A DNA stretch of 64,000 nt from Okamejei kenojei (lineage: Eukaryota). Where the stretch lies: NCBI GenBank assembly GCA_035221665.1, contig CM069153.1, positions 23,870,001 to 23,934,000 of the forward strand. The letters run 5' to 3'. The notes below the pieces were generated by a model that was given only the letters and a program-made list of their open reading frames with translations, was not told the origin of the DNA and did no database searches. This document shows, in pieces, positions 1-64,000 of this stretch; the first letter of the stretch is position 1, and each line of letters starts with the position of its first letter. The translations under genes were made by a program, and so were the position numbers.

Positions 1-988
1 GTTTTGGGTCAAAATTCTTCTTCAGACTGATGTAGGATGGGGTGGGGGGTGGGGGACGGGGAGAGGAAAGGAAAAAGGAAGAGGAGGAGCCCGAGGGCTG
101 AGGGAGAGCTGAGCAGGGGAGGAGACAGCAAGGGGGTACCGGAAGTTGGTGAATTCTATGTTTATGCTGCAAGGGTGCAGACTGCCCAAGCGGAATATGA
201 GGTGGTGCTCACTCTGGCCATGGAGGAGGCCCAGGACAGAGAGGTCGGATTCGGAATGGGAGGGGGAGTTGAAGTGCTGAACCACCGGGAGATCAGGTTG
301 TTAATGCGGACCGAGCGGAGGTGTTCGGCGAAACGATCGTCAAGCCTACACTTGGTCTCACCGATGTAGATCAGCTGACGCAATAGATGAGGTTGGAGGA
401 GATGCAGGTGAACCTCTGTCGCACCTGGAACGACTGCTTGGGTCCTTGAATGGAGTCGAGGGGGGAGGTAAAGCAACAAGTGTAGCACCTCTTGCGGTTG
501 CAAGGGAATGTGCCCGGGGAGGGGGTGGTGCGGGAGGGAAGGAAAGAATTGACCAGGGAGCTACGGAGGGAGCGGTCTTTGCGGAAAGCAGACGGGGGGG
601 GTGGGGGAGATGGGAAGATGTGGCGAGTGGTGGGGTCATGTTGGAGGTGGCGAAAATGACGGAGGACTATTTGTTGCATGTGACGGCTAGTGGGGTGAAA
701 GGTGAGGACTAGGGGGACTCTGGCCCTTGTTACGAGTGAGGGGATGGTGAGAGAGTGCAGTGTTACGGGGTATGGAAGAGACCCTGGTGAGAGCCTCATC
801 TATAGTAGAAGAGGGGAACCCCCGTTCCCTGAAGAATGAGGACATTTCCGATGCCCTGGTGTGGAACACCTCATCCTGGGAGCAGATACGACGTAGAAGG
901 AGGAATTGGGAGTAGGGGATGAAGTCCTTACTGGAAGCAGGATGGGAAGAAGAGTAGTCTAGATAGCCATGGGAGTCAGTGGGTTTAT
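1..988 (-). mobile_element. Penelope-like retroelement fragment (RT C-terminus, GIY-YIG endonuclease, 3' end with degenerate hammerhead motif)
   Basis: Frameshifted minus-strand ORFs give FQVRQRFTCISSNLIYC..YIGETKCRLDDRFAEH..HFNSPSH..LIFRLGSLHP..NIEF, the vertebrate PLE GIY-YIG domain. Positions 1-30 reverse-complement to a decayed TCTGAAGAAG..GACCCAAAAC. Confidence 0.85.
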
Positions 989-1182
989 CAATAGCACGTC
1001 ACCAACTCGTGCACATAATATTTCACTGTATACTCTCTCATACTTTCCCATAATTTTGAATGTCAACTGGGTCTCATTTTATTCTTCCATGAGCCAGTTT
1101 ATGCAACCTTAACATTTGAAGTGACCAATAATACAATGTAACTTCCTAATTAATCATTTTACACGATTCCCCTGGTCATTAA

Positions 1183-1610
1183 GTCATACAGTGTGAAAAC
1201 AGGCACTTGGCCCCAACTTGCCCACACCGACCAACATGCCCCATTTACATAAGTTCCACCTGCCTGTGTTTGGCCCATATCCCTCTAAACTTGTTCTATC
1301 CATGTACCTATCTAAATGCTTCTTAAACGTTGCAATGGTACCTGCCTCAACTACTATCTCCGGCAGCTCATTCCATTCACCCACCACCCTATAAAATCCT
1401 TTCCCCCTCAACTTAAACCTAAGTCCTCTGGTTCTCGATTCTTTACTCTGGGCAAAAGATTGTGTGTTTATCCCATCAATTCCCTTTATATACCTCTATG
1501 AGATCACCCCTCATCCTACAACGCTCAAAGTCCTAGCCTGCTCAACCTCTCCCTATACCTCAGAAACTGCAACATGACCTCCCAACATCTATACTCCTGG
1601 CAACATCTTT
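1183..1610 (-). mobile_element. CR1 LINE 3' fragment
   Basis: ORF 1184..1411 WNELPEIVVEAGTIATFKKHLDRYM is the CR1 ORF2 C-terminus, followed by the 3'UTR. Confidence 0.85.
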
Positions 1611-2239
1611 GAAAAATGTTCAACATATTTCATGGTTTCAATATATTTTCTGTAATTTTGCACCAACAAAATAGACTAGCAGACTGCTTCCTCTGACAGT
1701 GACCACAAAGTGGTGCAGTTGTCAGGCCAACTGAACTCAAATTGCATGAAATAAAATATTTCAAGCCAAAAGCTCTTTTCGAAAGAAGAATCAGCCAACA
1801 TAAACAAAGGGTCAGGCTGAGAATAGATGACTAATAGACAGCTGCATCCAATTCAGCTATTGAACGGAGCTCATGTTGTCGACCTCCCCGTGGTGAGCCC
1901 TGTCCACTATCCTCAGTCAGGAGAACACCAACAAACAGAGAGGGCAGTAGCGCTGCAGCTTGGCGCCAACCCGGAGCATGCACCCTTTTTAGGACGGGCA
2001 CCTACGGATGGCATCACCCTGCTGTGGACTTCTGCTGCCTCAAACGCAAGAAGAAGACGCTATAAATCTATTTATCTCACTTGCGGTACGAGGCCCACGC
2101 TAACAATACAAAATGACGGTGATATTTGGTTCTTTTTGACCACATATTTTGTTTTATGATGGACCAATTACTTGGTCAACATCTCATCAGAGCAGTAAGA
2201 TTATGGCAAGAGATTCAGCAACAAGGAGTAAGATATATA

Positions 2240-2701
2240 GTCATAGAGTCATACAGTCGTACAGTCATACTGTGTAGAAACAGGCCCTTCGGCCCAACTT
2301 TCTCATGCCGACCAACATGTCCCATCCACACTAGTCCGTCCGCCCTGCCTGCATTTGGCCCGTGTCCCTCTAAACCTATCCTATCCATGCACCTGTCTAA
2401 ATGTTTCTTAAACATTGCGATAGTACCTGCATCAACCACCTCTTCCGGCAGCTCGTTCCATATAGCCACCACCCTTTGTGTTAAAAAGTTACCCCTCAGG
2501 TTCCTATTAAATCTTCCCCCTCACATTAACATATGTCTTCTGGTTCATGATACAGTTTGCAAAATAATCTGTGCGTTTACATGATTTATCCCTCTCATGA
2601 TTTTGTAAACCTCTATAACATCAACCCTCATCCTCTTGCACTCCAAGGAATAGAGTCCTAGCCTGACCAGCCTCTCCCTGTAGCTCAGGCCCTCGAGTCC
2701 T
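2240..2701 (-). mobile_element. CR1 LINE 3' fragment
   Basis: WNELPEEVVDAGTIAMFKKHLDR and the GGGCCGAAGGGCCTGTTTC tail on the minus strand. Confidence 0.85.
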
Positions 2702-2857
2702 CAGTGAGCATCAGATTCACAAAAGATAGAAGAGAAAAGTGCATCATCTTTGTACTTAAACCTAACCTATGAAACAGATGTAAATTCAGATCAGTTCATC
2801 AGATCAAGATCTTGATCAGGGCACAATCAAGATCTTGAGTGTTTAGATGTAACCTTA

Positions 2858-2952
2858 AAAGACGCAAAGTGCTGGAGTAACTCAGTGGGTCAGGGAGCAT
2901 CTCTGGAGCACATGGGTAGGTGATGTTTTGGGCCGGGACCCTTCTTCAGACT
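2858..2952 (-). mobile_element. Short PLE-derived hammerhead-headed unit (decayed)
   Basis: Reverse complement reads AGTCTGAAGAAGGGTCCCGGCCCAAAACATCACC...GATGCT...CTGAGTTACTCCAGCAC. Confidence 0.75.
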
Positions 2953-2964
2953 CATGACAAGTTC

Positions 2965-3709
2965 TACCAGGCAGAGGACAGCGTTAGTAGAGGGAAAACA
3001 ATTGGGTCTCTGTCCAAGGAAGAACCTGAAGTCCTTCAGACCTTCCTAGTGGGGGATGGAAGTGTAAAGGAATTGGACATCCAATAGTTTGATTGTTCAA
3101 AAATGCTTTATTGTAATATGTGCAAAACACAGTGAAATTATTTTTGAGTCACCATTGGCATCATTTCCAAAGTCCAGCCCATAAGCTAGGACTTATGGAG
3201 TGGCGTCCAATTCAAGCAAGCCCCTGGATCATTCAGCGTACCTACATTCCTCTTCTCAACTGGCCACCATGGTAAAGAAGAGGCAATGGAGGCCTGGGAA
3301 TTGAAAGTCATCGAGGAGGTAAAGGGCATGGGAGGTGTCTTGAATGTATTTCGGAAGGGACCCGACAAGGGGGGATTATATGGAATCAAGGTATTTGGTG
3401 ATGTGCTCTGCGGATCAGAGGCAGGCAAAAACAATGGGTCTGCTGGGGCAGTCCTGTTTGTGGATTTTAAGAAGGAGAGAGTAGCAGGCAGTGTGGTGCT
3501 GAGGGACGATAAGGTTGGAGGCTGTGGAAAGGAGATTGCTGGAGGCGATGAGATTGGTAACGGTCTGGGAGATGGTGGCCTGGTGTTCGTCTAAGAGGTC
3601 GTGTTCAAAGTAGGTCTGAAGAGGTGCCCAAGAGCTGGTGTCTAGCCTCAGCATGGTAGAGGTCAGCCTGTCAGACTACAATGGCACATCCATTGATGAT
3701 TGGTTTGAT
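2965..3709 (-). mobile_element. Penelope-like element RT-region fragment
   Basis: ORF 3415..3654 HQATISQTVTNLIAS..NLIVPQ..LLKIHKQDCPSRPIV resembles the PLE RT N-terminal region (LPKIHK..RPIVS). Confidence 0.7.
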
Positions 3710-6663
3710 ATCAAGATTCAAGATTCAAGAGAGTTTATTGTCATGTGTCCCAGATAGGACAATGAAATTCTTGCTTTGCTTCAGCACAACAGAATATAGT
3801 AGGCATGAACACAGAACAGATCAGTGTGTCCATATATCATTATATAAATATATACACACATGAATAAATAAACAGATAAAGTGCAAATGAACAGTTAATG
3901 CTCTATTAATGTTCAGAGTTTTGTTTAATAACCTGATGGCTGTGGGGAAGAATCTATTTCTGAACCAGGACATTGCAGTCTTCAGGCTCCTGTACCTTCC
4001 ACCTGAAGATAGCAGGGAGATGAGTGTGTGGCCAGGATGGTGGTGTCGTTGATGATGCTGCCAGCCTTTTTGAGGCAGTGACTGCGATAGATCCCCTCTA
4101 TCGTAGGGAGGTCAGAGCCGATGATGGACTGGGCAGCGCTTATTACTTTTGTAGTCTTTTCCGCTCCTGTGCGATCAAGCTGCCGAACCAAGCCACGATG
4201 CAACCAGTCAGCATGCTCTCTACTGTGCACCTGTAGAGGTTAGAGAGAGTCCTCCTTGACATACCGAATTTCCGTATTCTTCTCAGGAAGTAGAGGCGCT
4301 GATGTGCTTTCTTTATAATGGCATCAGTGTTCTCGGACCAGGAGAGGTCTTCAGAGATGTGCACGCCAAGGAATTTGAAGCTCTTGATCCTTTCCACCAT
4401 CGACCCATTGATATAAACGAGACTGTGGGTCCTCATTCAACCCCTTCCAAAGTCCACAATCAGTTCCTTGGTTTTGCTGGTGTTGAGGGCCAGGTTATTG
4501 TGCTGGCACCATTTGTTCAGTTGGTCGATCTCTCTTCTATACTCTGACTCGTCCCCATCAGTGATATGTCCCACAACAGTGGTGTCGTCAGCAAACTTGA
4601 TGGAGTTCGCACTATGACCGGCTACGCAGTCATGAGTATAGAGTGAGTACAGCAATACAAACAGTCTGCGGTCTGTGGATGAGGAAGTCAAGGATCCAAT
4701 TGCAGAGGGATGCGCAGAGACCCAGATCTGAGACCATGGTAACCAGCCTGGAGGGGATGATTGTATTAAATGCCGAGCTGTAATCATCGAGTAACAGCCT
4801 GACATATGTGTTTTTGTGGTCCAAGTGGTCCAGAGCAGAGTGGAGAGCCAGCGAGATCGCATCCACCGTTGATCTGTTGTGGCGGTAAGTGGGTCCAGGT
4901 TTTTGTCGAGGTAGAAGTTGATTTGCGCCATGATCAACCTCTCAAACCACTTCATCACCACCGACATTAGTGCCACTGGTCGATAGTCATTGAGGCACGT
5001 CACCTTGCTCTTCTTGGGCACCGGTATAATTGATGCCCTTTTAAAGCAGGTGGGAACCTCAGAAGTGAGAGGTTGAAAATGTCCGTAAAAACTCCAGCCA
5101 GTTGGTCCGCACAGGTTTTTAGAACAAGACCGGGTATACCATCAGGTCCAGGCGCTTTTCGAGGGTTCACCCCTCTGAAGGATTTTCTGACGTCGGCCTC
5201 TATGACTGAGTGAAATACCATCACAGCGAATGGGGGCTCGAGAAGGCACATCAGTATTCTCCCTATCAAAGCGTGCGTAAAATGCATTGAGCTCGTTAGG
5301 GAGTGATGTTTTTCCGACATTCGAGCTGCCTCCTGATTTTGCCTTGTAGTAGGTGATAGCATTCAGGCCCCGCCACAACTGCCGAACAACTGTCTCATCC
5401 TCCAGCCTAGAGCAGAAGTCGTATCTGGACTTCTTGTAAACCACTGAATCAACAGACATGAATGCCCGGTGTCTGGTCTTCAGAAGAGTGAGGATCTCAA
5501 AGTTCATCCAAGGCTTCTAATTGGGAAACTGTTGGAAGGTTTTTGTAGGGATGCAGTCCTCCACACATTTCTTCATGAAGAAGTCTGTAACGACTGTGGC
5601 GTATTCGTTCAGGTCCATTGCTGAGTTCCTCCCCCCCCCCCCCCCCAACCAGCTCTGTACCGTCCTCACCTCTGGGGGTGCGCTCTTCAATTGCTGCCTG
5701 TAGGCAGGAAGAAGCAGCACCGCGGTGTGGTTGGATTTACCGAAGTGAGGGCGAGAGATAGGCATTCTTGATGGTGGTGTAGCAGTGGTCGAGGGTTTTG
5801 GGTCCTCTGGTGCAGCAGAGACATGTTGGTGGAAGTTAGGGAGCGATTTTGTAAGGTTTGCTTTATTGAAATCCCTAGCTATGGTGGCAAAAACCTCGGG
5901 GTAAGACGTCTGGTGTTTGTTGACCATGGCGTGCAGCTCCTCCAGTGCCAGATGGATGTCTGCCTGGGGTGGGATGTAGACCGCATTCTGAATAATGGAG
6001 GTGAATTCCCTCGGAAGGTAGAAGGGGCAGCACTTCACCACCAGATGTTCGAGGTGTGGAGAGCAGGAGTTGGACAGGACTGCCACGTCTGAGCACCACG
6101 CAGAGTTGACCATGAGGCAGACGCCCCCTCCTCTCTCTTTCCCAGATGCCTGCATACGGTCCATACGGTGGATGGAGAACCCTTCAGGCTGGACCGCTGA
6201 GTCTGGGGAGCTGGGGGTGAGCCATGTCTCTGTGAAACAGAACTCAGAGTATTCCCTCAGCTCCCTTTGATAAAGCAGTCTTGCCCTTAAGCCCTCCACT
6301 TTATTTTCTAGTGACTGTACGTTAGCCAGTAGGATAGTAGGGAGAGGGGGCCGAAGTCCTCTCCACTTCAGTCTGCCCTGTAGTCCTGTCCGACGGCCAC
6401 GTTTCCGTACTCCATGGAGCCCTTCTTGGTGTTTGAAGGTAGAGTACTTACAGGTCTCTGTGAGGTCGGGGAATCCCCTGAGATCAGGAATTTCCATACA
6501 GTCGGCACCTCCAGCTCCGTTGCTGCCGGGGGATCCTGCCCAATGGCCTCGATTCTGGACTCCCTGAAGACCTCCCCGGTGTTTGCAGGTAAGGTTCTTA
6601 CTGTATCTGCGCGCCTCCGCGAGGTTGGGGATTCCCTTCTGTTCGGGGATTCTCTTACCGGCA
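3710..6663 (-). mobile_element. Rex1/Babar-type LINE, near full length but frameshifted (APE endonuclease + RT)
   Basis: ORF 5517..6497 has LPTILLANVQSLENK..FCFTETWL..GGGVC..VYIPP (endonuclease). RT motifs: [61 protein letters not shown]. Tail TGACAATAAA + (TCTTGAA)n. Confidence 0.9.
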
Positions 6664-7430
6664 TTACATGGTAAATGGTAGGGAATTGAGGAATGCTGTG
6701 GAACAGAGGGATCTAGGAATAACTGTGCATAGTTCCCTGAAGGTGGAATCGCATGTAGATAGGGTGGTAAAGAAAGCCTTTGGTGTGCTGGCCTTTATAA
6801 ATCAGAGCATTGAATATAGGAGTAGGGAAGTAATGTTAAAATTGTACAAGGCATTGGTAAGACCAATTCTGGAGTATGGTGTACAATTTTGGTCGCCTAG
6901 TTATAGGAAGGATGTCAACAAAATAGAGAGAGTACAGAGGAGATTTACTAGAATGTTGCCAGTGTTCCAGCAACTATGTTACAGAGAAAGGTTGAACAAG
7001 TTAGGTCTTTATTCTTTGGAGCGCAGAAGGTTAAGGGGGGACTTGATTGAGGTCTTTAAAAATGATGAAAGGGATAGACAGAGTTGACGTGGATACGTTT
7101 TTCCCATTGAGGGTAGGGAAGTTTCAAACAAGAGGGCATGACATGAGAATTAAGGGACAGAGGTTTCGGGGTAACGTGAGGGGGAACTTCTTTACTCAGA
7201 GGGTGGTGGCTGTGTGGAATCAGCTTCCAGCAGAAGTGGTGGAGGCAGGATCGATTTTAACATTTAAGAGTAAAGTGGATAGGTATATGGACGTGAAGGG
7301 AATGGAGGGGTATGGTCTGAGTGCAGGTAGATGGGACTAGGGGAAAACAAATGGCCGGCACGGACTGGAAGGGCCGAGAGGGCCTGTTTCCGTGCTGTAA
7401 TTGTTATATGGTTATATGGTTATATGGTTA
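6664..7430 (+). mobile_element. CR1 LINE 3' fragment (young subfamily; near-identical copy at 56330-57076)
   Basis: LYKALVRPILEYGVQFWSPSYRKD..ERVQRRFTRM..LERRRLRGDLIEVFK; (TTATATGG)n tail. Confidence 0.92.
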
Positions 7431-8036
7431 ACATCAGGAGTTTTCAGTAACGCTAATGCATTTACGTGTGTCAGCAGCTCGCTACTTATGGCGTTGATTT
7501 CAGTGGATTTTCTGATGCAGATGAGTTCATAAATTACTGTTTTTCTTTGTGCCGTTCGCAAAATGTCGCCGCAGGTAGGCGCTATCTTAGAAGATGTGCA
7601 ATCTTAGAAGATCAATATTGGTTGTCATCCAGTTCCATTGATCTGCAGGTCCTTGTGTCCTTTGTTGTAAACTTAATTGTATATCGTGAACTTTAGTCAC
7701 ACTCTTGAAGTGTGGCTTTAAGATTCAAGATTAAAATGAATCTTGAATCATATTGCTGCTCTATGAGCTTTATAGGATCCAACTGGAAGACCTTCACAAA
7801 GTCATTTTGTCACACTTGCTACGCCTACAGACACTTGAGACTCTTTCCACACTCCTCCACTGAGCTATTAGGAGTTACACCTGCATTTAATCTGCTCCCC
7901 TAATTTATCACGGTATAAATACCCGAGATCATCACCAATTGGGTGTCGACTGATCAGTTCTGCATATTGACGGTTCCAGGTCTATATTTTTCAGTTCCAT
8001 TAGCGTCTGGATTTTGGCCTTTCTTCAATACTTTGG

Positions 8037-8172
8037 TCTGGCCCTTGTGGCTAAAGGGATCAGAGGGTATGGAGAGAAGGCAGGTACAGGATACTGAGTT
8101 GGATGATCAGCCATGATCATATTGAATGGGCCGAATGGCCTACTCCTGCACCTATTTTCTATGTTTCTATGT
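8037..8172 (+). mobile_element. CR1/HER LINE 3' tail
   Basis: GGATGATCAGCCATGATCATATTGAATGG..GCCGAATGGCCTACTCCTGCACCTATTTTCTATGTTTCTATG. Confidence 0.8.
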
Positions 8173-8477
8173 GAACCTGCATTTGAGTCTTTTCCATTTT
8201 TGGGCCCACTGATACATTTTGTATAGTAAGTTTAAAACGTTGCAGCTTGTCGTTAGATGTCAGAATTAAAATTAGTGGAGCAGTTTGTATTTAAGGATAA
8301 ACTGTTCACTTGTTCTCTAATTCAAGTAACTGACACTACTGGGTGAAGTTTGTTATTCTGCATTAAAACCTATGCCAATCTATATTTTCTCTAGGATCAT
8401 ATAGGCCCATCCGCCTAATTAATCTATACCAACCAAGATGTTCCATCTAAGCTAGTCCCATTTACCTGCGTTTGGCT

Positions 8478-9350
8478 GCTCGCCTGCAGTCCGTCTGTTT
8501 TTTTTTTTTTTTTTTTTCTTTTGTCTGTTTTAGTTAAATTTAGTTTATTAGGTTGTGTATGTGTATGGGGGGTGGGGGGTGGGAGAAACATGGGTTTAGT
8601 CTCTTCCTTCGGGGGGATGCGACTTTTTCTTGTCTTGTCCCCCGTCTCCGTCTGCGCTGAGGCCTAACGGCGGAGCTGGTGGCCTCGGGGCTGTGGCGGC
8701 ATTCTGGCATTCCAGCGGCGGACCCGACTTCGGAGCTGTGGCGGTGTTCCGGCGGCGGCAGCCCGACTTCGGGGCTGTGGCGGCGTTCCGGCGTTCCGGC
8801 AGCGGACACGGCTTCGGGGCTGTGGCGGCGTTCCGGCGGCGACCCGACTTTAGAGCTGTGGCAACGTACCGGCGTTCCGGCGGCAGCGGCCCAACTTCGG
8901 AGGCTCGGCCACAGGCCCAGTGGACGACATCGTCAGGAGCTCGCAGGTCACAGGTTGGTGACCTGTTTTTTCGGAGCTCCCGCAACAACAGCTTCGTCCG
9001 CTGGATTGGAGGGCAGCAGCTTCGACCGCCCCGGGCCACGGAGTTTTAACCGGCCCGTTCGCGGAGCTCGGATTCAGCCGCGGGACTGACTTACTTGCCT
9101 TCACCCGGCGGGGTCACAACATCGGAGGCCTGGATCGCCTCAGAGCAGAGGGAGAACAAGGAGGGAAGAGACAAAGACATTAAGACTTTTGCCTTCCATC
9201 ACAGTGAGGAAGTGCCTGGTGAACTCACTGTGGTGGATGTTAAATTTGTGTTTATTGTGTGTTTTGTTTTTATTATATATATGACTGCAAGGCAACGAAA
9301 TTTCGGTCAGACCGAAAGGTCTGAATAACAATAAAGGATACTTTGACTAT
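8478..9350 (+). mobile_element. Unclassified GC-rich non-coding interspersed element (probable non-autonomous retroposon)
   Basis: Shares the 5' CAGTC(C/T)GTC-T-run and the core GCCTTCCATCACAGTGAGGA with copies at 17820-18548 and 23385-24092; 3' hairpin plus ACAATAAA tail. Confidence 0.6.
8684..8905 (+). repeat. GC-rich minisatellite inside the element (~36-44 bp unit, ~5 copies)
   Basis: Recurring CTTCGG(G/A)GCTGTGGCGGCGTTCCGGCG..CCGA. Confidence 0.85.
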
Positions 9351-9625
9351 CTCTTAACCCTAAAATATGAATTAAGCTTTTATTGATGACAAGACCATTG
9401 CCAAATAATCTTATTCTGATCAATTTTATAATTAAAAGATTTTATTTGTGCAGGATACAGTATAAACATTTAAGGATTACTGGTATTTAAAGTTATGTCC
9501 TTTGTTAATATTAGCAAACATTTCTTAAGGAATGTATTTACACAAAGTGTTGCAACAGATTTTACAGAAAAATATCAAATGTTATCAAGGCATCTGTTCC
9601 AATGTACATTTATTTCAGTGTCAGA

Positions 9626-9935
9626 GGGTGCCATGATGGTGCAGCGGTAGAGTTGCTGCCTTACAGTGCCAGAGACCCTGGTTCAGTCCTGACTACGGGT
9701 GCTGTCTGCATAGAATTTGAATGTTCTTCCCATGATCTGTGTGGGTTTACTCTGGGAGCTCTGGTTTCCTCTCACACTTCAATGACGTGCAGGTTTGTCG
9801 GTTACCGTTAATTGGCTTGGTAAAATTGTTAAATTGTCTCAAGTGAATAGTGTTAGTGGGGAGGGATTGCTGGTCGGCATGGACCCGGTGGTCCGAAGGG
9901 CCTGTTTCTGCACAGTTTCTTTAAACTAAACTAAA
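9626..9935 (+). mobile_element. HE1-type V-SINE (tRNA-derived head, V domain, LINE-like tail)
   Basis: GGTGCAGCGGTAGAGTTGCTGCCTTACAGTGCCAGAGACCCTGGTTCAGTCC (A/B boxes) ... CCGAAGGGCCTGTTTC..(CTAAA)n. Confidence 0.85.
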
Positions 9936-9984
9936 CGGTCATCTTTGACTGAAGGTTCTGATCTAGCTAGCTAACATCAAGCAG

Positions 9985-10810
9985 TGTAGAAACAAGGAAC
10001 TGCAGATGCTGTTTACACCAAAGGATGCAAAGTGCTGGAGTAACTCAGCGGGGTATGCAGCATCTTTGGAGAGAAGAAATGGGTGACGTTTGGGTTGAGC
10101 CTTCTTCAGACTAGTCAGGGGAAAGGGAAATGAGATGTAGACAATGATGTAGAGAGATATAGAACATGAATGCCGATTCACACCCCTGCTGATTCATTAC
10201 ACTGGCTCCCTGTGTCACAAAGGATTAACTTTAAAATTGTATTATTAACATTTAAAGCGCTTCATAACCTTTCCCCAGTTTAACTCACAGACCTCCTTCA
10301 GACTTACACCCCCTCCCGCTCCCTGCGGTCTTTATCAGCAGGTCTACTGGCACTACCACCCATCAGCCTCAGCACAATGGGCGCCAGGCTGCCAAGCTGC
10401 ACCTGAACTTTGGAATTCACTTCCCCCACACATCCGCATACTGGACTCCATGACAGAATTCAAAACCGCTCTTAAAACCCATCTTTTTAAACTAGCTTAT
10501 TCATTTTAACTGCAACAACTGCATCTTATTTTATATCAATCTTAACTCGTTGTGCTATGCTTTGTTGCTTACTGTATGTGTTATTGTTGATGTTTTAATT
10601 ACTGGTGCTTTGTTGCTTATTGTATGTTTATTACTGACATTATATGATGTAAGGTGACCTTGAGTGTCTTGAAAGGCGCCATTAAATAAATGAATGAAAG
10701 ATACACACAATGTAACGATGATAATGTAAGAGGCCATTGTTAGCTGTTTGCTAGGAGAGAACAGGAACCTGGTGCGACTTAGGTGGGGGAGAGATGGAGA
10801 GAGAGGGAGA
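9985..10810 (-). mobile_element. PLE 3' end with hammerhead-headed unit, interrupted by an L2 insertion
   Basis: 9985-10113 is the unit (GGTGACGTTTGGGTTGAGCCTTCTTCAGAC); PLE 3'UTR-like sequence resumes after 10696. Confidence 0.7.
10173..10689 (+). mobile_element. L2 LINE 3' fragment with 7-bp TSD
   Basis: Translates with frameshifts to HWLPVSQRINFKIVLLTFKALHNL..YTPSRSLRS..LWNSLPPHIR..FKTALKTHLF. L2 tail GTAAGGTGACCTTGAGTGTCTTGAAAGGCGCC. ATGAATG at 10166-10172 and 10690-10696. Confidence 0.85.
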
Positions 10811-11254
10811 GGTAATTGAACAGAAATCGTCATGGAAATGGATGGGTCCAATCTCTGTAGAGGTTTTGGTATTGCCAAAAATGAGTGAGTCAGATAAAAA
10901 TTAAGGAAGGATTAAGATAGCAGGATTTATGATAAAGCCATATTGATCTTTAGGGTGGAGTCAACCAAGAAAGAATGCAGTTTAAAGGTAATAAAGTTGT
11001 GGAATAATACGAGCTGAAGTAGTCCAGTACGTGATGAGACTATGGGAGTAATAGAAATTATGCAGTTTGTATCTGATCTGGTAAATATGACCCAAAGCTT
11101 GTTCAGTCTCAAAGCTAGTCTCACCAGAACAGTATCACCAGAACAAAGTGGTTCTCAAACTCCTATTCCTAATTTTACTCTCTCTATCTGAAACCTAGTC
11201 TTTTGCATTAACCATTGTTAATTAACTATTGATGGAGTTAAAGGAAGTTAATTT

Positions 11255-12920
11255 TCTTTGTGACCCCTGATTCTGGACTCACCCAACATTGGGAACATTT
11301 TTCCTGCATCCAGCTTGTCCAGTCCTTTTATAATTTTATATGTTTCTAAAAGATATCCCCTCATCCTTCTAAACTCCAGTGAATACAAGCCTAGTCTTTT
11401 CAATCTTTCCTCATATGACAGTCCTGCCATCCCAGGGATCAAACTCTTGAACCTACGCTGCACTGCCTCAATCACAAGGATGTACTTCCTCAAATTAGGA
11501 GACCAAAACTGTACACAATACTCCTGATGTGGTCTCACCAGAGACATATGCAGAAAAACCTCTTTACTCCTATAACTGAAATCCTCTTGTTATAAGGCCA
11601 ACATTCCATTAGCTTTCTTCACTGCCTACTGTACTTGTAAGCCAACTTTCAGTGACCGGTGTACAAGGACGCCCAGGTCTCGCTGCACCTCCCCCTTACG
11701 AACCTAACCCAATTGAGATAATAATCTGCCCCCTTGTATTTGCCGCCAAAGTGGATAACCTCACATTTATTTATATTATACTGCATCTGCCACGCATCTG
11801 CCCACTCACTCAACCTGTCCAGGTCACCCTGCAACCTCCTAACATCCTCTTCATAGTTCACACTGCCACCCAGCTTTGTGTCATCCATAAACTTGCTAGT
11901 ATTGCTCCTAATTCTCTCTTCCAAATCATTAATATATATGGTAAACAGTTGCGGCCCCAACACCGGGCCTTGCGGCATTCCACTCGCCACTGCCTGCCAT
12001 TCTGAAAAGGACCCGTTCACTCCTACTCTTTGCTTCCAGTCTGCCAACCAATTTTCTATCCATGTCAACACACAACCCCCAATACCATGTGCTCTAATTT
12101 TAGTCACCAATCTCCCGTGCGGGACCTTATCAAAGGCTTTCTGAAAGTCTAGATACACTACATCCACCGGCACCCCTTCATCCATTTTACTTGTCACATC
12201 CTCAAAAAATTCCAGAAGATTAGTCAAGCATGATTTCCCTTTCATAAATCCATGTTGACTTGGACTAATCCTTTTACTGCTATCCAAATGCCTCATTATT
12301 ACCTCTTTAATAATTGACTCCAGCATCTTTCCCACCACCAAAGTCAGGCAAACTGGTATGTAATTCCTTGTTTTCTCTCTCACTCCTTTCTTGAAAAGTG
12401 GGATAACATTAGCTATCCTCCAATCCTGAATCTATTGAACATTGGAAAATGATCACCAATGCACTATTTCTAGAGCCACCTCCCTGAGGACCCTGGGATG
12501 CAGACCATCAGGCCCAGGGGATTTATCATCCTTCAGTCCCTACCCAATACTATTTCTCGCCTAATGAATTTTTTTTTTCAGTTCCTCTACCTCCTTAGAT
12601 CCTCTGTCCTCCAGTACATCTGGGAGATTGTATGTGTCTTCCTTGGTGAAGACAGATCCGAAGTGCCTATTCAACTCTTCTGCCATTTCCTTGTTGCCCA
12701 TAATAATTTCACTCGTGTCTGCCTTCAAGGGACCCACATTTGACTTTGCTGCTCTTTTTCCCTAAAAATATCTAAAGAAGCTTATACTGTCTTTCTTTAT
12801 ATTCCTGGCCAGCTTCCCTTCATACTTCATCTTTTCAGCCTGTATTGCCCGTTTTGTTTCCTTCTGTTGTCCTATGAAAGTTTCCCAATCCTCTAGCTGC
12901 TCTTTGCTGTGTTACACATC
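11255..12920 (-). mobile_element. CR1 LINE ORF2 (RT) fragment
   Basis: ORF 11649..12383 QHGFMKGKSCLTNLLEFFEDVT..VYLDFQKAFDKVPH..SGMPQGPVLGP..YINDL..KFMDDTKLGG. Confidence 0.93.
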
Positions 12921-13517
12921 AAAGGCTTTCTGAGTATGTATTGTGCTACAGTTTATTATGGTGTCTACGTGTACAATATAAACATCATGCCATAAAGATT
13001 CTAACCTGTTTTGCTTTATTATATAATACTTATTCTCCTGATGTCAATCATCGGAAGGAACTTTGTACTAAAAACAGATGTACTGTGCTGGCAGTTGCAA
13101 CACAGGAGTGGTTACGTCTCTCATTCCATCTACATTGACACGAAAGGTTCTGTAAACACATAGTTTATGATCCCTGTTGATTTGCCTTTTCTGGAATTGA
13201 CACGAGCAGAAGATAGCAATCAAACCTGTACTTTTCCCTAGTAAAACGTAAACTTTTTAATTTATCTTTTGTTTCACTTGCACTATTTCTGTCAGAGTTT
13301 AATGAGTAGTGATTATTGAGCACTAAAATATATTTTAATTTCCTCCTATTTTAAATACTCGTTTGGTGATAGTGTATGTTTCCCATGCTGTATGACTGTT
13401 TAAATCAAACTACATATTCCTTTCAGTTTAAATATCAAGGCTTACAATAGGTTTTATGACCCAACTTACAATGCGACTTTGCTGGGAGCTTCTCTTTGCT
13501 CTCACAGAGGCTCAACA

Positions 13518-13830
13518 GTTTAGTTTTCGTTTTAGTTTCAGAGATACAGCGTGAAAACAGGCCCTTCGGCCCACCGAGTCTGCACCGACCATATTAACAC
13601 TATCCTACACCCACTAGGGACGATTTACAGTTATACCAAGCTATTTTACCTACATAGCTGTCCGTCTTTGGAGTGTGGGAGGAAACCAAAGACATCAGAG
13701 AAAACCCACACAGTTATGGAGAGAATGCACAAGCTCCATAAAGATAGCACCCGTAGTTGGGATCGAACCCGGGTCTCCGGCACTGCCTGCGCTGTCAGGC
13801 AGCAACTCTACCACTGTGAACCGTGCCGCA
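13518..13830 (-). mobile_element. HE1-type V-SINE
   Basis: (TTTAG)n, ACAGGCCCTTCGGCCCACC, GGAGTGTGGGAGGAAACC, GGGATCGAACCCGGGTCTC. Confidence 0.85.
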
Positions 13831-14094
13831 GGATCAATCGCATAACTGCATGACTATTGGAACAGGTCAAAGAGATAGTCTGGAGAATATGACATAGGAG
13901 GCTTTAGAGACACAGCGTGGACACGGGCCCTTTGGACAACCGAGTTCGTACATGTACACTGAACTTTTTTCTCGCTTATTATATTGTTTATAGAGTATTA
14001 CGTTTACGCATTCTGGTGTGCTGCTGCAAGTAAGAATTTAATTGTTCTGTCTGGGATATTTGACGATAAAACACTCCTGATTCTTGGCTGACAA

Positions 14095-14250
14095 CCTGCT
14101 CGTCTTTGGGATGTGGGAGGAAGCCCCGGAGAAAACTCACGCGGTCACGAAGAACGTACAAACTCCATACAGACAGCGCTCATAGCCAGGATCGAATCCG
14201 GGCCTCTGGTGCTGTGAGGCAGTAGCTCTACCAGTGAGCCACGGTGTCGC
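14095..14250 (-). mobile_element. HE1-type V-SINE 5' half
   Basis: GTCTTTGGGATGTGGGAGGAA..GGATCGAATCCGGGCCTCTGGTGCTGTGAGGCAG. Confidence 0.75.
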
Positions 14251-14409
14251 TCCTCAGGTCCTCAGCATGAAACATGAATGTGTCTCCACAAGAACACCCA
14301 CACATACGTCACAGTGTAAACTATTGCCAAATGCAGTAGTTTGATTCTGCTGTGGACCAGATATCATGAAAGATCGTGATGCAGGCATCTTGCACTTTAT
14401 CTGAATCAA

Positions 14410-14555
14410 GATGCACACAGTCCCTTGCCCAGAGTAGGTGAATCGAGGACAAGGGGACAAAGGTTTAAGCTGAAAGGGAAAAGATTTAATAGGAATCTGA
14501 GGGGTAACTTTTTCACACAAAGGGTGGTGTGGGTATGGAACAAATTGCCAGAGGA
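14410..14555 (+). mobile_element. CR1 3' fragment
   Basis: AGGTTTAAG..GATTTAATAGGAATCTGAGGGGTAACTTTTTCACACAAAGGGTGGT. Confidence 0.75.
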
Positions 14556-15303
14556 TCCAACGGGATCCCAATACTAGCTGCATCTTCCCATCTCCACCCC
14601 TTTCTGCTTTCCGCAGAGACTGTTCCCTCCGCAACTCCCTGGTCAACTCGTCCCTTCCCACCAAAACCACCCCCTACCCAGCTACTTTCCCCTACAACCA
14701 CAGGAGATGCAATACCTGTCCCTTTACCTCCCCTGTTGGAATCTATCCAAGGACCCCAACAGTCTTTCCAGGTGAGGCAGAGGTCCACTTGCACCTCCTC
14801 CAATCTCATCTGCTGTATCCCTTGCTCCAGGTGTCAAGTTCTCTACATCGGTGAGACCAAGCGCAGGCTCGGCGATCATTTCGCTGAACACATCCGCTCA
14901 GTCCGTCTTAACCTACCTGATCTCCCGGTTGCTCAGCTCTTTAACTCCCCCTCCCATTCCCAATCTGACCTTTCTGTCCTGGTCCTCCTCCATTGTCAGA
15001 GTGAGGCCCAGAGCAAATTGGAGGAACAGCACCTCATAATTCGCTTGGCTAGCTTACACCCCAGCGGTATTAACATTGACTTCTTTAACTTCAAATAGCT
15101 CTTGCTTCTCCTCTCTCTCTCTCCATTCCCTCCCCCTTCCCAGTTTTCCCACCCATCTTACTGTCTCCAACTACATTCTATCTCTGTCCTGCCCACTCCC
15201 CTGAAATCAGTCTGAAGAAGGGTCTTGACCCGAAAAGTCACCCATTCCTTCTCTCCAGAGATGCTGCCTGTCCTCTGAGTTACTCCAGCATTTTGTGTCT
15301 ACC
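14556..15303 (+). mobile_element. Penelope-like element 3' part (GIY-YIG ORF, 3'UTR, hammerhead unit)
   Basis: ORF 14529..15098 TCTSSNLICCIPCSRCQVLYIGETKRRLGDHFAEH..LEEQHLIIRLASLHPSGINIDF, followed by the unit at 15208-15303. Confidence 0.9.
15208..15243 (+). ncRNA. Minimal type-I hammerhead ribozyme motif
   Basis: CTGAAGA (15212-15218) + A + stem II GGGT/CTTG/ACCC + GAAA + AG + TC. All core nucleotides are present; stem III differs from the family consensus GAAACGTC by one base. Confidence 0.65.
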
Positions 15304-15304
15304 T

Positions 15305-15895
15305 GTCAGAGTATTGAGTATAGAAGTTGGGAGGTCATGTTACAGTTGTACAAGACAGTGGTGAGACCACATTTAGAGTATTGTGTACAGTTTTAGTCAC
15401 CATGTTATAGGAAAGATGTTATCAAGCTGGAAGGTGCTGAGAACATTTATGAGGATTTTGCCAGGACTCGAGGACCTGAGGGGGAGGTTGAGCAGCCAGG
15501 ACTTTATTCCTTGGAGCACAGGATAATGCTGATCTTAAAGAGGTGTATAAGATCACGGGTGGAATAGAGAGGGTGCATTCACAGTTTTTTATCCAGAGTA
15601 GGGGAATAAAGAACCATAGGAGGTACGTTTAAGGTGAGGGGGGAGAGGGAGCGTTAATATGAAACTGAGGGGATTTTTTTACACAAAGGGTGGTGGGTGT
15701 ATGGGACGAGCTGAGGAGGAGGGACTTGAAGCAGGCACTTAAACAACATTTTAAAAAATTGGACAGTTACATGAATAAGATAGGTTTAGAGGGACATGGG
15801 TCAAATGTAGGCAAGTGGAACTAGTATAGATGGGACATCTTGGACGGCATGGCAAGTCGGGCAGAAGGGCTTGTTTCTGTGCTGTTTGACTATAA
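15305..15895 (+). mobile_element. CR1 LINE 3' fragment (decayed)
   Basis: GTATTGAGTATAGAAGTTGGGAGGTCATGTTACAGTTGTACAAGAC..GAAGGGCTTGTTTCTGTGCTGT. Confidence 0.85.
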
Positions 15896-16237
15896 CTAAA
15901 AACTCAGCTGTCTTTCCTCTAATCCCGGAGTCCTCTACAGTGGAAACATTTTATTTTTTAGCGGTCCGTATGAAACTATCCGCAAGGAAAGCAAGGGTTG
16001 CAGACTGCAACCCTCTTCCGCGAACAGGAGCGAGTTACCGTAAACCTCCCAATCATGAAAACAACCACTGGACCTTAAATCAACGAGAGCCTGACGGCTG
16101 GGACAAAAGTGCAGCTTTGCATTTGAGCTACAGTATATTGAGTGTCTGCGTTTATTTGTGTATTGTTTGCCTCTGTGAAGTAATTCGTTCTTGTAAATAC
16201 ATTTCAATAATTTGAAAAATTAAAACATTTTAACTAT

Positions 16238-16452
16238 GCGTAAGATGGAACTGCAGATGCTGGTTTACACCGAAGATACACAAAATGCTGGAGTAACAAC
16301 AGGTCAAGCAGCATCTCTGGAGAAAAAGAATAGGTGACGTTTGGGGTCGAGACCCTTCTTCAGAGACCCTGTGAAGGGTCTCCACTCGGAACGTCACCTC
16401 CTCCCGAGATGCTGCCTGACCTGTTGGGTTACTCCAGCACTTCGTGTAAACC
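16238..16452. mobile_element. Head-to-head inverted pair of hammerhead-headed units
   Basis: Left arm GCTGGAGTAAC..GCAGCATCTC..GGTGACGTTTGGGGTCGAGACCCTTCTTCAG; right arm GAAGGGTCTCCACTCGGAACGTCACC..GAGATGCTGCC..GTTACTCCAGC. Confidence 0.8.
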
Positions 16453-16499
16453 TTTTAACTAGACAATTGACGTAGTCTCCCACGTCGGTTAAGGACTAC

Positions 16500-16930
16500 T
16501 CCGTGAAGCAGAGAATGCTTTGTTTTCCGCATATGGATCTGTAGTTATTGCTTGCTCGCGAATCTCCATACCGAAACAGAAACCGCAGGCGAGCGGGCGA
16601 AGTGTTTAAACCGGCGTTTCGCCCCCTGCATCGGGTTTAATGGGGAGGTGAAGTGCGATCGGTCAGGATGGATGTGGTCGGCGGGGATTAAGCACGGCAC
16701 AGGATACATCATCTGCCTGGTGACGGTTAGTGTGGCACGTTTTTTTTTCCCCAGAAAAAGTCACTTTGTGGTGGTTAGGACGGGCTCACGGCAGAGGCCA
16801 CTGTAGCAGTTTCACAGGTGAAACAGACACCTGTGGTGTGTGTGTGCGTGTGTGTGTGTGGGGGGGGGGGGGGGGGCGGCTGGGGACTCGCCCTGAATAT
16901 CGCGCTGACCTCGGCTTTAAGTGTAGAGAT
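16500..16930. promoter_or_regulatory. CpG-rich unique segment, candidate promoter/enhancer
   Basis: High CpG density relative to flanks; GAAACAGAAACC 16573-16584, TGTGGT at 16673, 16767 and 16832, CAGGTG 16815 and CACCTG 16828. Confidence 0.4.
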
Positions 16931-17049
16931 CTGAAACTGCGCCAGATCTCTACACTAGTCACACTGGAGGAACTCAGCGGACACGGCGGCGTCCATGGAA
17001 AGGAAATGGACAGACGGAGTTTCGGGTCAGCAAGTGAAAGTTCACAAAA

Positions 17050-17267
17050 TGTGTAGGAAGGAACTGCAGATGCTGGTTTACGCCGAAGATAGACACAAAA
17101 TGCTGCAGTAAAGACAGGCAGCATCTCTGGGTCGGAGGGATGGGTGACGTTTCGGGGAGAGATCCTTCTTCAGACGTAAAGGGTCTCGACCCGAAACGTC
17201 ACCCATTCGCTTCTCTATAGAGATGCTGCCTGTCCCGCCGAGTGACTCCAGCATTCTGTGTCTATCT
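17050..17267. mobile_element. Head-to-head inverted pair of hammerhead-headed units, nested in an older related pair (~16955-17400)
   Basis: ..GGGTGACGTTTCGGGGAGAGATCCTTCTTCAGAC / AAGGGTCTCGACCCGAAACGTCACCCATTC..GAGATGCTGCC..TGTGTCTATCT. Confidence 0.85.
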
Positions 17268-17479
17268 GAAGTGAAGGTCTGAAGGGGGGTCCTGACCCGC
17301 ACTATCACCTGTCCATCCCCCGCACAGATGCTGCCTGGCCCTCTGAGTTCCCCAGCACTTGGTATTTTGTTCAAGATTTCAGCACCTACAGACCTTTGTG
17401 ACTTCAAGTGTTTGCAATAAATAATAAGCTTAAGTAATAAATAATTCGTTCTGCTCTTTATTGCTGCTCTTCGCAGCTG

Positions 17480-17620
17480 CCCCTCTCTCCCCGCCCCTCT
17501 CATCCCCCTCCCTTTTCCCTCCCCCTCTCTCTCTCTCCCCCCCTTCCCTTTTCCCTCCCCCCCCTCTCTCTCTCTCCCCCCTCTCTTCCCCCCCTCTCTT
17601 CCCCCCCCCCCCCCCTCCCG
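17480..17620. repeat. C/T low-complexity tract
   Basis: Runs of CCCT, CTCT and poly-C. Confidence 0.9.
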
Positions 17621-17819
17621 CTCTTGTTTCCTTCACTTTGCGTGCTGTCCAAAGATCAGATAAGATCTGTAAACAAAATGCTAACGAGCCAAACTCATGA
17701 AAAATAAGCAGAGTCAAGGGCAAGGTTTAAGGTACAGAATACAGTTGTAGAACAAGAAAGAAAGAAGGTATGAAAGGGAATCTTCACGTCCCAAATCTTA
17801 TTTAATCAAAAATAAAGAT

Positions 17820-18548
17820 ATCAAGATCAAGAGACATTTATTGTCACATGCACCAATTGGTACCGTGACATTTGGGGTCACCATACAAATTAAAAAGAAT
17901 AAAACACGATAGTATTTTAACATAAACATCCTCTGCACAACGGAATCAACATTTCCTACTGTGAGGGAAGGCCCAAAGTCATCCTCCTCTTTGATGTTCT
18001 TTGATGTACACCCATGGTCGGGGCCTCCTGAGCCCTCTGCAGTCGCCGCTATGGGTGGCCCGATGCTCAGACACTCTCGCCGGGATGATGGAACTCCGAC
18101 ATCGGAACGGGAGAACAACCTCAGCGGCTTGGACCTCCGAATCGGCCACTTCCCACCGGAGTCCTCGGCTCCCAAAGTCCACGCCGAGCGGAGAGCCACT
18201 CTGGCAGCCCTCGGCAAAGGGCCCCGGGGCACCGCAATGTTGAAGTCAGCGCCGCTCGCGCTGGAAGCTCTTCAAACCAGAGCCCCGCAATGTTGTTACA
18301 GCAGGCCCAGCACTCCGGAGCTTCAAACGGTGATCCCATGTGAGGCATCGCCCGCTCCGCTATGTATCCAGGAAAGGCCGCTCCAATGCAGGTGTTAGGC
18401 CGCGAGGAGGGGGCAAGAACGCGACTCGGAGAATAATCACATCCTCGCCAGGAGGCGACTGTTATCCCCCTTACCCTACCCCCCCTTCCCCCACTAGAAA
18501 AACCTAAAAAATAAAAAAAAGATGGGGGAAAAACGGACAGACTGTAGC
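17820..18548 (-). mobile_element. Unclassified GC-rich non-coding element, related to 8478-9350
   Basis: Minus strand has CAGTCTGTCCGTTTT at the 5' end, GCCTTCCCTCACAGTAGGA core, and TGACAATAAA..(TCTTGA)n tail. Confidence 0.6.
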
Positions 18549-18594
18549 CTTCCCCTAATGGCCTCCATATTGACTGGCCTTGAGGGGGATTCGA

Positions 18595-19250
18595 CATATA
18601 TTGCCTGAAGGAGATTCATATTGCCCGAGTCGAAGACCAATATGGATCTAGTGAGGGCAATATATGTCATATCTCCCGAAAGAGGACAGTCAATATTGTT
18701 ATTATTACCCATTATCAGACATCTAGAGGAAAATCTGAACATCTCTATGAATGTATCTATACATTTTGCAATAGGCATTGCAACATTGGAAATAAGGGTA
18801 CTAAAAAAACATTGTAAATAAGGGTACTAAAAAATGTAACATTTATGTTTCATTTATGTAATTTATGTAATTCATTTATGTGACAATGTGAAGGTCGAAC
18901 TTTTAAATCGCGAACCTCTTCTCGCAACCGGCTGCCATTTTGTTTGTTTTGAGATTTCGCACGCAGCGTCACGTTGCCGTCACGTTGCCGGTTGCCAAGT
19001 TCCCGGATGTGAGCCAGGGGAATATAAGACTATATTCCCCGCTGTTTAAACAGGTAAAGTCCATAGGCGTTCGCTAGAAAGGGGAATATAAGAAAATATT
19101 CCCCTGTTAGCGCTGCTGGCAGTAAAAACGAAGGGAATACAATTTCGTAAAAGCATACCTCAGATGGGTGATATGGGTAATAATATATAATATTCGCATG
19201 ATGGGACGTTGTCCAATTTGGTAGGGCAACAATAAGACGACAAAATATTT
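18595..19250. mobile_element. Possible non-autonomous DNA element with subterminal inverted repeats
   Basis: TATTATTACCCATTATCAGACATCTAGAGG (~18700-18729) is inverted relative to CCTCAGATGGGTGATATGGGTAATAATA (~19159-19186); hairpin ATATTGCCC..GGGCAATAT at ~18618-18663. Confidence 0.4.
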
Positions 19251-19497
19251 TGTAATGGGAGAGACTGAAAGATATTAAGGGGAACCTAGATATCCTTGTA
19301 CACTTCTCACTGAAAACACGTGTCTATGCAACAAGCAGTTAAGAAGGCACACAGTTTATTGGTCTTTACTGCTAAAGGATGTGTTTACAAAGATGCATCC
19401 ATCAAACTGCAATTGAGCAAAGGTGAAACTGCAGCTGGAATTTTCTATATAATCCTTGTCTCCCTACCTGAGGAAGGAGAGAAGAGCGTAGTGAGAG

Positions 19498-19942
19498 TTT
19501 AGTTTAAAGAAACAGCATAGCAACAGGTCCTTCGGCCAACCACATCAACCATCAATCACCCATTCACCCTAGTTCCATGTTATCCCACTTTCGCTTTCAC
19601 TCCCTACACACCAGGAGCAATTTACAGAGGTCAATTAACCTCCAAATCTGTAAGTATTTGGAATTTGGGACAGTGAGGAAGGTTATCTAAGATGTCAACA
19701 GGACGTAGATAAACTGGGCCAAGAAACGGCAGATAGAAATGAATTTGAACCAAAATGCAATGATTTGGACGTACCTATGTATCCATTCGTCTTTGGAATT
19801 TGGGATGAAACTGGAGCACCCCGAGGAAACTCATGCGGTCACAGGGAGAACATGCAAGCTCCTCAAAAACAGCACCCGAGGTCAGGATCGAACCCAAGTC
19901 CCTAGCGCTGTGGGGCAGCAGCTCTGCACTGTTGTGCTGCCC
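19498..19942 (-). mobile_element. Fragmented HE1-type SINE within an old CR1 remnant
   Basis: CAGGTCCTTCGGCC tail; GTCAGGATCGAACCC..GCGCTGTGGGGCAGCAGCTCT head. Confidence 0.7.
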
Positions 19943-19989
19943 CTGTTAATACAAAAGCTCACCAGATTGATTCTAGGGAGCAGGCAAAA

Positions 19990-20135
19990 TGTGTAGGAAG
20001 GAACTGCAGATGCAGGTTTACACCGATGATATAAAGCAGCATCTGGAGAAGGGTTCCGACCCAATGCATCACATATTTCTTTTCTCCAGAGATGCTGCCT
20101 GACCCGCTGAGTTACTCCAGCACTTTGTGTCTATC
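19990..20135. mobile_element. Asymmetric inverted hammerhead-unit element
   Basis: GTGTAGGAAGGAACTGCAGATGC.. joined to GAGAAGGGTTCCGACCC..GAGATGCTGCCTGACCCGCTGAGTTACTCCAGC. Confidence 0.7.
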
Positions 20136-20324
20136 GTGGGAGAAGGGTTTTGTTGGAGAGGTTAATTGGATTGATCCTCAAGAGAGTTTGAAAGAATGAG
20201 AGATTCTCTCATGAAAAACTCCCAAACTTTTGACGAGGTGTGCAATGATAATTATAGGACACTAATCAGCTCGTGTATCTGTTGCTGACATCACGTCTAG
20301 GTTCAGGAATCATGGATCATGAAA

Positions 20325-20473
20325 AATAGGCCAAAACTGCAGATGCTGGAGAATCGAACACAAAATGGAGAAACTCATGCAGCAGCATCTAAGGAGCCGA
20401 AAGAAGGGTCTCGAAAACGTCGCCTATCTCCTTCGCTCCTTAGATGCTGCTGCCGCTGAGTTTCTCGTACTTT
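20325..20473. mobile_element. Inverted hammerhead-unit element (second subfamily)
   Basis: GAGAAACTCA..GCAGCAGCATCTAAGGAGC / AAGAAGGGTCTCGAAAACGTCGCCTATCTCCTTCGCTCCTTAGATGCTGCTGC..TGAGTTTCTC. Confidence 0.7.
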
Positions 20474-20590
20474 GAATAGAATTGGTTTGAAAGATGAAGC
20501 GTAGAAACCTGCCCTCCGGCCACCAAATCTGTGCCGTACACACTACCTCCACCCACTTTCTATGTTATCCCACTTTCGTATCCAGTGCCT

Positions 20591-21055
20591 ACACACTAGG
20601 GGCAATTTACAGAGGTCAATTAACCTACAAATCATCACGTCTTTGGAATGTGGGGGAAACCGGAGCACCCGGAGGAAACCCACACGGTCACAGGGAAAAC
20701 GTACAAACTCCAGCGATGATTTGAGTCAAGATCTTTCTTTAAAAGAAGGGTCTTGACCTGAAGCGGCGCCTATCCCTTCCCTCCACAAATGCTGCCTGAC
20801 CCACTGAGCTCCTCCAGCGCCCTGTGTTTTCCAACATCTGCAGTTCCATTGTCTTTCTGTGTACTTCTTATGTTTGCCACAGAAAGAAAGTAATGGAGCT
20901 TGTGATCCTACCTTACTTGACTCAAATCATCGCTGGAGTTTGTACGTTTTCCCTGTGACCGTGTGGGTTTCCTCCGGGTGCTCCGGTTTCCCCCACATCC
21001 CAAAGACGTGATGATTTGTAGGTTAATTGACCTCTGTAAATTGCCCCTAGTGTGT
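20591..21055. repeat. 140-bp near-perfect inverted duplication of a SINE segment (20591-20730 / 20916-21055)
   Basis: By eye the arms differ at one position and both include the non-SINE junction CAGCGATGATTTGAGTCAAG. Confidence 0.9.
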
Positions 21056-21069
21056 CGGCAAGGCCAGCG

Positions 21070-21435
21070 ACATAATCAAGAACGAGTCGGACCCTGGCCG
21101 CTCCGTCTTCGCCCCACTCTCTTTGGACAAATGTATAGAAGTGTGAAAACGCACACCTCCAGATTCAGGGACTGTTTCTTCCCAGCTGTGATCAGGCAAC
21201 TGAATCATCCTATCACAATTAGAGAGCAGTCTTGAATTAATATCTACCCCATTGGTGACCCTCAGACTATCTTTAATCAGACTTTACTGGCTTTACCTTG
21301 CACTAAACGCTATCATGTATCTATACACTTTAATAGCTCGACTGTAGTCATGTATTGTCTTTCAGCTGGCTGGATAGCACACAGCAAATGCTTTTCATTC
21401 CACACATGACAATAAAGTAAACTTAACTAAATTAA
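21070..21435 (+). mobile_element. Rex1/Babar LINE 3' fragment
   Basis: YRSVKTHTSRFRDCFFPAVIRQLN C-terminal motif; CACATGACAATAAA tail. Confidence 0.75.
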
Positions 21436-21674
21436 ACATTCCCATCCAGATAAATGTGTTTCCAACAATGCTATCACTTCTATTCCTGATCTCGCCCACT
21501 TCCATGGGATCGTTTCCTAATTATCAATCCTTAAGGAATTGTAATCCAGAGCATGCAGTCTATTCCAGTAAATCAGCATTGCCTTCAAAAGGCAACGTTT
21601 GCTTACCATGATGTATGCAAACCTCTGTAGGCTCTGATCACTCATTTGTATAACTGTAAGATATTATTATTGTT

Positions 21675-22075
21675 TAGTTTAGTTTATTGTCACGTGTACT
21701 GATGAGGTAGAGTGAAACGTTTTTTGTTGCTTGCTAACCAATCAGTGGAAAGGATATCATGATTATAATCAAGTCCTCTGCAGTGTACAGATACAGGATA
21801 AAATAAATGATGTTTAGTGCAAGATAAAGTCCAGTAGAGTCCGATTAAAGATGGTCCGAGGGTCTTCAATGAGGTGGATTGTACCTCAGAACTGCTCTGA
21901 TTGTGGTTGGATGGTTCAGTTGCCTGATAACAGCTGAGAAGAAACTGTCCCTGAATCTGAAGGTTCAGTGCGTTTTTACACTTCTGTACTTTTTGCCTGA
22001 TGGGAGTGGGGAAAAGAGGGAATCACTGAGGTAAGACTCGTCCTTGATTAAGCTGGTGGCATTGCAGAGGCAGGC
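21675..22075 (-). mobile_element. Rex1/Babar LINE 3' fragment
   Basis: TTTATTGTCACGTGTAC..GGTTCAGTTGCCTGATAACAGCTGAGAAGAAACTGTCCCTGAATCTG. Confidence 0.75.
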
Positions 22076-22099
22076 AAGTTAATCAAATCATAAACTCGA

Positions 22100-23330
22100 T
22101 TGTTATTGATTCACAAACCTGTACAGCAGAGAAAGGGGTCTTCAGCCCACCGTCCATGCCAACATTTTAGTCCAACTAAACCAATTCCATTTGCCTGCAT
22201 TATGACTGTCTCCTTCCAAGCTGGCCTCTGAACAATCTGTCTAACAGCGTGCTAAACGTAGTAATTGGTATCTGAATTCACCACCTATCTGACAGTGCAG
22301 TATAGATAACATGTCCACACCGGCCAACATATCCCATCCACATTAGTTTCACTTGCCTGCGTTTGGCCCATATCCCTCTCAACTTGTCCTAACCATGTAC
22401 CTGTCTAATTGTTTCTTGGATGTAGCAATAGTACCTGCCTCAACTACCTCTACCAGCAGCTCGTTCCATACACCCATCTTTGTGTGAAAAAGTTACCCCT
22501 CAAGTTCCTATTAAATCTTTCCCCCCTCACAAACCAATGGCCTCTGGTTCTAGATTTCCCCTACTCTGGGCAATAATTTCGGCATCTCCCCAATCTATTC
22601 CTCGGATGGAATCATGGACTTGGACACAGAGGTTTTTCAGTTCATCAATATTCCTTAGTGCTGCCATTGACTATATATGTCCGACCTCCACTTGAGCTCC
22701 CAGTATGCATCAACTCCCACCCTTCGGCACTCCGAGTTCACGCCGACCAGCGATCCTCGCACATCAACACTATCCTACACACACTGGGGACAATTTACAC
22801 TTATACCAAGCCAATTAACCTACAAACCTGTACGTCTATGGAGTGTGGGAGGACACCGAAGATCTCGGAGAACACCCAGGCAGTCACGGTGAGAACGTAC
22901 CAACTCTGTACAGACAGCGCCCGTAGTCGGGATCGAGCCGGGGTCTCTGGCGCTGCAAGCTCTGTAAGGCAGTAACTGTGCCGCTGCGCCAAGGTGCCGC
23001 ACTCAGGATTTGGAAGGATTAAATTCCATCCGCCAATGCTCTGCCCAACTTGTCATCTGATCTTTGTCTTGCTATAGCCTGACAAACCTGCCCTGCAATC
23101 CACGACACCAATAATTTTAATGTGACCTGCAAATTTACTAATCTCTTACATTCATGCCCAAGTTACCAGAATAAAACACAAAGGTTCCAGCACCCATCCC
23201 ACTGATAAACTAATGGTGGCAGACTTTCAATCAGAAAAAAAAAAACACCCTTCCACCACAACGCTCTGCCTCCTATCAACAAGCTTATTATGGATCCTAA
23301 GTGCCTTAACATGCAGGCTTGCCACATGCC
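22100..23330 (-). mobile_element. Old CR1 remnant with nested younger CR1 tail and HE1 SINE (~22720-23000)
   Basis: CR1 tail motifs at 22120-22600; SINE head GGGATCGAGCCGGGGTCTCTGGCGCTG; RRQSVVVEGCF RT remnant near 23260. Confidence 0.7.
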
Positions 23331-23384
23331 ATGCCAAAGTCCATAGAGACAACATCTTATAAAATCTCCTTTGTTTTCTCAATA

Positions 23385-24092
23385 CAATACAATATACTTT
23401 ATTTACCAAGTATGTTTTGCAACATACGAGTACTTTCTTTTGCCAAGTCATTCATACAAATAAAAAGCAACAGAACACACAAAATACATTTTAACATAAA
23501 CATCCACTACAGTGACACCCCCACATTCCTCACTGTGATGGAAGGCAAAAAAAAGTTACATTTCTTCCCTTCTTTGCTCTCCCGCGGTTCGGGGGCCTCG
23601 AGCCTTCCGTTGACGGGACGATCTTACTCCCGTAGCCGGCGGCGAGCCTTCCTCGTCGGGCGATCAAGCTCCTGCATCGGGGGATCTCAGCTCCCCCGCG
23701 CCGAGCGATCGGACCCCAGGTCGGGGTTGTCGAACCTTCTGCGTCGTTGGAGTTCCCGACTCGGTCTCTCCCGAGACTGCGAGCCTTGATGTTAAAGTCC
23801 CAGGCAAGGTAAGTCTGTGCCCCCGCAGTGGGGCCCAAAGTCAGTCCCGAGTGAGGTCTCCAGCTCCATGATGTTAGGCCTCAGAGCGACCGGAGATACA
23901 ACCCGTAATACAATCTCATCTCCGGCAAGGTAAGAGACTGAAAAAAAAGTTTCCCTCGACCCCCTTCCCCTTCCCGTCCTCCACATAAAACAAACTGGAG
24001 AACATTTACACAAACTTTAAAACACACTAAAAATAACACAAAAAAGACAAAAACAGACAGACTGTTGGTGAGTGCCAATCGTGCGGCACCCC
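23385..24092 (-). mobile_element. Unclassified GC-rich non-coding element, related to 8478-9350
   Basis: TCCTCACTGTGATGGAAGGC at ~23527; minus-strand 5' end GGTGCCGCACGATTGGCACTCACCAACAGTCTGTCTGTTTT. Confidence 0.6.
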
Positions 24093-24249
24093 TGGGGGTT
24101 CTTTCAGTAAACACAAACAAATTTGTGGGACAGGATTTCCCGTACACAGAGCAATGCTAACTGTCACCTATTCAAATCTCTGCCTTTTGAAATATACATA
24201 AACCATGTTCCTTAGGAATTTCCCTACCACTGACCTAAGGCTCAAAAAG

Positions 24250-25330
24250 GCGACAAAGTGCTGGAGTAACTCAGACAGCATCTCTGGAGAATGTGGATCG
24301 GTGATGTTTTGGGTCCGGACTTCTTCAGATTGACTGTGGTGGAGGGGAGGAGGTGGGGTGTTCATAAATTCATAAATGATAGTAGTAGAATTAGGCCATT
24401 TGTCCCATCGAGTCTACTCTGCCATCCAATCATAGCTGATCTCTGCCTCCTAATACCATTTCCTGTCTTCTCCTCATAACCCTTGACGCGCGTTCTAATC
24501 AAGAATTTGTCTATCTCTGCCTTAAAAATATTCACTGACTGCCTCCACAGCCCTCTGTGGCAAAGTTTTCCACAGATTAACTATTCTCTGACTAAATAAA
24601 TTCCTCCTCACCTCCTTTCTAAAAGAGCGGCCTTTAATTCTGAGGCTGACCTCTGGTCCTAGACACACCCACCAGCGGAAACATCCTTTCCGCATCCACT
24701 CTATCTATGCCTTTCATTATTCTGTAAGTTTCAATGAGGTCCTCCCTCAACCTTCTAAACTCCAGCGAGTAGCACAGCCCAGTGCTGTCAAACGGGATGG
24801 GACGAAAACTGGAAGAGAAGTGGGGCTGGACAAAGCATGGTGAATGATACAGATGAGGAGGGGGGGGGGGAAGTTGATAGGCAGCTGGTTGGACAGTCCA
24901 TAGATGAAAAGACTAAAGGTATGAGATAAGGATGGAAGAGGTGCAACTTGTGGAGCCAGAGGAAGGAATATAGATGGAAGGGGAGGGGGATGGAAGAAAG
25001 TGTAACGAAGATAGGCACAAAAAGTTGGAGTAACTCAGCGGGACAAGCAGCATCTCTGGAGAGAAGGAATGGGTGAGGTTTCAGGTCGAGACCCTTCTTA
25101 AATTAGAACTACTCCAATTGGGGGACAGGGAAGAGAGGGATGGTGGTCTTTGTAAGTTTGTTACCTACAAATGGAGAATTCAATGTTCATACGGTTAGGT
25201 TGTAGGTTACCAAAGTGGAATATGAGGTGCTGTTCCTCCAGTTTGCTTATGGCCTCACTCTGGTAATGGAGGAGGTCCAGGACAGAAAAGTCTGTATAGG
25301 AACGGGAACGGGAGTTAAAATGGTTCACAG
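24250..25330 (-). mobile_element. PLE 3' fragment with nested CR1 (24361-24790) and a nested hammerhead unit (~25007-25100)
   Basis: ORF 25161..25400 NHFNSRS..KLEEQHLIFHFGNLQPNRMNIEFS; units at 24250-24330 and 25007-25100. Confidence 0.75.
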
Positions 25331-25694
25331 TACATCCAGCAGGCTGATCCTCACTTTGTATCTTTGTCTTTTTTAAAAAGAAATAAACCAACACCTGCAT
25401 TTCCTTGTTTCTCCACTGACCTGAGGCTTACCTGCCGGAAGTTACCTGGCTTACACTGTCCTTCTGAAAGAAAGGAAGAACATTAGCTATCATCTAGTCT
25501 TCATCTACCACACCTGGGGATAATAAGATTGCAAAAATCTCAACAATCAATTCAACACAATACTTGAGAGATATAGCACAGAAACAGGCCCTGTGGCCCT
25601 GAGGCCCAACAAGTCTGCTCCAACCAGTGATGATCCCCTACACAAACACTATCATACACATTAGGGACAATTTACAATATTACCAAAGCCAAGA

Positions 25695-25957
25695 ACTCAA
25701 GGGCCTGAGCTATAGGCAGCGGTTGATCAGGCTAGGACTCTATTCCTTGGAGCGCAGGAGGATGAGAGGTGACCTTATTGAAGTGTAGAAAATCGTGAGA
25801 GGAATAGATCTGGTGGACATGCAGAGTTTCTTGCTCACAAAAGGGGAATCAAGATTTTACGGGAACTTGATGATAACTATTTTACACAAAGTGCGGTGCG
25901 TGTATGGATCGAGCTGCCAGGTAATTGAGGCAGACACTATCATAACATTTAAGATAT
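25695..25957 (+). mobile_element. CR1 3' fragment, split by DIRS (continues 29239-29345)
   Basis: TATTCCTTGGAGCGCAGGAGGATGAGAGGTGACC..CATAACATTTAAGA | TTAGATAG..GGATAGGATAGGTTTAG. Confidence 0.75.
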
Positions 25958-27702
25958 AATAGTAAGATTAAATGAGAAATTCACGGTTTGAAGTTTGATC
26001 GTTATTTTATGAGGAGTTACGATGAGGAATTACGTGAAGAACCCCCATATAGCCGCACGTGCGTCAATCTTCAAAGCAGCGGTGTGAAATCACAGGTAAT
26101 AGTGACTGAAGTATAATAGTAAGAAACAAAAGACTAGAACTACCAGATGATATTTATGAGGGTTGGGAGCGGAGGGTACGTAATCCCTCATCGTACCTCC
26201 TCATAAAATAAAGATCAAACTTCAAACTGGTAAGTTCTCTTTTAATCTTACTATTTTACTTCAGAGTCACGTGAGTGACTATGTGAAGATTACAAAGCTC
26301 TGTGAGTTCATGCCGTGTGAAACGCGAATACACAACCACAACTGCTTCATTGACAAATCAAGGAAAACATTCATAATGCATACAGTCATGACATAGATTT
26401 AGAACATGCTGATGTTGTTTAAATGAAGTAATATTTCCATCTCTCACCCAGATGTAAAGTATAACCAGAACGCAAATAGAGTTGACAAATACCCCTGGTT
26501 CAGCAATGGGTTATTATAAATGTTTGGAGATTCGTTCATTGGACCATGCTACAGCCGCAAGGATGTGGTCTAGCGGAACGTAATACCCTTGCCGCTGATG
26601 TTGTAGCAGCCCTGGTGGAATGAGATCTGGAATCAGAATCCATTCCTACATAATGCAAACTCAGTTTTATCATCTGGAGTGGCCTGAACAAATACGTTCT
26701 TCTACGTTTTTTGTGACTAACAACATTGCTAGTTCAGAACCTTGAAGGCTCTTGGTGACCTTGACGTATTATTGTATATATGTGTGCTTACATTACCAAA
26801 GGTCCCCTGGCATGCCTGTGACTATTTTGAGACCTGACCCCCTTCTGGTCTGCTCAAGTATTTATAACATAAAATATTATATATTATTTACAGATGTAAT
26901 CATCCTGTACCATCGCAATTATATAGCGACTGAACCTGCCGCGCTAAACCAGCACCAGAAGGATAACTACCTAATGTGCTCCAGCCAAATTTAAGGATGT
27001 AGCTGGAGCCTCCTGGTGAAATAGTGTTCACAAATATCAACATCCCATACAGCATTGTACTGGTCCTGGGAGACCTTGTGTTGAAGATATCCTTACAACT
27101 TGATATCCGGTGTGAACCCGACAGAACGGGTATTGTTTTCTACAGCCAACTCAATGAGAAAGCACGTTGACACAGTTAATGGCCGTACAACTCAATAATT
27201 AACAAAAGATCATTAAACATGAACTCCAAACGTTAGCAATTTATACCGTTTTCAATGCAACATGAGCATAAAACAAACTCTTTCATCTCCTGGAAAAGAA
27301 AAGTCCTGCTGTTTGGTGCTATCCAAGCACATAGAAGGATAGATGTAACAACCCAAGCCTTAGGGCAGTTTATTAAACCTGCAGAACATAATTTGAGTTT
27401 ATCATGCAACGGCTGATTTCCCAAGCCTCAGGCTGAACCAGCAAAGCAACGTTTAAAATCACCATACAAGGTTCTTTTATTATTCCTGACAAATTGGGAT
27501 CAATTTGCATAAGACAATCACACAATAGGAACCTAAAGCGGCCTCTTAATGACTTTATTTGAAGCCTTGATTGATGAAGCAAAATTGAGGGAGGCATAAA
27601 AGACCTTCCTTCTCCTTGTAGCGAGAATGTATCTTTCGCCACTGTTATGCCACATATTTTGCAACCAGTGAATAAGCATAAAAAACAACATATCTATATT
27701 TG

Positions 27703-27827
27703 GGGTACACAAAAAGCTGGAGAAACTCAGCGGGTGCAGCAGCATCTAAGGAGCGAAGGAGATAGGCGACGTTTTGGGCCGATACCCTTCTTCAGACTCA
27801 TAGGCGACGTTTCGGGCCGAGACCCTT
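27703..27827 (-). mobile_element. Hammerhead unit with a tandem partial second motif, inserted in DIRS
   Basis: Minus strand: AAGGGTCTCGGCCCGAAACGTCGCCTATGAGTCTGAAGAAGGGTATCGGCCCAAAACGTCGCCTATCTCC. Confidence 0.75.
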
Positions 27828-28499
27828 ATTTGGTGTTCCATTGAACCAGAGTTTCATAATACGGTGTGATTCAACACCAATTCTGTGTTGCCATTGACCT
27901 TTACTTGATGATTCTCCTGTGGCAAACGAGATTATGTAACCATTCCAGGGGTCTTTAATTGATTGAACCCACGTGACTAACATATGCCATCATCATAATG
28001 TATCAACATGAAGCTGAGCATGCAGATATGCATATTTGCTCAATCACTCTTTAACCCATACAATGCCCGTAGGATCTGTAGATAGTTGATACCAATAAAA
28101 GAAGAATTGGTAAGTCATGCAAATCTGCTCCACCTCCAAACTCGAGATGATATTCACAATTTCGTGTCTGCCATAAATGGCAACTGTGAGCCCAATTTCT
28201 GAGCCAGTCTTGCAAGACAATCCTGGCCATTATACTGAGCCTCCCGAATTCTAACCTGCTTGAAATGCTAGTATTGTCCATTTTTACATGGTTAGACCGC
28301 TTGGTCTCACCAATATAGATCATCTGGCATCTGGAGCAGCGGATGCAGTAGATGAGGTTGGTGGAGGTGCAGATGAACCTCTGTCGGACCTGGAAGGACT
28401 GCTTGGGTCCCTGAAAGGAGTGGAGGGGGGAGGTGAAGGGACAAATGTAGCTGCTGTATTAGTGTCTAGATTCACATTCCCGGGAATCTTTCTTTGTCG

Positions 28500-28930
28500 G
28501 ACTGACCATTTTTGTCAGTTGTCCCCATATCCTGGGGATGTCTGCGGTTTGGGATCTGCATTGCTGGATTTCCCCTCCCCAGGAATCCATATAAATATAT
28601 AGATACCCGCAGTAACCCTCCCGGCACCCGGGCTGACCGTGCAGGTCAGTTTAACCCCATATTCTGGGATTACTGCGGTATGAAAACCGCATATGCTTGC
28701 ATTTCCCCTCCCCGGGGAACCCAGCCTTACCGTTATGGTCAGTTTTAACCCCATCTCCTGGGGACTACTGCAGTCTGGAAACCGCATATTCTTGGATTTC
28801 CCCTCCCCAGGAACCCAGGCTGACCATTCAGGTCAGTTTAACCCATATCTTGGGGACTACTGCGGTCTGGAACCGCATATTCTTGGGTTTCCCCTCCCTG
28901 GGAACCCAACGTTTAGAATCACTGACCGTG
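28500..28930. repeat. ~94-bp tandem repeat (~4.5 copies) in the DIRS 5' region
   Basis: Recurring CTGACC..GGTCAGTTTAACCCCAT..GGGACTACTGCGGT..AACCGCATATTCTTGGATTTCCCCTCCCC. Confidence 0.85.
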
Positions 28931-29916
28931 TTATCAGTGACTCCAATCGCGAAACCCGACATTCGCCAGCTCCCCACTTCCGCAGTTGGACCAGGGTTTT
29001 CCCCAAAGGCCTAGGCTGGTTCCCTCATCGGCCGTTCGCGAACATCCCGCAAAAACCTCTGAGATTCCTGCAGGAGACCTACAACAGGTAAGGAATAGCA
29101 CTTACCTGAAGTTGAGACTTACCGTTGGAGGAGCTCCGCTTCTCAACCGGTGGCCTGCACGAAAGCGTCTGACGTAATGACGCACGTGTGGCTGTACTGG
29201 GTTTTTCACGTAGTCACTCACGTGACTCCGAAGTAAAATTAGATAGTTGCAAGGATAGGATAGGTTTAGCGGGATATAGACCAAATGCAGGCAGATGGGA
29301 CTACTGCAGTTGGAACCTATTGGTCGGTGTGGGCAAGTTGGGCATGTACAAACTCTGTACAGATAGCACCCGTAGTTGGGTATGGGCATGTTTCCACGCA
29401 CACAACCCTAATCCTACTTCGACAACAGAATCTAAGGACCACCTCTTGCACTACAATTATTATTTTTCTACTTGCGTTTTGCACTAATGTATTGTTTTTT
29501 CCTGTAGTCTTATTTCATTTTTGCTGCCTTGCGGAATGTATGTGTAATTTAATGTTAAGTTACATATAGCTTATGTTTTTGCATGTTGGCTGAGTCTATG
29601 TGCCTGTGCTCCAGCTACAGGCGAGAGTTTCATTGCCCTGATTCTCACTGTATTTGTGGTGACGACAATAAACTCAACTGAACTGTACTTTACTTTATTT
29701 CCCCACGTCATTCTGACATAGATCCTATGTGGCTCTGGGCATTTATTCACCTTTAAACATTCCAAGACATCTAATACCACCATATCAATACCTGCATGCT
29801 CAAACCCGAACGCCTTATACTCCACATACTTCACCTTGGTGAATACAGATGAGAAGTATTCATATATAGTATGTCCTCACCTCTTGGCCACGCATATTAA
29901 TTCCCCCTCCTATTAT

Positions 29917-30237
29917 TTAGTTTAGTTTAGTCTAGTTTAGAGATATAGCGCAGAAACAGGCCCTTGGGCCCACCAAGTCCGCACCGACCAGCGATCCCCT
30001 GCACATTAACACTATTCGACACACGCTAGGGACAATTTACACTTATACCAAGCCGCTGTACCTACATACTTGCACGTCTTTGGAGTGTGGGAGGAAACCG
30101 AAGATCTCGGAGAAAACCCATGCGGTCATGGGGAGAACGTACAAACTTCGTACACACAGCACCCGTAGCCGGGATCGAACCTGGTTCTCCAGAGTTGCAA
30201 GTGCTATGAGGCAGCAACACTACGGCTGTGCCACCGT
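29917..30237 (-). mobile_element. HE1-type V-SINE
   Basis: Full antisense copy from the (TTTAG)n tail to the GCTGTGCCACCGT head. Confidence 0.88.
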
Positions 30238-30616
30238 ACATCGTGTGGCTCCCTCATGTGTATGATTGTGAAGGAGACATTCCCTTCCATCCCCCCCCCC
30301 CCCTTCCCATCTTTCCATGGCTACCTTCTTGTTCCTAATAACTTATAGAATGATTCAGGATTCTTCTTAATTGTACTTGCAGGAGATATTTCAAGACCTC
30401 CGTTCGTTTCCTTGTAAGAACTCCCTCTATTATTGCCTCTGGTGCTCTGGTTTTCCTCGCACATCTCAAAAGACGGATTTACAGGTTAACTAGCCTCTGT
30501 AAATTGCCCATGACTTGTAGGGAGAGGATGTGAAAGTGGGATAACATAGAACTAATATGAATGAGTGATCGATGGTTTGTGCAGATTTAGTGGGCCGAAA
30601 GGCCATATTTCTAAAT

Positions 30617-30820
30617 AAAGTTGCTGCTTTAAAGTGTCAGAGTCCCAGATTTGATCCTGACTACGGGTGCTGTCTGTTCGAAGTTTGTACGTCCTCACTA
30701 TAACCACGTTGGTTTTACCCAGATGCTCCGGTTTCCTCTCACATTCCAAAGACGTATTGATTTATAGGTTAAATGGCTTCGATAAAAATTGTAAATTGTC
30801 CCTCGTGCTTACAATAGTTA
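30617..30820 (+). mobile_element. HE1-type V-SINE (partial)
   Basis: GTTGCTGC..GATCCTGACTACGGGTGCTGTCTG..GCTCCGGTTTCCTC. Confidence 0.75.
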
Positions 30821-31121
30821 AATTGTTTTGTACCTGGCTCCATTAGCATGCAATGGCTTCTGCATTTTGAACTGTAAATAGTTAACGGTAGATGTTGGCT
30901 GCAAAAGTGCCCGCAGCCAACAAGCCCAGACTGTTACTGCTCAGGTTAAGGTGCTGAAAAAAACAACCATGTCTTCATCACATACACTACTGCTGCTTGA
31001 GCAAAGTGTTTTTCCATCACCCCTGCCAAGCCAAGAAAGTCAGGCCAAGATACGGAGACTCTTTACATGCTGGTCCCAGAGGAGGATCTGTTATCATCTG
31101 GGGCAACATAGTGACGCATGA

Positions 31122-31305
31122 GGGGCGGCACAGTGGCACAGCGTTAGAGTTGCTGCCTTACAGCGCAAGACGTCCGGGTTCGATCCTGACTACGGGTGCT
31201 GTCTGTACGGAGTTTGTACATTCTCCCTGTGATCGCGTGGGTTTCTCTGGGTGCTCTGGTTTTCTCCCACAATCCAAAGACGTATAGGTTTCTAGGTTAA
31301 TTGAT
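31122..31305 (+). mobile_element. HE1-type V-SINE 5' half
   Basis: GGGGCGGCACAGTGGCACAGCGTTAGAGTTGCTGCCTTACAGCGC..GGGTTCGATCCTGAC. Confidence 0.85.
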
Positions 31306-31376
31306 TTTATGACATCTGAAAGATTGTAACTTTTTTTGTATTATCTTTATATCTGCAGGTGAACTGAATTCTGGAA

Positions 31377-31440
31377 ATGGATTTATGCCTCACATTTTAT
31401 CTTTATTTCATTCTACACTTATGCGTACCCTCTGCAGAGA
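31377..31440 (+). CDS. Ig-superfamily membrane protein, signal-peptide exon (exon starts at 31359)
   Basis: Acceptor TTATCTTTATATCTGCAG|31359; ATG 31377; MDLCLTFYLYFILHLCVPSAE (21 aa hydrophobic leader) + 1 nt; donor GTAAGT at 31441 (phase 1). Confidence 0.85.
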
Positions 31441-32171
31441 GTAAGTACCTAAAACCCAGAGGCCCGGGTTCGGCTGCTGTAAGTGTGGTGTTTGCACGTT
31501 CCCCTTGTGACGGTGTGGGTTTCCTCTGGTGCTCTGGTTTTCCTCGCACATCTCAAAAGACGGATTTACAGGTTAACTAGCCTCTGTAAATTGCCCATGA
31601 CTTGTAGGGAGAGGATGTGAAAGTGGGATAACATAGAACTAATATGAATGAGTGATCGATGGTTTGTGCAGATTTAGTGGGCCGAAAGGCCATATTTCTA
31701 AACTCTAATAGAAGTTGATGGAAGTTTATGGCTATGCAGGGAATGGAGGCATGTTGTTCATGTGCAGGCAGATGAGATTAGTTTACGTTGACAACATGTT
31801 TGGCACAGATATTGTGTTTAGTGTTTAGTTCAGAGATACAGCATACAATCAGGCCCTTCGGCCCACCGAGCCTATGCCAACCATGATCACCCATACACTA
31901 GTTCTATGTTATCCCACTATCGCACCCAGCACACTTAGGGCAACTTACAGGCCAATTAATCTACAAACCCGCACGTCTTTGGAATACAGGAGGAAACCAG
32001 AGAAAACTCACATGGTCACAGGGAGAACTTGCAAACTCCACACAGATAGCACCCAAGGTAAGGATCGAACCCGGGTCTTTGACGCTGTGAGACAGCAGCT
32101 CTACTGTTGCAGCACTGTGTTCTAAATGGCCTGTTCCTCTGCTGTACTCATCTATGTTCTGTGATTTTCAG

Positions 32172-32507
32172 CGTTTGTGAATTTGGTTTGTAATGAATCG
32201 GTGACAGGAATTCTGCATGAGGATGCCACCCTACCATGCAAAAGAGATACAACAGGTCCAATTAACATCACATTCATAAAACTGCATCAAGATCAAACCC
32301 GTAATGAAATATTGATCTTTAACACAAGTGAAAATGTTCGTAGAGGTCAGAATCGAATCCAATTACGTTGTCAAGATGAATTACATTGTCAACATGATCT
32401 GTCACTGATAATCCACAAAACGGAGCTGTCAGATAACGGAACATATCAGTATAGTGTGCGTGCAAAACATGGACATGACTTTGTAAAAATTAATTTGATC
32501 GTTGAAG
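32172..32507 (+). CDS. Ig V-set domain exon 1 (B7/butyrophilin-like spacing, non-canonical cysteines)
   Basis: Acceptor GATTTTCAG|, donor |GTGAGT, 336 nt phase 1-1, open. VTGILHEDATLPC..NRIQL..DLSLIIHKTELSDNGTYQY..INLIVE. Confidence 0.9.
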
Positions 32508-32692
32508 GTGAGTAATATTGTACGTCCTCTGCTTTTTCATTTTTTAAATATTGGTTAAAATTAATTGTTAATAAATTGCAGCTTTCCACTTCCAAAGCAC
32601 GTGTGAGTTTGGTAAACTTATGCAATGTTGAGGATTACATTCAGAGAGTATTACCACGGCATTTTAAAAAAAAACTCTATTTTTCTTTAGGG

Positions 32693-32925
32693 GGGGCGGC
32701 ACAGTGGCACAGCTGTAGTTGAGCTGCCTCACAGTGCCAGAGACCCAGGTTTGATCCTGACCGCGGGTGCTGTCTGTGTGAAGTTTGCACGTTCTCCCTG
32801 TGACCGCGTGGGTTTCCTCCGGGTGCTCTGGTTTCCTCCCACATCCCAAAGTTGTGTGGATTGTGGGGATTAATTGGTCTCTATAAAAGAAAACCTCCCC
32901 CTAGTGTGCAGGGAGTGGATGAGTA
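32693..32925 (+). mobile_element. HE1-type V-SINE (intronic)
   Basis: GGGGCGGCACAGTGGCACAGCTGTAG..GCCAGAGACCCAGGTTTGATCCTGACC. Confidence 0.85.
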
Positions 32926-33392
32926 AGTGAGATAATGTGTGGGGAGGAACTGCAGATGCTGGTTTAAACAGAAAATAGACACAAAATACTGGAGTAACTC
33001 AGCGGGCCAGGCAGCATCTCTGGAGAGAAGGAATGGGTGGCGTTTCTGGCTGAGACCCTTAGTCATAGAGTGATAGTATGGAATTAGGCCCATCAGCCCA
33101 CTGAGCCCATGCCGACCATGACCACCCGTACACTAGTTCTATGTTATCCCTTTGCACCCTGCACACTTTGGGGAACTTTCAGAGGCCAATAAATCTACAA
33201 ACCCGCGCGTCTTTGGAATACAGGAGGAAACCGGAGAAAACCCACGGGGTCACCGGGTGAGCCTGCAAACTCCACACTGATAGCACCCAAGGTCAGGATC
33301 GATCCCGGGTCTTTGCCGCTGTGAGGCAGCAGCTCTACTGTTGTTATAAAAGGCCTGTTCCTCTGCTATACTCTTCTTTCTATGATTTTCAG

Positions 33393-33716
33393 CACTTGTG
33401 AATTTGGTTTGTAATGAATCAGTGACAGGAATACTGCATGAGGATACCACCCTACCATGCAAAACAGATACAGCAGGTCCAATTAACATCACATTCATAA
33501 AACTGCCTCAAGATCTAACCCATGATGAAACATTGATCTTTAACTCGAGTGAAAATGTTCGTAGAGGTCAGGATCGAATTCAACTACGTCATCAAGATCC
33601 ATATGATCTGTCACTGATAATCCATAAAACGGAACTGTCAGATAACGGAACGTATCGGTATACTGCGTATACAGATCAAGGACATGACTTTGCGCTCATC
33701 ACTTTGATCGTTGAAG
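33393..33716 (+). CDS. Ig V-set domain exon 2 (tandem duplicate of exon 1)
   Basis: Acceptor GATTTTCAG|, donor |GTGAGT, 324 nt phase 1-1, open. VTGILHEDTTLPC..DRIQL..DLSLIIHKTELSDNGTYRY..ITLIVE. Confidence 0.9.
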
Positions 33717-33889
33717 GTGAGTAATATTGCACCAGGGAATTGATGAGTAAGTGAGATCATGTGTAGGGAGGAACTGCAGATGCTGGTTTAAATGGAAAAT
33801 GGACACAAAATGCTGGGGTAACTCAGCAGGCCGGGCAGCATCTGTGAAGAGAAGGAATGGGTGACGTTTCGGGACGAGACCCTTAGTCA

Positions 33890-34187
33890 AAGAGTGATAC
33901 AATGTGGAAACGGGCCCTTCGGCCTAACTCGCCAGCGCTTGGTCCATATCTCTCCAAACCTGTCCTATCCATATACCTGTCTTATTGTTTCATAAATGAT
34001 GGGATAGTCCCAGCCTCAACTACCTCCTCTGGCGGCTTGTTCCATACACCCACGATCCTTTGTGTGAAAAATTCACCCCTCCGATTCCTATTAAATCTTT
34101 TCCCCTTCACCTTGAACCTATGTCCTCTGGTCCTTGATTCCCGTACTCTGGTCAAAAGACTCTGTACCCAATCTATTCCTCTCATGA
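33890..34187 (-). mobile_element. CR1 3' fragment
   Basis: TRGHRFKVKGKRFNRNRRGEFFTQRIVGVWN. Confidence 0.85.
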
Positions 34188-34615
34188 AGATTCAGTTTAC
34201 ATATTAAATGCTGTGAGAATTGAGAAAATAGAAGGTTTTGATGGCGAAATATCAGATATTGATAAATTGTGCATCAAGTGGCCATTGTGGATGACAAGTA
34301 GAGAAGTCTTATTATTGATACACAAAGTTCATCAGTTTTCTGCTATTTGCAGAGAGCAAGCTGTAATCTATCCAGTCATTTCAAATGAAAGCTAAATAAA
34401 TGTGAAGGAACTGTACGATATTTGGCATTTCTGGCTCAGTGCCCTCCAATCTGCAACTCCAAACCCCCTTTATCCTGTATCTACCTGTCACTCACCAGGA
34501 TTTGTCATGCCCCCACCTTTTTTCCGGCTTTTCCCCCTCCCTCCTGCAGTCTTAAGAAGCATCCTGATCTGAAACTTCACCTATCCATGTCTTCCTGAGA
34601 TGCTGCCTGTGTTAA

Positions 34616-34833
34616 GGGCCTGTCCCACTTTCACGACCTCTGCCGACTTTGCCCTTGAATCATACTCACAGCATGGTCGTCACGAGGCCGTAGGAGGTTG
34701 TAGGTAAGTCGTAGCAGGCTGTGATGCTAGTCATAGGTACTCATGGCATGGCCGGGGCGTTTTTCCTAGCATGATGAAAAATGTCCACGAGTAAAAAAGG
34801 TTGTGAATTAGGTCTTGAAAGTGGAACAGGCCC
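34616..34833. mobile_element. MITE with ~24-bp TIRs, flanked by TTAA on both sides (PIF/Harbinger- or Kolobok-like), inserted in a PLE 3' end
   Basis: TTAA|GGGCCTGTCCCACTTTCACGACCT ... AGGTCTTGAAAGTGGAACAGGCCC|TTAA. Confidence 0.85.
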
Positions 34834-35404
34834 TTAACTCCGGCACTTTATTTTTGTTTGTAAACCAGCATCTGCATTTCCTTGTTTTTCCAACTTTCTT
34901 AAAGTTTCATAGGCACTTATTTAGTGCCTTTAATGGTATATATGGACATATGGAGTTGGCAGTGATGTCCCCTAGATAAACGTCCAGAAGTCCTAGTACT
35001 GGAAATCTGCATTGAGGATATTTGTTGAGTGTGTTATTTGGCTTGGACACTCCATTCATAGCAGCTTCTACAACTATTATCTCTAGATTTGCAGATAAGA
35101 CACCTTGACTGAGTAATGGAGAACTCTTAGCACATATTGTATCTCAGATTACTTTAATCTCATGGTTAATTTATGACCTGATCTATCATGTAATAAAGCA
35201 GTAGGTTTAATCTGTGTAGTGAGTCGTATGAATGCAAGCCTTTGTATATAGAAAGCGGGGAAAACAATATTTGCAATGCTGCATCTAATAAAAAATGAAC
35301 TGCAGATGCTGGTTAAACACAAAATGCTGGAGTAACTCAGCGGGTCAGGCAGCATATCTGGAGATTTTTTTGTGTGTTTTGTTTAGAGATACAGCCCACC
35401 ATGT

Positions 35405-37090
35405 CCGAGCTCTATCTAATGTTTTTTGAATGCATCCGGTGAGTTGGCCTCCACTGCCTTCTGAGGCAGAGAATTCCACAGATTCACAAATCTCTGGGCG
35501 AAAAAGATTTTCCTCATCTCAGTTCTAAATGGCCTTCCCCGTATTCTTAAACTGTGGCCCCTGATTCTGGACTCCCCCAACATCGGGAGCATGTTTCCTG
35601 CATCTAACGTGTCCAATCCCTTAATAATTGTTTTTATTTTTTTATAAGACATCCATTCATCCTTCTAAATTCCAGTGCATACAAGCCCAGTTCCATCATA
35701 TGTCCCGCTTTCCCGCCTCAACCTACACTACACTCCCTCAATAGTAAGAATGTACATCCTCAGGTTAGGAGACCAAACCTGCACACAACACTCCAAGTGT
35801 GGTCTCACCAGGGCACTGTACAACTGCAGATGGACCTATTTGCTCTTATACTCAAATCCTCTCGTTATGAAGGCCAACATGCCATTAGCTTTCTTCATTG
35901 GCTGCTGTAGCTGCATGCTTACTTTCAGTGACTGATGTACAAGAACACCCAGGTCTCATTGCACTTCTCCTTTTCATAATCTGACATGATCAACACTTCA
36001 ACTCCCCCTCCCATTCCCAATCTGACCTTTCTGTCCTGGGCCTCCTCCATTGTCAGAGTGAGGCCCAGCGAAAATTGGAGGAACAGCACCTCATATTTCG
36101 CTTCGGTAGTTTACACGCCAGTGGTATGAACATTGCTTCTCTAACTTCAGTTAGCCTTTGCTTTCCCTAACCATCCCCTACACCTTCTGTTCAACCACTA
36201 GTCTTAGTGTCTCTGCCTACATTCTATATTTGCCCCGCCCCCTCCCATGACATCAGTCTGAAGAAGGGTCTCGACCCAAAACGTCGCCCATTCCTTCTCA
36301 CCTGAGATGCTGCCTCACCCGCTGAGTTACTCCAGCATTTTTGGGTCTACCATTCAAATAATAATCTGCCTTCTTGTTCTTGCCACCAAAGTGGATAACC
36401 TCATATTTATCCACATTATACTGCATCTGCCATGCATCTGCCCACTCATCCAACCTATCGAATTCACCCTGCATCCTCATTGCATCATCTTCACAGTTCA
36501 CCCTGCCACCCAGCTTTGTGTCATCTGCAACTTTGCTAATGTTACTTTTAATTCCTTCATCTAAATCATTAATATATATTGTGAATAGCTGCAGTCCCAG
36601 TACCGAGCCTAGCGACACCCTGCCAGTCACTACCTGTCATTCAGAAAGGGAACCGTTAATCCCTACTCTTTGTTCCTGTCTGCCAATCATAGAAACAGAA
36701 ACAAAGAAACTAGGTGCAGGAGGAGGCCATTCGGCCCTTCGAGCCAGCACCGCCATTCATTGTGATCGTGGCTGATCGTCCCCAATCAATAACCCATGCC
36801 TGCCTTAACCCTTGATTCCACTAGCCCATAGAGCTCTATCTAACTCTCTCTTAAATTAATCTAGTGATTTGGCCTCCACTGCCCTCTGTGGCAGGGAATT
36901 CCACAAATTCACAACTCTCTGGATGAAAAAGTTTTTTCTCACCTCAGTCTTAAATGGCCTCCCCTTTATTCTAAGACGGTGGCCCCTGGTTATGGACTCA
37001 CCCAATATTGGGAACATTTTTCCTGCATCTAGCTTGTCCAGTAATTTTATAATTTTATTTGTTTTTATATTCCCCCTCATCCTTCTAAAC
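35405..37090 (-). mobile_element. Two CR1 fragments with a nested PLE 3' fragment (35990-36351, plus strand, hammerhead motif at 36258-36285)
   Basis: YINDLDEGIKSNISKVADDTKLGG and FFIQRVVNLWNSLPQ; PLE part GGAGGAACAGCACCTCATATTTCGC..CTGAAGAAGGGTCTCGACCCAAAACGTC. Confidence 0.85.
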
Positions 37091-37094
37091 TCTA

Positions 37095-37932
37095 GAAATC
37101 GCTATCAAAATATGGGGGGGGGGGGGGGGGAACAACATTTCATGGCGGCCGCGCGCGCATGTGCTCATTCACTCACATGCTAGGCTTCAGAGGCTTCAGC
37201 CGTGGGCCCTTTGAACGGTAATTTCAGCTCAATCCAGCGCTTAATGCAGCTCAACTCTGCCTGTCTCGCCTGGTTAACCTACAGCCCTGCCTGGACTGAC
37301 GGGACACCAGCTTGGAGTCGTGGAGCTAGCGCTGCTTCTCCGCGCTGGCTTTAAACCTGGGCCATATTTCCCCTAAATCCAGGCTGGGCTGAAGGTTAAC
37401 CTGGCCGGACGGGCAGAGTTGAGCTAGATTTAGCGCTGCTTCTCTGCGCTGGCTGTGGGCCTGGGGGCACAGCTCCCGTCTGACTCCCTACGTCTCTGGC
37501 CACTCCCTGGAGATGGTCCAGTGGCAATTCGGCAGCGATTGCAGCGCCGGAGAGCCGGGGTTGATCCTGGCTGCGGATGAGGCACAGGTCTGTGTCCAGG
37601 ACTGCCGAGAGTGCTTTTGCCACGTCTCCCTCCTCCAATGACCACGTTCTATCCTCAGTCCCATCCCCCCCACTTCCGCCTCTGACCGACACAACCCTCC
37701 TCCAATGATCGCGCTGAATCATCATGTCCCGCCCCCATTGCCTGCTGACTGACGTCTCTCTCGGCGCCCTCGATCAGCAGTCCCACCCCCACTGTCTCGC
37801 GGAAAGTGAAGATTTCACCGGATTTTAAAATCCGGATTACAAAAAATGGGGGGGGGGGGGGATTGTCCCCGCCACTCAAAACTGAGGGGTACGTGTGTCC
37901 CCTGCCCCCCCCAACCCGGATTTCCACCCCTG
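37095..37932. mobile_element. Non-autonomous hAT-like DNA element
   Basis: Right end reverse-complements to CAGGGGTGGAAATC; left GAAATC + G-run appears truncated; GC-rich interior without protein motifs. Confidence 0.5.
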
Positions 37933-38551
37933 CCCTTGAGGATGCCCAGCAATCAATTCAAGGCTTCTTGAGCACTGGCACCAGGGAGGCAACACACCAT
38001 CCTCGCGTCTCGCCTGTTTCCACAGAATCTCCTGTCGTACCTCCCACTACCACTACGACGTTACCTGATGTAGGTCTCCGGTTGAGCCAAAGTGCTAGGA
38101 TTTAATTGAAAGACCTGTCGCCGCTCGGACTGGAAGTGTTTTACCAGCTGAATCACTGTGTCACCCTTCATTGTATAGTTATATTTTATTGTTATTATTA
38201 TGGATGCGATGATTTTGATTGGAACTAGTTCTTTAAATTTGCAAACATAATGAAAATGTTAAATGTTTACTGGGTATCTCTCCAAGGGCCCTCCACGCTC
38301 TCCGACACCCCACCTCTGTGAGCCTTTGATGTGAGGCATGTTTTTTTCCATGCTTCTAGACTCCCCATAATTTTCATAAATTAGTTATGATTAGAATGGA
38401 ATTTCGGTGAGCCCCGCATTGGGTTTAACCATCCAGAGTTGAGTCTCCATTAGTATTGTCCTTATGTCCATGTCTCAGATTCCTGTCCATTCTGTGTCAC
38501 AAGTGCCTTGTATAAATAAATTATAAAATCTATATTATCAAGAAGAAATCA

Positions 38552-38792
38552 GAGCAGCACGGTGGTTCAGTGGTAGAGTTGTTGACTGACAGTACCAGAG
38601 ACCCGGGTTCGATCCTGACGATAGTAGTTGTCTGTACGGAGTTTGTACGTTTTCCCTGTGATCGCATGGGTTTTCTCCAGGTGCTTCTGTAAATTGTCCC
38701 GAGTGTGTAGAATAGTGCTAATGCATGGGGTTAGCATGGACTGGGTGGGCCGAAGGACCCGTTTCCCTGCTGCATCTCTAAAGTCTAAAGTA
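38552..38792 (+). mobile_element. HE1-type V-SINE
   Basis: GCAGCACGGTGGTTCAGTGGTAGAGTTG..ACCCGGGTTCGATCCTGAC..GGGCCGAAGGACCCGTTTCC. Confidence 0.8.
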
Positions 38793-38842
38793 AAGTATAT
38801 TCTGTATTTTGAGACACGTTAATTATTTATTTTCTATTTCAG

Positions 38843-38992
38843 GACCTGAGCACTTGAAAACTAATGCATCAACACACCAAGAGAAACCAAAAGAAAAGGA
38901 GAGAACTGGTGTTGGTCTTATTCTTTCCATGGTTTTCTTAATGCTTCTGATATTCTCAGCAATGTTTTACTACAAAAAACAGTTATCTCGAG
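38843..38992 (+). CDS. Stalk/transmembrane exon of the Ig-superfamily gene
   Basis: Acceptor TTTTCTATTTCAG|38843, 150 nt phase 1-1. GPEHLKTNASTHQEKPKEKERT-GVGLILSMVFLMLLIFSAMFYY-KKQLSR is a TM segment plus basic stop-transfer. Donor GTACAC is weak. Confidence 0.82.
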
Positions 38993-39059
38993 GTACACTA
39001 TTAATTCTGATAATTGAAAAGAAACAACTGACTTTTGCATAGTAGTTTTCAAAGAATCA

Positions 39060-39495
39060 TTTAGTTTAAAGATACAACATGGAAACAGGCCCTTCGGCCC
39101 ACCAGCTCCACGCCGACCATCGATCGGCTGTTCACACTAGTTCTATGTTATCCCACATTTGCATCCACTCCCTGACACAGACTTCTCTTGGTCCCTGGCA
39201 CTGTTATCTCCTGAATTTATATCATATGCAGCCAGCTATAAAATGGAGAGCTAACTTTTTATTTTTTGGAGCACGTTATGTATGGGCAGCACAATGCGAC
39301 AATTTTTTATAGAGGCCAATTAAACCTACAAACCTGCACATCTTTGGGATGTGGGAGGAAACACCCAGAGGAAACCGACATGGTTATATGGAGAACGTGC
39401 AAAAGCCACACAGACAGCACCCGAGGTCAGAATTGAACCCGGGCCTCTGGCGCCGTGAGGCAGCAGCTCCACTCGCTGTGCCACTGAGCCACCTA
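39060..39495 (-). mobile_element. HE1-type V-SINE (interrupted)
   Basis: GGAAACAGGCCCTTCGGCCCACC tail; GAATTGAACCCGGGCCTCTGGCGCCGTGAGGCAGC head. Confidence 0.8.
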
Positions 39496-39561
39496 TTTTC
39501 TCTTTTATTGTAATCTTGTGTGAATATAGATTAACTAACCTATTCTCTGCCCACCCATCAG

Positions 39562-39587
39562 TGTCTCCATCAAGTGAATCAGTCTAG
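39562..39587 (+). CDS. Candidate last coding exon (cytoplasmic tail VSPSSESV-stop)
   Basis: Branch-point-like CTAAC + pyrimidine tract + CAG| at 39561; a phase-1 join gives VSPSSESV*. Alternative acceptors exist at ~42313 and ~42371. Confidence 0.35.
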
Positions 39588-39762
39588 TGAACAACCACTC
39601 AATCCTTCCATAACAAACACATTCCTTCTCACATCAATGGGACCAAAATGGCACATGAAACAGATTGGATTTCAGCCAGATCTTGTGCAGTTGCACAATT
39701 CAGCCTTGCTCCTGTACTCAAACATTCTTGCAATGGAGGCCTCGCCAGCTGAAGCGGCCAGT

Positions 39763-40070
39763 GGGCGGGCTAGTGGCGCATGGATAGAATTGCTGCCTAA
39801 CATGCTTGCAGCACCAGAGACCCGGGTTCGATCCTGACTACGGGTGCTGTCTGTCTGGAGTTTGTATGTTCTCCCCATGACCGCATGGGTTTTCTCCGAT
39901 ATTTTCAGTTTCCTCCCACAATCCAAAGACGTACAGGTATGTAGGTTCATTGGCTTGGTGTAAATTGTCCCTAGTGTGTGCAGGCTTGTGTTAATGAGCG
40001 GGGAACGCTGGTCAGTGCGCCAAAGGTCCTGTTTCAACGCTGTAACTCTAAACTAAACTAACCTAAACTG
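39763..40070 (+). mobile_element. HE1-type V-SINE
   Basis: CCAGAGACCCGGGTTCGATCCTGACTACGGGTGC..CCTGTTTC..(CTAAA)n. Confidence 0.85.
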
Positions 40071-41116
40071 AATGCCGCTTTCAATGGTTCAATGGTTTCT
40101 TTATTTTTGTATGTACCCAGGTACAGTTAAATACATTTTTTGCATACAACTCAGCAAGACTATCCACGTACATAAGCACCATTCCCAGTTTGCACAGAAT
40201 TTAGAACAGTGCACTGTTTGTATGCAAGAGGTGCCATTTTACAGTCCCAGCTGCTGCTGGCCACAAAGGCCCTTTGCAGCCGTCGCTTCAATCCGTGTCG
40301 TCCCGCGATCCGATGTCCCTCTCCTTGCATGGCTACCTTATCCCTTGCTCCTGGGAGGGGAGGGGGGGAGGGGGGGAGGGGACGCCTCCCCAACGGAGCT
40401 TGAGGGAGCAGAACATAAGACCCCCAGTTCTTTTTACTGGGCCATTGATCCAGCAACTGCCGTCGTTCCTATCCTCCTCCTCTCACAGCGGGTGAGCTGG
40501 GCCTGTTGTTGGGATGGGCAGTGCCTCACAGGGGCCCTTTATCCAGTGTCCGCTGCCGTTTCTCTCCATCCTCCTCACCGGGCGGTTTCTGAGTTCCCCC
40601 ATTCCACGGCAGGTGAGTCAGGCCTGTTGTTGGCACGTGGCTGCGGCTCGCCAGGATTCAATCTCAAGAATTGGTGCACATGGACACCAGATCATTGCAC
40701 ATTTCCTTTTGCCAGTCTATCATTGACTTGGGTAATAATGCCTTCCTGTTTTAAGTACCAATGTAAATAACCTCACAATTATCCACAGTAAACTCCATTA
40801 GCCTTACATTGGCCCATTCGCCTAACACCTCGAGACACATCTAGAGTTTAAAAAAGATGAGAGTTTGGTGGTAGACAGGTGTGTGACATGGTGCATGGTT
40901 ATGAAGCAATGCTATCCAGGAAATAATCTTTCAGCTCTAACCTACTGCTAATCTGTCATTTACTTGAATAATAATGTTGTGATTTTCTCTAAAGCATCGA
41001 TGAGGAGATTTTCTGAAACATCACGGTCAAATTTAATAGGTATGTCATTTTTTTTAAATCAAAATGTTTTACAATGTCAATTAAGAGCGCCTGCTTTACT
41101 TTAATTAGAACGCGAA

Positions 41117-41962
41117 CCATGGAATGGTGTTGCATGGGAACAGGCCATTTGGCCAACAATGTATGCGCAGACCATGATGCCAATCTTAACTCATTCCATC
41201 AGCCCGGACATTGTATATATCCCTCCATTTTCTTCCTGACCAAATCCTGTCTAAACGCCTCTTAAATGTTGCTTCCAACACTTCCCCTGGTTGTGTGTTC
41301 CAGGCCTTTACTGATGTGTTAAGAAAACTTGCCTCGTAAATCTCCTTTAAACTATCCCCCTGTCAGCTTAAAGCTATATGCTCTAGTATTTGGCATTTCC
41401 ACACTGGGAAAAAGGCTGACTATCTACCTGCTCATTATTCTATAAACCTCTATCAACCTCCATCAAACCTCACTTAGCGTCCAGAGAAAACAATCCATGT
41501 TTGTTCAATCTCTCCTTTTAGAATTTAGAAAATTCTTTAATCAATCCAAAATCCAGGTAAACCCATTTTTGACCCTCTCCAACACCCCCACTTCTTTTCT
41601 GCAGTACGGCAACAAGATCTGCGCACAATACTCCAAATGTAACGTCACCAATATTTTGCGCAGTTACAACCTGACTTCCCGAATTGTCAACACCCTGACC
41701 GATGAAGGGAACTTCTCTACCAGCTTGACTACTTGTGTGTCACTTTCTAGGAGCTATGAACTTGCACGCCAAGATCCCTTGAAGCCTGAAGAAAGGTCTC
41801 GACTGGAAATATCACCTATTCCTTTTCTCCAGATGTGCTGTCTGACCCGCTGAGTTACTCCAGCTTTTTGTGTCTATCCCCAAGATCCCTCTGTACATTA
41901 GTGCTCCTAAGAGTCCTATCATTTATTGTATACATTCCTCTTGCATTTGACTTCCCAAAATG
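41117..41962 (-). mobile_element. Old CR1 fragment carrying a hammerhead-unit insertion (41780-41879) with 11-bp TSD
   Basis: CR1 motifs GCACAATACTCCAAATGT and TTGACTTCCCAAAATG; CCAAGATCCCT at 41769-41779 and 41880-41890 flanks CCTGAAGAAAGGTCTCGAC..TGTGTCTATC. Confidence 0.8.
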
Positions 41963-43415
41963 AAATCTATGGGATGTGGGAGGAAACCAGAGCACCCAGA
42001 GGCAGCCCACACGGTAACAGGGAGCATGTGCAAACTCCACACAGACATCACTCGAGGTTAAGTTCGCAACTGGGTCTCCGGCACTGCGGGCCAACAGCTC
42101 TCCTAGCTGCGCCACTGTGCTGCCCTTTATTTCCTGACAGATGACGCAGAGTTGAAGTGACAAGACTTTACATGACCTGCAAACTAAATTATTTTATCAA
42201 GTTAAATTTCTGAAACAAGTGTTAGATTTGGATATTAAAAATCCTCTTGTCTGTTATCATAATCATTCACGTAAATCGGCATTATCATCACATCTCGATA
42301 TTTCCACCACAGCTCAAAGTACTGATAAATCACAATTCAAACAGCTAATTATATTTTACTTATTTCCAAGCCAATTGACTGAGATCTGATCCTTCAGAGA
42401 AGAAGAGTGAATGAAGAGTATAAACGGAGCAGGAATAACAGGAAGAGACTTGACATTCTGAAGATTATGATCAGGCATAACTCAAGTAAAAAAGGAAGAT
42501 AACCTTTCTATATGATTACTCAAATTTCTTGGCAATGTTGTAAATCTTTGATGACTAAGGAAATATAATTAAATTTGGTTTTTTTGACAATTTTCAACAT
42601 GTTTTTATTGCAATATGAAATTGACAAGTGTTGAAAGTGTAAACATGACATTCTTTCATGCATTCTAAATCCAAGTTCAGACTTATCCCATCAGCCCGAT
42701 AAACACCCAGCCTTAACTTAATAGACACAAGAGTCACAGCTACAGCTACTTGCTGCCTTGTTTTATGCTTACTAGTGTATTAGGACCATGTTAGAGTGGG
42801 AGATTAACACAGTGATGAATAAAAGGTGGGCAAATAGTTGTACATGCAACCTGGAAAAATAATAACCCAAAACAATGTGTGTTATGTGCAATGTCCCTCC
42901 AAATACTATCAAATTTATATTCATGTGTACTATACATCCTATGCTAATAAAACCTGAGATTATAGTGAAGCATTTTTTGAATAGCTTCACTGATTTATCA
43001 TCATGTCCTTAAAAGACACTTGGACAGGTACATGGATAGGGAAGGTTGGAAGGATATGGACCAAACATAGGCAGATTAGCTTTGATGTGGTATTTTGGTC
43101 AGCATGGACAAGCTGGGATGAAGGGCCTGTTCCCACGCTGTGTGACTCTATGATGAGTGTCCTCACAATAGCCCAATGCTACAGAATGGGTCCAGAATAC
43201 CCTGTAGCCTCAAGTCACTGCGAGCAATGGAATTATCTTGCACTCCCTTGCATCATGCTAAGATTTATTTTAGTTTGGTTTAGAGATACGACATGAAAAC
43301 AGGCCCTTCAGCCCACTGAGTCCATGCCGACCATTGATCACCCGTTCATACTAGTTCTATGTTATTCCACCTTCTCATCCACTTCCTTCACATTAGGGGC
43401 AAATTATAGGGATTA

Positions 43416-44737
43416 CTAGACTAAGTGGGATCCGTTGCGTCCCAGCATCACACAGCTGCTGGTCCCCCAACGCAATATTCCACCTCTCCACCAATTCCAA
43501 TATTGGTGGCCAGTGGGGTGGGGGTGGGGGTTCTGGAGCGCTAGTATGGGTGTTGTGTGCTGAAGGGGCTGGTTTTCAGAGGGCTAGTATGGACATTGTG
43601 GGCCGAATGGATTCTTGGGCTGGTGGCTCAGTCACTCAAGCCTGTTGTGCTGGCAGCTCACTCACTCATGGTTGGTGGCCTCACAGTTGACTCATGGCTA
43701 TTCCTTGAAATTTCATTTCAAGCAGGGTGCAAGGGCACCAAATTCAAGTGCAGTTTCATATCATTTTAAGCAGGGTGCAAGGCCACTAAAGACAGAGAGT
43801 CATGACCTCTCCCTCCCCCATCTCATAGAGACTGAGCCACGTCCACACTTCCAGGTTTTATAGTCCCCCCACATCCCACCAGAAGGAGTGTGACCTTCAT
43901 GGCATGATTGACAGGAGAGAGAACCTCAACATTGTTTTAAACACTAATAACTCTTTTATTTTTCACCGATTGGAAATATCCTCGGCACCTGATGAGCGGA
44001 GGGGGACTGAGCAAGATGGCCAAAAATCACAGCCGTACGTGGTAGCGTATTTTCTAAAATCAACACAAAGCGCAAACAGGAAGTGGTCAAGATTAGACTT
44101 TTAATTATATAGAAGGCAAGGCAGCTCTAATTTGGCAAGGCAGCTCGCTTTAGCACTTTCAAAACCAAAGGCAAGGCAACTCGCTTTAGCACTTACAAAA
44201 AATAAGGCAAGGCAGCTCGCTTTAGCACTTTCAAAACCAAAGGCAAGGCAGCTCACTTTAGCACTTTCAAAACCAAAGGCAAGGCAGCTCACTTTAGCAC
44301 TTTCAAAACCAAAGGCAACACAGCTTTAGCACTTTAAACCAAAACACACTTTTGCATTTCAAACTACATTTTCAAACCACATTAAGTGCACTGACAGGTC
44401 AGTAAAACCGCTCACAGTGTAGTAAGACATGTGTTCAGTGTTAGTCACAGCTCAGACTGAGAATTGCTCCCCCATCTTGCAGAGAACTGAGGCACCTCCA
44501 CACTTCCGGGTTTTATAGTCCCTCCGGAAGCAATGTGGCCTTCAGGAGAGAGAATCTCAACATTTTTTAAACACTAATAACTCTTTTTCATTGTTGGGAA
44601 AATCCTCTTGTCCTGCGCATCGCTGGAGGACTCTGAATAAGATGGCCAAAACTCACAGCCGTAAGTGGCAGCATTTTTTCTAAAATCAACATACAGACAT
44701 GAGGAAATGGTCAAGATCAGACTTTTAGTAATATAGA
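43416..44737 (-). mobile_element. Composite non-autonomous Helitron (one 3' end, two 5' ends)
   Basis: Minus strand: A|TCTATATTACTAAAAG at 44737; second 5' end TCTATATAATTAAAAG at 44113; 3' GC hairpin at 43427-43443 then CTAG|T at 43416; no TSD. Confidence 0.8.
44133..44340 (+). repeat. 36-bp minisatellite (~5.5 copies) inside the Helitron
   Basis: GGCAAGGCAGCTC(G/A)CTTTAGCACTTTCAAAACCAAA head-to-tail. Confidence 0.92.
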
Positions 44738-45039
44738 TAATCACGATCTGATTGTAATCATGTATAGTCTGTCCGCTGACTGGATAGCATGAAAGAAAAA
44801 AGCTTTTCGCTGTACCTCGGTACACGTGACAATAAACTAAACTAATCTCAACTAAGGCCACTTAACCTTCTAAACTCGTACATCTTTGGGATGTGGGAGG
44901 AAACCAGAACACCAGCAGAAAGTATAAACTCCACATAGACATCAGCTGAGGTCAGCCTGTGAGGCATCAACTCATGTCTGCCTGTGTTGTCTGTGTCACT
45001 GTTTGAAAAACAGACCCACCACTGCAGCTCTCCCCCTGT

Positions 45040-45145
45040 TCAGCACCCAAGCATCACCCTAGATTTCTGTGCTCTGGAGTGGGATTTGAACCCACAACCT
45101 CCCAACCCAGAAACGGGAGCACTAACCACTGAGCCATGATGCTGT
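45040..45145 (-). mobile_element. Old tRNA-derived SINE head (SacSINE/DeuSINE-like)
   Basis: Minus strand TGGCTCAGTGGTTAGTGC..GGTTGTGGGTTCAAATCCCACTCCAGAG (A and B boxes). Confidence 0.6.
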
Positions 45146-45536
45146 GAGATTTGAATGCATGCTGCCGAAATACAAAAGAGGAGCACGTGAAAATTAAATA
45201 TTAGGCGAACTTCAGTCTTCAGAAAATTGATGTCCCACTGGGAGTACTGTAAGTTCCTTTTGGGTCTCAACCTACAGTGTGATTTGCTCCTTGTTTGACA
45301 CCGAGTGAAAAATTTTGCTCCAAATTCAATTGCAAAAGTTACAATGATATCATTGTATGTTGAAGACCAGAGCAATGTGTGAATGGTGATGGGGAAGAAT
45401 GAGCTAAGCAGCAAGGTCTAATTTCCTGATATGTTGGATTACCACCAGGAATCTGAGTAAATATTTCAAAGCATGCAAATATTATATACAGGAGAAATTT
45501 ACCTGCATGTACATGTATTTCTTTTGTACACATAAA

Positions 45537-45830
45537 TTAGTTTAGTTTAGAGATACAGCGCGGAAACAGGCCCTTCTGTCTACCAAGTCGGTGCCGACCA
45601 GCGATACCCATACACTAGTACTATCCTACACACTGGGGGTCATTTTCCATTTTACCGAAGCCAATTAGCCTACAAATCTGTACATTCTTGGAATGTGGGA
45701 GGAAACCGGGGTACCCGGAGAAAATCCACATAGGTCATGGGGAGAACGAACAAACTCCATATAGATAGCTCCTGTAGACAGGATCGAACCTGGCTCTCTG
45801 ACGTTGTAAGGTAGCAACTCTATTGCTGTT
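45537..45830 (-). mobile_element. HE1-type V-SINE
   Basis: (TTTAG)n AGATACAGCGCGGAAACAGGCCC..GGATCGAACCTGG. Confidence 0.85.
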
Positions 45831-45889
45831 GTTTCTCTTCAGTATTTAATAGATGGCCTTTCCCCTTAACCTCTCATATTTCCTTATTA

Positions 45890-46985
45890 TTGGTTTAATA
45901 TCATTATCTATACTGAGATACACTGAGATGCTATCCAGTCAAATCATACCACACAGGAATAGTCATGTCATATACAAGTACAGTCGGTAGTAAAAGGAGA
46001 AAACACCAGAATGCAGAATATAGTATACAGTTATAGTGTTACAGTTACAGACAAAGTGCAGGTAAAAAAAAACAAACAGGTTCTCCAATGAGGTAGGTTG
46101 GAAGATGGAGTCACATCCTAGCACATGGGGGGACTACTCAGTTGTCTGATAACAGTGGGGAAGAAGCTATTTCTGAATCTGATGCAATGTGTTTTTAAGC
46201 ATTTCTATCTTCTGCTCGAGCGATTGATCAGTGGGAAAATGATCTTTGATAATATTGGCTGCGTTCCTGAGGCAGTGTGAAGTGTAAATGGAATTGATGG
46301 TGTGAAGCTAGCTTGCGTGATGAACTAGGACCCATCCACAGCTCTTTGCAAATTCTTGTGGTCTTGGGCAGAGCTGTCACTAAACCAAGTTGTGATACAT
46401 CCCAGAGGATAGACACAAAATGCTGGAGTAACTCAGCGGGTCAGGCAGCATCTCTGGAGAGAAGGAATAGGTGACATTTCAGGTCCAGACCCTTCTTCAG
46501 ACTAAGAGTCTGCGGAGAGGGAAACTAGAGGTATGAAAAGGTTCAGAAACTTTATAACTCATCCCGATAGGATGATGAGGTATCTGTAAACGTTGGCACG
46601 AGTAGTTACAGAATGGCAAACTTCCTTAGTCTTTTGGGAATGTTGGTGTGCATTATTGGCCCTAGCTTCAACATGGTTGGACCGGGACTTGTTGGTGATA
46701 TTTACAATACACCTTGGGACTGAAGGTCTCCACCATCTTCACTTCAACACCAGTGATGCTGACTGGGGCATGTACGCCACCTCATTTCCTGGTCAATAAC
46801 TTGCTCCTTCACCTTGCTGGTGCTGAGAGAGAGTTGTTGTCTTGTCCCCATTTTAATAAACTCTGTCTCCTTTCTGTACTCTGCCACATCATGGTTCACG
46901 ATCAGGCCCAACACAGTGGTGTCATCTGCAAACTTGTGAATGAAGTTGGAGCAGAATTTGGCTGTGCAGTACTGCGTCTGTAGGA
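45890..46985 (-). mobile_element. Decayed Rex1/Babar LINE 3' half with nested PLE unit (46411-46559)
   Basis: [24 protein letters not shown]. Nested unit, minus strand: GTCTGAAGAAGGGTCTGGACCTGAAATGTCACC, flanked by imperfect CATCCC..GGAT duplication. Confidence 0.75.
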
Positions 46986-47076
46986 ATATGGCCTCAAACA
47001 AGGAAAGGGACATCACCCCAGGGGGTCACATGAGGGACAAGGGTGTCTTGTGGTAAAGAAAAAGGGAAGTGCTAAA

Positions 47077-47642
47077 TAGGGTTGCCAACTGTCCCGCATT
47101 AGCCAGGACATCCCGTAAATTGGGCTAAATTGGTTGGATCCATATGGGACCGTCCTTGTCCCGTATTTGACTGCTACTACTCTGGTCAAGGGGCCTGTCG
47201 GGTCGGAGCCCCGCGTCTGGCCCCGCCTCACCCGTCCCGATGTAGTGCAGCCCATGGAGTGCAGCAGCAGCGCTTTGCCCGTGGCCCCGTCGGTCGGCAG
47301 CCCGGCCAGCTTTCTGACCTTTGCTTACCGCTGACACCACCACCCCTCCTTCTCATGGCCGATCATCGGTTCATGAGTTGGATGGGGTGCCGGACTTTGC
47401 ATGCAGCAGAACACAAAGCCCAGCCGGCGGCCAGATGAGGAGTTTTGGCCCGGGCCGCGCGATGCTGCACGCAAAGTCCGGCGCCTGAGCCAAAACTCCT
47501 CAGCTGGCCCGCCGGCTGGGCTTTGTGTGCAGTCCAGCACCCGGGCCGACTCATCATTCACCCAGCCACAGCCGAGTCGGACAACGAATTGCCGTCAGGA
47601 ATTTGTCCCTTATTTTGACCTTTTGTCCCTTATTTGGGAGTG
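47077..47642. mobile_element. Non-autonomous hAT-like element (right TIR lost)
   Basis: Starts TAGGGTTGCCAACTGTCCCG; subterminal TGTCCC(G/T)TATT motifs at both ends; internal inverted repeats. Confidence 0.65.
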
Positions 47643-48059
47643 CTAACATATGTGGAATAACACTAACAATATTGAACAGACATTAAGAATGTATTAAGAG
47701 TTTTGCACTGTTCTTTAACTTTGTATGTATGTTTTATCACGAATACAGTTCATTTTTTGAACTTTAAAAAGTAAACAAAGGGGCTGAGAACAAATCGTTA
47801 CCGGGCATTAGAGTTGAGAATTATTGTTGAGCTTGTGTTGTTGCCTTTCCTCTTTATATATTTGGGTTGAAACTGTATTTGTAACATTCCTACAAGTATG
47901 TTTATTTCAATCTAATTCTCATTTTCAACATTAATTGACTCATTTTGGGTCTTGTTATTGCTTTTCCTAGTTCTCACAGTCAATTGGATTTCCACTTTTA
48001 CTTGTAGTTGAGTTCATGATTTACCGTTCCTGATATTGGTGGATTTTGGAGCATGTGAC

Positions 48060-48755
48060 AATAGACAATAGACAATACAGTAGGTGTAGGCCATTCGGCC
48101 CTTCGAGCCAGCACTGCCATTCACTGGGATCATGGCCGATCACCCTGTTCCTGCCTTCTCCACATATCCTTTGACTCCGCTATCTTTAACTCTATCTAAC
48201 TCTCTCTTGAAGCATCCAGAGAATTGGCCTCCACTGCCTTCTGAGGCAGAGAATTCCACAGATTCACAACTCTCTGTATGAAAAGATTTGTCCTCATCTC
48301 TGTTCTAAAAAGGTTTTTCTACATCTTCTTTCTAAATGGTCCACCCCTTATTCTTAAACTGTGGCCCCTGGTTCTGGACTCCAACGTCAGGAGCATGTTT
48401 CCTGCCTCTAGCGTGTCCAATCCCTTAATAATCTTATATGTTTCAATAAAATTAGATCCCCTCTCGTCCTTCTAAATTCCAGTGTATACAAGCCCAGTCG
48501 CTCCATTCTTTCAACATATGACAGTCCCGCCATCTGGTAATTAACCTCGTGAACCTACGCTGCACTCCCTCAATGGCAAGAATGTAATTTCACGCACTTG
48601 GAGACCAAAACTGCACACTATATTCCAAGTGTGGTCTCACTAGGGCCCTGTACAACTGCAGAAGGACCTCTTTGTCCGATACTCAACTCTTGTTATGAAG
48701 GCCAACATGCCATTCGCTTTCTTCACTGCCTGCTGTACCTGCATGCTTACTTTCG
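48060..48755 (-). mobile_element. CR1/HER LINE 3' fragment
   Basis: (CAATAGA)n tail, GGCCATTCGGCCCTTCGAGCC, GAATTCCACAGATTCACAACTCTC, GGAGACCAAAACTGCACAC. Confidence 0.88.
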
Positions 48756-49078
48756 CTTACTTGCTTATATGTGACTTTGGACTTTAGAGATGCAGTGTGG
48801 AAATAGGCCCTTCAGCCCACCGAGTCCATGCCAACCAGCAACCAACTGTACACTTGCACTATCCTACACTAGAGACAAATTACAGAAGCCAATAAACCTA
48901 GAAACTTGTACACCTTTGGAGTGTGGAAATTGCAGCACCTGGAGAAAACCCATAGGGAGAATGTAATCAAACCTGAGCCTCTTGCATTGTGCTTGTGTAT
49001 TCTTAATGTTAGGTCAAAAAAATATTCACTCATGTCATATATATCTAAGAGGTCAGAACTCCTAGTAACTTCCATTCC

Positions 49079-49220
49079 NNNNNNNNNNNNNNNNNNNNNN
49101 NNNNNNNNNNNNNNNNNNNNNNNNNNNNNNNNNNNNNNNNNNNNNNNNNNNNNNNNNNNNNNNNNNNNNNNNNNNNNNNNNNNNNNNNNNNNNNNNNNNN
49201 NNNNNNNNNNNNNNNNNNNN
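49079..49220. other. Assembly gap (142 N)
   Basis: Run of n characters. Confidence 0.99.
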
Positions 49221-49281
49221 TCATGAACCCATAAGCACATGATATGTTTGCTTTGGAAACTGACACAACCATGCTACATTC

Positions 49282-49410
49282 AGTCAGAAGAAAGATCTCG
49301 ACCCGAAACATCACCCATTCCTTCTCTCCAGAGATGCTGCGTGCCCCGCTGAGTTACTCCAGCTTTTTGTGTCTATCTTCGATTTAAACCAGCATCTGCA
49401 GTTCTTTCAT
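49282..49410 (+). mobile_element. Solo hammerhead-headed unit with perfect 19-bp flanking direct repeat
   Basis: ACACAACCATGCTACATTC at 49263-49281 and 49411-49429; insert AGTCAGAAGAAAGATCTCGACCCGAAACATCACCC..CCAGCATCTGCAGTTC. Confidence 0.9.
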
Positions 49411-50230
49411 ACACAACCATGCTACATTCTGGCAGGCAGTGGCTAAATGTACAAAAACAAGGTTATGTGACAAATATTTCAACAGCCACTGCACTGAGAG
49501 GAAAGTGAGAGTAACAGTGGATTGGAAACAGGGAATAGAACCCGTGAGCTCAGATATTTTACACCATTGTGACAAAGGTATAAGTGGCCATGTGTTTTCA
49601 ACCCTAGAATGTGACTAGGGAGGTTCCGTACTAATAATGTTACCCCGAGGTGAATTAAACTGTGGTCTGTGGAGGAAAATGACAGACAACCTTTCAGGTT
49701 GGGACCCTTGTTAAGTCAGAAAAAGAGTCCTGCCCCAAGATGTCATCTGTCCATTCCTTCCACAGACGTTGCATGGCCTTTTTAATTATTTCATCAGTAT
49801 GTGCTTTGCCCACTATTCCAGCATCTGCAGTTCCTAGTGCCTCCATTGCCAAAGACATATTTGTTCAGTCAGTCATTACTTGGGGTGTTGATATATCCAG
49901 AGATCTACCCTTCACAATACTATGGCATCAGGAGGATCTTTCCGATGTTGGCATCTGCCGTCAGAAGGTTTATGAATGTTGACATGATCTACAGTAGGTA
50001 GCTTGCCTCAACAAAGGCATTTGAATATTCAAATTTAATACTGTCATTTGCAGTGATGGAAATGGGTTTAGGAATGTTGGTGACATTTCATTTAGGCGTT
50101 ATGAGCGGTCATAGCCATGCAAGAATACAAGAATGCATAACTTGTTTATTGTGTATTATATGTCATAGCTGCTTTCTGGCATCTCTCTCTCACTCTCTGT
50201 TTACATTACAAAATGTTGCATAATGGTATA

Positions 50231-50816
50231 TCATCTCCATTTTTTTCTGTCACCTCTTTCTTTCTGCATTTCTTCATCACGCCTTCTGCCACGAAGAAGC
50301 CATGTTCTCACATATTCATCGGGGTTGAATTTTGACAGAGGAGGTCCCACTAACTTAATAAATAGAAGAGTTGAGAGATGATCAGTTTGAAGTCTTGCAT
50401 GTGGTGGTGACGTGCAGAAATTCATGCCACTCAAGCTTCTTTCACATTCTGCTGTTGATACCGGAATTGTATTTACAGCTGTTAGCAGCTGCTGAAAATC
50501 TGCAGAAACTATCACAAATACAATTTATCACAAAATATCTGAAAATGATTCAAACCTGCAACTTCACTTATAGCATCACCTCCACTGAGTTCAAGCCTGT
50601 GACTGGCACAGTGCCAAACAGTTGCATTAGGGAAATCATCAAGAAATAGTTTTGCAACCCCTGCATTTCGTCCTAACGTTACTGATGCATTATCAGTTAC
50701 AAGTGATATCACATTTCATTTAGGTACTTTATTGAAAAAACACCTCTTTGTAAGCAACTTAGAAGCCCATCATATATAGATTTTGCATTTGCAAGTCTCA
50801 TATGTTCTAAGTCAAA
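50231..50816 (-). pseudogene. hAT transposase fossil, C-terminal part (KIAA1586-like), with internal deletion
   Basis: SLVTDNASVTLGRNAGV..WHCASHRLEL (second catalytic D and CxxH); NTIPVSTAECERSLSGMN (hATC dimerisation domain). Confidence 0.85.
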
Positions 50817-53800
50817 ATAGTAAGATTAAATGAGAACTTACCAGTTTGAAGTTTGATCTTTATTTTATGAGGAGTTACGATGAGGGATTATGTGAAGAAG
50901 CCCCGCCAGGCCCATGCGCGTCATACTTCAAAGCAGCAGCGTGAAAACACGGAAACTATAGCCAAAGTGATTTAGTAAGACTCAGAAGACTAGAACTACC
51001 AGATGATCTTTGCAATTATGAGGGCCGGGAGCGGAGGGCACGTAATCCCTCATCGTAACTCCTCATAAAATAAAGAACAAACTTCAAACTGGTAAGCTCG
51101 TTTAATCTTACTATTTTACTTTGGAGTCACGTGAGTGACTACGTGAAGATTTCAGAGCTCTGTGATTTCATGCCGTAGATCCATTCCATACAACACACTG
51201 CTTCAGTTGACACAGTAGTGAATAAATAATGTATTGAACATTGCTTTGAATTATCCAATAATCATTTTTTAAATAACAAAACAGTAATAACCCCTCTATC
51301 CCAGGGGAAATTACAAATGAAATTGATAAAGACAAAGCAAATCAAATCAAACGGAACCCAAAACAGCATGCCCAAACCCTGGCACTGTCAGGACAGATTT
51401 ATCATAAATTTTAGAAAAGTTGGTTCCTTAGACCATCCTGCGGCCTCGCTGCGGATGTTAATGCAGCCCTGGTGGAGTGAGATTTAAACACGTGAGTGTC
51501 TACTCCAGCGGAATCCAAAACCTGTTTTAACCATCTAGAAATAGTTTATACTGACACCTTTTTATGAGGTTTTTTGTGACTGATGAGCATTGCTGTCTCA
51601 GAGCCTCTGAGACTCTTAAGTTACCTTGATATATTGACTCAGGTGCTTCACTACACATAACGTTTGGTCAACAGGGTATGCTTTAAAGCTTACTCTGGTT
51701 CCGGCCATTCCTGGCCTGCTTTGTTTGATTAATTCATACACATAAAATTTAATGTTATCTGCAGAAGACTACATGCTATCTAGTCGTAACTTTTGCAATG
51801 TTTGCACTCGTTGCGCTGATACTAGCGCCATGAGCTTAACCATTTTAAGTGTTAAGTTCTGAAAATACAATTATGTAATTGGAGCCCATTGCCGAAGCAG
51901 TGTGAGAACTATACTGACATCCCAGATTTCTGTATATCTAGGCTTAGGAGGATTTTTGTTCAAGATTCCTCTCATGAATCGGGACACTAATGGATGAGAT
52001 AGGTTGTTGTTCTGAAACTGCCCTAAATAGGAGGACAAAGCACTCCGAGCACTATAAATGGCACTATAACTCAAGTGTTCATCAAAATGCAATGTAGCAA
52101 GGAACTCCAATACATCCGGTATGCTTGCAGTATGATCTGACTGTAAAAAACATCTCCCATTTCTTAATATGAGACACATATTGTTTCTTAGTGCTATCTC
52201 TCCAAGCTGCAGTTATCACATCCATGGTCCTATTCGACAATCCAAGGCCTTGGAACGGTCTGGTCAGAACCTGCAGATTAACAAATTAATACTAACATGT
52301 AGCGGATGACTCTCCTGTTACTGGATGCACCAACAAATTACTGCAGTTGGGGACAGTCATGAATGGCTGAGTCATCATTCTGAGCACCAATGGGAATCAT
52401 GGCTGCGTAGGCCAGTCCGGAACCACCAAAACGCCTGAGGCGCTCTATTTTGGTGAGACATTGCCTAATCAGGCAGAATGGGGAAAAAACATAAAATAAT
52501 GTACGTCCCCAATGTAGCGAGAATGCATCCACCGCTACTGCTCCTGGATCTAGTTCCCATGAAACGTATTTAGGCAACTGGTGATTTAGCCTGGATACAA
52601 ACAGATCAAAATCTGGCAAACCATAGCGGCTGACAATCAGTTTAAAAACATCAGGATTTAACATCCATTCTATGTTGTCATTAAATCTTCGTGACCTGTT
52701 TTTTGCCACCACATTATCTCTACCTGGTGGGTAGATAGCTGAGACCCAGATGCTTCTAAAAATACATCAGTGCCACATGAGGTTAGCCAGATTATCACCT
52801 GATACTGACCTTATTCCTCCCTTGTGATTGATATATGCCACAGCCGTGGTATTATAAATCTGGAGTTGACCATGTAAATTATTCGTTGTTGAACAGTAAG
52901 CTTTTAATCCATAGAATGCACCCAGCAATTCTAAGTAATTTATACCATGCCTGTGCAGATTAAATCCTCTTGCACACTCCATCTACCACCATAGCTAGAC
53001 TCGCTGTCCGTAACTCCCCATCCCAGAGCACTCACATCTGTTTGTAAAACCACTGAAGGTTGCTGAACCAAAATGTTTTTTTGTAGTTTGTACAATATTG
53101 ATAATCCACCATTGTAATTCAGCCATGGCTCTGGTTGGTAACTGCATAGGTCTATCAAAATGACCTGCATGTTCTTTAAGTGCTAGTTCTCTAGCTCATT
53201 GCAGACTTTGATAGTGCAGAGGTCCAAACTCCACTGCAGAGAAAGCTGCCACCAATTTACCAATAACACTGGCTACTTCCCGGATGGAGGGATATTGTTT
53301 TTCAGCGAGACTAGTACAGACCTCCTTGATCTCCACAGCCTTGGCTGTAGGCAAAGTCACTGACATATCAACTGAATCAATGACAAATCCCAAATAATCA
53401 ATTTTTTGGGATGGCTCTAACTTGGATTTTGTTGGATGGACCAGAAACCCTAACCTTTCAAACAGGTGTGTGGTTGCTGAAACCGATTCCTCAGCTGTCT
53501 CCTGAGTGTTGCTTATGATTAAAATATCATCTAGATAAGCCATTACAATGTGATTCTGGGCCCGAAGTAGCGCCAGCACTGGTTTCAACAATTTCGTGAA
53601 CAGCCTAGGAGCTGAGGTTAACTCATTGGGTAATGCTTTAAATTGCCACAGCTGTCCCATCCAACTAAATTTCAAGTATCTCCGATACTGATGATGAATT
53701 GGTATTGAATAATATGCATCTTTCAGATTTATAGTTGCCATATAACAGCCTTGTGATAACAGCTGTTTCGCAGTATTGAAGGTGTCCATTTTAAAATGCC

Positions 53801-55443
53801 TATATTGAACATAGGAAACACTGGTTTAGGTCCAGAATTACTCTACATCCCCCATTTTTTTTCTGCTTGGGGAATATATTGGACACAAATTGTTGAGGAT
53901 GGTTTGTCGTCCTCTCAATTACCTCTTTTTGGGACAAAACCGTAATTTCTTCTTTTACCTGCTGAGTTCTGGTGCAGAAAAAAACAATACTCTATTAGGC
54001 ATATTGTGTACAGGTGGATGAATTCCTGACATTAACTCTATTCAAGCCTGACACAGTGTCTAGTATAAACCGATCAGATGTTATGTAGCACCACTCATCA
54101 TAAAACAATTGCAACCTAACCGGAGGTTGATCCCCAGAAATCTTATCCTAGACAGAATGAATCAACCGTACCTCTACAGTTGACCTTGAAGTCCTCCTTC
54201 TTCCCATATTGGGGTTGTAGCTGGGATACACAGGTGGGTAATACCCTCGTCCCACTGGCCCACTCTGCTTGGCCCTGCCCCTGGATCCGACCCCCTTCGC
54301 ACTGAAAACGACCTGCTAGGTGGCATCCTGGCAGAAGGGGCATATGTCTTCATGAGACTAATTGTTTTGGCCTTTTCCTCCAGGTCCTTGGCTTGTTTGA
54401 GGAGGTCCACCCCAAATAAATAATCTGGGGCTTGAATGCTGGTGGACCTACACAAAGCTGCAAATTTCGGGTTCAGCATTGGCTTTATAGCTATTTTTCT
54501 TATGCAATTGACCTCAAAATGTGCGTTACAGAACAGGGCCAGCATATCTTGTTGTGTGCCAGACATTGGTGCCCCCGGACCATTTTTCCAAATGCAGTGA
54601 AGCCTGCTGCCACCAACTTGAGGACCCGCTGAAACCTGATTTCTTGTCCACGCATCGTTGCACTCATTTGTGCCCATATTGGAGAGTCCACGGTGGGCAC
54701 TTTGAGCGACGCACAATTAACAGGTGTTTTATATCTTGTGGCCGTCTCTCCCAAAATCGTATCCTGGAGCTGGTGAGAAGCCATGTCATTAACATTGGCG
54801 GCTAGGTTTTCGCTCCATAGCCTCACCAGTCCCTTCCGGATTAGCAAAGTTTTGCGCTATGTCCGGGACACCTGGCGCATGGCTCATGTGCTCTGGTATG
54901 AGCACAAATGCAGTAACACCAGCTTCAGGGTCAGACTCCTCCTGCCCTGGCTCTCCCGAGTCATGCTCTAGGGAGGTCTCTTCCAGCCCTAAACAAGGTG
55001 CTGAAGAGGATGCTTCCCACTGGTATCCATAAGCGGTGTTTTCTTCTTCGCTATATGGACCTCTGCAAAAAGCTGTGTGGGGAATCCTAGGGGCATTGGA
55101 CCCCGAGTGAATTTTTACATGCCTCTTTAAGTTTGGAGCATTTTTCCATTTGGTTGAGCCGTCCCCATACCTTTATATTAAAAGGAGGGGAGTCTTCCAC
55201 ATCATCAGACGCATCAGATAAGATGAGCCTGAGAGTACTTTGTTTTGTCCTTCCTCCCTGGTGAGGTGGCCTCAGTGCCCTGAAGCACTGGAACTGAAGT
55301 AGGCAGTTGAGCTGCCGGTAGAAACAGTAGCCGGTATCGGAGCCGGCGTTAGCGCAGCCATTATCTCCAAACCCGACCTATAAGCGGTAATCGCGGAGCC
55401 GGCATTAGCGCAGCCATTATCCCCCGACCCGATTTAAGTAAAA
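50817..55443 (-). mobile_element. DIRS1-type retrotransposon (gag, RT, RNase H, methyltransferase-like, tyrosine recombinase), decayed
   Basis: RT NLKDAYYSIPI..QFKALP..SAPRLFTK..AYLDD; RH LQTDVSALGWG/HGINYLELLG/NTTAVAYIN; MT DLFVSRLNHQLPKY..DAFSLHW..YVFSPF; YR FKSHSTRAA. Right end 50817-50900 with ICR ~51039-51150; only TTTTACTT of the left end remains. Confidence 0.92.
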
Positions 55444-56271
55444 TAGAATGATATAGGTTGGGAAGATTCACCAACTGCTGCTCTCAAGCAGACTACTAGA
55501 ACAGTTTTCCCATTAATAGTAGTAGATTCATCAATCATAATAGACATTTTAGATTGTTTTGAAACTGTCTTTCGCATCTGGTTCCCTATTTGGTGAGAAA
55601 CATCTGCACATGACTTACGAGAGTGTAGAACGTACCCTAAGTCGATGTCGTTTCTTACTTGCAGTTCAATATCAGAAGACATATGTAAGGCCTACCTTTG
55701 TGTACAATATTATATACAGTTCTAAAAACTCGACCTGTTTTTGCTTCGTCCTTTTAAGTGACATATACACTACATTTTCGATTGCCTTTTTTTCAGCTGT
55801 TTCATTGATTTTTTGGCATCTGATATGAGCTTCACTATATTTGTGCTTAAAAATCTTTTTTCTTAAACTCATTAACTGTTTTGGTTTGTCAGCATTCACT
55901 CCTACTACATTAACACGGCACCACTCACGAGACAAATGAATTCCTTGTGTTTGTTCAAGTCCAAGATGACACTTGCTGCATACACTACATCATAGTTTTC
56001 TGTTTTTAACAATTAGCCACGGATATACTTTATTTTTGTTTAAGTGCATTTCTTGTGCCCAACAGTCTGGAAAATCACATTTTCCAATATCTTTTGAAAT
56101 GTCTTCACATGCAGCACCAGGCGAAACAGCTGCACCAGTTAAATTATAATTTTCAAGTAATTTTGCCTTCTTTTCTGGCTGAGTGTTTTCATTATCATTT
56201 ATTTCTTCATCGATCTGAAGACGCTGTCTTTTAAAGTATCTCAGTATGCTAATTTTCGCAGGGGTACACAA
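55444..56271 (-). pseudogene. hAT transposase fossil, N-terminal part (KIAA1586-like)
   Basis: PDCW..YPWLIVKNRKL; SREW..SLRKKIFKHKYSEAH; MSIMIDESTT (first catalytic D)..QPISFYF; frameshifts present. Confidence 0.85.
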
Positions 56272-56329
56272 ATTTGAAATGTATAGATATTTGATAGTGA
56301 TTTGATAGTGATCTTATAACTATTGAGGA

Positions 56330-57076
56330 AATGAGGAGGTAGCGAATTGAGGAATGCAGTTGAACAGAGAGATCTAGGAATAACTGTGCATAGTTCCCTG
56401 AAGGTGGAATCTCATGTAGAAAGGGTGGTAAAGAAAGCTTTGGTGTGCTGGTTTTTATAAATCAGAGCATTGAATATAGGAGTAGGGAAGTAATGTTAAA
56501 ATTGTACAAGGCATTGGTAAGACCAATTCTGGAGTATGGTGTACAATTTTGGTCGCCTAGTTATAGGAAGGATGTCAACAAAATAGAGAGAGTACAGAGG
56601 AGATTTACTAGAATGTTGCCAGGGTTCCAGCAACTATGTTACAGAGAAAGGTTGAACAAGTTAGGTCTTTATTCTTTGGAGCGCAGAAGGTTAAGGGGGG
56701 ACTTGATTGAGGTCTTTAAAATGATGAGAGGGATAGACAGAGTTGACGTGGATAAGCTTTTTCCATTGAGAGTAGGGAAGATTCAAACAAGAGGACATGA
56801 TTTGAGAATTAAGGGACAGAAGTTTAGGGGTAACATGAGGGGAAACTTCTTTACTGAGTGAGTGGAAGCTGTGTGGAATGAGCTTCCAGTGGAAGTGATG
56901 GAGGCAGGCTTGATTTTATCATTAAAAAGTAAATTGGATAGGTATATGGACGGGAAAGGAGTGGAGGGTTATGGTCTGAGTGCAGGTAGATGGGATTAGG
57001 TGAGAGTAAGTGTTTGGCACGGACTAGAAGGGCCGAGATGGCCTGTTTCTGTGCTGTAATTGTTATATGGTTATAT
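56330..57076 (+). mobile_element. CR1 LINE 3' fragment
   Basis: ORF 56445..56861 is almost identical to the 6668 copy; TTATATGG tail. Confidence 0.92.
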
Positions 57077-57291
57077 TAAAACTCTTGTTGGTTTGTTGGT
57101 TTGCAACAGATTCTATATCGCGAAAATTCAAGCCGTTTGTGGATTTACTCCTCCACCCTTTGTCGTAACTGAGAAATGTTTACATATTCCTGTAGAGTTT
57201 TTCCTCCTCCACATTTTGTATTAAAAATTAGAACATTTGGTTATTAATTTCCCCGCTTTTTTAGTAAAAAATATTTAAAAAAATTAAAATC

Positions 57292-57780
57292 ACTGCTGCA
57301 TGAGTCACAGTGCCATCTCACACATGTCCAATTACAATGGTTCTCATTTACATATGATATGACATCACAATGGGACAGTGGTGGGAGATTGGAACTTTCA
57401 CTTGGTCCCACTAAAATCAAACTGCTGCATGAGTCACAGTGCCATCTCACAAATGTCTAATCGCAATGGATCTCATTTGCATATGACATCACAATGGAAC
57501 AGGTGTGGGAGATTGGAACTTTCACTTGGTCCCACTAAAATCAAAACTGCTGCATGAGTCACAGTGCCATCTCACACATGTCCAATTACAATGGTTCTCA
57601 TTTACATATGATATGACATCACAATGGGACAGTGGTGGGAGATTGGAACTTTCACTTGGTCCCACTAAAATCAAACTGCTGCATGAGTCACAGTGCCATC
57701 TCACAAATGTCTAATCGCAATGGATCTCATTTGCATATGACATCACAATGGAACAGGTGTGGGAGATTGCAACCTTCACG
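57292..57780 (+). repeat. Tandem repeat with A-B-A-B higher-order structure (129 + 125 bp; period 254)
   Basis: Units begin ACTGCTGCATGAGTCACAGTGCCATCTCAC at 57292, 57421, 57546 and 57675; alternate units share diagnostic bases. Confidence 0.92.
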
Positions 57781-57819
57781 TGGTCTGGCGTGCACAATCA
57801 AATAGAGAAAGTTTTCCTA

Positions 57820-58986
57820 CTCCCCTGTCTACCCCCCTCCCTATCGACCCCTCCCCTACAATACTCCCCCTCCACCATACTCACTCTCTATCATCCTCCC
57901 TCTCTACCCACACCTCCCTTTCCCGCTCTCCTCCCCACCCCATCCCCATTCCACCCTTCCCTTCCCCTCCCCCTTGCCACTCTCTCCCACTCTCCTCTAC
58001 CTCCCCTTCTCTCTCCCTCCCCTACCCCTCACCCCACTCTTCCCCCCTCTCTCCCCATACCCCTCTCCCCCTCCCTTCCCACTATTCACCCCCTCCCAAC
58101 CCGCTCCCCTCACCCTCCCATCACCCTCACCACTCCCCCTCCTCTCCCTCACCCCATTCCCCTCTTCCCTCCATTTTACCCTCTACATTTCCCCCCCTCC
58201 CCATACCCCCTCTCCTCTCCCCTCCCTCCTTGCCATTCTCTCACTCTCTCCCCATCCCCCTCTCCCCTCCCCGTCCATCTCCACCTCCCCCTCTCCATTT
58301 CCCCCGCTCTCCCCGCCCTCACCACCCCATCTCTCGTTCCATCCCATGTCCCCCCCTCCCTCACCCCCCTCCCCCTCTCTCCCCTCATGATGGTTAGTGG
58401 TGTGTGTTTGGGGGGAGTGGTTAGTGTGTGTGTCCCACCCCACACTCCCCCTCTCCTGTCCATCTCCCCCTCTGCAATCCCCCCTCTCCATCTCCCCCTC
58501 TGCATCCCCCCCTCTCCATCCCCCCTCTCCAGCTCCCCCTCTCCCCCCACTCTCCATCCCATCTCCCCTCCTCCCTCCACCCCCACTCTCTCCCCTCATC
58601 TCCCCCCCCCCCATCTTGTTCTGCCCCACTCTCTTTGCCCCTCAAGATAGGGTGGAGATGGGGTAAAAGGAGCCAATGAATAATAGTAATATAATATCAA
58701 GGGGAGTGGTTAGTGTGTGTGTGGTGGGGATGTGGTTAGTGCGCATGTATGCGGGGGGGGGGGGGGGGTTAGTTTGAGAGTGTGGGGTGTTTGTGTGTGT
58801 GGCTGGTTAATGTGTGTGTGGGGGGTGTTTGGTGTGTGTGTGGAACGGTTAGTGTGTGTGTATTTGGGGGGTGGTTAGTGTGTGTGTGGAGGGGTGTTTA
58901 GTGTGTGTGGGGGGGTGGTTAGTATGTGTGGAGGGGGGTGGTTAGTGTGTGTGTGGGGGGTGGTTAGTATGTGTGGAGGGGGGTGG

Positions 58987-59022
<36 letters not shown>

Positions 59023-59048
59023 GGGGTGGTTAGTATGTGTGTGTGGCG
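57820..59048. repeat. C/T-rich low-complexity tract, then degenerate GGTTAG(TG)n simple repeat
   Basis: CCCT-rich at 57820-58640; GGGGTGGTTAGTGTGTGTG units at 58700-59048. Confidence 0.9.
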
Positions 59049-60395
59049 GGGTCACTGCCTGCCATTCTGAAAATGACCCGTTTACTCCTACCCTTTGTTT
59101 CCTGTCGGCCAGCCAGTTCTCTATCAACATCAATACTGAACCCCCAATACCGTGTGCTTTAAGTTTGTATACTAATCTCTTATGTGGGACCTTGTCGAAA
59201 GCCTTCTGAAAGTCCAGATATAACACATCCACTGGTTCTCCCTTATCCACTCTACTAGTTACATCCTCAAAAAATTCAATAAGATTCGTCAGACATAATT
59301 TACCTTTCGTAAATCGATGCTGACTTTGTCCAATGATTTCACCACTTTCCAAATGTGCTGCTATCCCATCTTTAATAACTGACTCTAGCAGTTTCCCCAC
59401 TACTGATGTTAGACTAACTGGTCTGTAATTCCCCTTTTTTCTCTCTCCCTTCCTTTTTAAAAAGTGGGGTTACATTAGCTACCCTCCAATCCTCAGGAAC
59501 TACTCCAGAATCTAAGGAGTTTTGAAAAATTATCACTAATGCATCCACTATTTCTGTGGCTACTTCCTAGAGTACTCTGAGATGCAGACTATCTGGCCCT
59601 GGGGATTTATCGGCCTTTAATCCGTTCAATTTACCCAACACCACTTCCCTGCTAACCTGGATTTCACTCAGTTCCTCCACCTTATTTAACCCCCGGTCCC
59701 CTTAGTGAAGACAGAACCAAAGTAGTTATTCAATTGGTCTGCCATGTCCTTGTTCCCCATGATCAATTCACCTGTTTCTGACTGCAAGGGACCTACATTT
59801 GTTTTAACTAATCTCTTTCTCTTCACATATCTATAAAAACTTTTGCAGTCAGTTTTTATGTTCCCTGCCAGTTTTCTTTCATAATCTATTTTCCCTTTCC
59901 TAATTAAGCCCTTTGTCCTCCTCTGCTGAACTCTGAATTTCTCCCAGTCCTCTGGTAGGCTGCTTTTTCTGGCTAATTTGTATGCTTCATCTTTTGTTTT
60001 GATACTATCCCCGATTTCCCTTGTTATCCATGGATATACTACTTTCCCTGATTTATTCTTTTGCCAAACTGGGATGAACAATTGTTGTAGTTCATCCATG
60101 CAGTCTTTAAATACCTTCCATTGCACATCCACTGTCAACCCCTTAAGAATCACTTGCCAGTCTATCTTGGCCAATGCACATCTCATACCTTCAAAGTTAC
60201 CTTTGTTTAAGTTCAGAACCCTTGTTTCTCACAATTATGTCACTCTCCGTCCTAATGAAGAACTCAACCATATTATGGTCACTCTTGCCCAAGGGGCCAC
60301 GCACAACAAGACTGCTAACTAACCCTTCCTCATTACTCAATACCCAGTCTGCTCTCTTGTTGGTTCCTCTACATGTTCGTTTAGAAAACTATCCC
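59049..60395 (-). mobile_element. CR1 ORF2 internal fragment
   Basis: CLTNLIEFFEDVT..YLDFQKAFDKVPH; YERKLAGNIKTDCKSFYRYVKRKR..LNNYFGSVFT. Confidence 0.92.
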
Positions 60396-60499
60396 CTGCT
60401 AGAGTCAGTTATTAAAGATGGGATAGGGGAGGGGGGAGGGGGGGGGGGGGAGGGAGGGGGGGAGGGGGAGGGGGGGGGGGAGGGGAGGGGGAGGGGGGA

Positions 60500-60887
60500 G
60501 GCTCTAACCATTTAGGTAGGATAGAGTCTCTAACCTGCCTAAATGGAAATAACCCTGAAACAATATACACAAAAACCCTCAGGTCAACCCTTATCCGTCC
60601 CAATTCAATATTAATTGACAAATGTAGGTAATAATACACAAAGTTCTATGCCATGTGGCCAGACCTCCTGCAGTTCAAACCACAGTCTGTTCATGAGTCA
60701 GAGTCGACGAAGAGAGAGAGAGTTCTTGGAGACTCCTGGTATTTAAGCTGTCGATGAGTCACCCGTCACCTGACGCAGCTTGGCCAAACGGGTACAGGAG
60801 CCCTTAACCCCTTGATTCCTGACTCCCAGCCACGGGGCCTGCACTCAGGAGAGAAACGAAAGAGTTAAGTACATAGCATTCACCAGA
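60500..60887 (-). mobile_element. Possible partial LTR of the adjacent Gypsy element
   Basis: Lies downstream of pol; minus-strand TATA-like CTTAAATAC at ~60740 and TGAGTCA sites. No clear TG..CA ends or PPT. Confidence 0.35.
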
Positions 60888-60980
60888 GGGGGGGGGGGGG
60901 GGGGGGGGGTGGGAAGTACCTAACACCACCATCCAAAGATACTGAATAAGCTTCGGAAGAAACTATTCAGTACTAAAATA

Positions 60981-63900
60981 CTACTGGCGCGACAAGGTGT
61001 CAGCCAAGATATTATCCTTGCCCCTAATGTGCCTGAATTCCAGGTTATATTCCTGCAGCTGCCAACTCCAGCTCATCAACCGCCTGTTCTTATTCTTCAT
61101 GTTCTTCCGAATGTCCGTGCAAAACCTGTCCTCCCCATTAGCCTTCGTAGCCAGTAGACACGGAGAACTCCACGGACTACAACTAGGTTCAGCAATTGCA
61201 TGCTGCAGCATATGGTCAACCTGACCTCTTAGACGTTGACGCTTGTCCGGGTTGACCCGATGCGGATGCTGTTTAATTGGCGCAGCACCGGCCACGTCAA
61301 TGTCATGCTGCAGCACAGACGTTTGAGAAGGCACATCCGAGAACAGTGACCCATTTGACCCCACCAAAGCAAGCAGATCATCCCGCTGACTTCCAGACAA
61401 ATGAGACAACCGCAAGGGAAGCGACTCCAAAAGCTTCAGAGTTGCACAGCTTTACCTGCGTCACTGGCCACCGACAACCGTGCCTCACCCACATCGCCAC
61501 CCGTGTCAGGGGGGCAGCACTACTAACGGCTTAGACAAAACCGAAGGACACAGCTCCTCCCCATCAACCTGTACATACTCCTGCTCATGGTACTGCTTCA
61601 GCATGTTGATATGACAGAGCTAAGTCTTACGCCTCCAATCAGGGGTACCAATAACGTAATCCCTTGCACCAACCTTCTTCTTAACCACCTGATAGGGACC
61701 ACTATACCGAGGCTTGCAGACTGGAACCAGGAATAGGCAACAACACCAGGACTTTGTCACCTGGAGAAAAATTCCTACTAGAAGCCTTCCTGTCGAACCA
61801 GCCCTTCATCCTAGACTGAGCAGAAGCCAGATTACCCATTGCCAGTTCGCATGCCCTCCACAGTCTAGACCTAAAAGTACAGACGTGGTCTAAAATACTA
61901 CGTTTTGAATTCTCCTGCAACCATTTCTCCTTCAGGACCCTCAACGGACCACGAACAGTATGCGCGAACACCAGATCAGCAGGACTGAACCCTAAAGACT
62001 CCTGCACGACCTCACGCACCACAAACATAACGAGATGAACCCCCTCATCCCAGTCTTTTTCAAACTCCAGGCAGTAAATCCTCAACATGGATTTCAAAGT
62101 CTGGTGAGACCTGGCTCTCTGGATGATACACACTGGAGTAACAATGCTCAATATCCAACAACTTCATTACCTGATCAAAAACCTTTGACATGAAGTTGGA
62201 ACCTTGGTCGCTCTGCACAACCTTGGGCAAACCGAACAATGAAAAAAACTTAGCGAGAGACTTCACAATGGCAGGGGCAGTAATGTTACGCAAAGGGACC
62301 ACCTCCGGAAAGCGGGTAGACGCACACATAATTGTCAATAAAAACTTGTTGCCCACCCTTGTCCGAGGTAGAGGACCCACACAATCAACTAGAATCCGTT
62401 CAAACGGCTCCCCGACCACAGGGATTGGATATAAAGGCGCAGGAACAATCGATTGATTTGGCTTTCCTGCCACCTGGCAAATGTGACAACACCTGCAGTG
62501 CTGCTTCACGTCCTTTTCAACCCTGGCCAAAACAAATTCCGTAAGATACGGTCATACGTCTTATTGACCCCAAATGTCCACCCAGAGGTCCATCATGAGC
62601 CAAACAGAGTATCTCGTCCCTATACTGACGAGGTATCACAATCTGATCAACCACGCTCCAATCATCATGCCCTGACATATCCAAGGGAGACCACTTTTGC
62701 ATCAGCAAGCCATTCCTCAGAAAATACCCCTTTGCTGTGGAATCCATATCCCCCTCATGTACCGCGCAGTCGAACAGATCCGATAAACCTTGATCACTCT
62801 TTTGCTCCTCAACCAGCCGGTCATGTGACAGCGACACCGGCACATTTTCAGACAAGACCCCATCTTGAGATGTAGAAACACCCTTCACAACACAGGATCC
62901 ATCATCCTGATCCCCAAAAATGCTCTCACTCAGATCCACTACATCCTCAAACTTTGCCTGGCTCTTAGCCATAGCCCTTGTGACAGCACAAGCTGTGAAG
63001 ACCATCGGATGCTGCATAGCCATATATCAGGACTCTGCACCATCGGAACAGCCGTCACCTCAGGAGTAATTAAAACTCTACCTCCTGCCAAGTCACTCCC
63101 CAAAATCACAGAAACTCCCGCAACGGGAAAAGACGGCCGTAACCCAACAATTACCCGGCCTGAAACCAACTCGGACTCGAGACTCACGGTATGCAAAGGC
63201 ACTACCATGTCCTCCAACCCGAACCCTACCACAGGGACACTGGACCCAACCGATGACTCCCCAGAAAACGGCAGTACACTATCCAATATAAAGGACTGAG
63301 TAGCACCAGTATCACGCAAGATGGATACTGGAACTCTATGACCCCCATTCTCTAGAGAAACAAAACCTTTTGTGATGAACGCAGAATAATTCCTACACTC
63401 AGCAGACGCAGGCACCCCTGGAACCACAGGTGCTCTTTGTGTACCCACTAAAGCCACAGGCTTTGCATTTTTCCTTTGCAGGACGGGACACGACTTTAAG
63501 ATGTGCCCGGTCCCTTTACAATAGTAGCACACAGGCCCTTCCTTAGTCCTGAAATCTCCGTCAACCTTATCAGCTCGGACCTCCCCCTGTATCAATGTGC
63601 TGACACTAGCAGGCTCAGAAATAGCTTTGATACTGCCACCGGCAACACCACCACGATTTAATGTACCAAAATTATAGGATCGCCCAACAAACTCAGTTTT
63701 ATGAGTCAATACATCCTCATCTGTTAACACCGCGGCCTTAGACACCTCCCGTCCCCTAGAAGAAACTCGGGAGGCATTCAACTCCTTCTCCTGTAGCTCA
63801 AGGCGTATCATTTCAAGCTCTGATTGGAGCATGACCTCTTTCTCTTTTAAGGCCCTCTCCTCCTTTTTCATTTCAAGCTCTAACTCCTTCAATCGAATGA

Positions 63901-64000
63901 GGTCCCTCATTTCCTGATGAGATAGAGTACTGTCTGCACCAGCAGGCAATACACCCTTCCACACCAACTCAAACCATAACACCAACTTTATAGCCTGTTT
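60981..64000 (-). mobile_element. Gypsy LTR retrotransposon internal region, Gmr1-type order gag-PR-INT-RT/RH, deleted and frameshifted
   Basis: Zn knuckle CYYCKGTGHILKSC; protease ILRDTGATQSFI; integrase HDGPLGGH..CHIC, VDCVGP, SDQGSNF, FSPGDKVLVLLP; then RT start PIKQHPHRVNP..PWSSPCLL..RFCTD fused to RH end EFRHIRGKDNILADTLSR. Confidence 0.92.

Follow-up and report, generated by a model that had tools for sequence, protein, structure and literature searches.

A Penelope-like element and its terminal unit

The stretch of DNA analysed here (64,000 nucleotides from the skate Okamejei kenojei, hereafter the window) holds, some 15 kb from its start, the truncated end of a Penelope-like element (PLE), where a GIY-YIG endonuclease coding sequence is followed by an untranslated region and by a short repeat unit with a putative minimal hammerhead ribozyme at its head. 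The parts of this copy, and the other fragments that hold both coding sequence and unit, are as follows.

14556..15098, plus strand: 5'-truncated PLE body, with a frameshifted linker region, then the GIY-YIG endonuclease at the C terminus (stop codon 15096-15098)
15099..15208, plus strand: pyrimidine-rich 3' UTR, or upstream part of the pseudo-LTR, common to the copy at 36255
15209..15241, plus strand: putative minimal hammerhead motif, composed of the 5' strand of stem I (15210-15211), C3-A9 of the core (15212-15218), the extra A (15219), stem II (15220-15231), G12-A15.1 (15232-15235), positions 15.2/16.2 at 15236-15237 (A-G here, C-G in the family) and U16.1-C17 (15238-15239); the cut is predicted to fall between 15239 and 15240
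15240..15303, plus strand: remainder of the pseudo-LTR downstream, as far as the short 3' end; within it, 15246-15259 has a predicted pairing with the 5' half of the core
1..985, minus strand: longest PLE fragment, with the end of the reverse transcriptase (RT) region (by eye, start approximate), CX4CXXC linker, GIY-YIG and 3' UTR
35987..36351, plus strand: PLE 3' fragment, with the end of GIY-YIG, 3' UTR and a unit lacking G12
25004..25331, minus strand: endonuclease (EN) fragment at 25173-25331 together with, at 25004-25099, a unit from which C3-G5 is missing

In three fragments, 1 to about 985 (minus strand), 14556-15303 (plus) and 35987-36351 (plus), the unit is immediately preceded by GIY-YIG coding sequence, and these body-linked copies bear out the original prediction that, in the larger fragments, the unit follows the GIY-YIG ORF and its 3' UTR. 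The EN fragment at 25173-25331 (minus), about 75 nt from its unit, is a near-linked fourth case. In the 15-kb copy C3 is found 113 nt past the GIY-YIG stop codon; the motif head of the longest fragment is cut by the window edge at 1-28.

The ORFs of the window are too decayed for Pfam: four of them yielded a single GIY-YIG match, below threshold (E=0.13), and the translation of 14565-15095 yielded none. Their relatives number 2960 at E<=0.001. Among the eight scanned with Pfam, three pass the GIY-YIG cut-off (P0105, P0088, P0127) and two that of RVT_1 (P0127, P0097). The homologs are RT plus GIY-YIG proteins of 810-880 residues, aligning in the order RT, C-x4-C-x2-C linker, GIY-YIG, and the linker is intact in the window at 374-799 (minus). 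One named match, to a skate protein, has 68% identity across a third of the query. Protein-based locus searches of viral and prokaryote collections returned no relative. A linker of the form CX2-5CXXC marks the Neptune and Nematis PLEs (Craig et al., 2021, PMC8557442), and by this linker and its C-terminal GIY-YIG domain the carrier would be an EN+ PLE of the Neptune/Nematis type. The order of RT, CX2-5CXXC linker and C-terminal GIY-YIG is common to the carrier and to the elements described in PMC8557442 and PMC3846280; the window differs in having no full-length copy and no RT core, and the class is to be understood as Neptune or Nematis jointly. By contrast, Poseidon elements are described without the zinc-finger-like linker that the window element possesses (PMC11167929).

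The skate gene model for neuromedin-U receptor 1 (P0002) ends in about 60 residues of the carrier's GIY-YIG frame, which is either an exonised PLE piece or an annotation error, and P0003 fuses a DUF4518 piece to the same PLE end. Within the window, an isolated GIY-YIG fragment at 28298-28451 (minus) adjoins 28629-28908, where self-matches reveal several tandem copies of a unit of about 90 nt.

A dispersed family of units

Thirty segments of the unit are found in the window, all within 1-50 kb: 29 match, at a cut-off of E<=0.05, a profile that was derived from six of the window's copies and covers the tail, and the last is the edge-cut copy at 1-28. The same profile found 0 segments in the reversed window used as a control, and no copy between 50 and 64 kb. 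A simple query with 15150-15310 gives 25 matches by blastn and 26 by nhmmer, and by these searches every one of the 15 positions listed in the original prediction falls on a copy of one unit. A high-copy PLE family bearing the hammerhead motif is supported; the proposed density of one copy per 4 kb was an underestimate. The 28-nt head on its own has six matches in the window with at most three mismatches, none exact, against 0 in 100 shuffles. Besides the copies given above and the composite arrangements described later, the units are the following.

2857..2952, minus strand: solo unit, G12 and G16.2 lost
9993..10112, minus strand: tailed unit with a stem II deletion; its upstream UTR is of a second type
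20743..20849, plus strand: solo unit, starting inside the core
24250..24331, minus strand: decayed unit
32942..33060, minus strand: tailed unit that begins with the extra A before stem II
33764..33884, minus strand: tailed unit that likewise begins with the extra A before stem II
34548..34610, plus strand: decayed unit head, with a tail piece at 34835-34883
35294..35364, minus strand: unit truncated downstream of the motif
41780..41879, plus strand: solo unit without tail, core intact, G10.1-C11.1 pair lost
46407..46503, minus strand: the one copy to combine a complete core, a 4-bp stem II and a pairable 15.2/16.2 (motif 46473-46500)
49282..49410, plus strand: solo unit with tail, starting 3 nt before C3; U4 mutated

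The copies at 32942-33060 and 33764-33884 (minus) lie 820 nt apart and share an identical start base; their flanks are similar and resemble a LINE or SINE 3' end. They may have arisen by duplication in place or belong to a composite element. A run of N at about 48920-49065, a little ahead of the 49282 copy, marks an assembly gap.

Fit to the minimal hammerhead

The motif could be aligned in 24 of the 30 segments, the excluded ones being the edge copy, one that starts inside stem II and four without the motif. The majority sequence fits the published minimal hammerhead (min-HHR): both core boxes, the extra A, G10.1-C11.1 and a palindromic C-G at 15.2/16.2 are all there. The CUGANGA...GAAA...UH core with an extra A after A9, as originally proposed, is that of the majority sequence. 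The extra A is present in 23/24 copies, while 10.1-11.1 is G-C in 14/22 and G-U in 5. Helix II has 4 bp, with 87.9% of cells paired. Positions 15.2/16.2 are C-G in 12/24 copies and pairable in 16/24, and this majority C-G makes positions 15.1-16.1 self-complementary. C is also the majority base at 15236 in all four public runs described below (7351 of 9519 RNA reads). Helix I is short, with 2 bp, U-A and G-C. This weakness had been anticipated (a stem of about 2 bp), and a descriptor that demands a stem I of at least 3 bp finds 0 sites in the window; with at least 2 bp it finds two, 15212-15239 (plus) and 46473-46500 (minus), for a mean of 0.05 over 60 shuffles. Published helices I range from 2 to 6 bp, the listed 2-bp ones both being made of G-C pairs, and the motifs of ray-finned fish have 3 bp (PMC4209133).

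Rfam hammerhead families gave no match at E<=1 on the window, nor at E<=10 on two copies. Those Rfam matches that the unit does receive are chance, miRNA-type ones, caused by inverted pairs and by a competing hairpin described below. A motif scan of viral contigs found 0. When metagenomes were scanned with a 21-mer from downstream of the motif, 10 loci came up, but blastn showed no relation between any of them and the unit.

One might ask whether the likeness is a chance match that was amplified with the repeat. The silence of Rfam, the lack of covariation (below) and the marginal stem I would go with this idea. Against it, the motif occupies the usual place of a PLE hammerhead, and not only its core boxes but also three further traits, namely the extra base, G10.1-C11.1 and the palindromic 15.2/16.2, agree with what is described in PMC4209133. 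Furthermore, the descriptor finds on average 0.05-0.22 sites per 64 kb of shuffled sequence, which makes a chance site within one 100-nt PLE end very unlikely. Such an accident, already largely refuted, is extremely improbable, and the sequence supports a PLE-borne minimal type-I hammerhead motif.

Decay of the copies

All core bases are kept in four of the 16 copies that have the 5' half (15212 plus, 17173 minus, 41786 plus and 46500 minus), and among these only 15212 and 46500 have a 4-bp stem II. Two intact copies had been named beforehand; the one at 15212 stands, whereas the second is really located at 46473-46500 (minus), not at 46481-46502, and the core-intact copies are four in all. 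Even the 46500 copy keeps its pairs only via two G-U wobbles at CpG sites, G10.1-U and U15.2-G. As for the 15212 copy, the A at 15.2 leaves its 15.1-16.1 tetramer without self-complementarity; judged on its letters, this copy fails the dimer model, the needed tetramer being lost. The activity implied for both is left unsupported.

G12 sits in a CpG and is changed in 9/24 copies, six times to A. This is well above the other core positions (17/207; p=0.0003), and matches the rate at other CpG guanines (13/48; p=0.42). That most copies carry point mutations, often from CpG decay, had been correctly seen. Two checks suggested with the original prediction gave nothing within the window: the difference between substitution in the core and downstream is not significant (8.2% versus 12.0%; p=0.15), and stem covariation among the 24 decayed window copies stays at shuffle level (278/500 and 216/500). 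Such negative results are to be expected if the window copies are dead copies of a few source elements, and they do not refute the motif in the source element. Variants common to at least three copies may say more about the latter: none is found at the 12 non-CpG core positions versus 13/55 downstream (p=0.10), and two of the three shared stem variants keep a G-U wobble pair. This pattern is a hint of constraint on the source elements. The window copies themselves are likely to be inactive relics.

A competing fold

Folding predictions have the 5' half of the core base-paired with the pyrimidine tract that lies beyond the cut site. For the profile consensus, the hammerhead is predicted to be 6.5 kcal/mol less favourable than the best fold; for the two best copies the predicted gap is 10-12 kcal/mol. 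Stem II reaches a predicted probability of at least 0.5 in 2/13 full-length copies, both of them without G12, and helix I has a probability of about 0. To be sure, the competing hairpin is no stabler than in shuffles (z=0.06) and is thus, in itself, no evidence of design.

These predictions bear on the question whether the motif was already non-catalytic in the source elements, helix I having eroded to 2 bp, the pyrimidine tract sequestering the core and the sequence persisting as a promoter or protein-binding region. The 2-bp stem I, with no descriptor site at 3 bp or more, and the predicted hairpin would fit this account, as would the fact that no copy starts at the cut site (below). There are also precedents: hammerhead mutants are reported to be without effect on insertion of the anole element in vitro (PMC11167929), and most Naiad/Chlamys elements thrive without the motif according to PMC8557442. 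Yet the diverged copies share no non-CpG core change, their shared stem changes mostly keep a wobble, and the hairpin is no stabler than shuffles; moreover, the anole motif fails to cut alone but is reported to cut with its protein (PMC11167929). We hold a non-catalytic source to be unlikely.

Tails, inverted pairs and target sites

The unit has two 3' ends, about 35 nt apart: among the 29 profile matches, 13 reach the end of the tail and 11 finish between profile positions 92 and 107, the other 5 having different ends. The tail extension also appears as a loose end behind 15301 in public runs. An optional tail of 30-40 bp is known in PLEs (PMC8557442, PMC3846280), and Frangieh et al. (2024, PMC11167929) tie it to two reverse-transcription start sites; the 3' extension of the unit is, as we read it, this optional tail. 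In addition, the window contains five head-to-head inverted pairs and two head-to-tail arrangements.

16237..16452, both strands: inverted pair A, head-to-head; tail on the minus arm only, arms 65/74 identical
17050..17397, both strands: inverted pair B (17050-17267), then a diverged copy in head-to-tail arrangement (17277-17397)
19993..20136, both strands: inverted pair C
20329..20470, both strands: inverted pair D, second subfamily
49666..49835, both strands: inverted pair E, diverged subfamily
27705..27827, minus strand: partial tandem, a truncated 28-nt head followed by a full unit without G12

Direct repeats of at least 9 nt were found at the edges of 3/19 candidate insertions checked. 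The solo unit at 49282..49410 is flanked by a 19-nt repeat (49263-49281 and 49411-49429), that at 41780..41879 by an 11-nt repeat (41769-41779 and 41880-41890), and a 9-nt repeat (16228-16236 and 16453-16461) encloses the whole of pair A, the layout of which is like that of Pen2a_Av (PMC3846280). Five-prime truncation, partial tandems, head-to-head inverted copies, an optional tail and target-site duplications are all features in which the family resembles Neptune and Nematis elements as described in PMC8557442 and PMC3846280.

Where the copies begin is a more singular matter. Eighteen of the 30 segments start within profile positions 1-10, a stretch of 10 nt at the motif head, 7 extend upstream into the pyrimidine-rich UTR (2 of them by eye) and 5 start further in; none starts at the cut site (profile position 32). 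One of the 18, segment 25099, is ambiguous, lying near the EN fragment, and subfamily-specific UTRs could inflate the cluster. The duplication-flanked copies, for their part, show true ends at the motif head. With such ends, and with both sides of the cut site kept, the template of insertion was likely uncut RNA, by analogy with the anole element.

Public sequence data, consisting of three contig sets and a single raw run of poly(A) RNA, were aligned to 14540-15320 at 80% likeness; they stem from three organisms, perhaps not including that of the window, and the RNA run possibly comes from a related species. In the four runs the summed depth of the unit is about 8-12 times that of the GIY-YIG part, a ratio that is not a copy number. 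RNA reads of the unit come in equal measure from its two strands, in keeping with passive transcription as part of host RNAs. There is no pile-up of RNA ends in the poly(A) run, at the cut site or elsewhere; this is a weak test, as it covers about 6% of the run and any signal would be diluted by thousands of dead copies. In each of the four runs, loose 5' ends are concentrated at 15207-15210, led by 15207, 15209 and 15210, and the flanks at 15209/15210 are unrelated (agreement about 0.3). Head-to-tail joints from 15301 to 15209 recur in 25, 22 and 2 contigs, among the joints listed. A splice acceptor in the pyrimidine tract was also considered; it finds no support among the 15 joints listed (709 further ones exist).

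Taken together, the cluster of starts in 10 nt, the loose ends with their unrelated flanks, the recurrent head-to-tail joints and the clean duplications around two solo copies would suit a unit of 95-130 nt that forms a non-autonomous family in its own right, comparable to SINEs or retrozymes, and that has defined ends, comes from separate source genes and is mobilised in trans; retrozymes have indeed been proposed to derive from pseudo-LTRs (pLTRs) (bioRxiv 10.64898/2026.07.22.740005). However, no sequence separates solo from body-linked copies, no array in the window exceeds two units, and the copies carry the PLE tail and inversions. Besides, a circle produced by self-cleavage would not give ends fixed at the motif head. 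We find an independent family of this kind rather improbable, and prefer to see the units as ends of the PLE itself.

A proposed origin of the units

The reading that we favour, with a probability of about 0.8, is that the repeats are retrotransposed, mostly 5'-truncated pseudo-LTRs of a Neptune/Nematis-type PLE, headed by a minimal type-I hammerhead motif. Cutting after GUC was likely confined to the source element and dependent on help there, and the window copies are likely inactive relics. By reference to published elements, the source element would transcribe a pLTR-ORF-pLTR RNA, and its protein would bind the pLTR end and nick DNA. Published PLE work further suggests that the RT-endonuclease would start reverse transcription 65 and 100 nt downstream of the cut site, producing the optional tail, and that synthesis would usually stop early, with the consequence that the terminal unit should far outnumber the body. 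In the source RNA two motifs may pair through their self-complementary 15.1-16.1 tetramers, and the protein of the element would be needed to undo the competing hairpin and to hold the 2-bp stem I. Cutting after C17 would then occur only when two copies are paired by the palindrome in RNA refolded by the protein.

Why synthesis would stop at the motif head may have to do with a transcript start, with fold-back or with separate short source genes. Pairs C and D fit, by eye, an exact fold-back origin of inverted junctions, and this stays a guess, as the joints 15208-15210 to 15245-15252 do not match exactly the register of the predicted fold-back pairing. A variant of the whole scheme would have a catalytically silent head, in which the 2-bp stem I and the masking hairpin stop cutting and the 95-130 nt unit results from reverse transcription that begins internally, at the 5' pseudo-LTR's tail sites, and continues to a fixed RNA 5' end just before the motif, where it runs off. 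This would explain starts at the motif head and never at the cut site. We deem it doubtful; if true, the lineage would be a natural loss-of-function case in which to ask what purpose PLE hammerheads serve. With its marginal helix I and its 5' ends clustered at the motif head, this very successful family is a useful test case for hammerhead function.

Relation to known PLE ribozymes

The original prediction carried an air of surprise that the literature does not justify, as min-HHRs of this kind in PLEs have been in print since Cervera and De la Peña (2014, PMC4209133). That work already gives the extra base after A9, the palindromic 15.2/16.2 and the dependence on dimers, as well as thousands of dispersed solo copies and opposite-strand pairs. 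The window motif resembles those described there in its core boxes, in the one base between 9 and 10.1, in G10.1-C11.1, in the absence of a helix III loop, in the palindromic C-G at 15.2/16.2 and in its setting, 3' of a GIY-YIG ORF, mostly in solo dispersed copies with opposite-strand pairs. It differs by a helix I of 2 bp with one U-A, and by a helix II that is short, at 4 bp. Cartilaginous fish are absent from Table S1 and Fig. S3 of the same paper, and the present case extends PLE minimal hammerheads to a cartilaginous-fish family outside the 2014 survey list. Our literature search found no paper describing the unit family in skates, and none on hammerhead ribozymes of Penelope elements from skates; Repbase or the supplements of Li et al. 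(2026) may have it.

The best studied counterpart is the Poseidon element PAc of Anolis carolinensis (PMC11167929). As proposed for the window element, a hammerhead is followed there by two reverse-transcription start sites that define a tail and uncut RNA is the main template; as in the window, no read ends at the cut site. Unlike the window element, in which the ATG after the motif opens a frame that closes after 17 codons, PAc has an ORF that starts inside the hammerhead; and the activity of PAc was measured, that of the window motif being putative. The units also share with non-LTR retrozymes (PMC7229834; bioRxiv 10.64898/2026.07.22.740005) a short non-coding nature, a type-I hammerhead, a relation to pLTRs and some head-to-tail dimers. 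In contrast with retrozymes, they are dispersed, 95-130 nt long and endowed with a minimal motif. Li et al. (2026) recognise a retrozyme by at least two consecutive tandem units with complete motifs; no such array occurs in the window, where both tandems (17179/17277 and 27827/27798) are without a complete motif. The families of the single chondrichthyan in Li et al. (2026, bioRxiv 10.64898/2026.07.22.740005) average 363 bp.

The role of PLE hammerheads is still open (PMC8557442). The window holds no new ribozyme class and likely no active copy; it shows how heavily PLE hammerhead relics fill such genomes.

Other elements in the window

On the minus strand, 45078-45137 has a tRNA-like Rfam match (31.8 bits, for a gathering score of 29) and is likely the head of a tRNA-derived SINE. 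By eye, 52338-55172 (minus) contains ORF pieces like those of a DIRS-type retrotransposon, with an RT bearing YLDD and an RNase H-like piece, and 60981-63026 (minus) contains pol-like pieces of a broken Gypsy-type LTR retroelement, with RT, RNase H and integrase. Decayed LINE fragments, also recognised by eye, lie at 4437-6794 (minus), 6593-7087 (plus), 11649-12431 (minus), 56394-56861 (plus) and 58987-60228 (minus); they are pieces of AP endonuclease and RT, of a CR1-like and of a second type.

Follow-up and report, generated by a model that had tools for sequence, protein, structure and literature searches.

A putative B7-derived V-V glycoprotein of skates with a predicted A-B disulfide and a candidate tie to SECTM1

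The pairing of SECTM1 (K12) with its receptor CD7 co-stimulates human T and NK cells. To our knowledge, the ancestry of SECTM1 has not been settled; automatic SECTM1-like names occur in non-mammalian genomes. Butyrophilins typically carry a cytoplasmic B30.2 domain. As far as the accessible text of the SECTM1 description goes, this protein has two invariant cysteines (Cys38 and Cys55) modelled as a same-sheet disulfide, and a motif G113xYxWxLxGxQ that places a Trp at the position of the F-strand cysteine, within a region that runs from W33 to V133 (PMC4603632). The same partial text places the SECTM1 locus next to CD7 at 17q25.3 and reports the gene as absent outside eutherians (PMC4603632). 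B7 family genes lie in an MHC paralogon, according to the accessible part of PMC11599192, and a poxvirus protein, EMCLV007L, is described as a SECTM1 homologue in that of PMC8515872.

A six-exon gene in the skate window

In the window, i.e., the whole 64-kb stretch of Okamejei kenojei DNA analysed here, six exons with a coding span of 31377-42378 join into an intact frame of 308 amino acids with a single terminal stop. The frame encodes a leader, two V domains, a transmembrane segment (TM) and a short tail, the layout of a type I membrane glycoprotein. Its features, including the duplication discussed below, are as follows.

31359..31440, + strand: leader exon; the first 18 nt are non-coding, with the start codon (ATG) at 31377; encodes the signal peptide and has a phase-1 donor; 95% identity with residues 1-22 of Amblyraja P0003
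31847..33732, + strand: tandem duplication unit; 31847-32523 versus 33082-33732, 84.5% identity, exon plus flanking intron, ~680 nt
32172..32507, + strand: V-set exon 1; A/B Cys pair, additional D-E loop Cys pair, Tyr at the F-Cys position, no Trp, four sequons
33393..33716, + strand: V-set exon 2; A/B Cys pair alone; absent from RefSeq isoform X2 in two other skates
38843..38992, + strand: stalk and transmembrane exon (uncharged TM) with the start of the tail
40995..41039, + strand: exon for the cytoplasmic part; 15 codons with an RRxS motif but without Tyr; 88-94% identity to orthologues
42371..42378, + strand: final coding exon, which supplies two residues before the TGA stop; gives the same C-terminus as in P0003-P0006

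The preliminary description had proposed a leader-V-V-TM gene of four exons. These (31359-31440, 32172-32507, 33393-33716 and 38843-38992) are indeed open, flanked by AG/GT and phase-compatible, being joined in phase 1, but the gene had been drawn too short: comparison with orthologues revealed two further coding exons at 40995-41039 and 42371-42378. All splice sites of the six-exon frame are canonical, and AATAAA/ATTAAA signals follow the last coding exon at 42568, 42818 and 42946. The completed tail has 23 residues, as in the orthologues, ends at 42378 and is devoid of Tyr; the TM contains no charged residue. Upstream of the ATG, positions 31359-31376 read GTG-AAC-TGA-ATT-CTG-GAA in frame. 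Shark and ray relatives begin six codons further upstream with M-N-x-I-L-E-M, so that skates seem to have lost this older start.

The closest proteins are the uncharacterized RefSeq entries LOC116988133 from Amblyraja (thorny skate; 81% full-length identity), LOC129708458 from Leucoraja and LOC144594901 from Rhinoraja (67%). They are orthologues of the same architecture that differ from the gene studied here in their stalk sequence; none carries a name, and no study on them was found in the literature searched. Furthermore, 18 of the 20 Logan proteins in three clusters have 297-299 amino acids and stem from contigs shorter than 1.6 kb (three viewed). With coding exons that stretch over 11 kb in the gene studied here, such short contigs imply spliced cDNA in related skates. 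Transcript models also vary, with the second V exon being skipped in the X2 isoforms.

A decaying pseudogene, in which the loss of Cys and Trp would simply be decay, is hardly credible. Introns full of transposable elements would fit such decay, as would a dN/dS close to 0.8 for the exon duplicates, but the frame is intact with canonical splice sites, the orthologues are spliced and the same substitutions are fixed over 20 species.

The V-domain core and its cysteine pair

Both V exons match the Pfam V-set family above its curated cut-off (E-values of 1.4e-10 and 3.9e-10), and so do 33 of 33 family rows. The model of domain 1 (pLDDT 76.7) folds as a V-set sandwich of ABED and GFCC' strands. 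However, the usual V-set core of a B-F disulfide and a C-strand Trp is missing, with Tyr in place of the F-strand cysteine and not a single Trp in the whole protein. As the preliminary description had stated, the DxGxYxC motif is replaced by DNGTYQY and DNGTYRY in the two domains, and a cysteine precedes the B-strand Cys by 16 residues, giving a Cys-x15-Cys at the start of each V domain. We infer that an aromatic residue fills the core at the former F-Cys site. The Phe of INITFIK had been assigned to the C-strand Trp position; the absence of Trp stands, but it is Leu37 that aligns with the C-strand Trp of VSIG4, located at B-Cys+15 and conserved at over 90% in the family. Four N-glycosylation sequons in each V domain were confirmed by count; across 49 family V domains the number ranges from 0 to 5, so that four is no family trait.

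In the model, C6 lies on strand A and C22 on strand B; in VH domains, positions 6 and 22 face one another across adjacent strands. Domain 2 and most shark domains hold just two cysteines, both invariant, and any intradomain bond must therefore be A-B. The earlier suggestion of an A-B disulfide replacing the B-F bond thus holds up, no other pairing being available to the two invariant cysteines, and we predict from the model that these are linked across the strands where the B-F bond was lost. The cysteine inventory given earlier was right for the A/B pair but incomplete, since domain 1 has two further cysteines at domain positions 66 and 72, in the D-E loop together with a 4-residue insertion. 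This loop pair occurs in 7 of 14 skate domains and in none of the 35 other domains. In one of the 49 domains, domain 1 of the Logan skate protein P0006, a cysteine sits at the F-strand position, bringing the domain to five; it may represent an allele, a reversion or an assembly error.

The rewired core, first suggested to define an unusual family, has a precedent: as far as the accessible text of PMC4603632 goes, mammalian SECTM1 was already described with Cys38-Cys55 and a Trp at the F-Cys position. What is already known, then, is the cysteine pattern and, in RefSeq, the presence of the orthologues; what is new is the likely tie of the SECTM1 cysteine precedent to B7.

Relatives in other fishes and the origin of the V-V gene

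Twenty named shark and ray species carry a tandem multigene family in which the cysteine pattern is invariant and most members combine a V with a B7-type C domain. A family of cartilaginous fish had been proposed; it is present there, but not limited to them, with relatives in Hoplias and Anguilla. The Hoplias relative has A and B cysteines only, at a spacing of 15. The V domains repeated along the Anguilla rostrata protein P0014 (XP_064180223) have all three cysteines (A, B, F) as well as Trp; this model of 1147 aa contains internal TM stretches and is likely a merger of several tandem genes. A CD276-like protein of Myxine glutinosa (P0036), in which the A-strand Cys lies 17 ahead of the B Cys and the F Cys is retained, groups outside the family. 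Even without a tie to SECTM1, the family forms a natural series for the rewiring of the bond that is best conserved in Ig folds, from A+B+F cysteines with Trp in the eel, through A+B only in sharks, skates and Hoplias, to one skate sequence with an F Cys again.

The proposed membership of a B7-like family is borne out by the V-C relatives, whose best matches to solved proteins include CD276, PD-L1 and B7-H6: CD276, PD-L1 and PD-L2 lead their profile matches, and B7-H3 and B7-H6, tied with butyrophilins, their fold matches. The V profile by itself fails to discriminate. While shark and ray relatives resemble the B7 family (CD276/B7-H3, PD-L1/PD-L2, B7-H6) in V, C and TM, the skate V domain lacks the B-F disulfide and the C-strand Trp, the skate gene has no C exon, and the PD-L1 of skates is a separate gene. 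The V plus C ectodomain of B7 kind is thus found in shark, ray and teleost relatives, but not in the V-V gene. Butyrophilins (BTN1A1, BTN2A1) share the V+C ectodomain fold with the relatives, and the nearest ray paralogues are automatically named BTN-like; however, the V core of the skate protein is non-canonical and its gene lacks B30.2. The label butyrophilin-like fails for the tail, which has 23 aa and no B30.2.

Following the automatic RefSeq names, one could take the gene for a co-orthologue that has diverged from PD-L2, CD276 or a butyrophilin, which would also fit CD276 and PD-L1 as best profile matches. We regard this as improbable, as these names vary at random among adjacent paralogues and the B30.2 tail is absent. 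Moreover, in the accessible parts of the sources, skate XP_032874294 and catshark XP_038660173 are given as PD-L1, being other proteins with a canonical Cys-Trp-Cys core (PMC12151841), and PD-L2 is reported as tetrapod-only. In stingrays, proteins P0053-P0056, P0063 and P0011 have a V-C-C layout through C-exon duplication; their automatic names (hemicentin, otk, NCAM) are unrelated.

The two V exons of the skate gene lie in the tandem duplication listed above. Their comparison (dN 0.125, dS 0.161, dN/dS 0.78) shows weak constraint or diversification. In the 64-kb window, no C-domain exon, remnant of one or other Ig exon was scored. When 49 V domains were placed in a midpoint-rooted tree, the skate rows fell on a single branch (100/99), next to a group of V-C paralogues from rays (98/90). 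Judging from these sequences, the C exon was probably lost in skates and their V exon duplicated, with the direction from V-C to V-V being taken from the wide spread of V-C forms, as the tree is midpoint-rooted. The Rhinoraja protein P0032 (LOC144594480) is a V-C paralogue whose gene shares a contig with the V-V gene. Skates may therefore keep both forms.

Comparison with SECTM1 and a candidate ligand function

We set the skate family and SECTM1 side by side by the published description, as far as its text is accessible. Common to both are a leader, a V-type domain, two N-terminal cysteines with a predicted atypical same-sheet disulfide, a TM and a short tail; moreover, both have an aromatic residue at the F-Cys position within GxYx(W/Y)x and another one five residues before the first Cys (aromatic-x4-Cys). 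The domain ends 20 residues after the Gly in SECTM1 and 21 in the skate family. The two differ in cysteine spacing (17 in SECTM1 versus 16) and in the residue at the F-Cys position (Trp versus Tyr). Furthermore, the F-G loop is longer in the skate protein, which has two V domains, with V+C in sharks; where skate orthologues have isoforms with one V domain, these match the SECTM1 layout. The two invariant N-terminal cysteines without an F-strand Cys recur throughout the family as C6 and C22, but the exact motif GxYxWxLxGxQ does not: the family has GxYx(Y/F)xL, with an invariant Gly three residues later and no Gln. We filed the gene neither as SECTM1 nor as B7, because in each comparison a tested feature is absent.

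Mammalian SECTM1 and CD7 were not among the matches of our protein searches, which were word-limited or single-sequence. In a BFVD viral fold search with the domain as query, the best of at least 500 matches was A0A650AIS6 (246 aa; TM-score 0.74, r.m.s.d. 2.4), followed by a match at 0.61 and 4.3. This is a comparison of model with model at 18% identity, and solved generic V domains tie with it (VSIG4 0.72-0.73, sialoadhesin 0.74). For a shark V-C model, A0A650AIS6 was not in the top 50 viral fold matches. Three entries of its accession series have lengths of 518, 246 and 717, which in the accessible records are those of EMCLV002L, 007L and 158R; from these protein lengths, A0A650AIS6 would be the poxvirus SECTM1 copy (EMCLV007).

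Accession neighbours were considered in the accessible records, although accession closeness is a weak proxy for linkage. Sdk2 of Amblyraja, 97 accessions from the LOC116988133 orthologue, corresponds to human 17q25.1. The white shark parvalbumin-like protein XP_041072779, 256 accessions from the family member XP_041073035, has the human match NP_001341568, presumably PVALEF at 17q25.3. A third, slc9a1 (XP_032900998), is 466 accessions away; we take its human counterpart to lie on chromosome 1, which shows the limit of the proxy. Two of three neighbours thus fit, a hint that the gene family lies on the equivalent of the human 17q25 chromosome.

With slightly better than even confidence, we read the locus as an intact skate gene for a B7-derived V-V glycoprotein with a predicted A-B disulfide, which would serve CD7- or CD28-type receptors of lymphocytes as a co-signalling ligand in the manner of SECTM1. 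The preliminary description spoke of a receptor; with a tail lacking a Tyr motif and a TM lacking charge, the protein appears more ligand-like than like a signalling receptor. Judging from its sequence, it would serve as a surface ligand whose glycosylated V domains, stapled by the A-B bond, may bind a V-set receptor on lymphocytes that is CD7- or CD28-like. Tyr signalling of its own would be unlikely because the tail is short, and exon skipping could provide one- and two-domain forms. If SECTM1 is indeed kin, it would itself descend from B7 and have lost its C domain as well.

It is a long shot that the protein, rather than being a co-signalling ligand, serves in recognition or adhesion, as a VSIG4/CRIg-like receptor or as a decoy that binds pathogens. 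Among solved proteins, VSIG4 matches the single domain best in both sequence and fold, and rapid paralogue turnover and the dN/dS of 0.78 between domains would suit such a role.

The wider proposal, for which we see the chances as evenly poised, is that the family is the fish SECTM1. It would be a B7 descendant found across jawed vertebrates, with the B-F to A-B swap passing through a three-Cys stage as in the eel and the C domain kept in sharks but lost independently by skates and by mammals. In that case, CD7 and SECTM1 would represent an ancient and so far unrecognised co-signalling axis of B7/CD28 type, which in sharks and rays expanded into tandem genes. If so, the origin of SECTM1 moves back to the jawed-vertebrate root, SECTM1 is placed in the B7 family, and the misnamed, expanded shark gene cluster gains a testable receptor.

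Less probable, though to be weighed seriously, is a fish-specific B7-like lineage unrelated to SECTM1, in which the A-B Cys pair arose a second time and the protein is a ligand of one of the orphan CD28-family receptors of fish (CD28HL1/2, CD28X) or lacks a partner of CD28 type altogether. Every relative detected by sequence is from fish, one new Cys by the B Cys is a simple change that the hagfish CD276-like protein exemplifies in a separate group (spacing 17), and loss of the B-F bond alone could raise the SECTM1 fold match. Chondrichthyans also have orphan CD28 paralogues, according to the accessible part of PMC11599192. Against this lineage stand the joint likeness to SECTM1 (aromatic-x4-Cys, aromatic at F-Cys, domain end spacing), the top viral fold match and the chromosome hints.

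The 64-kb window itself contains no neighbour genes, and self-repeats make up 37% of it. LINE RT fragments lie at 4146-6794, 11248-12431, 36298-36636 and 58987-60228, a hAT dimerisation fragment at 50231-50524, tandem arrays of 95, 36 and ~129 nt at 28626-28908, 44134-44343 and 57285-57785, and an assembly gap of 142 N at 49079-49220. A broken LTR retroelement with a zinc knuckle and an integrase core occupies 60984-64000 on the minus strand. Another broken retroelement spans 51800-55400, also on the minus strand; its RT frame (53199-53825; RVT_1, E-value 1.9e-18) is flanked by frames that we take to be DIRS-like.
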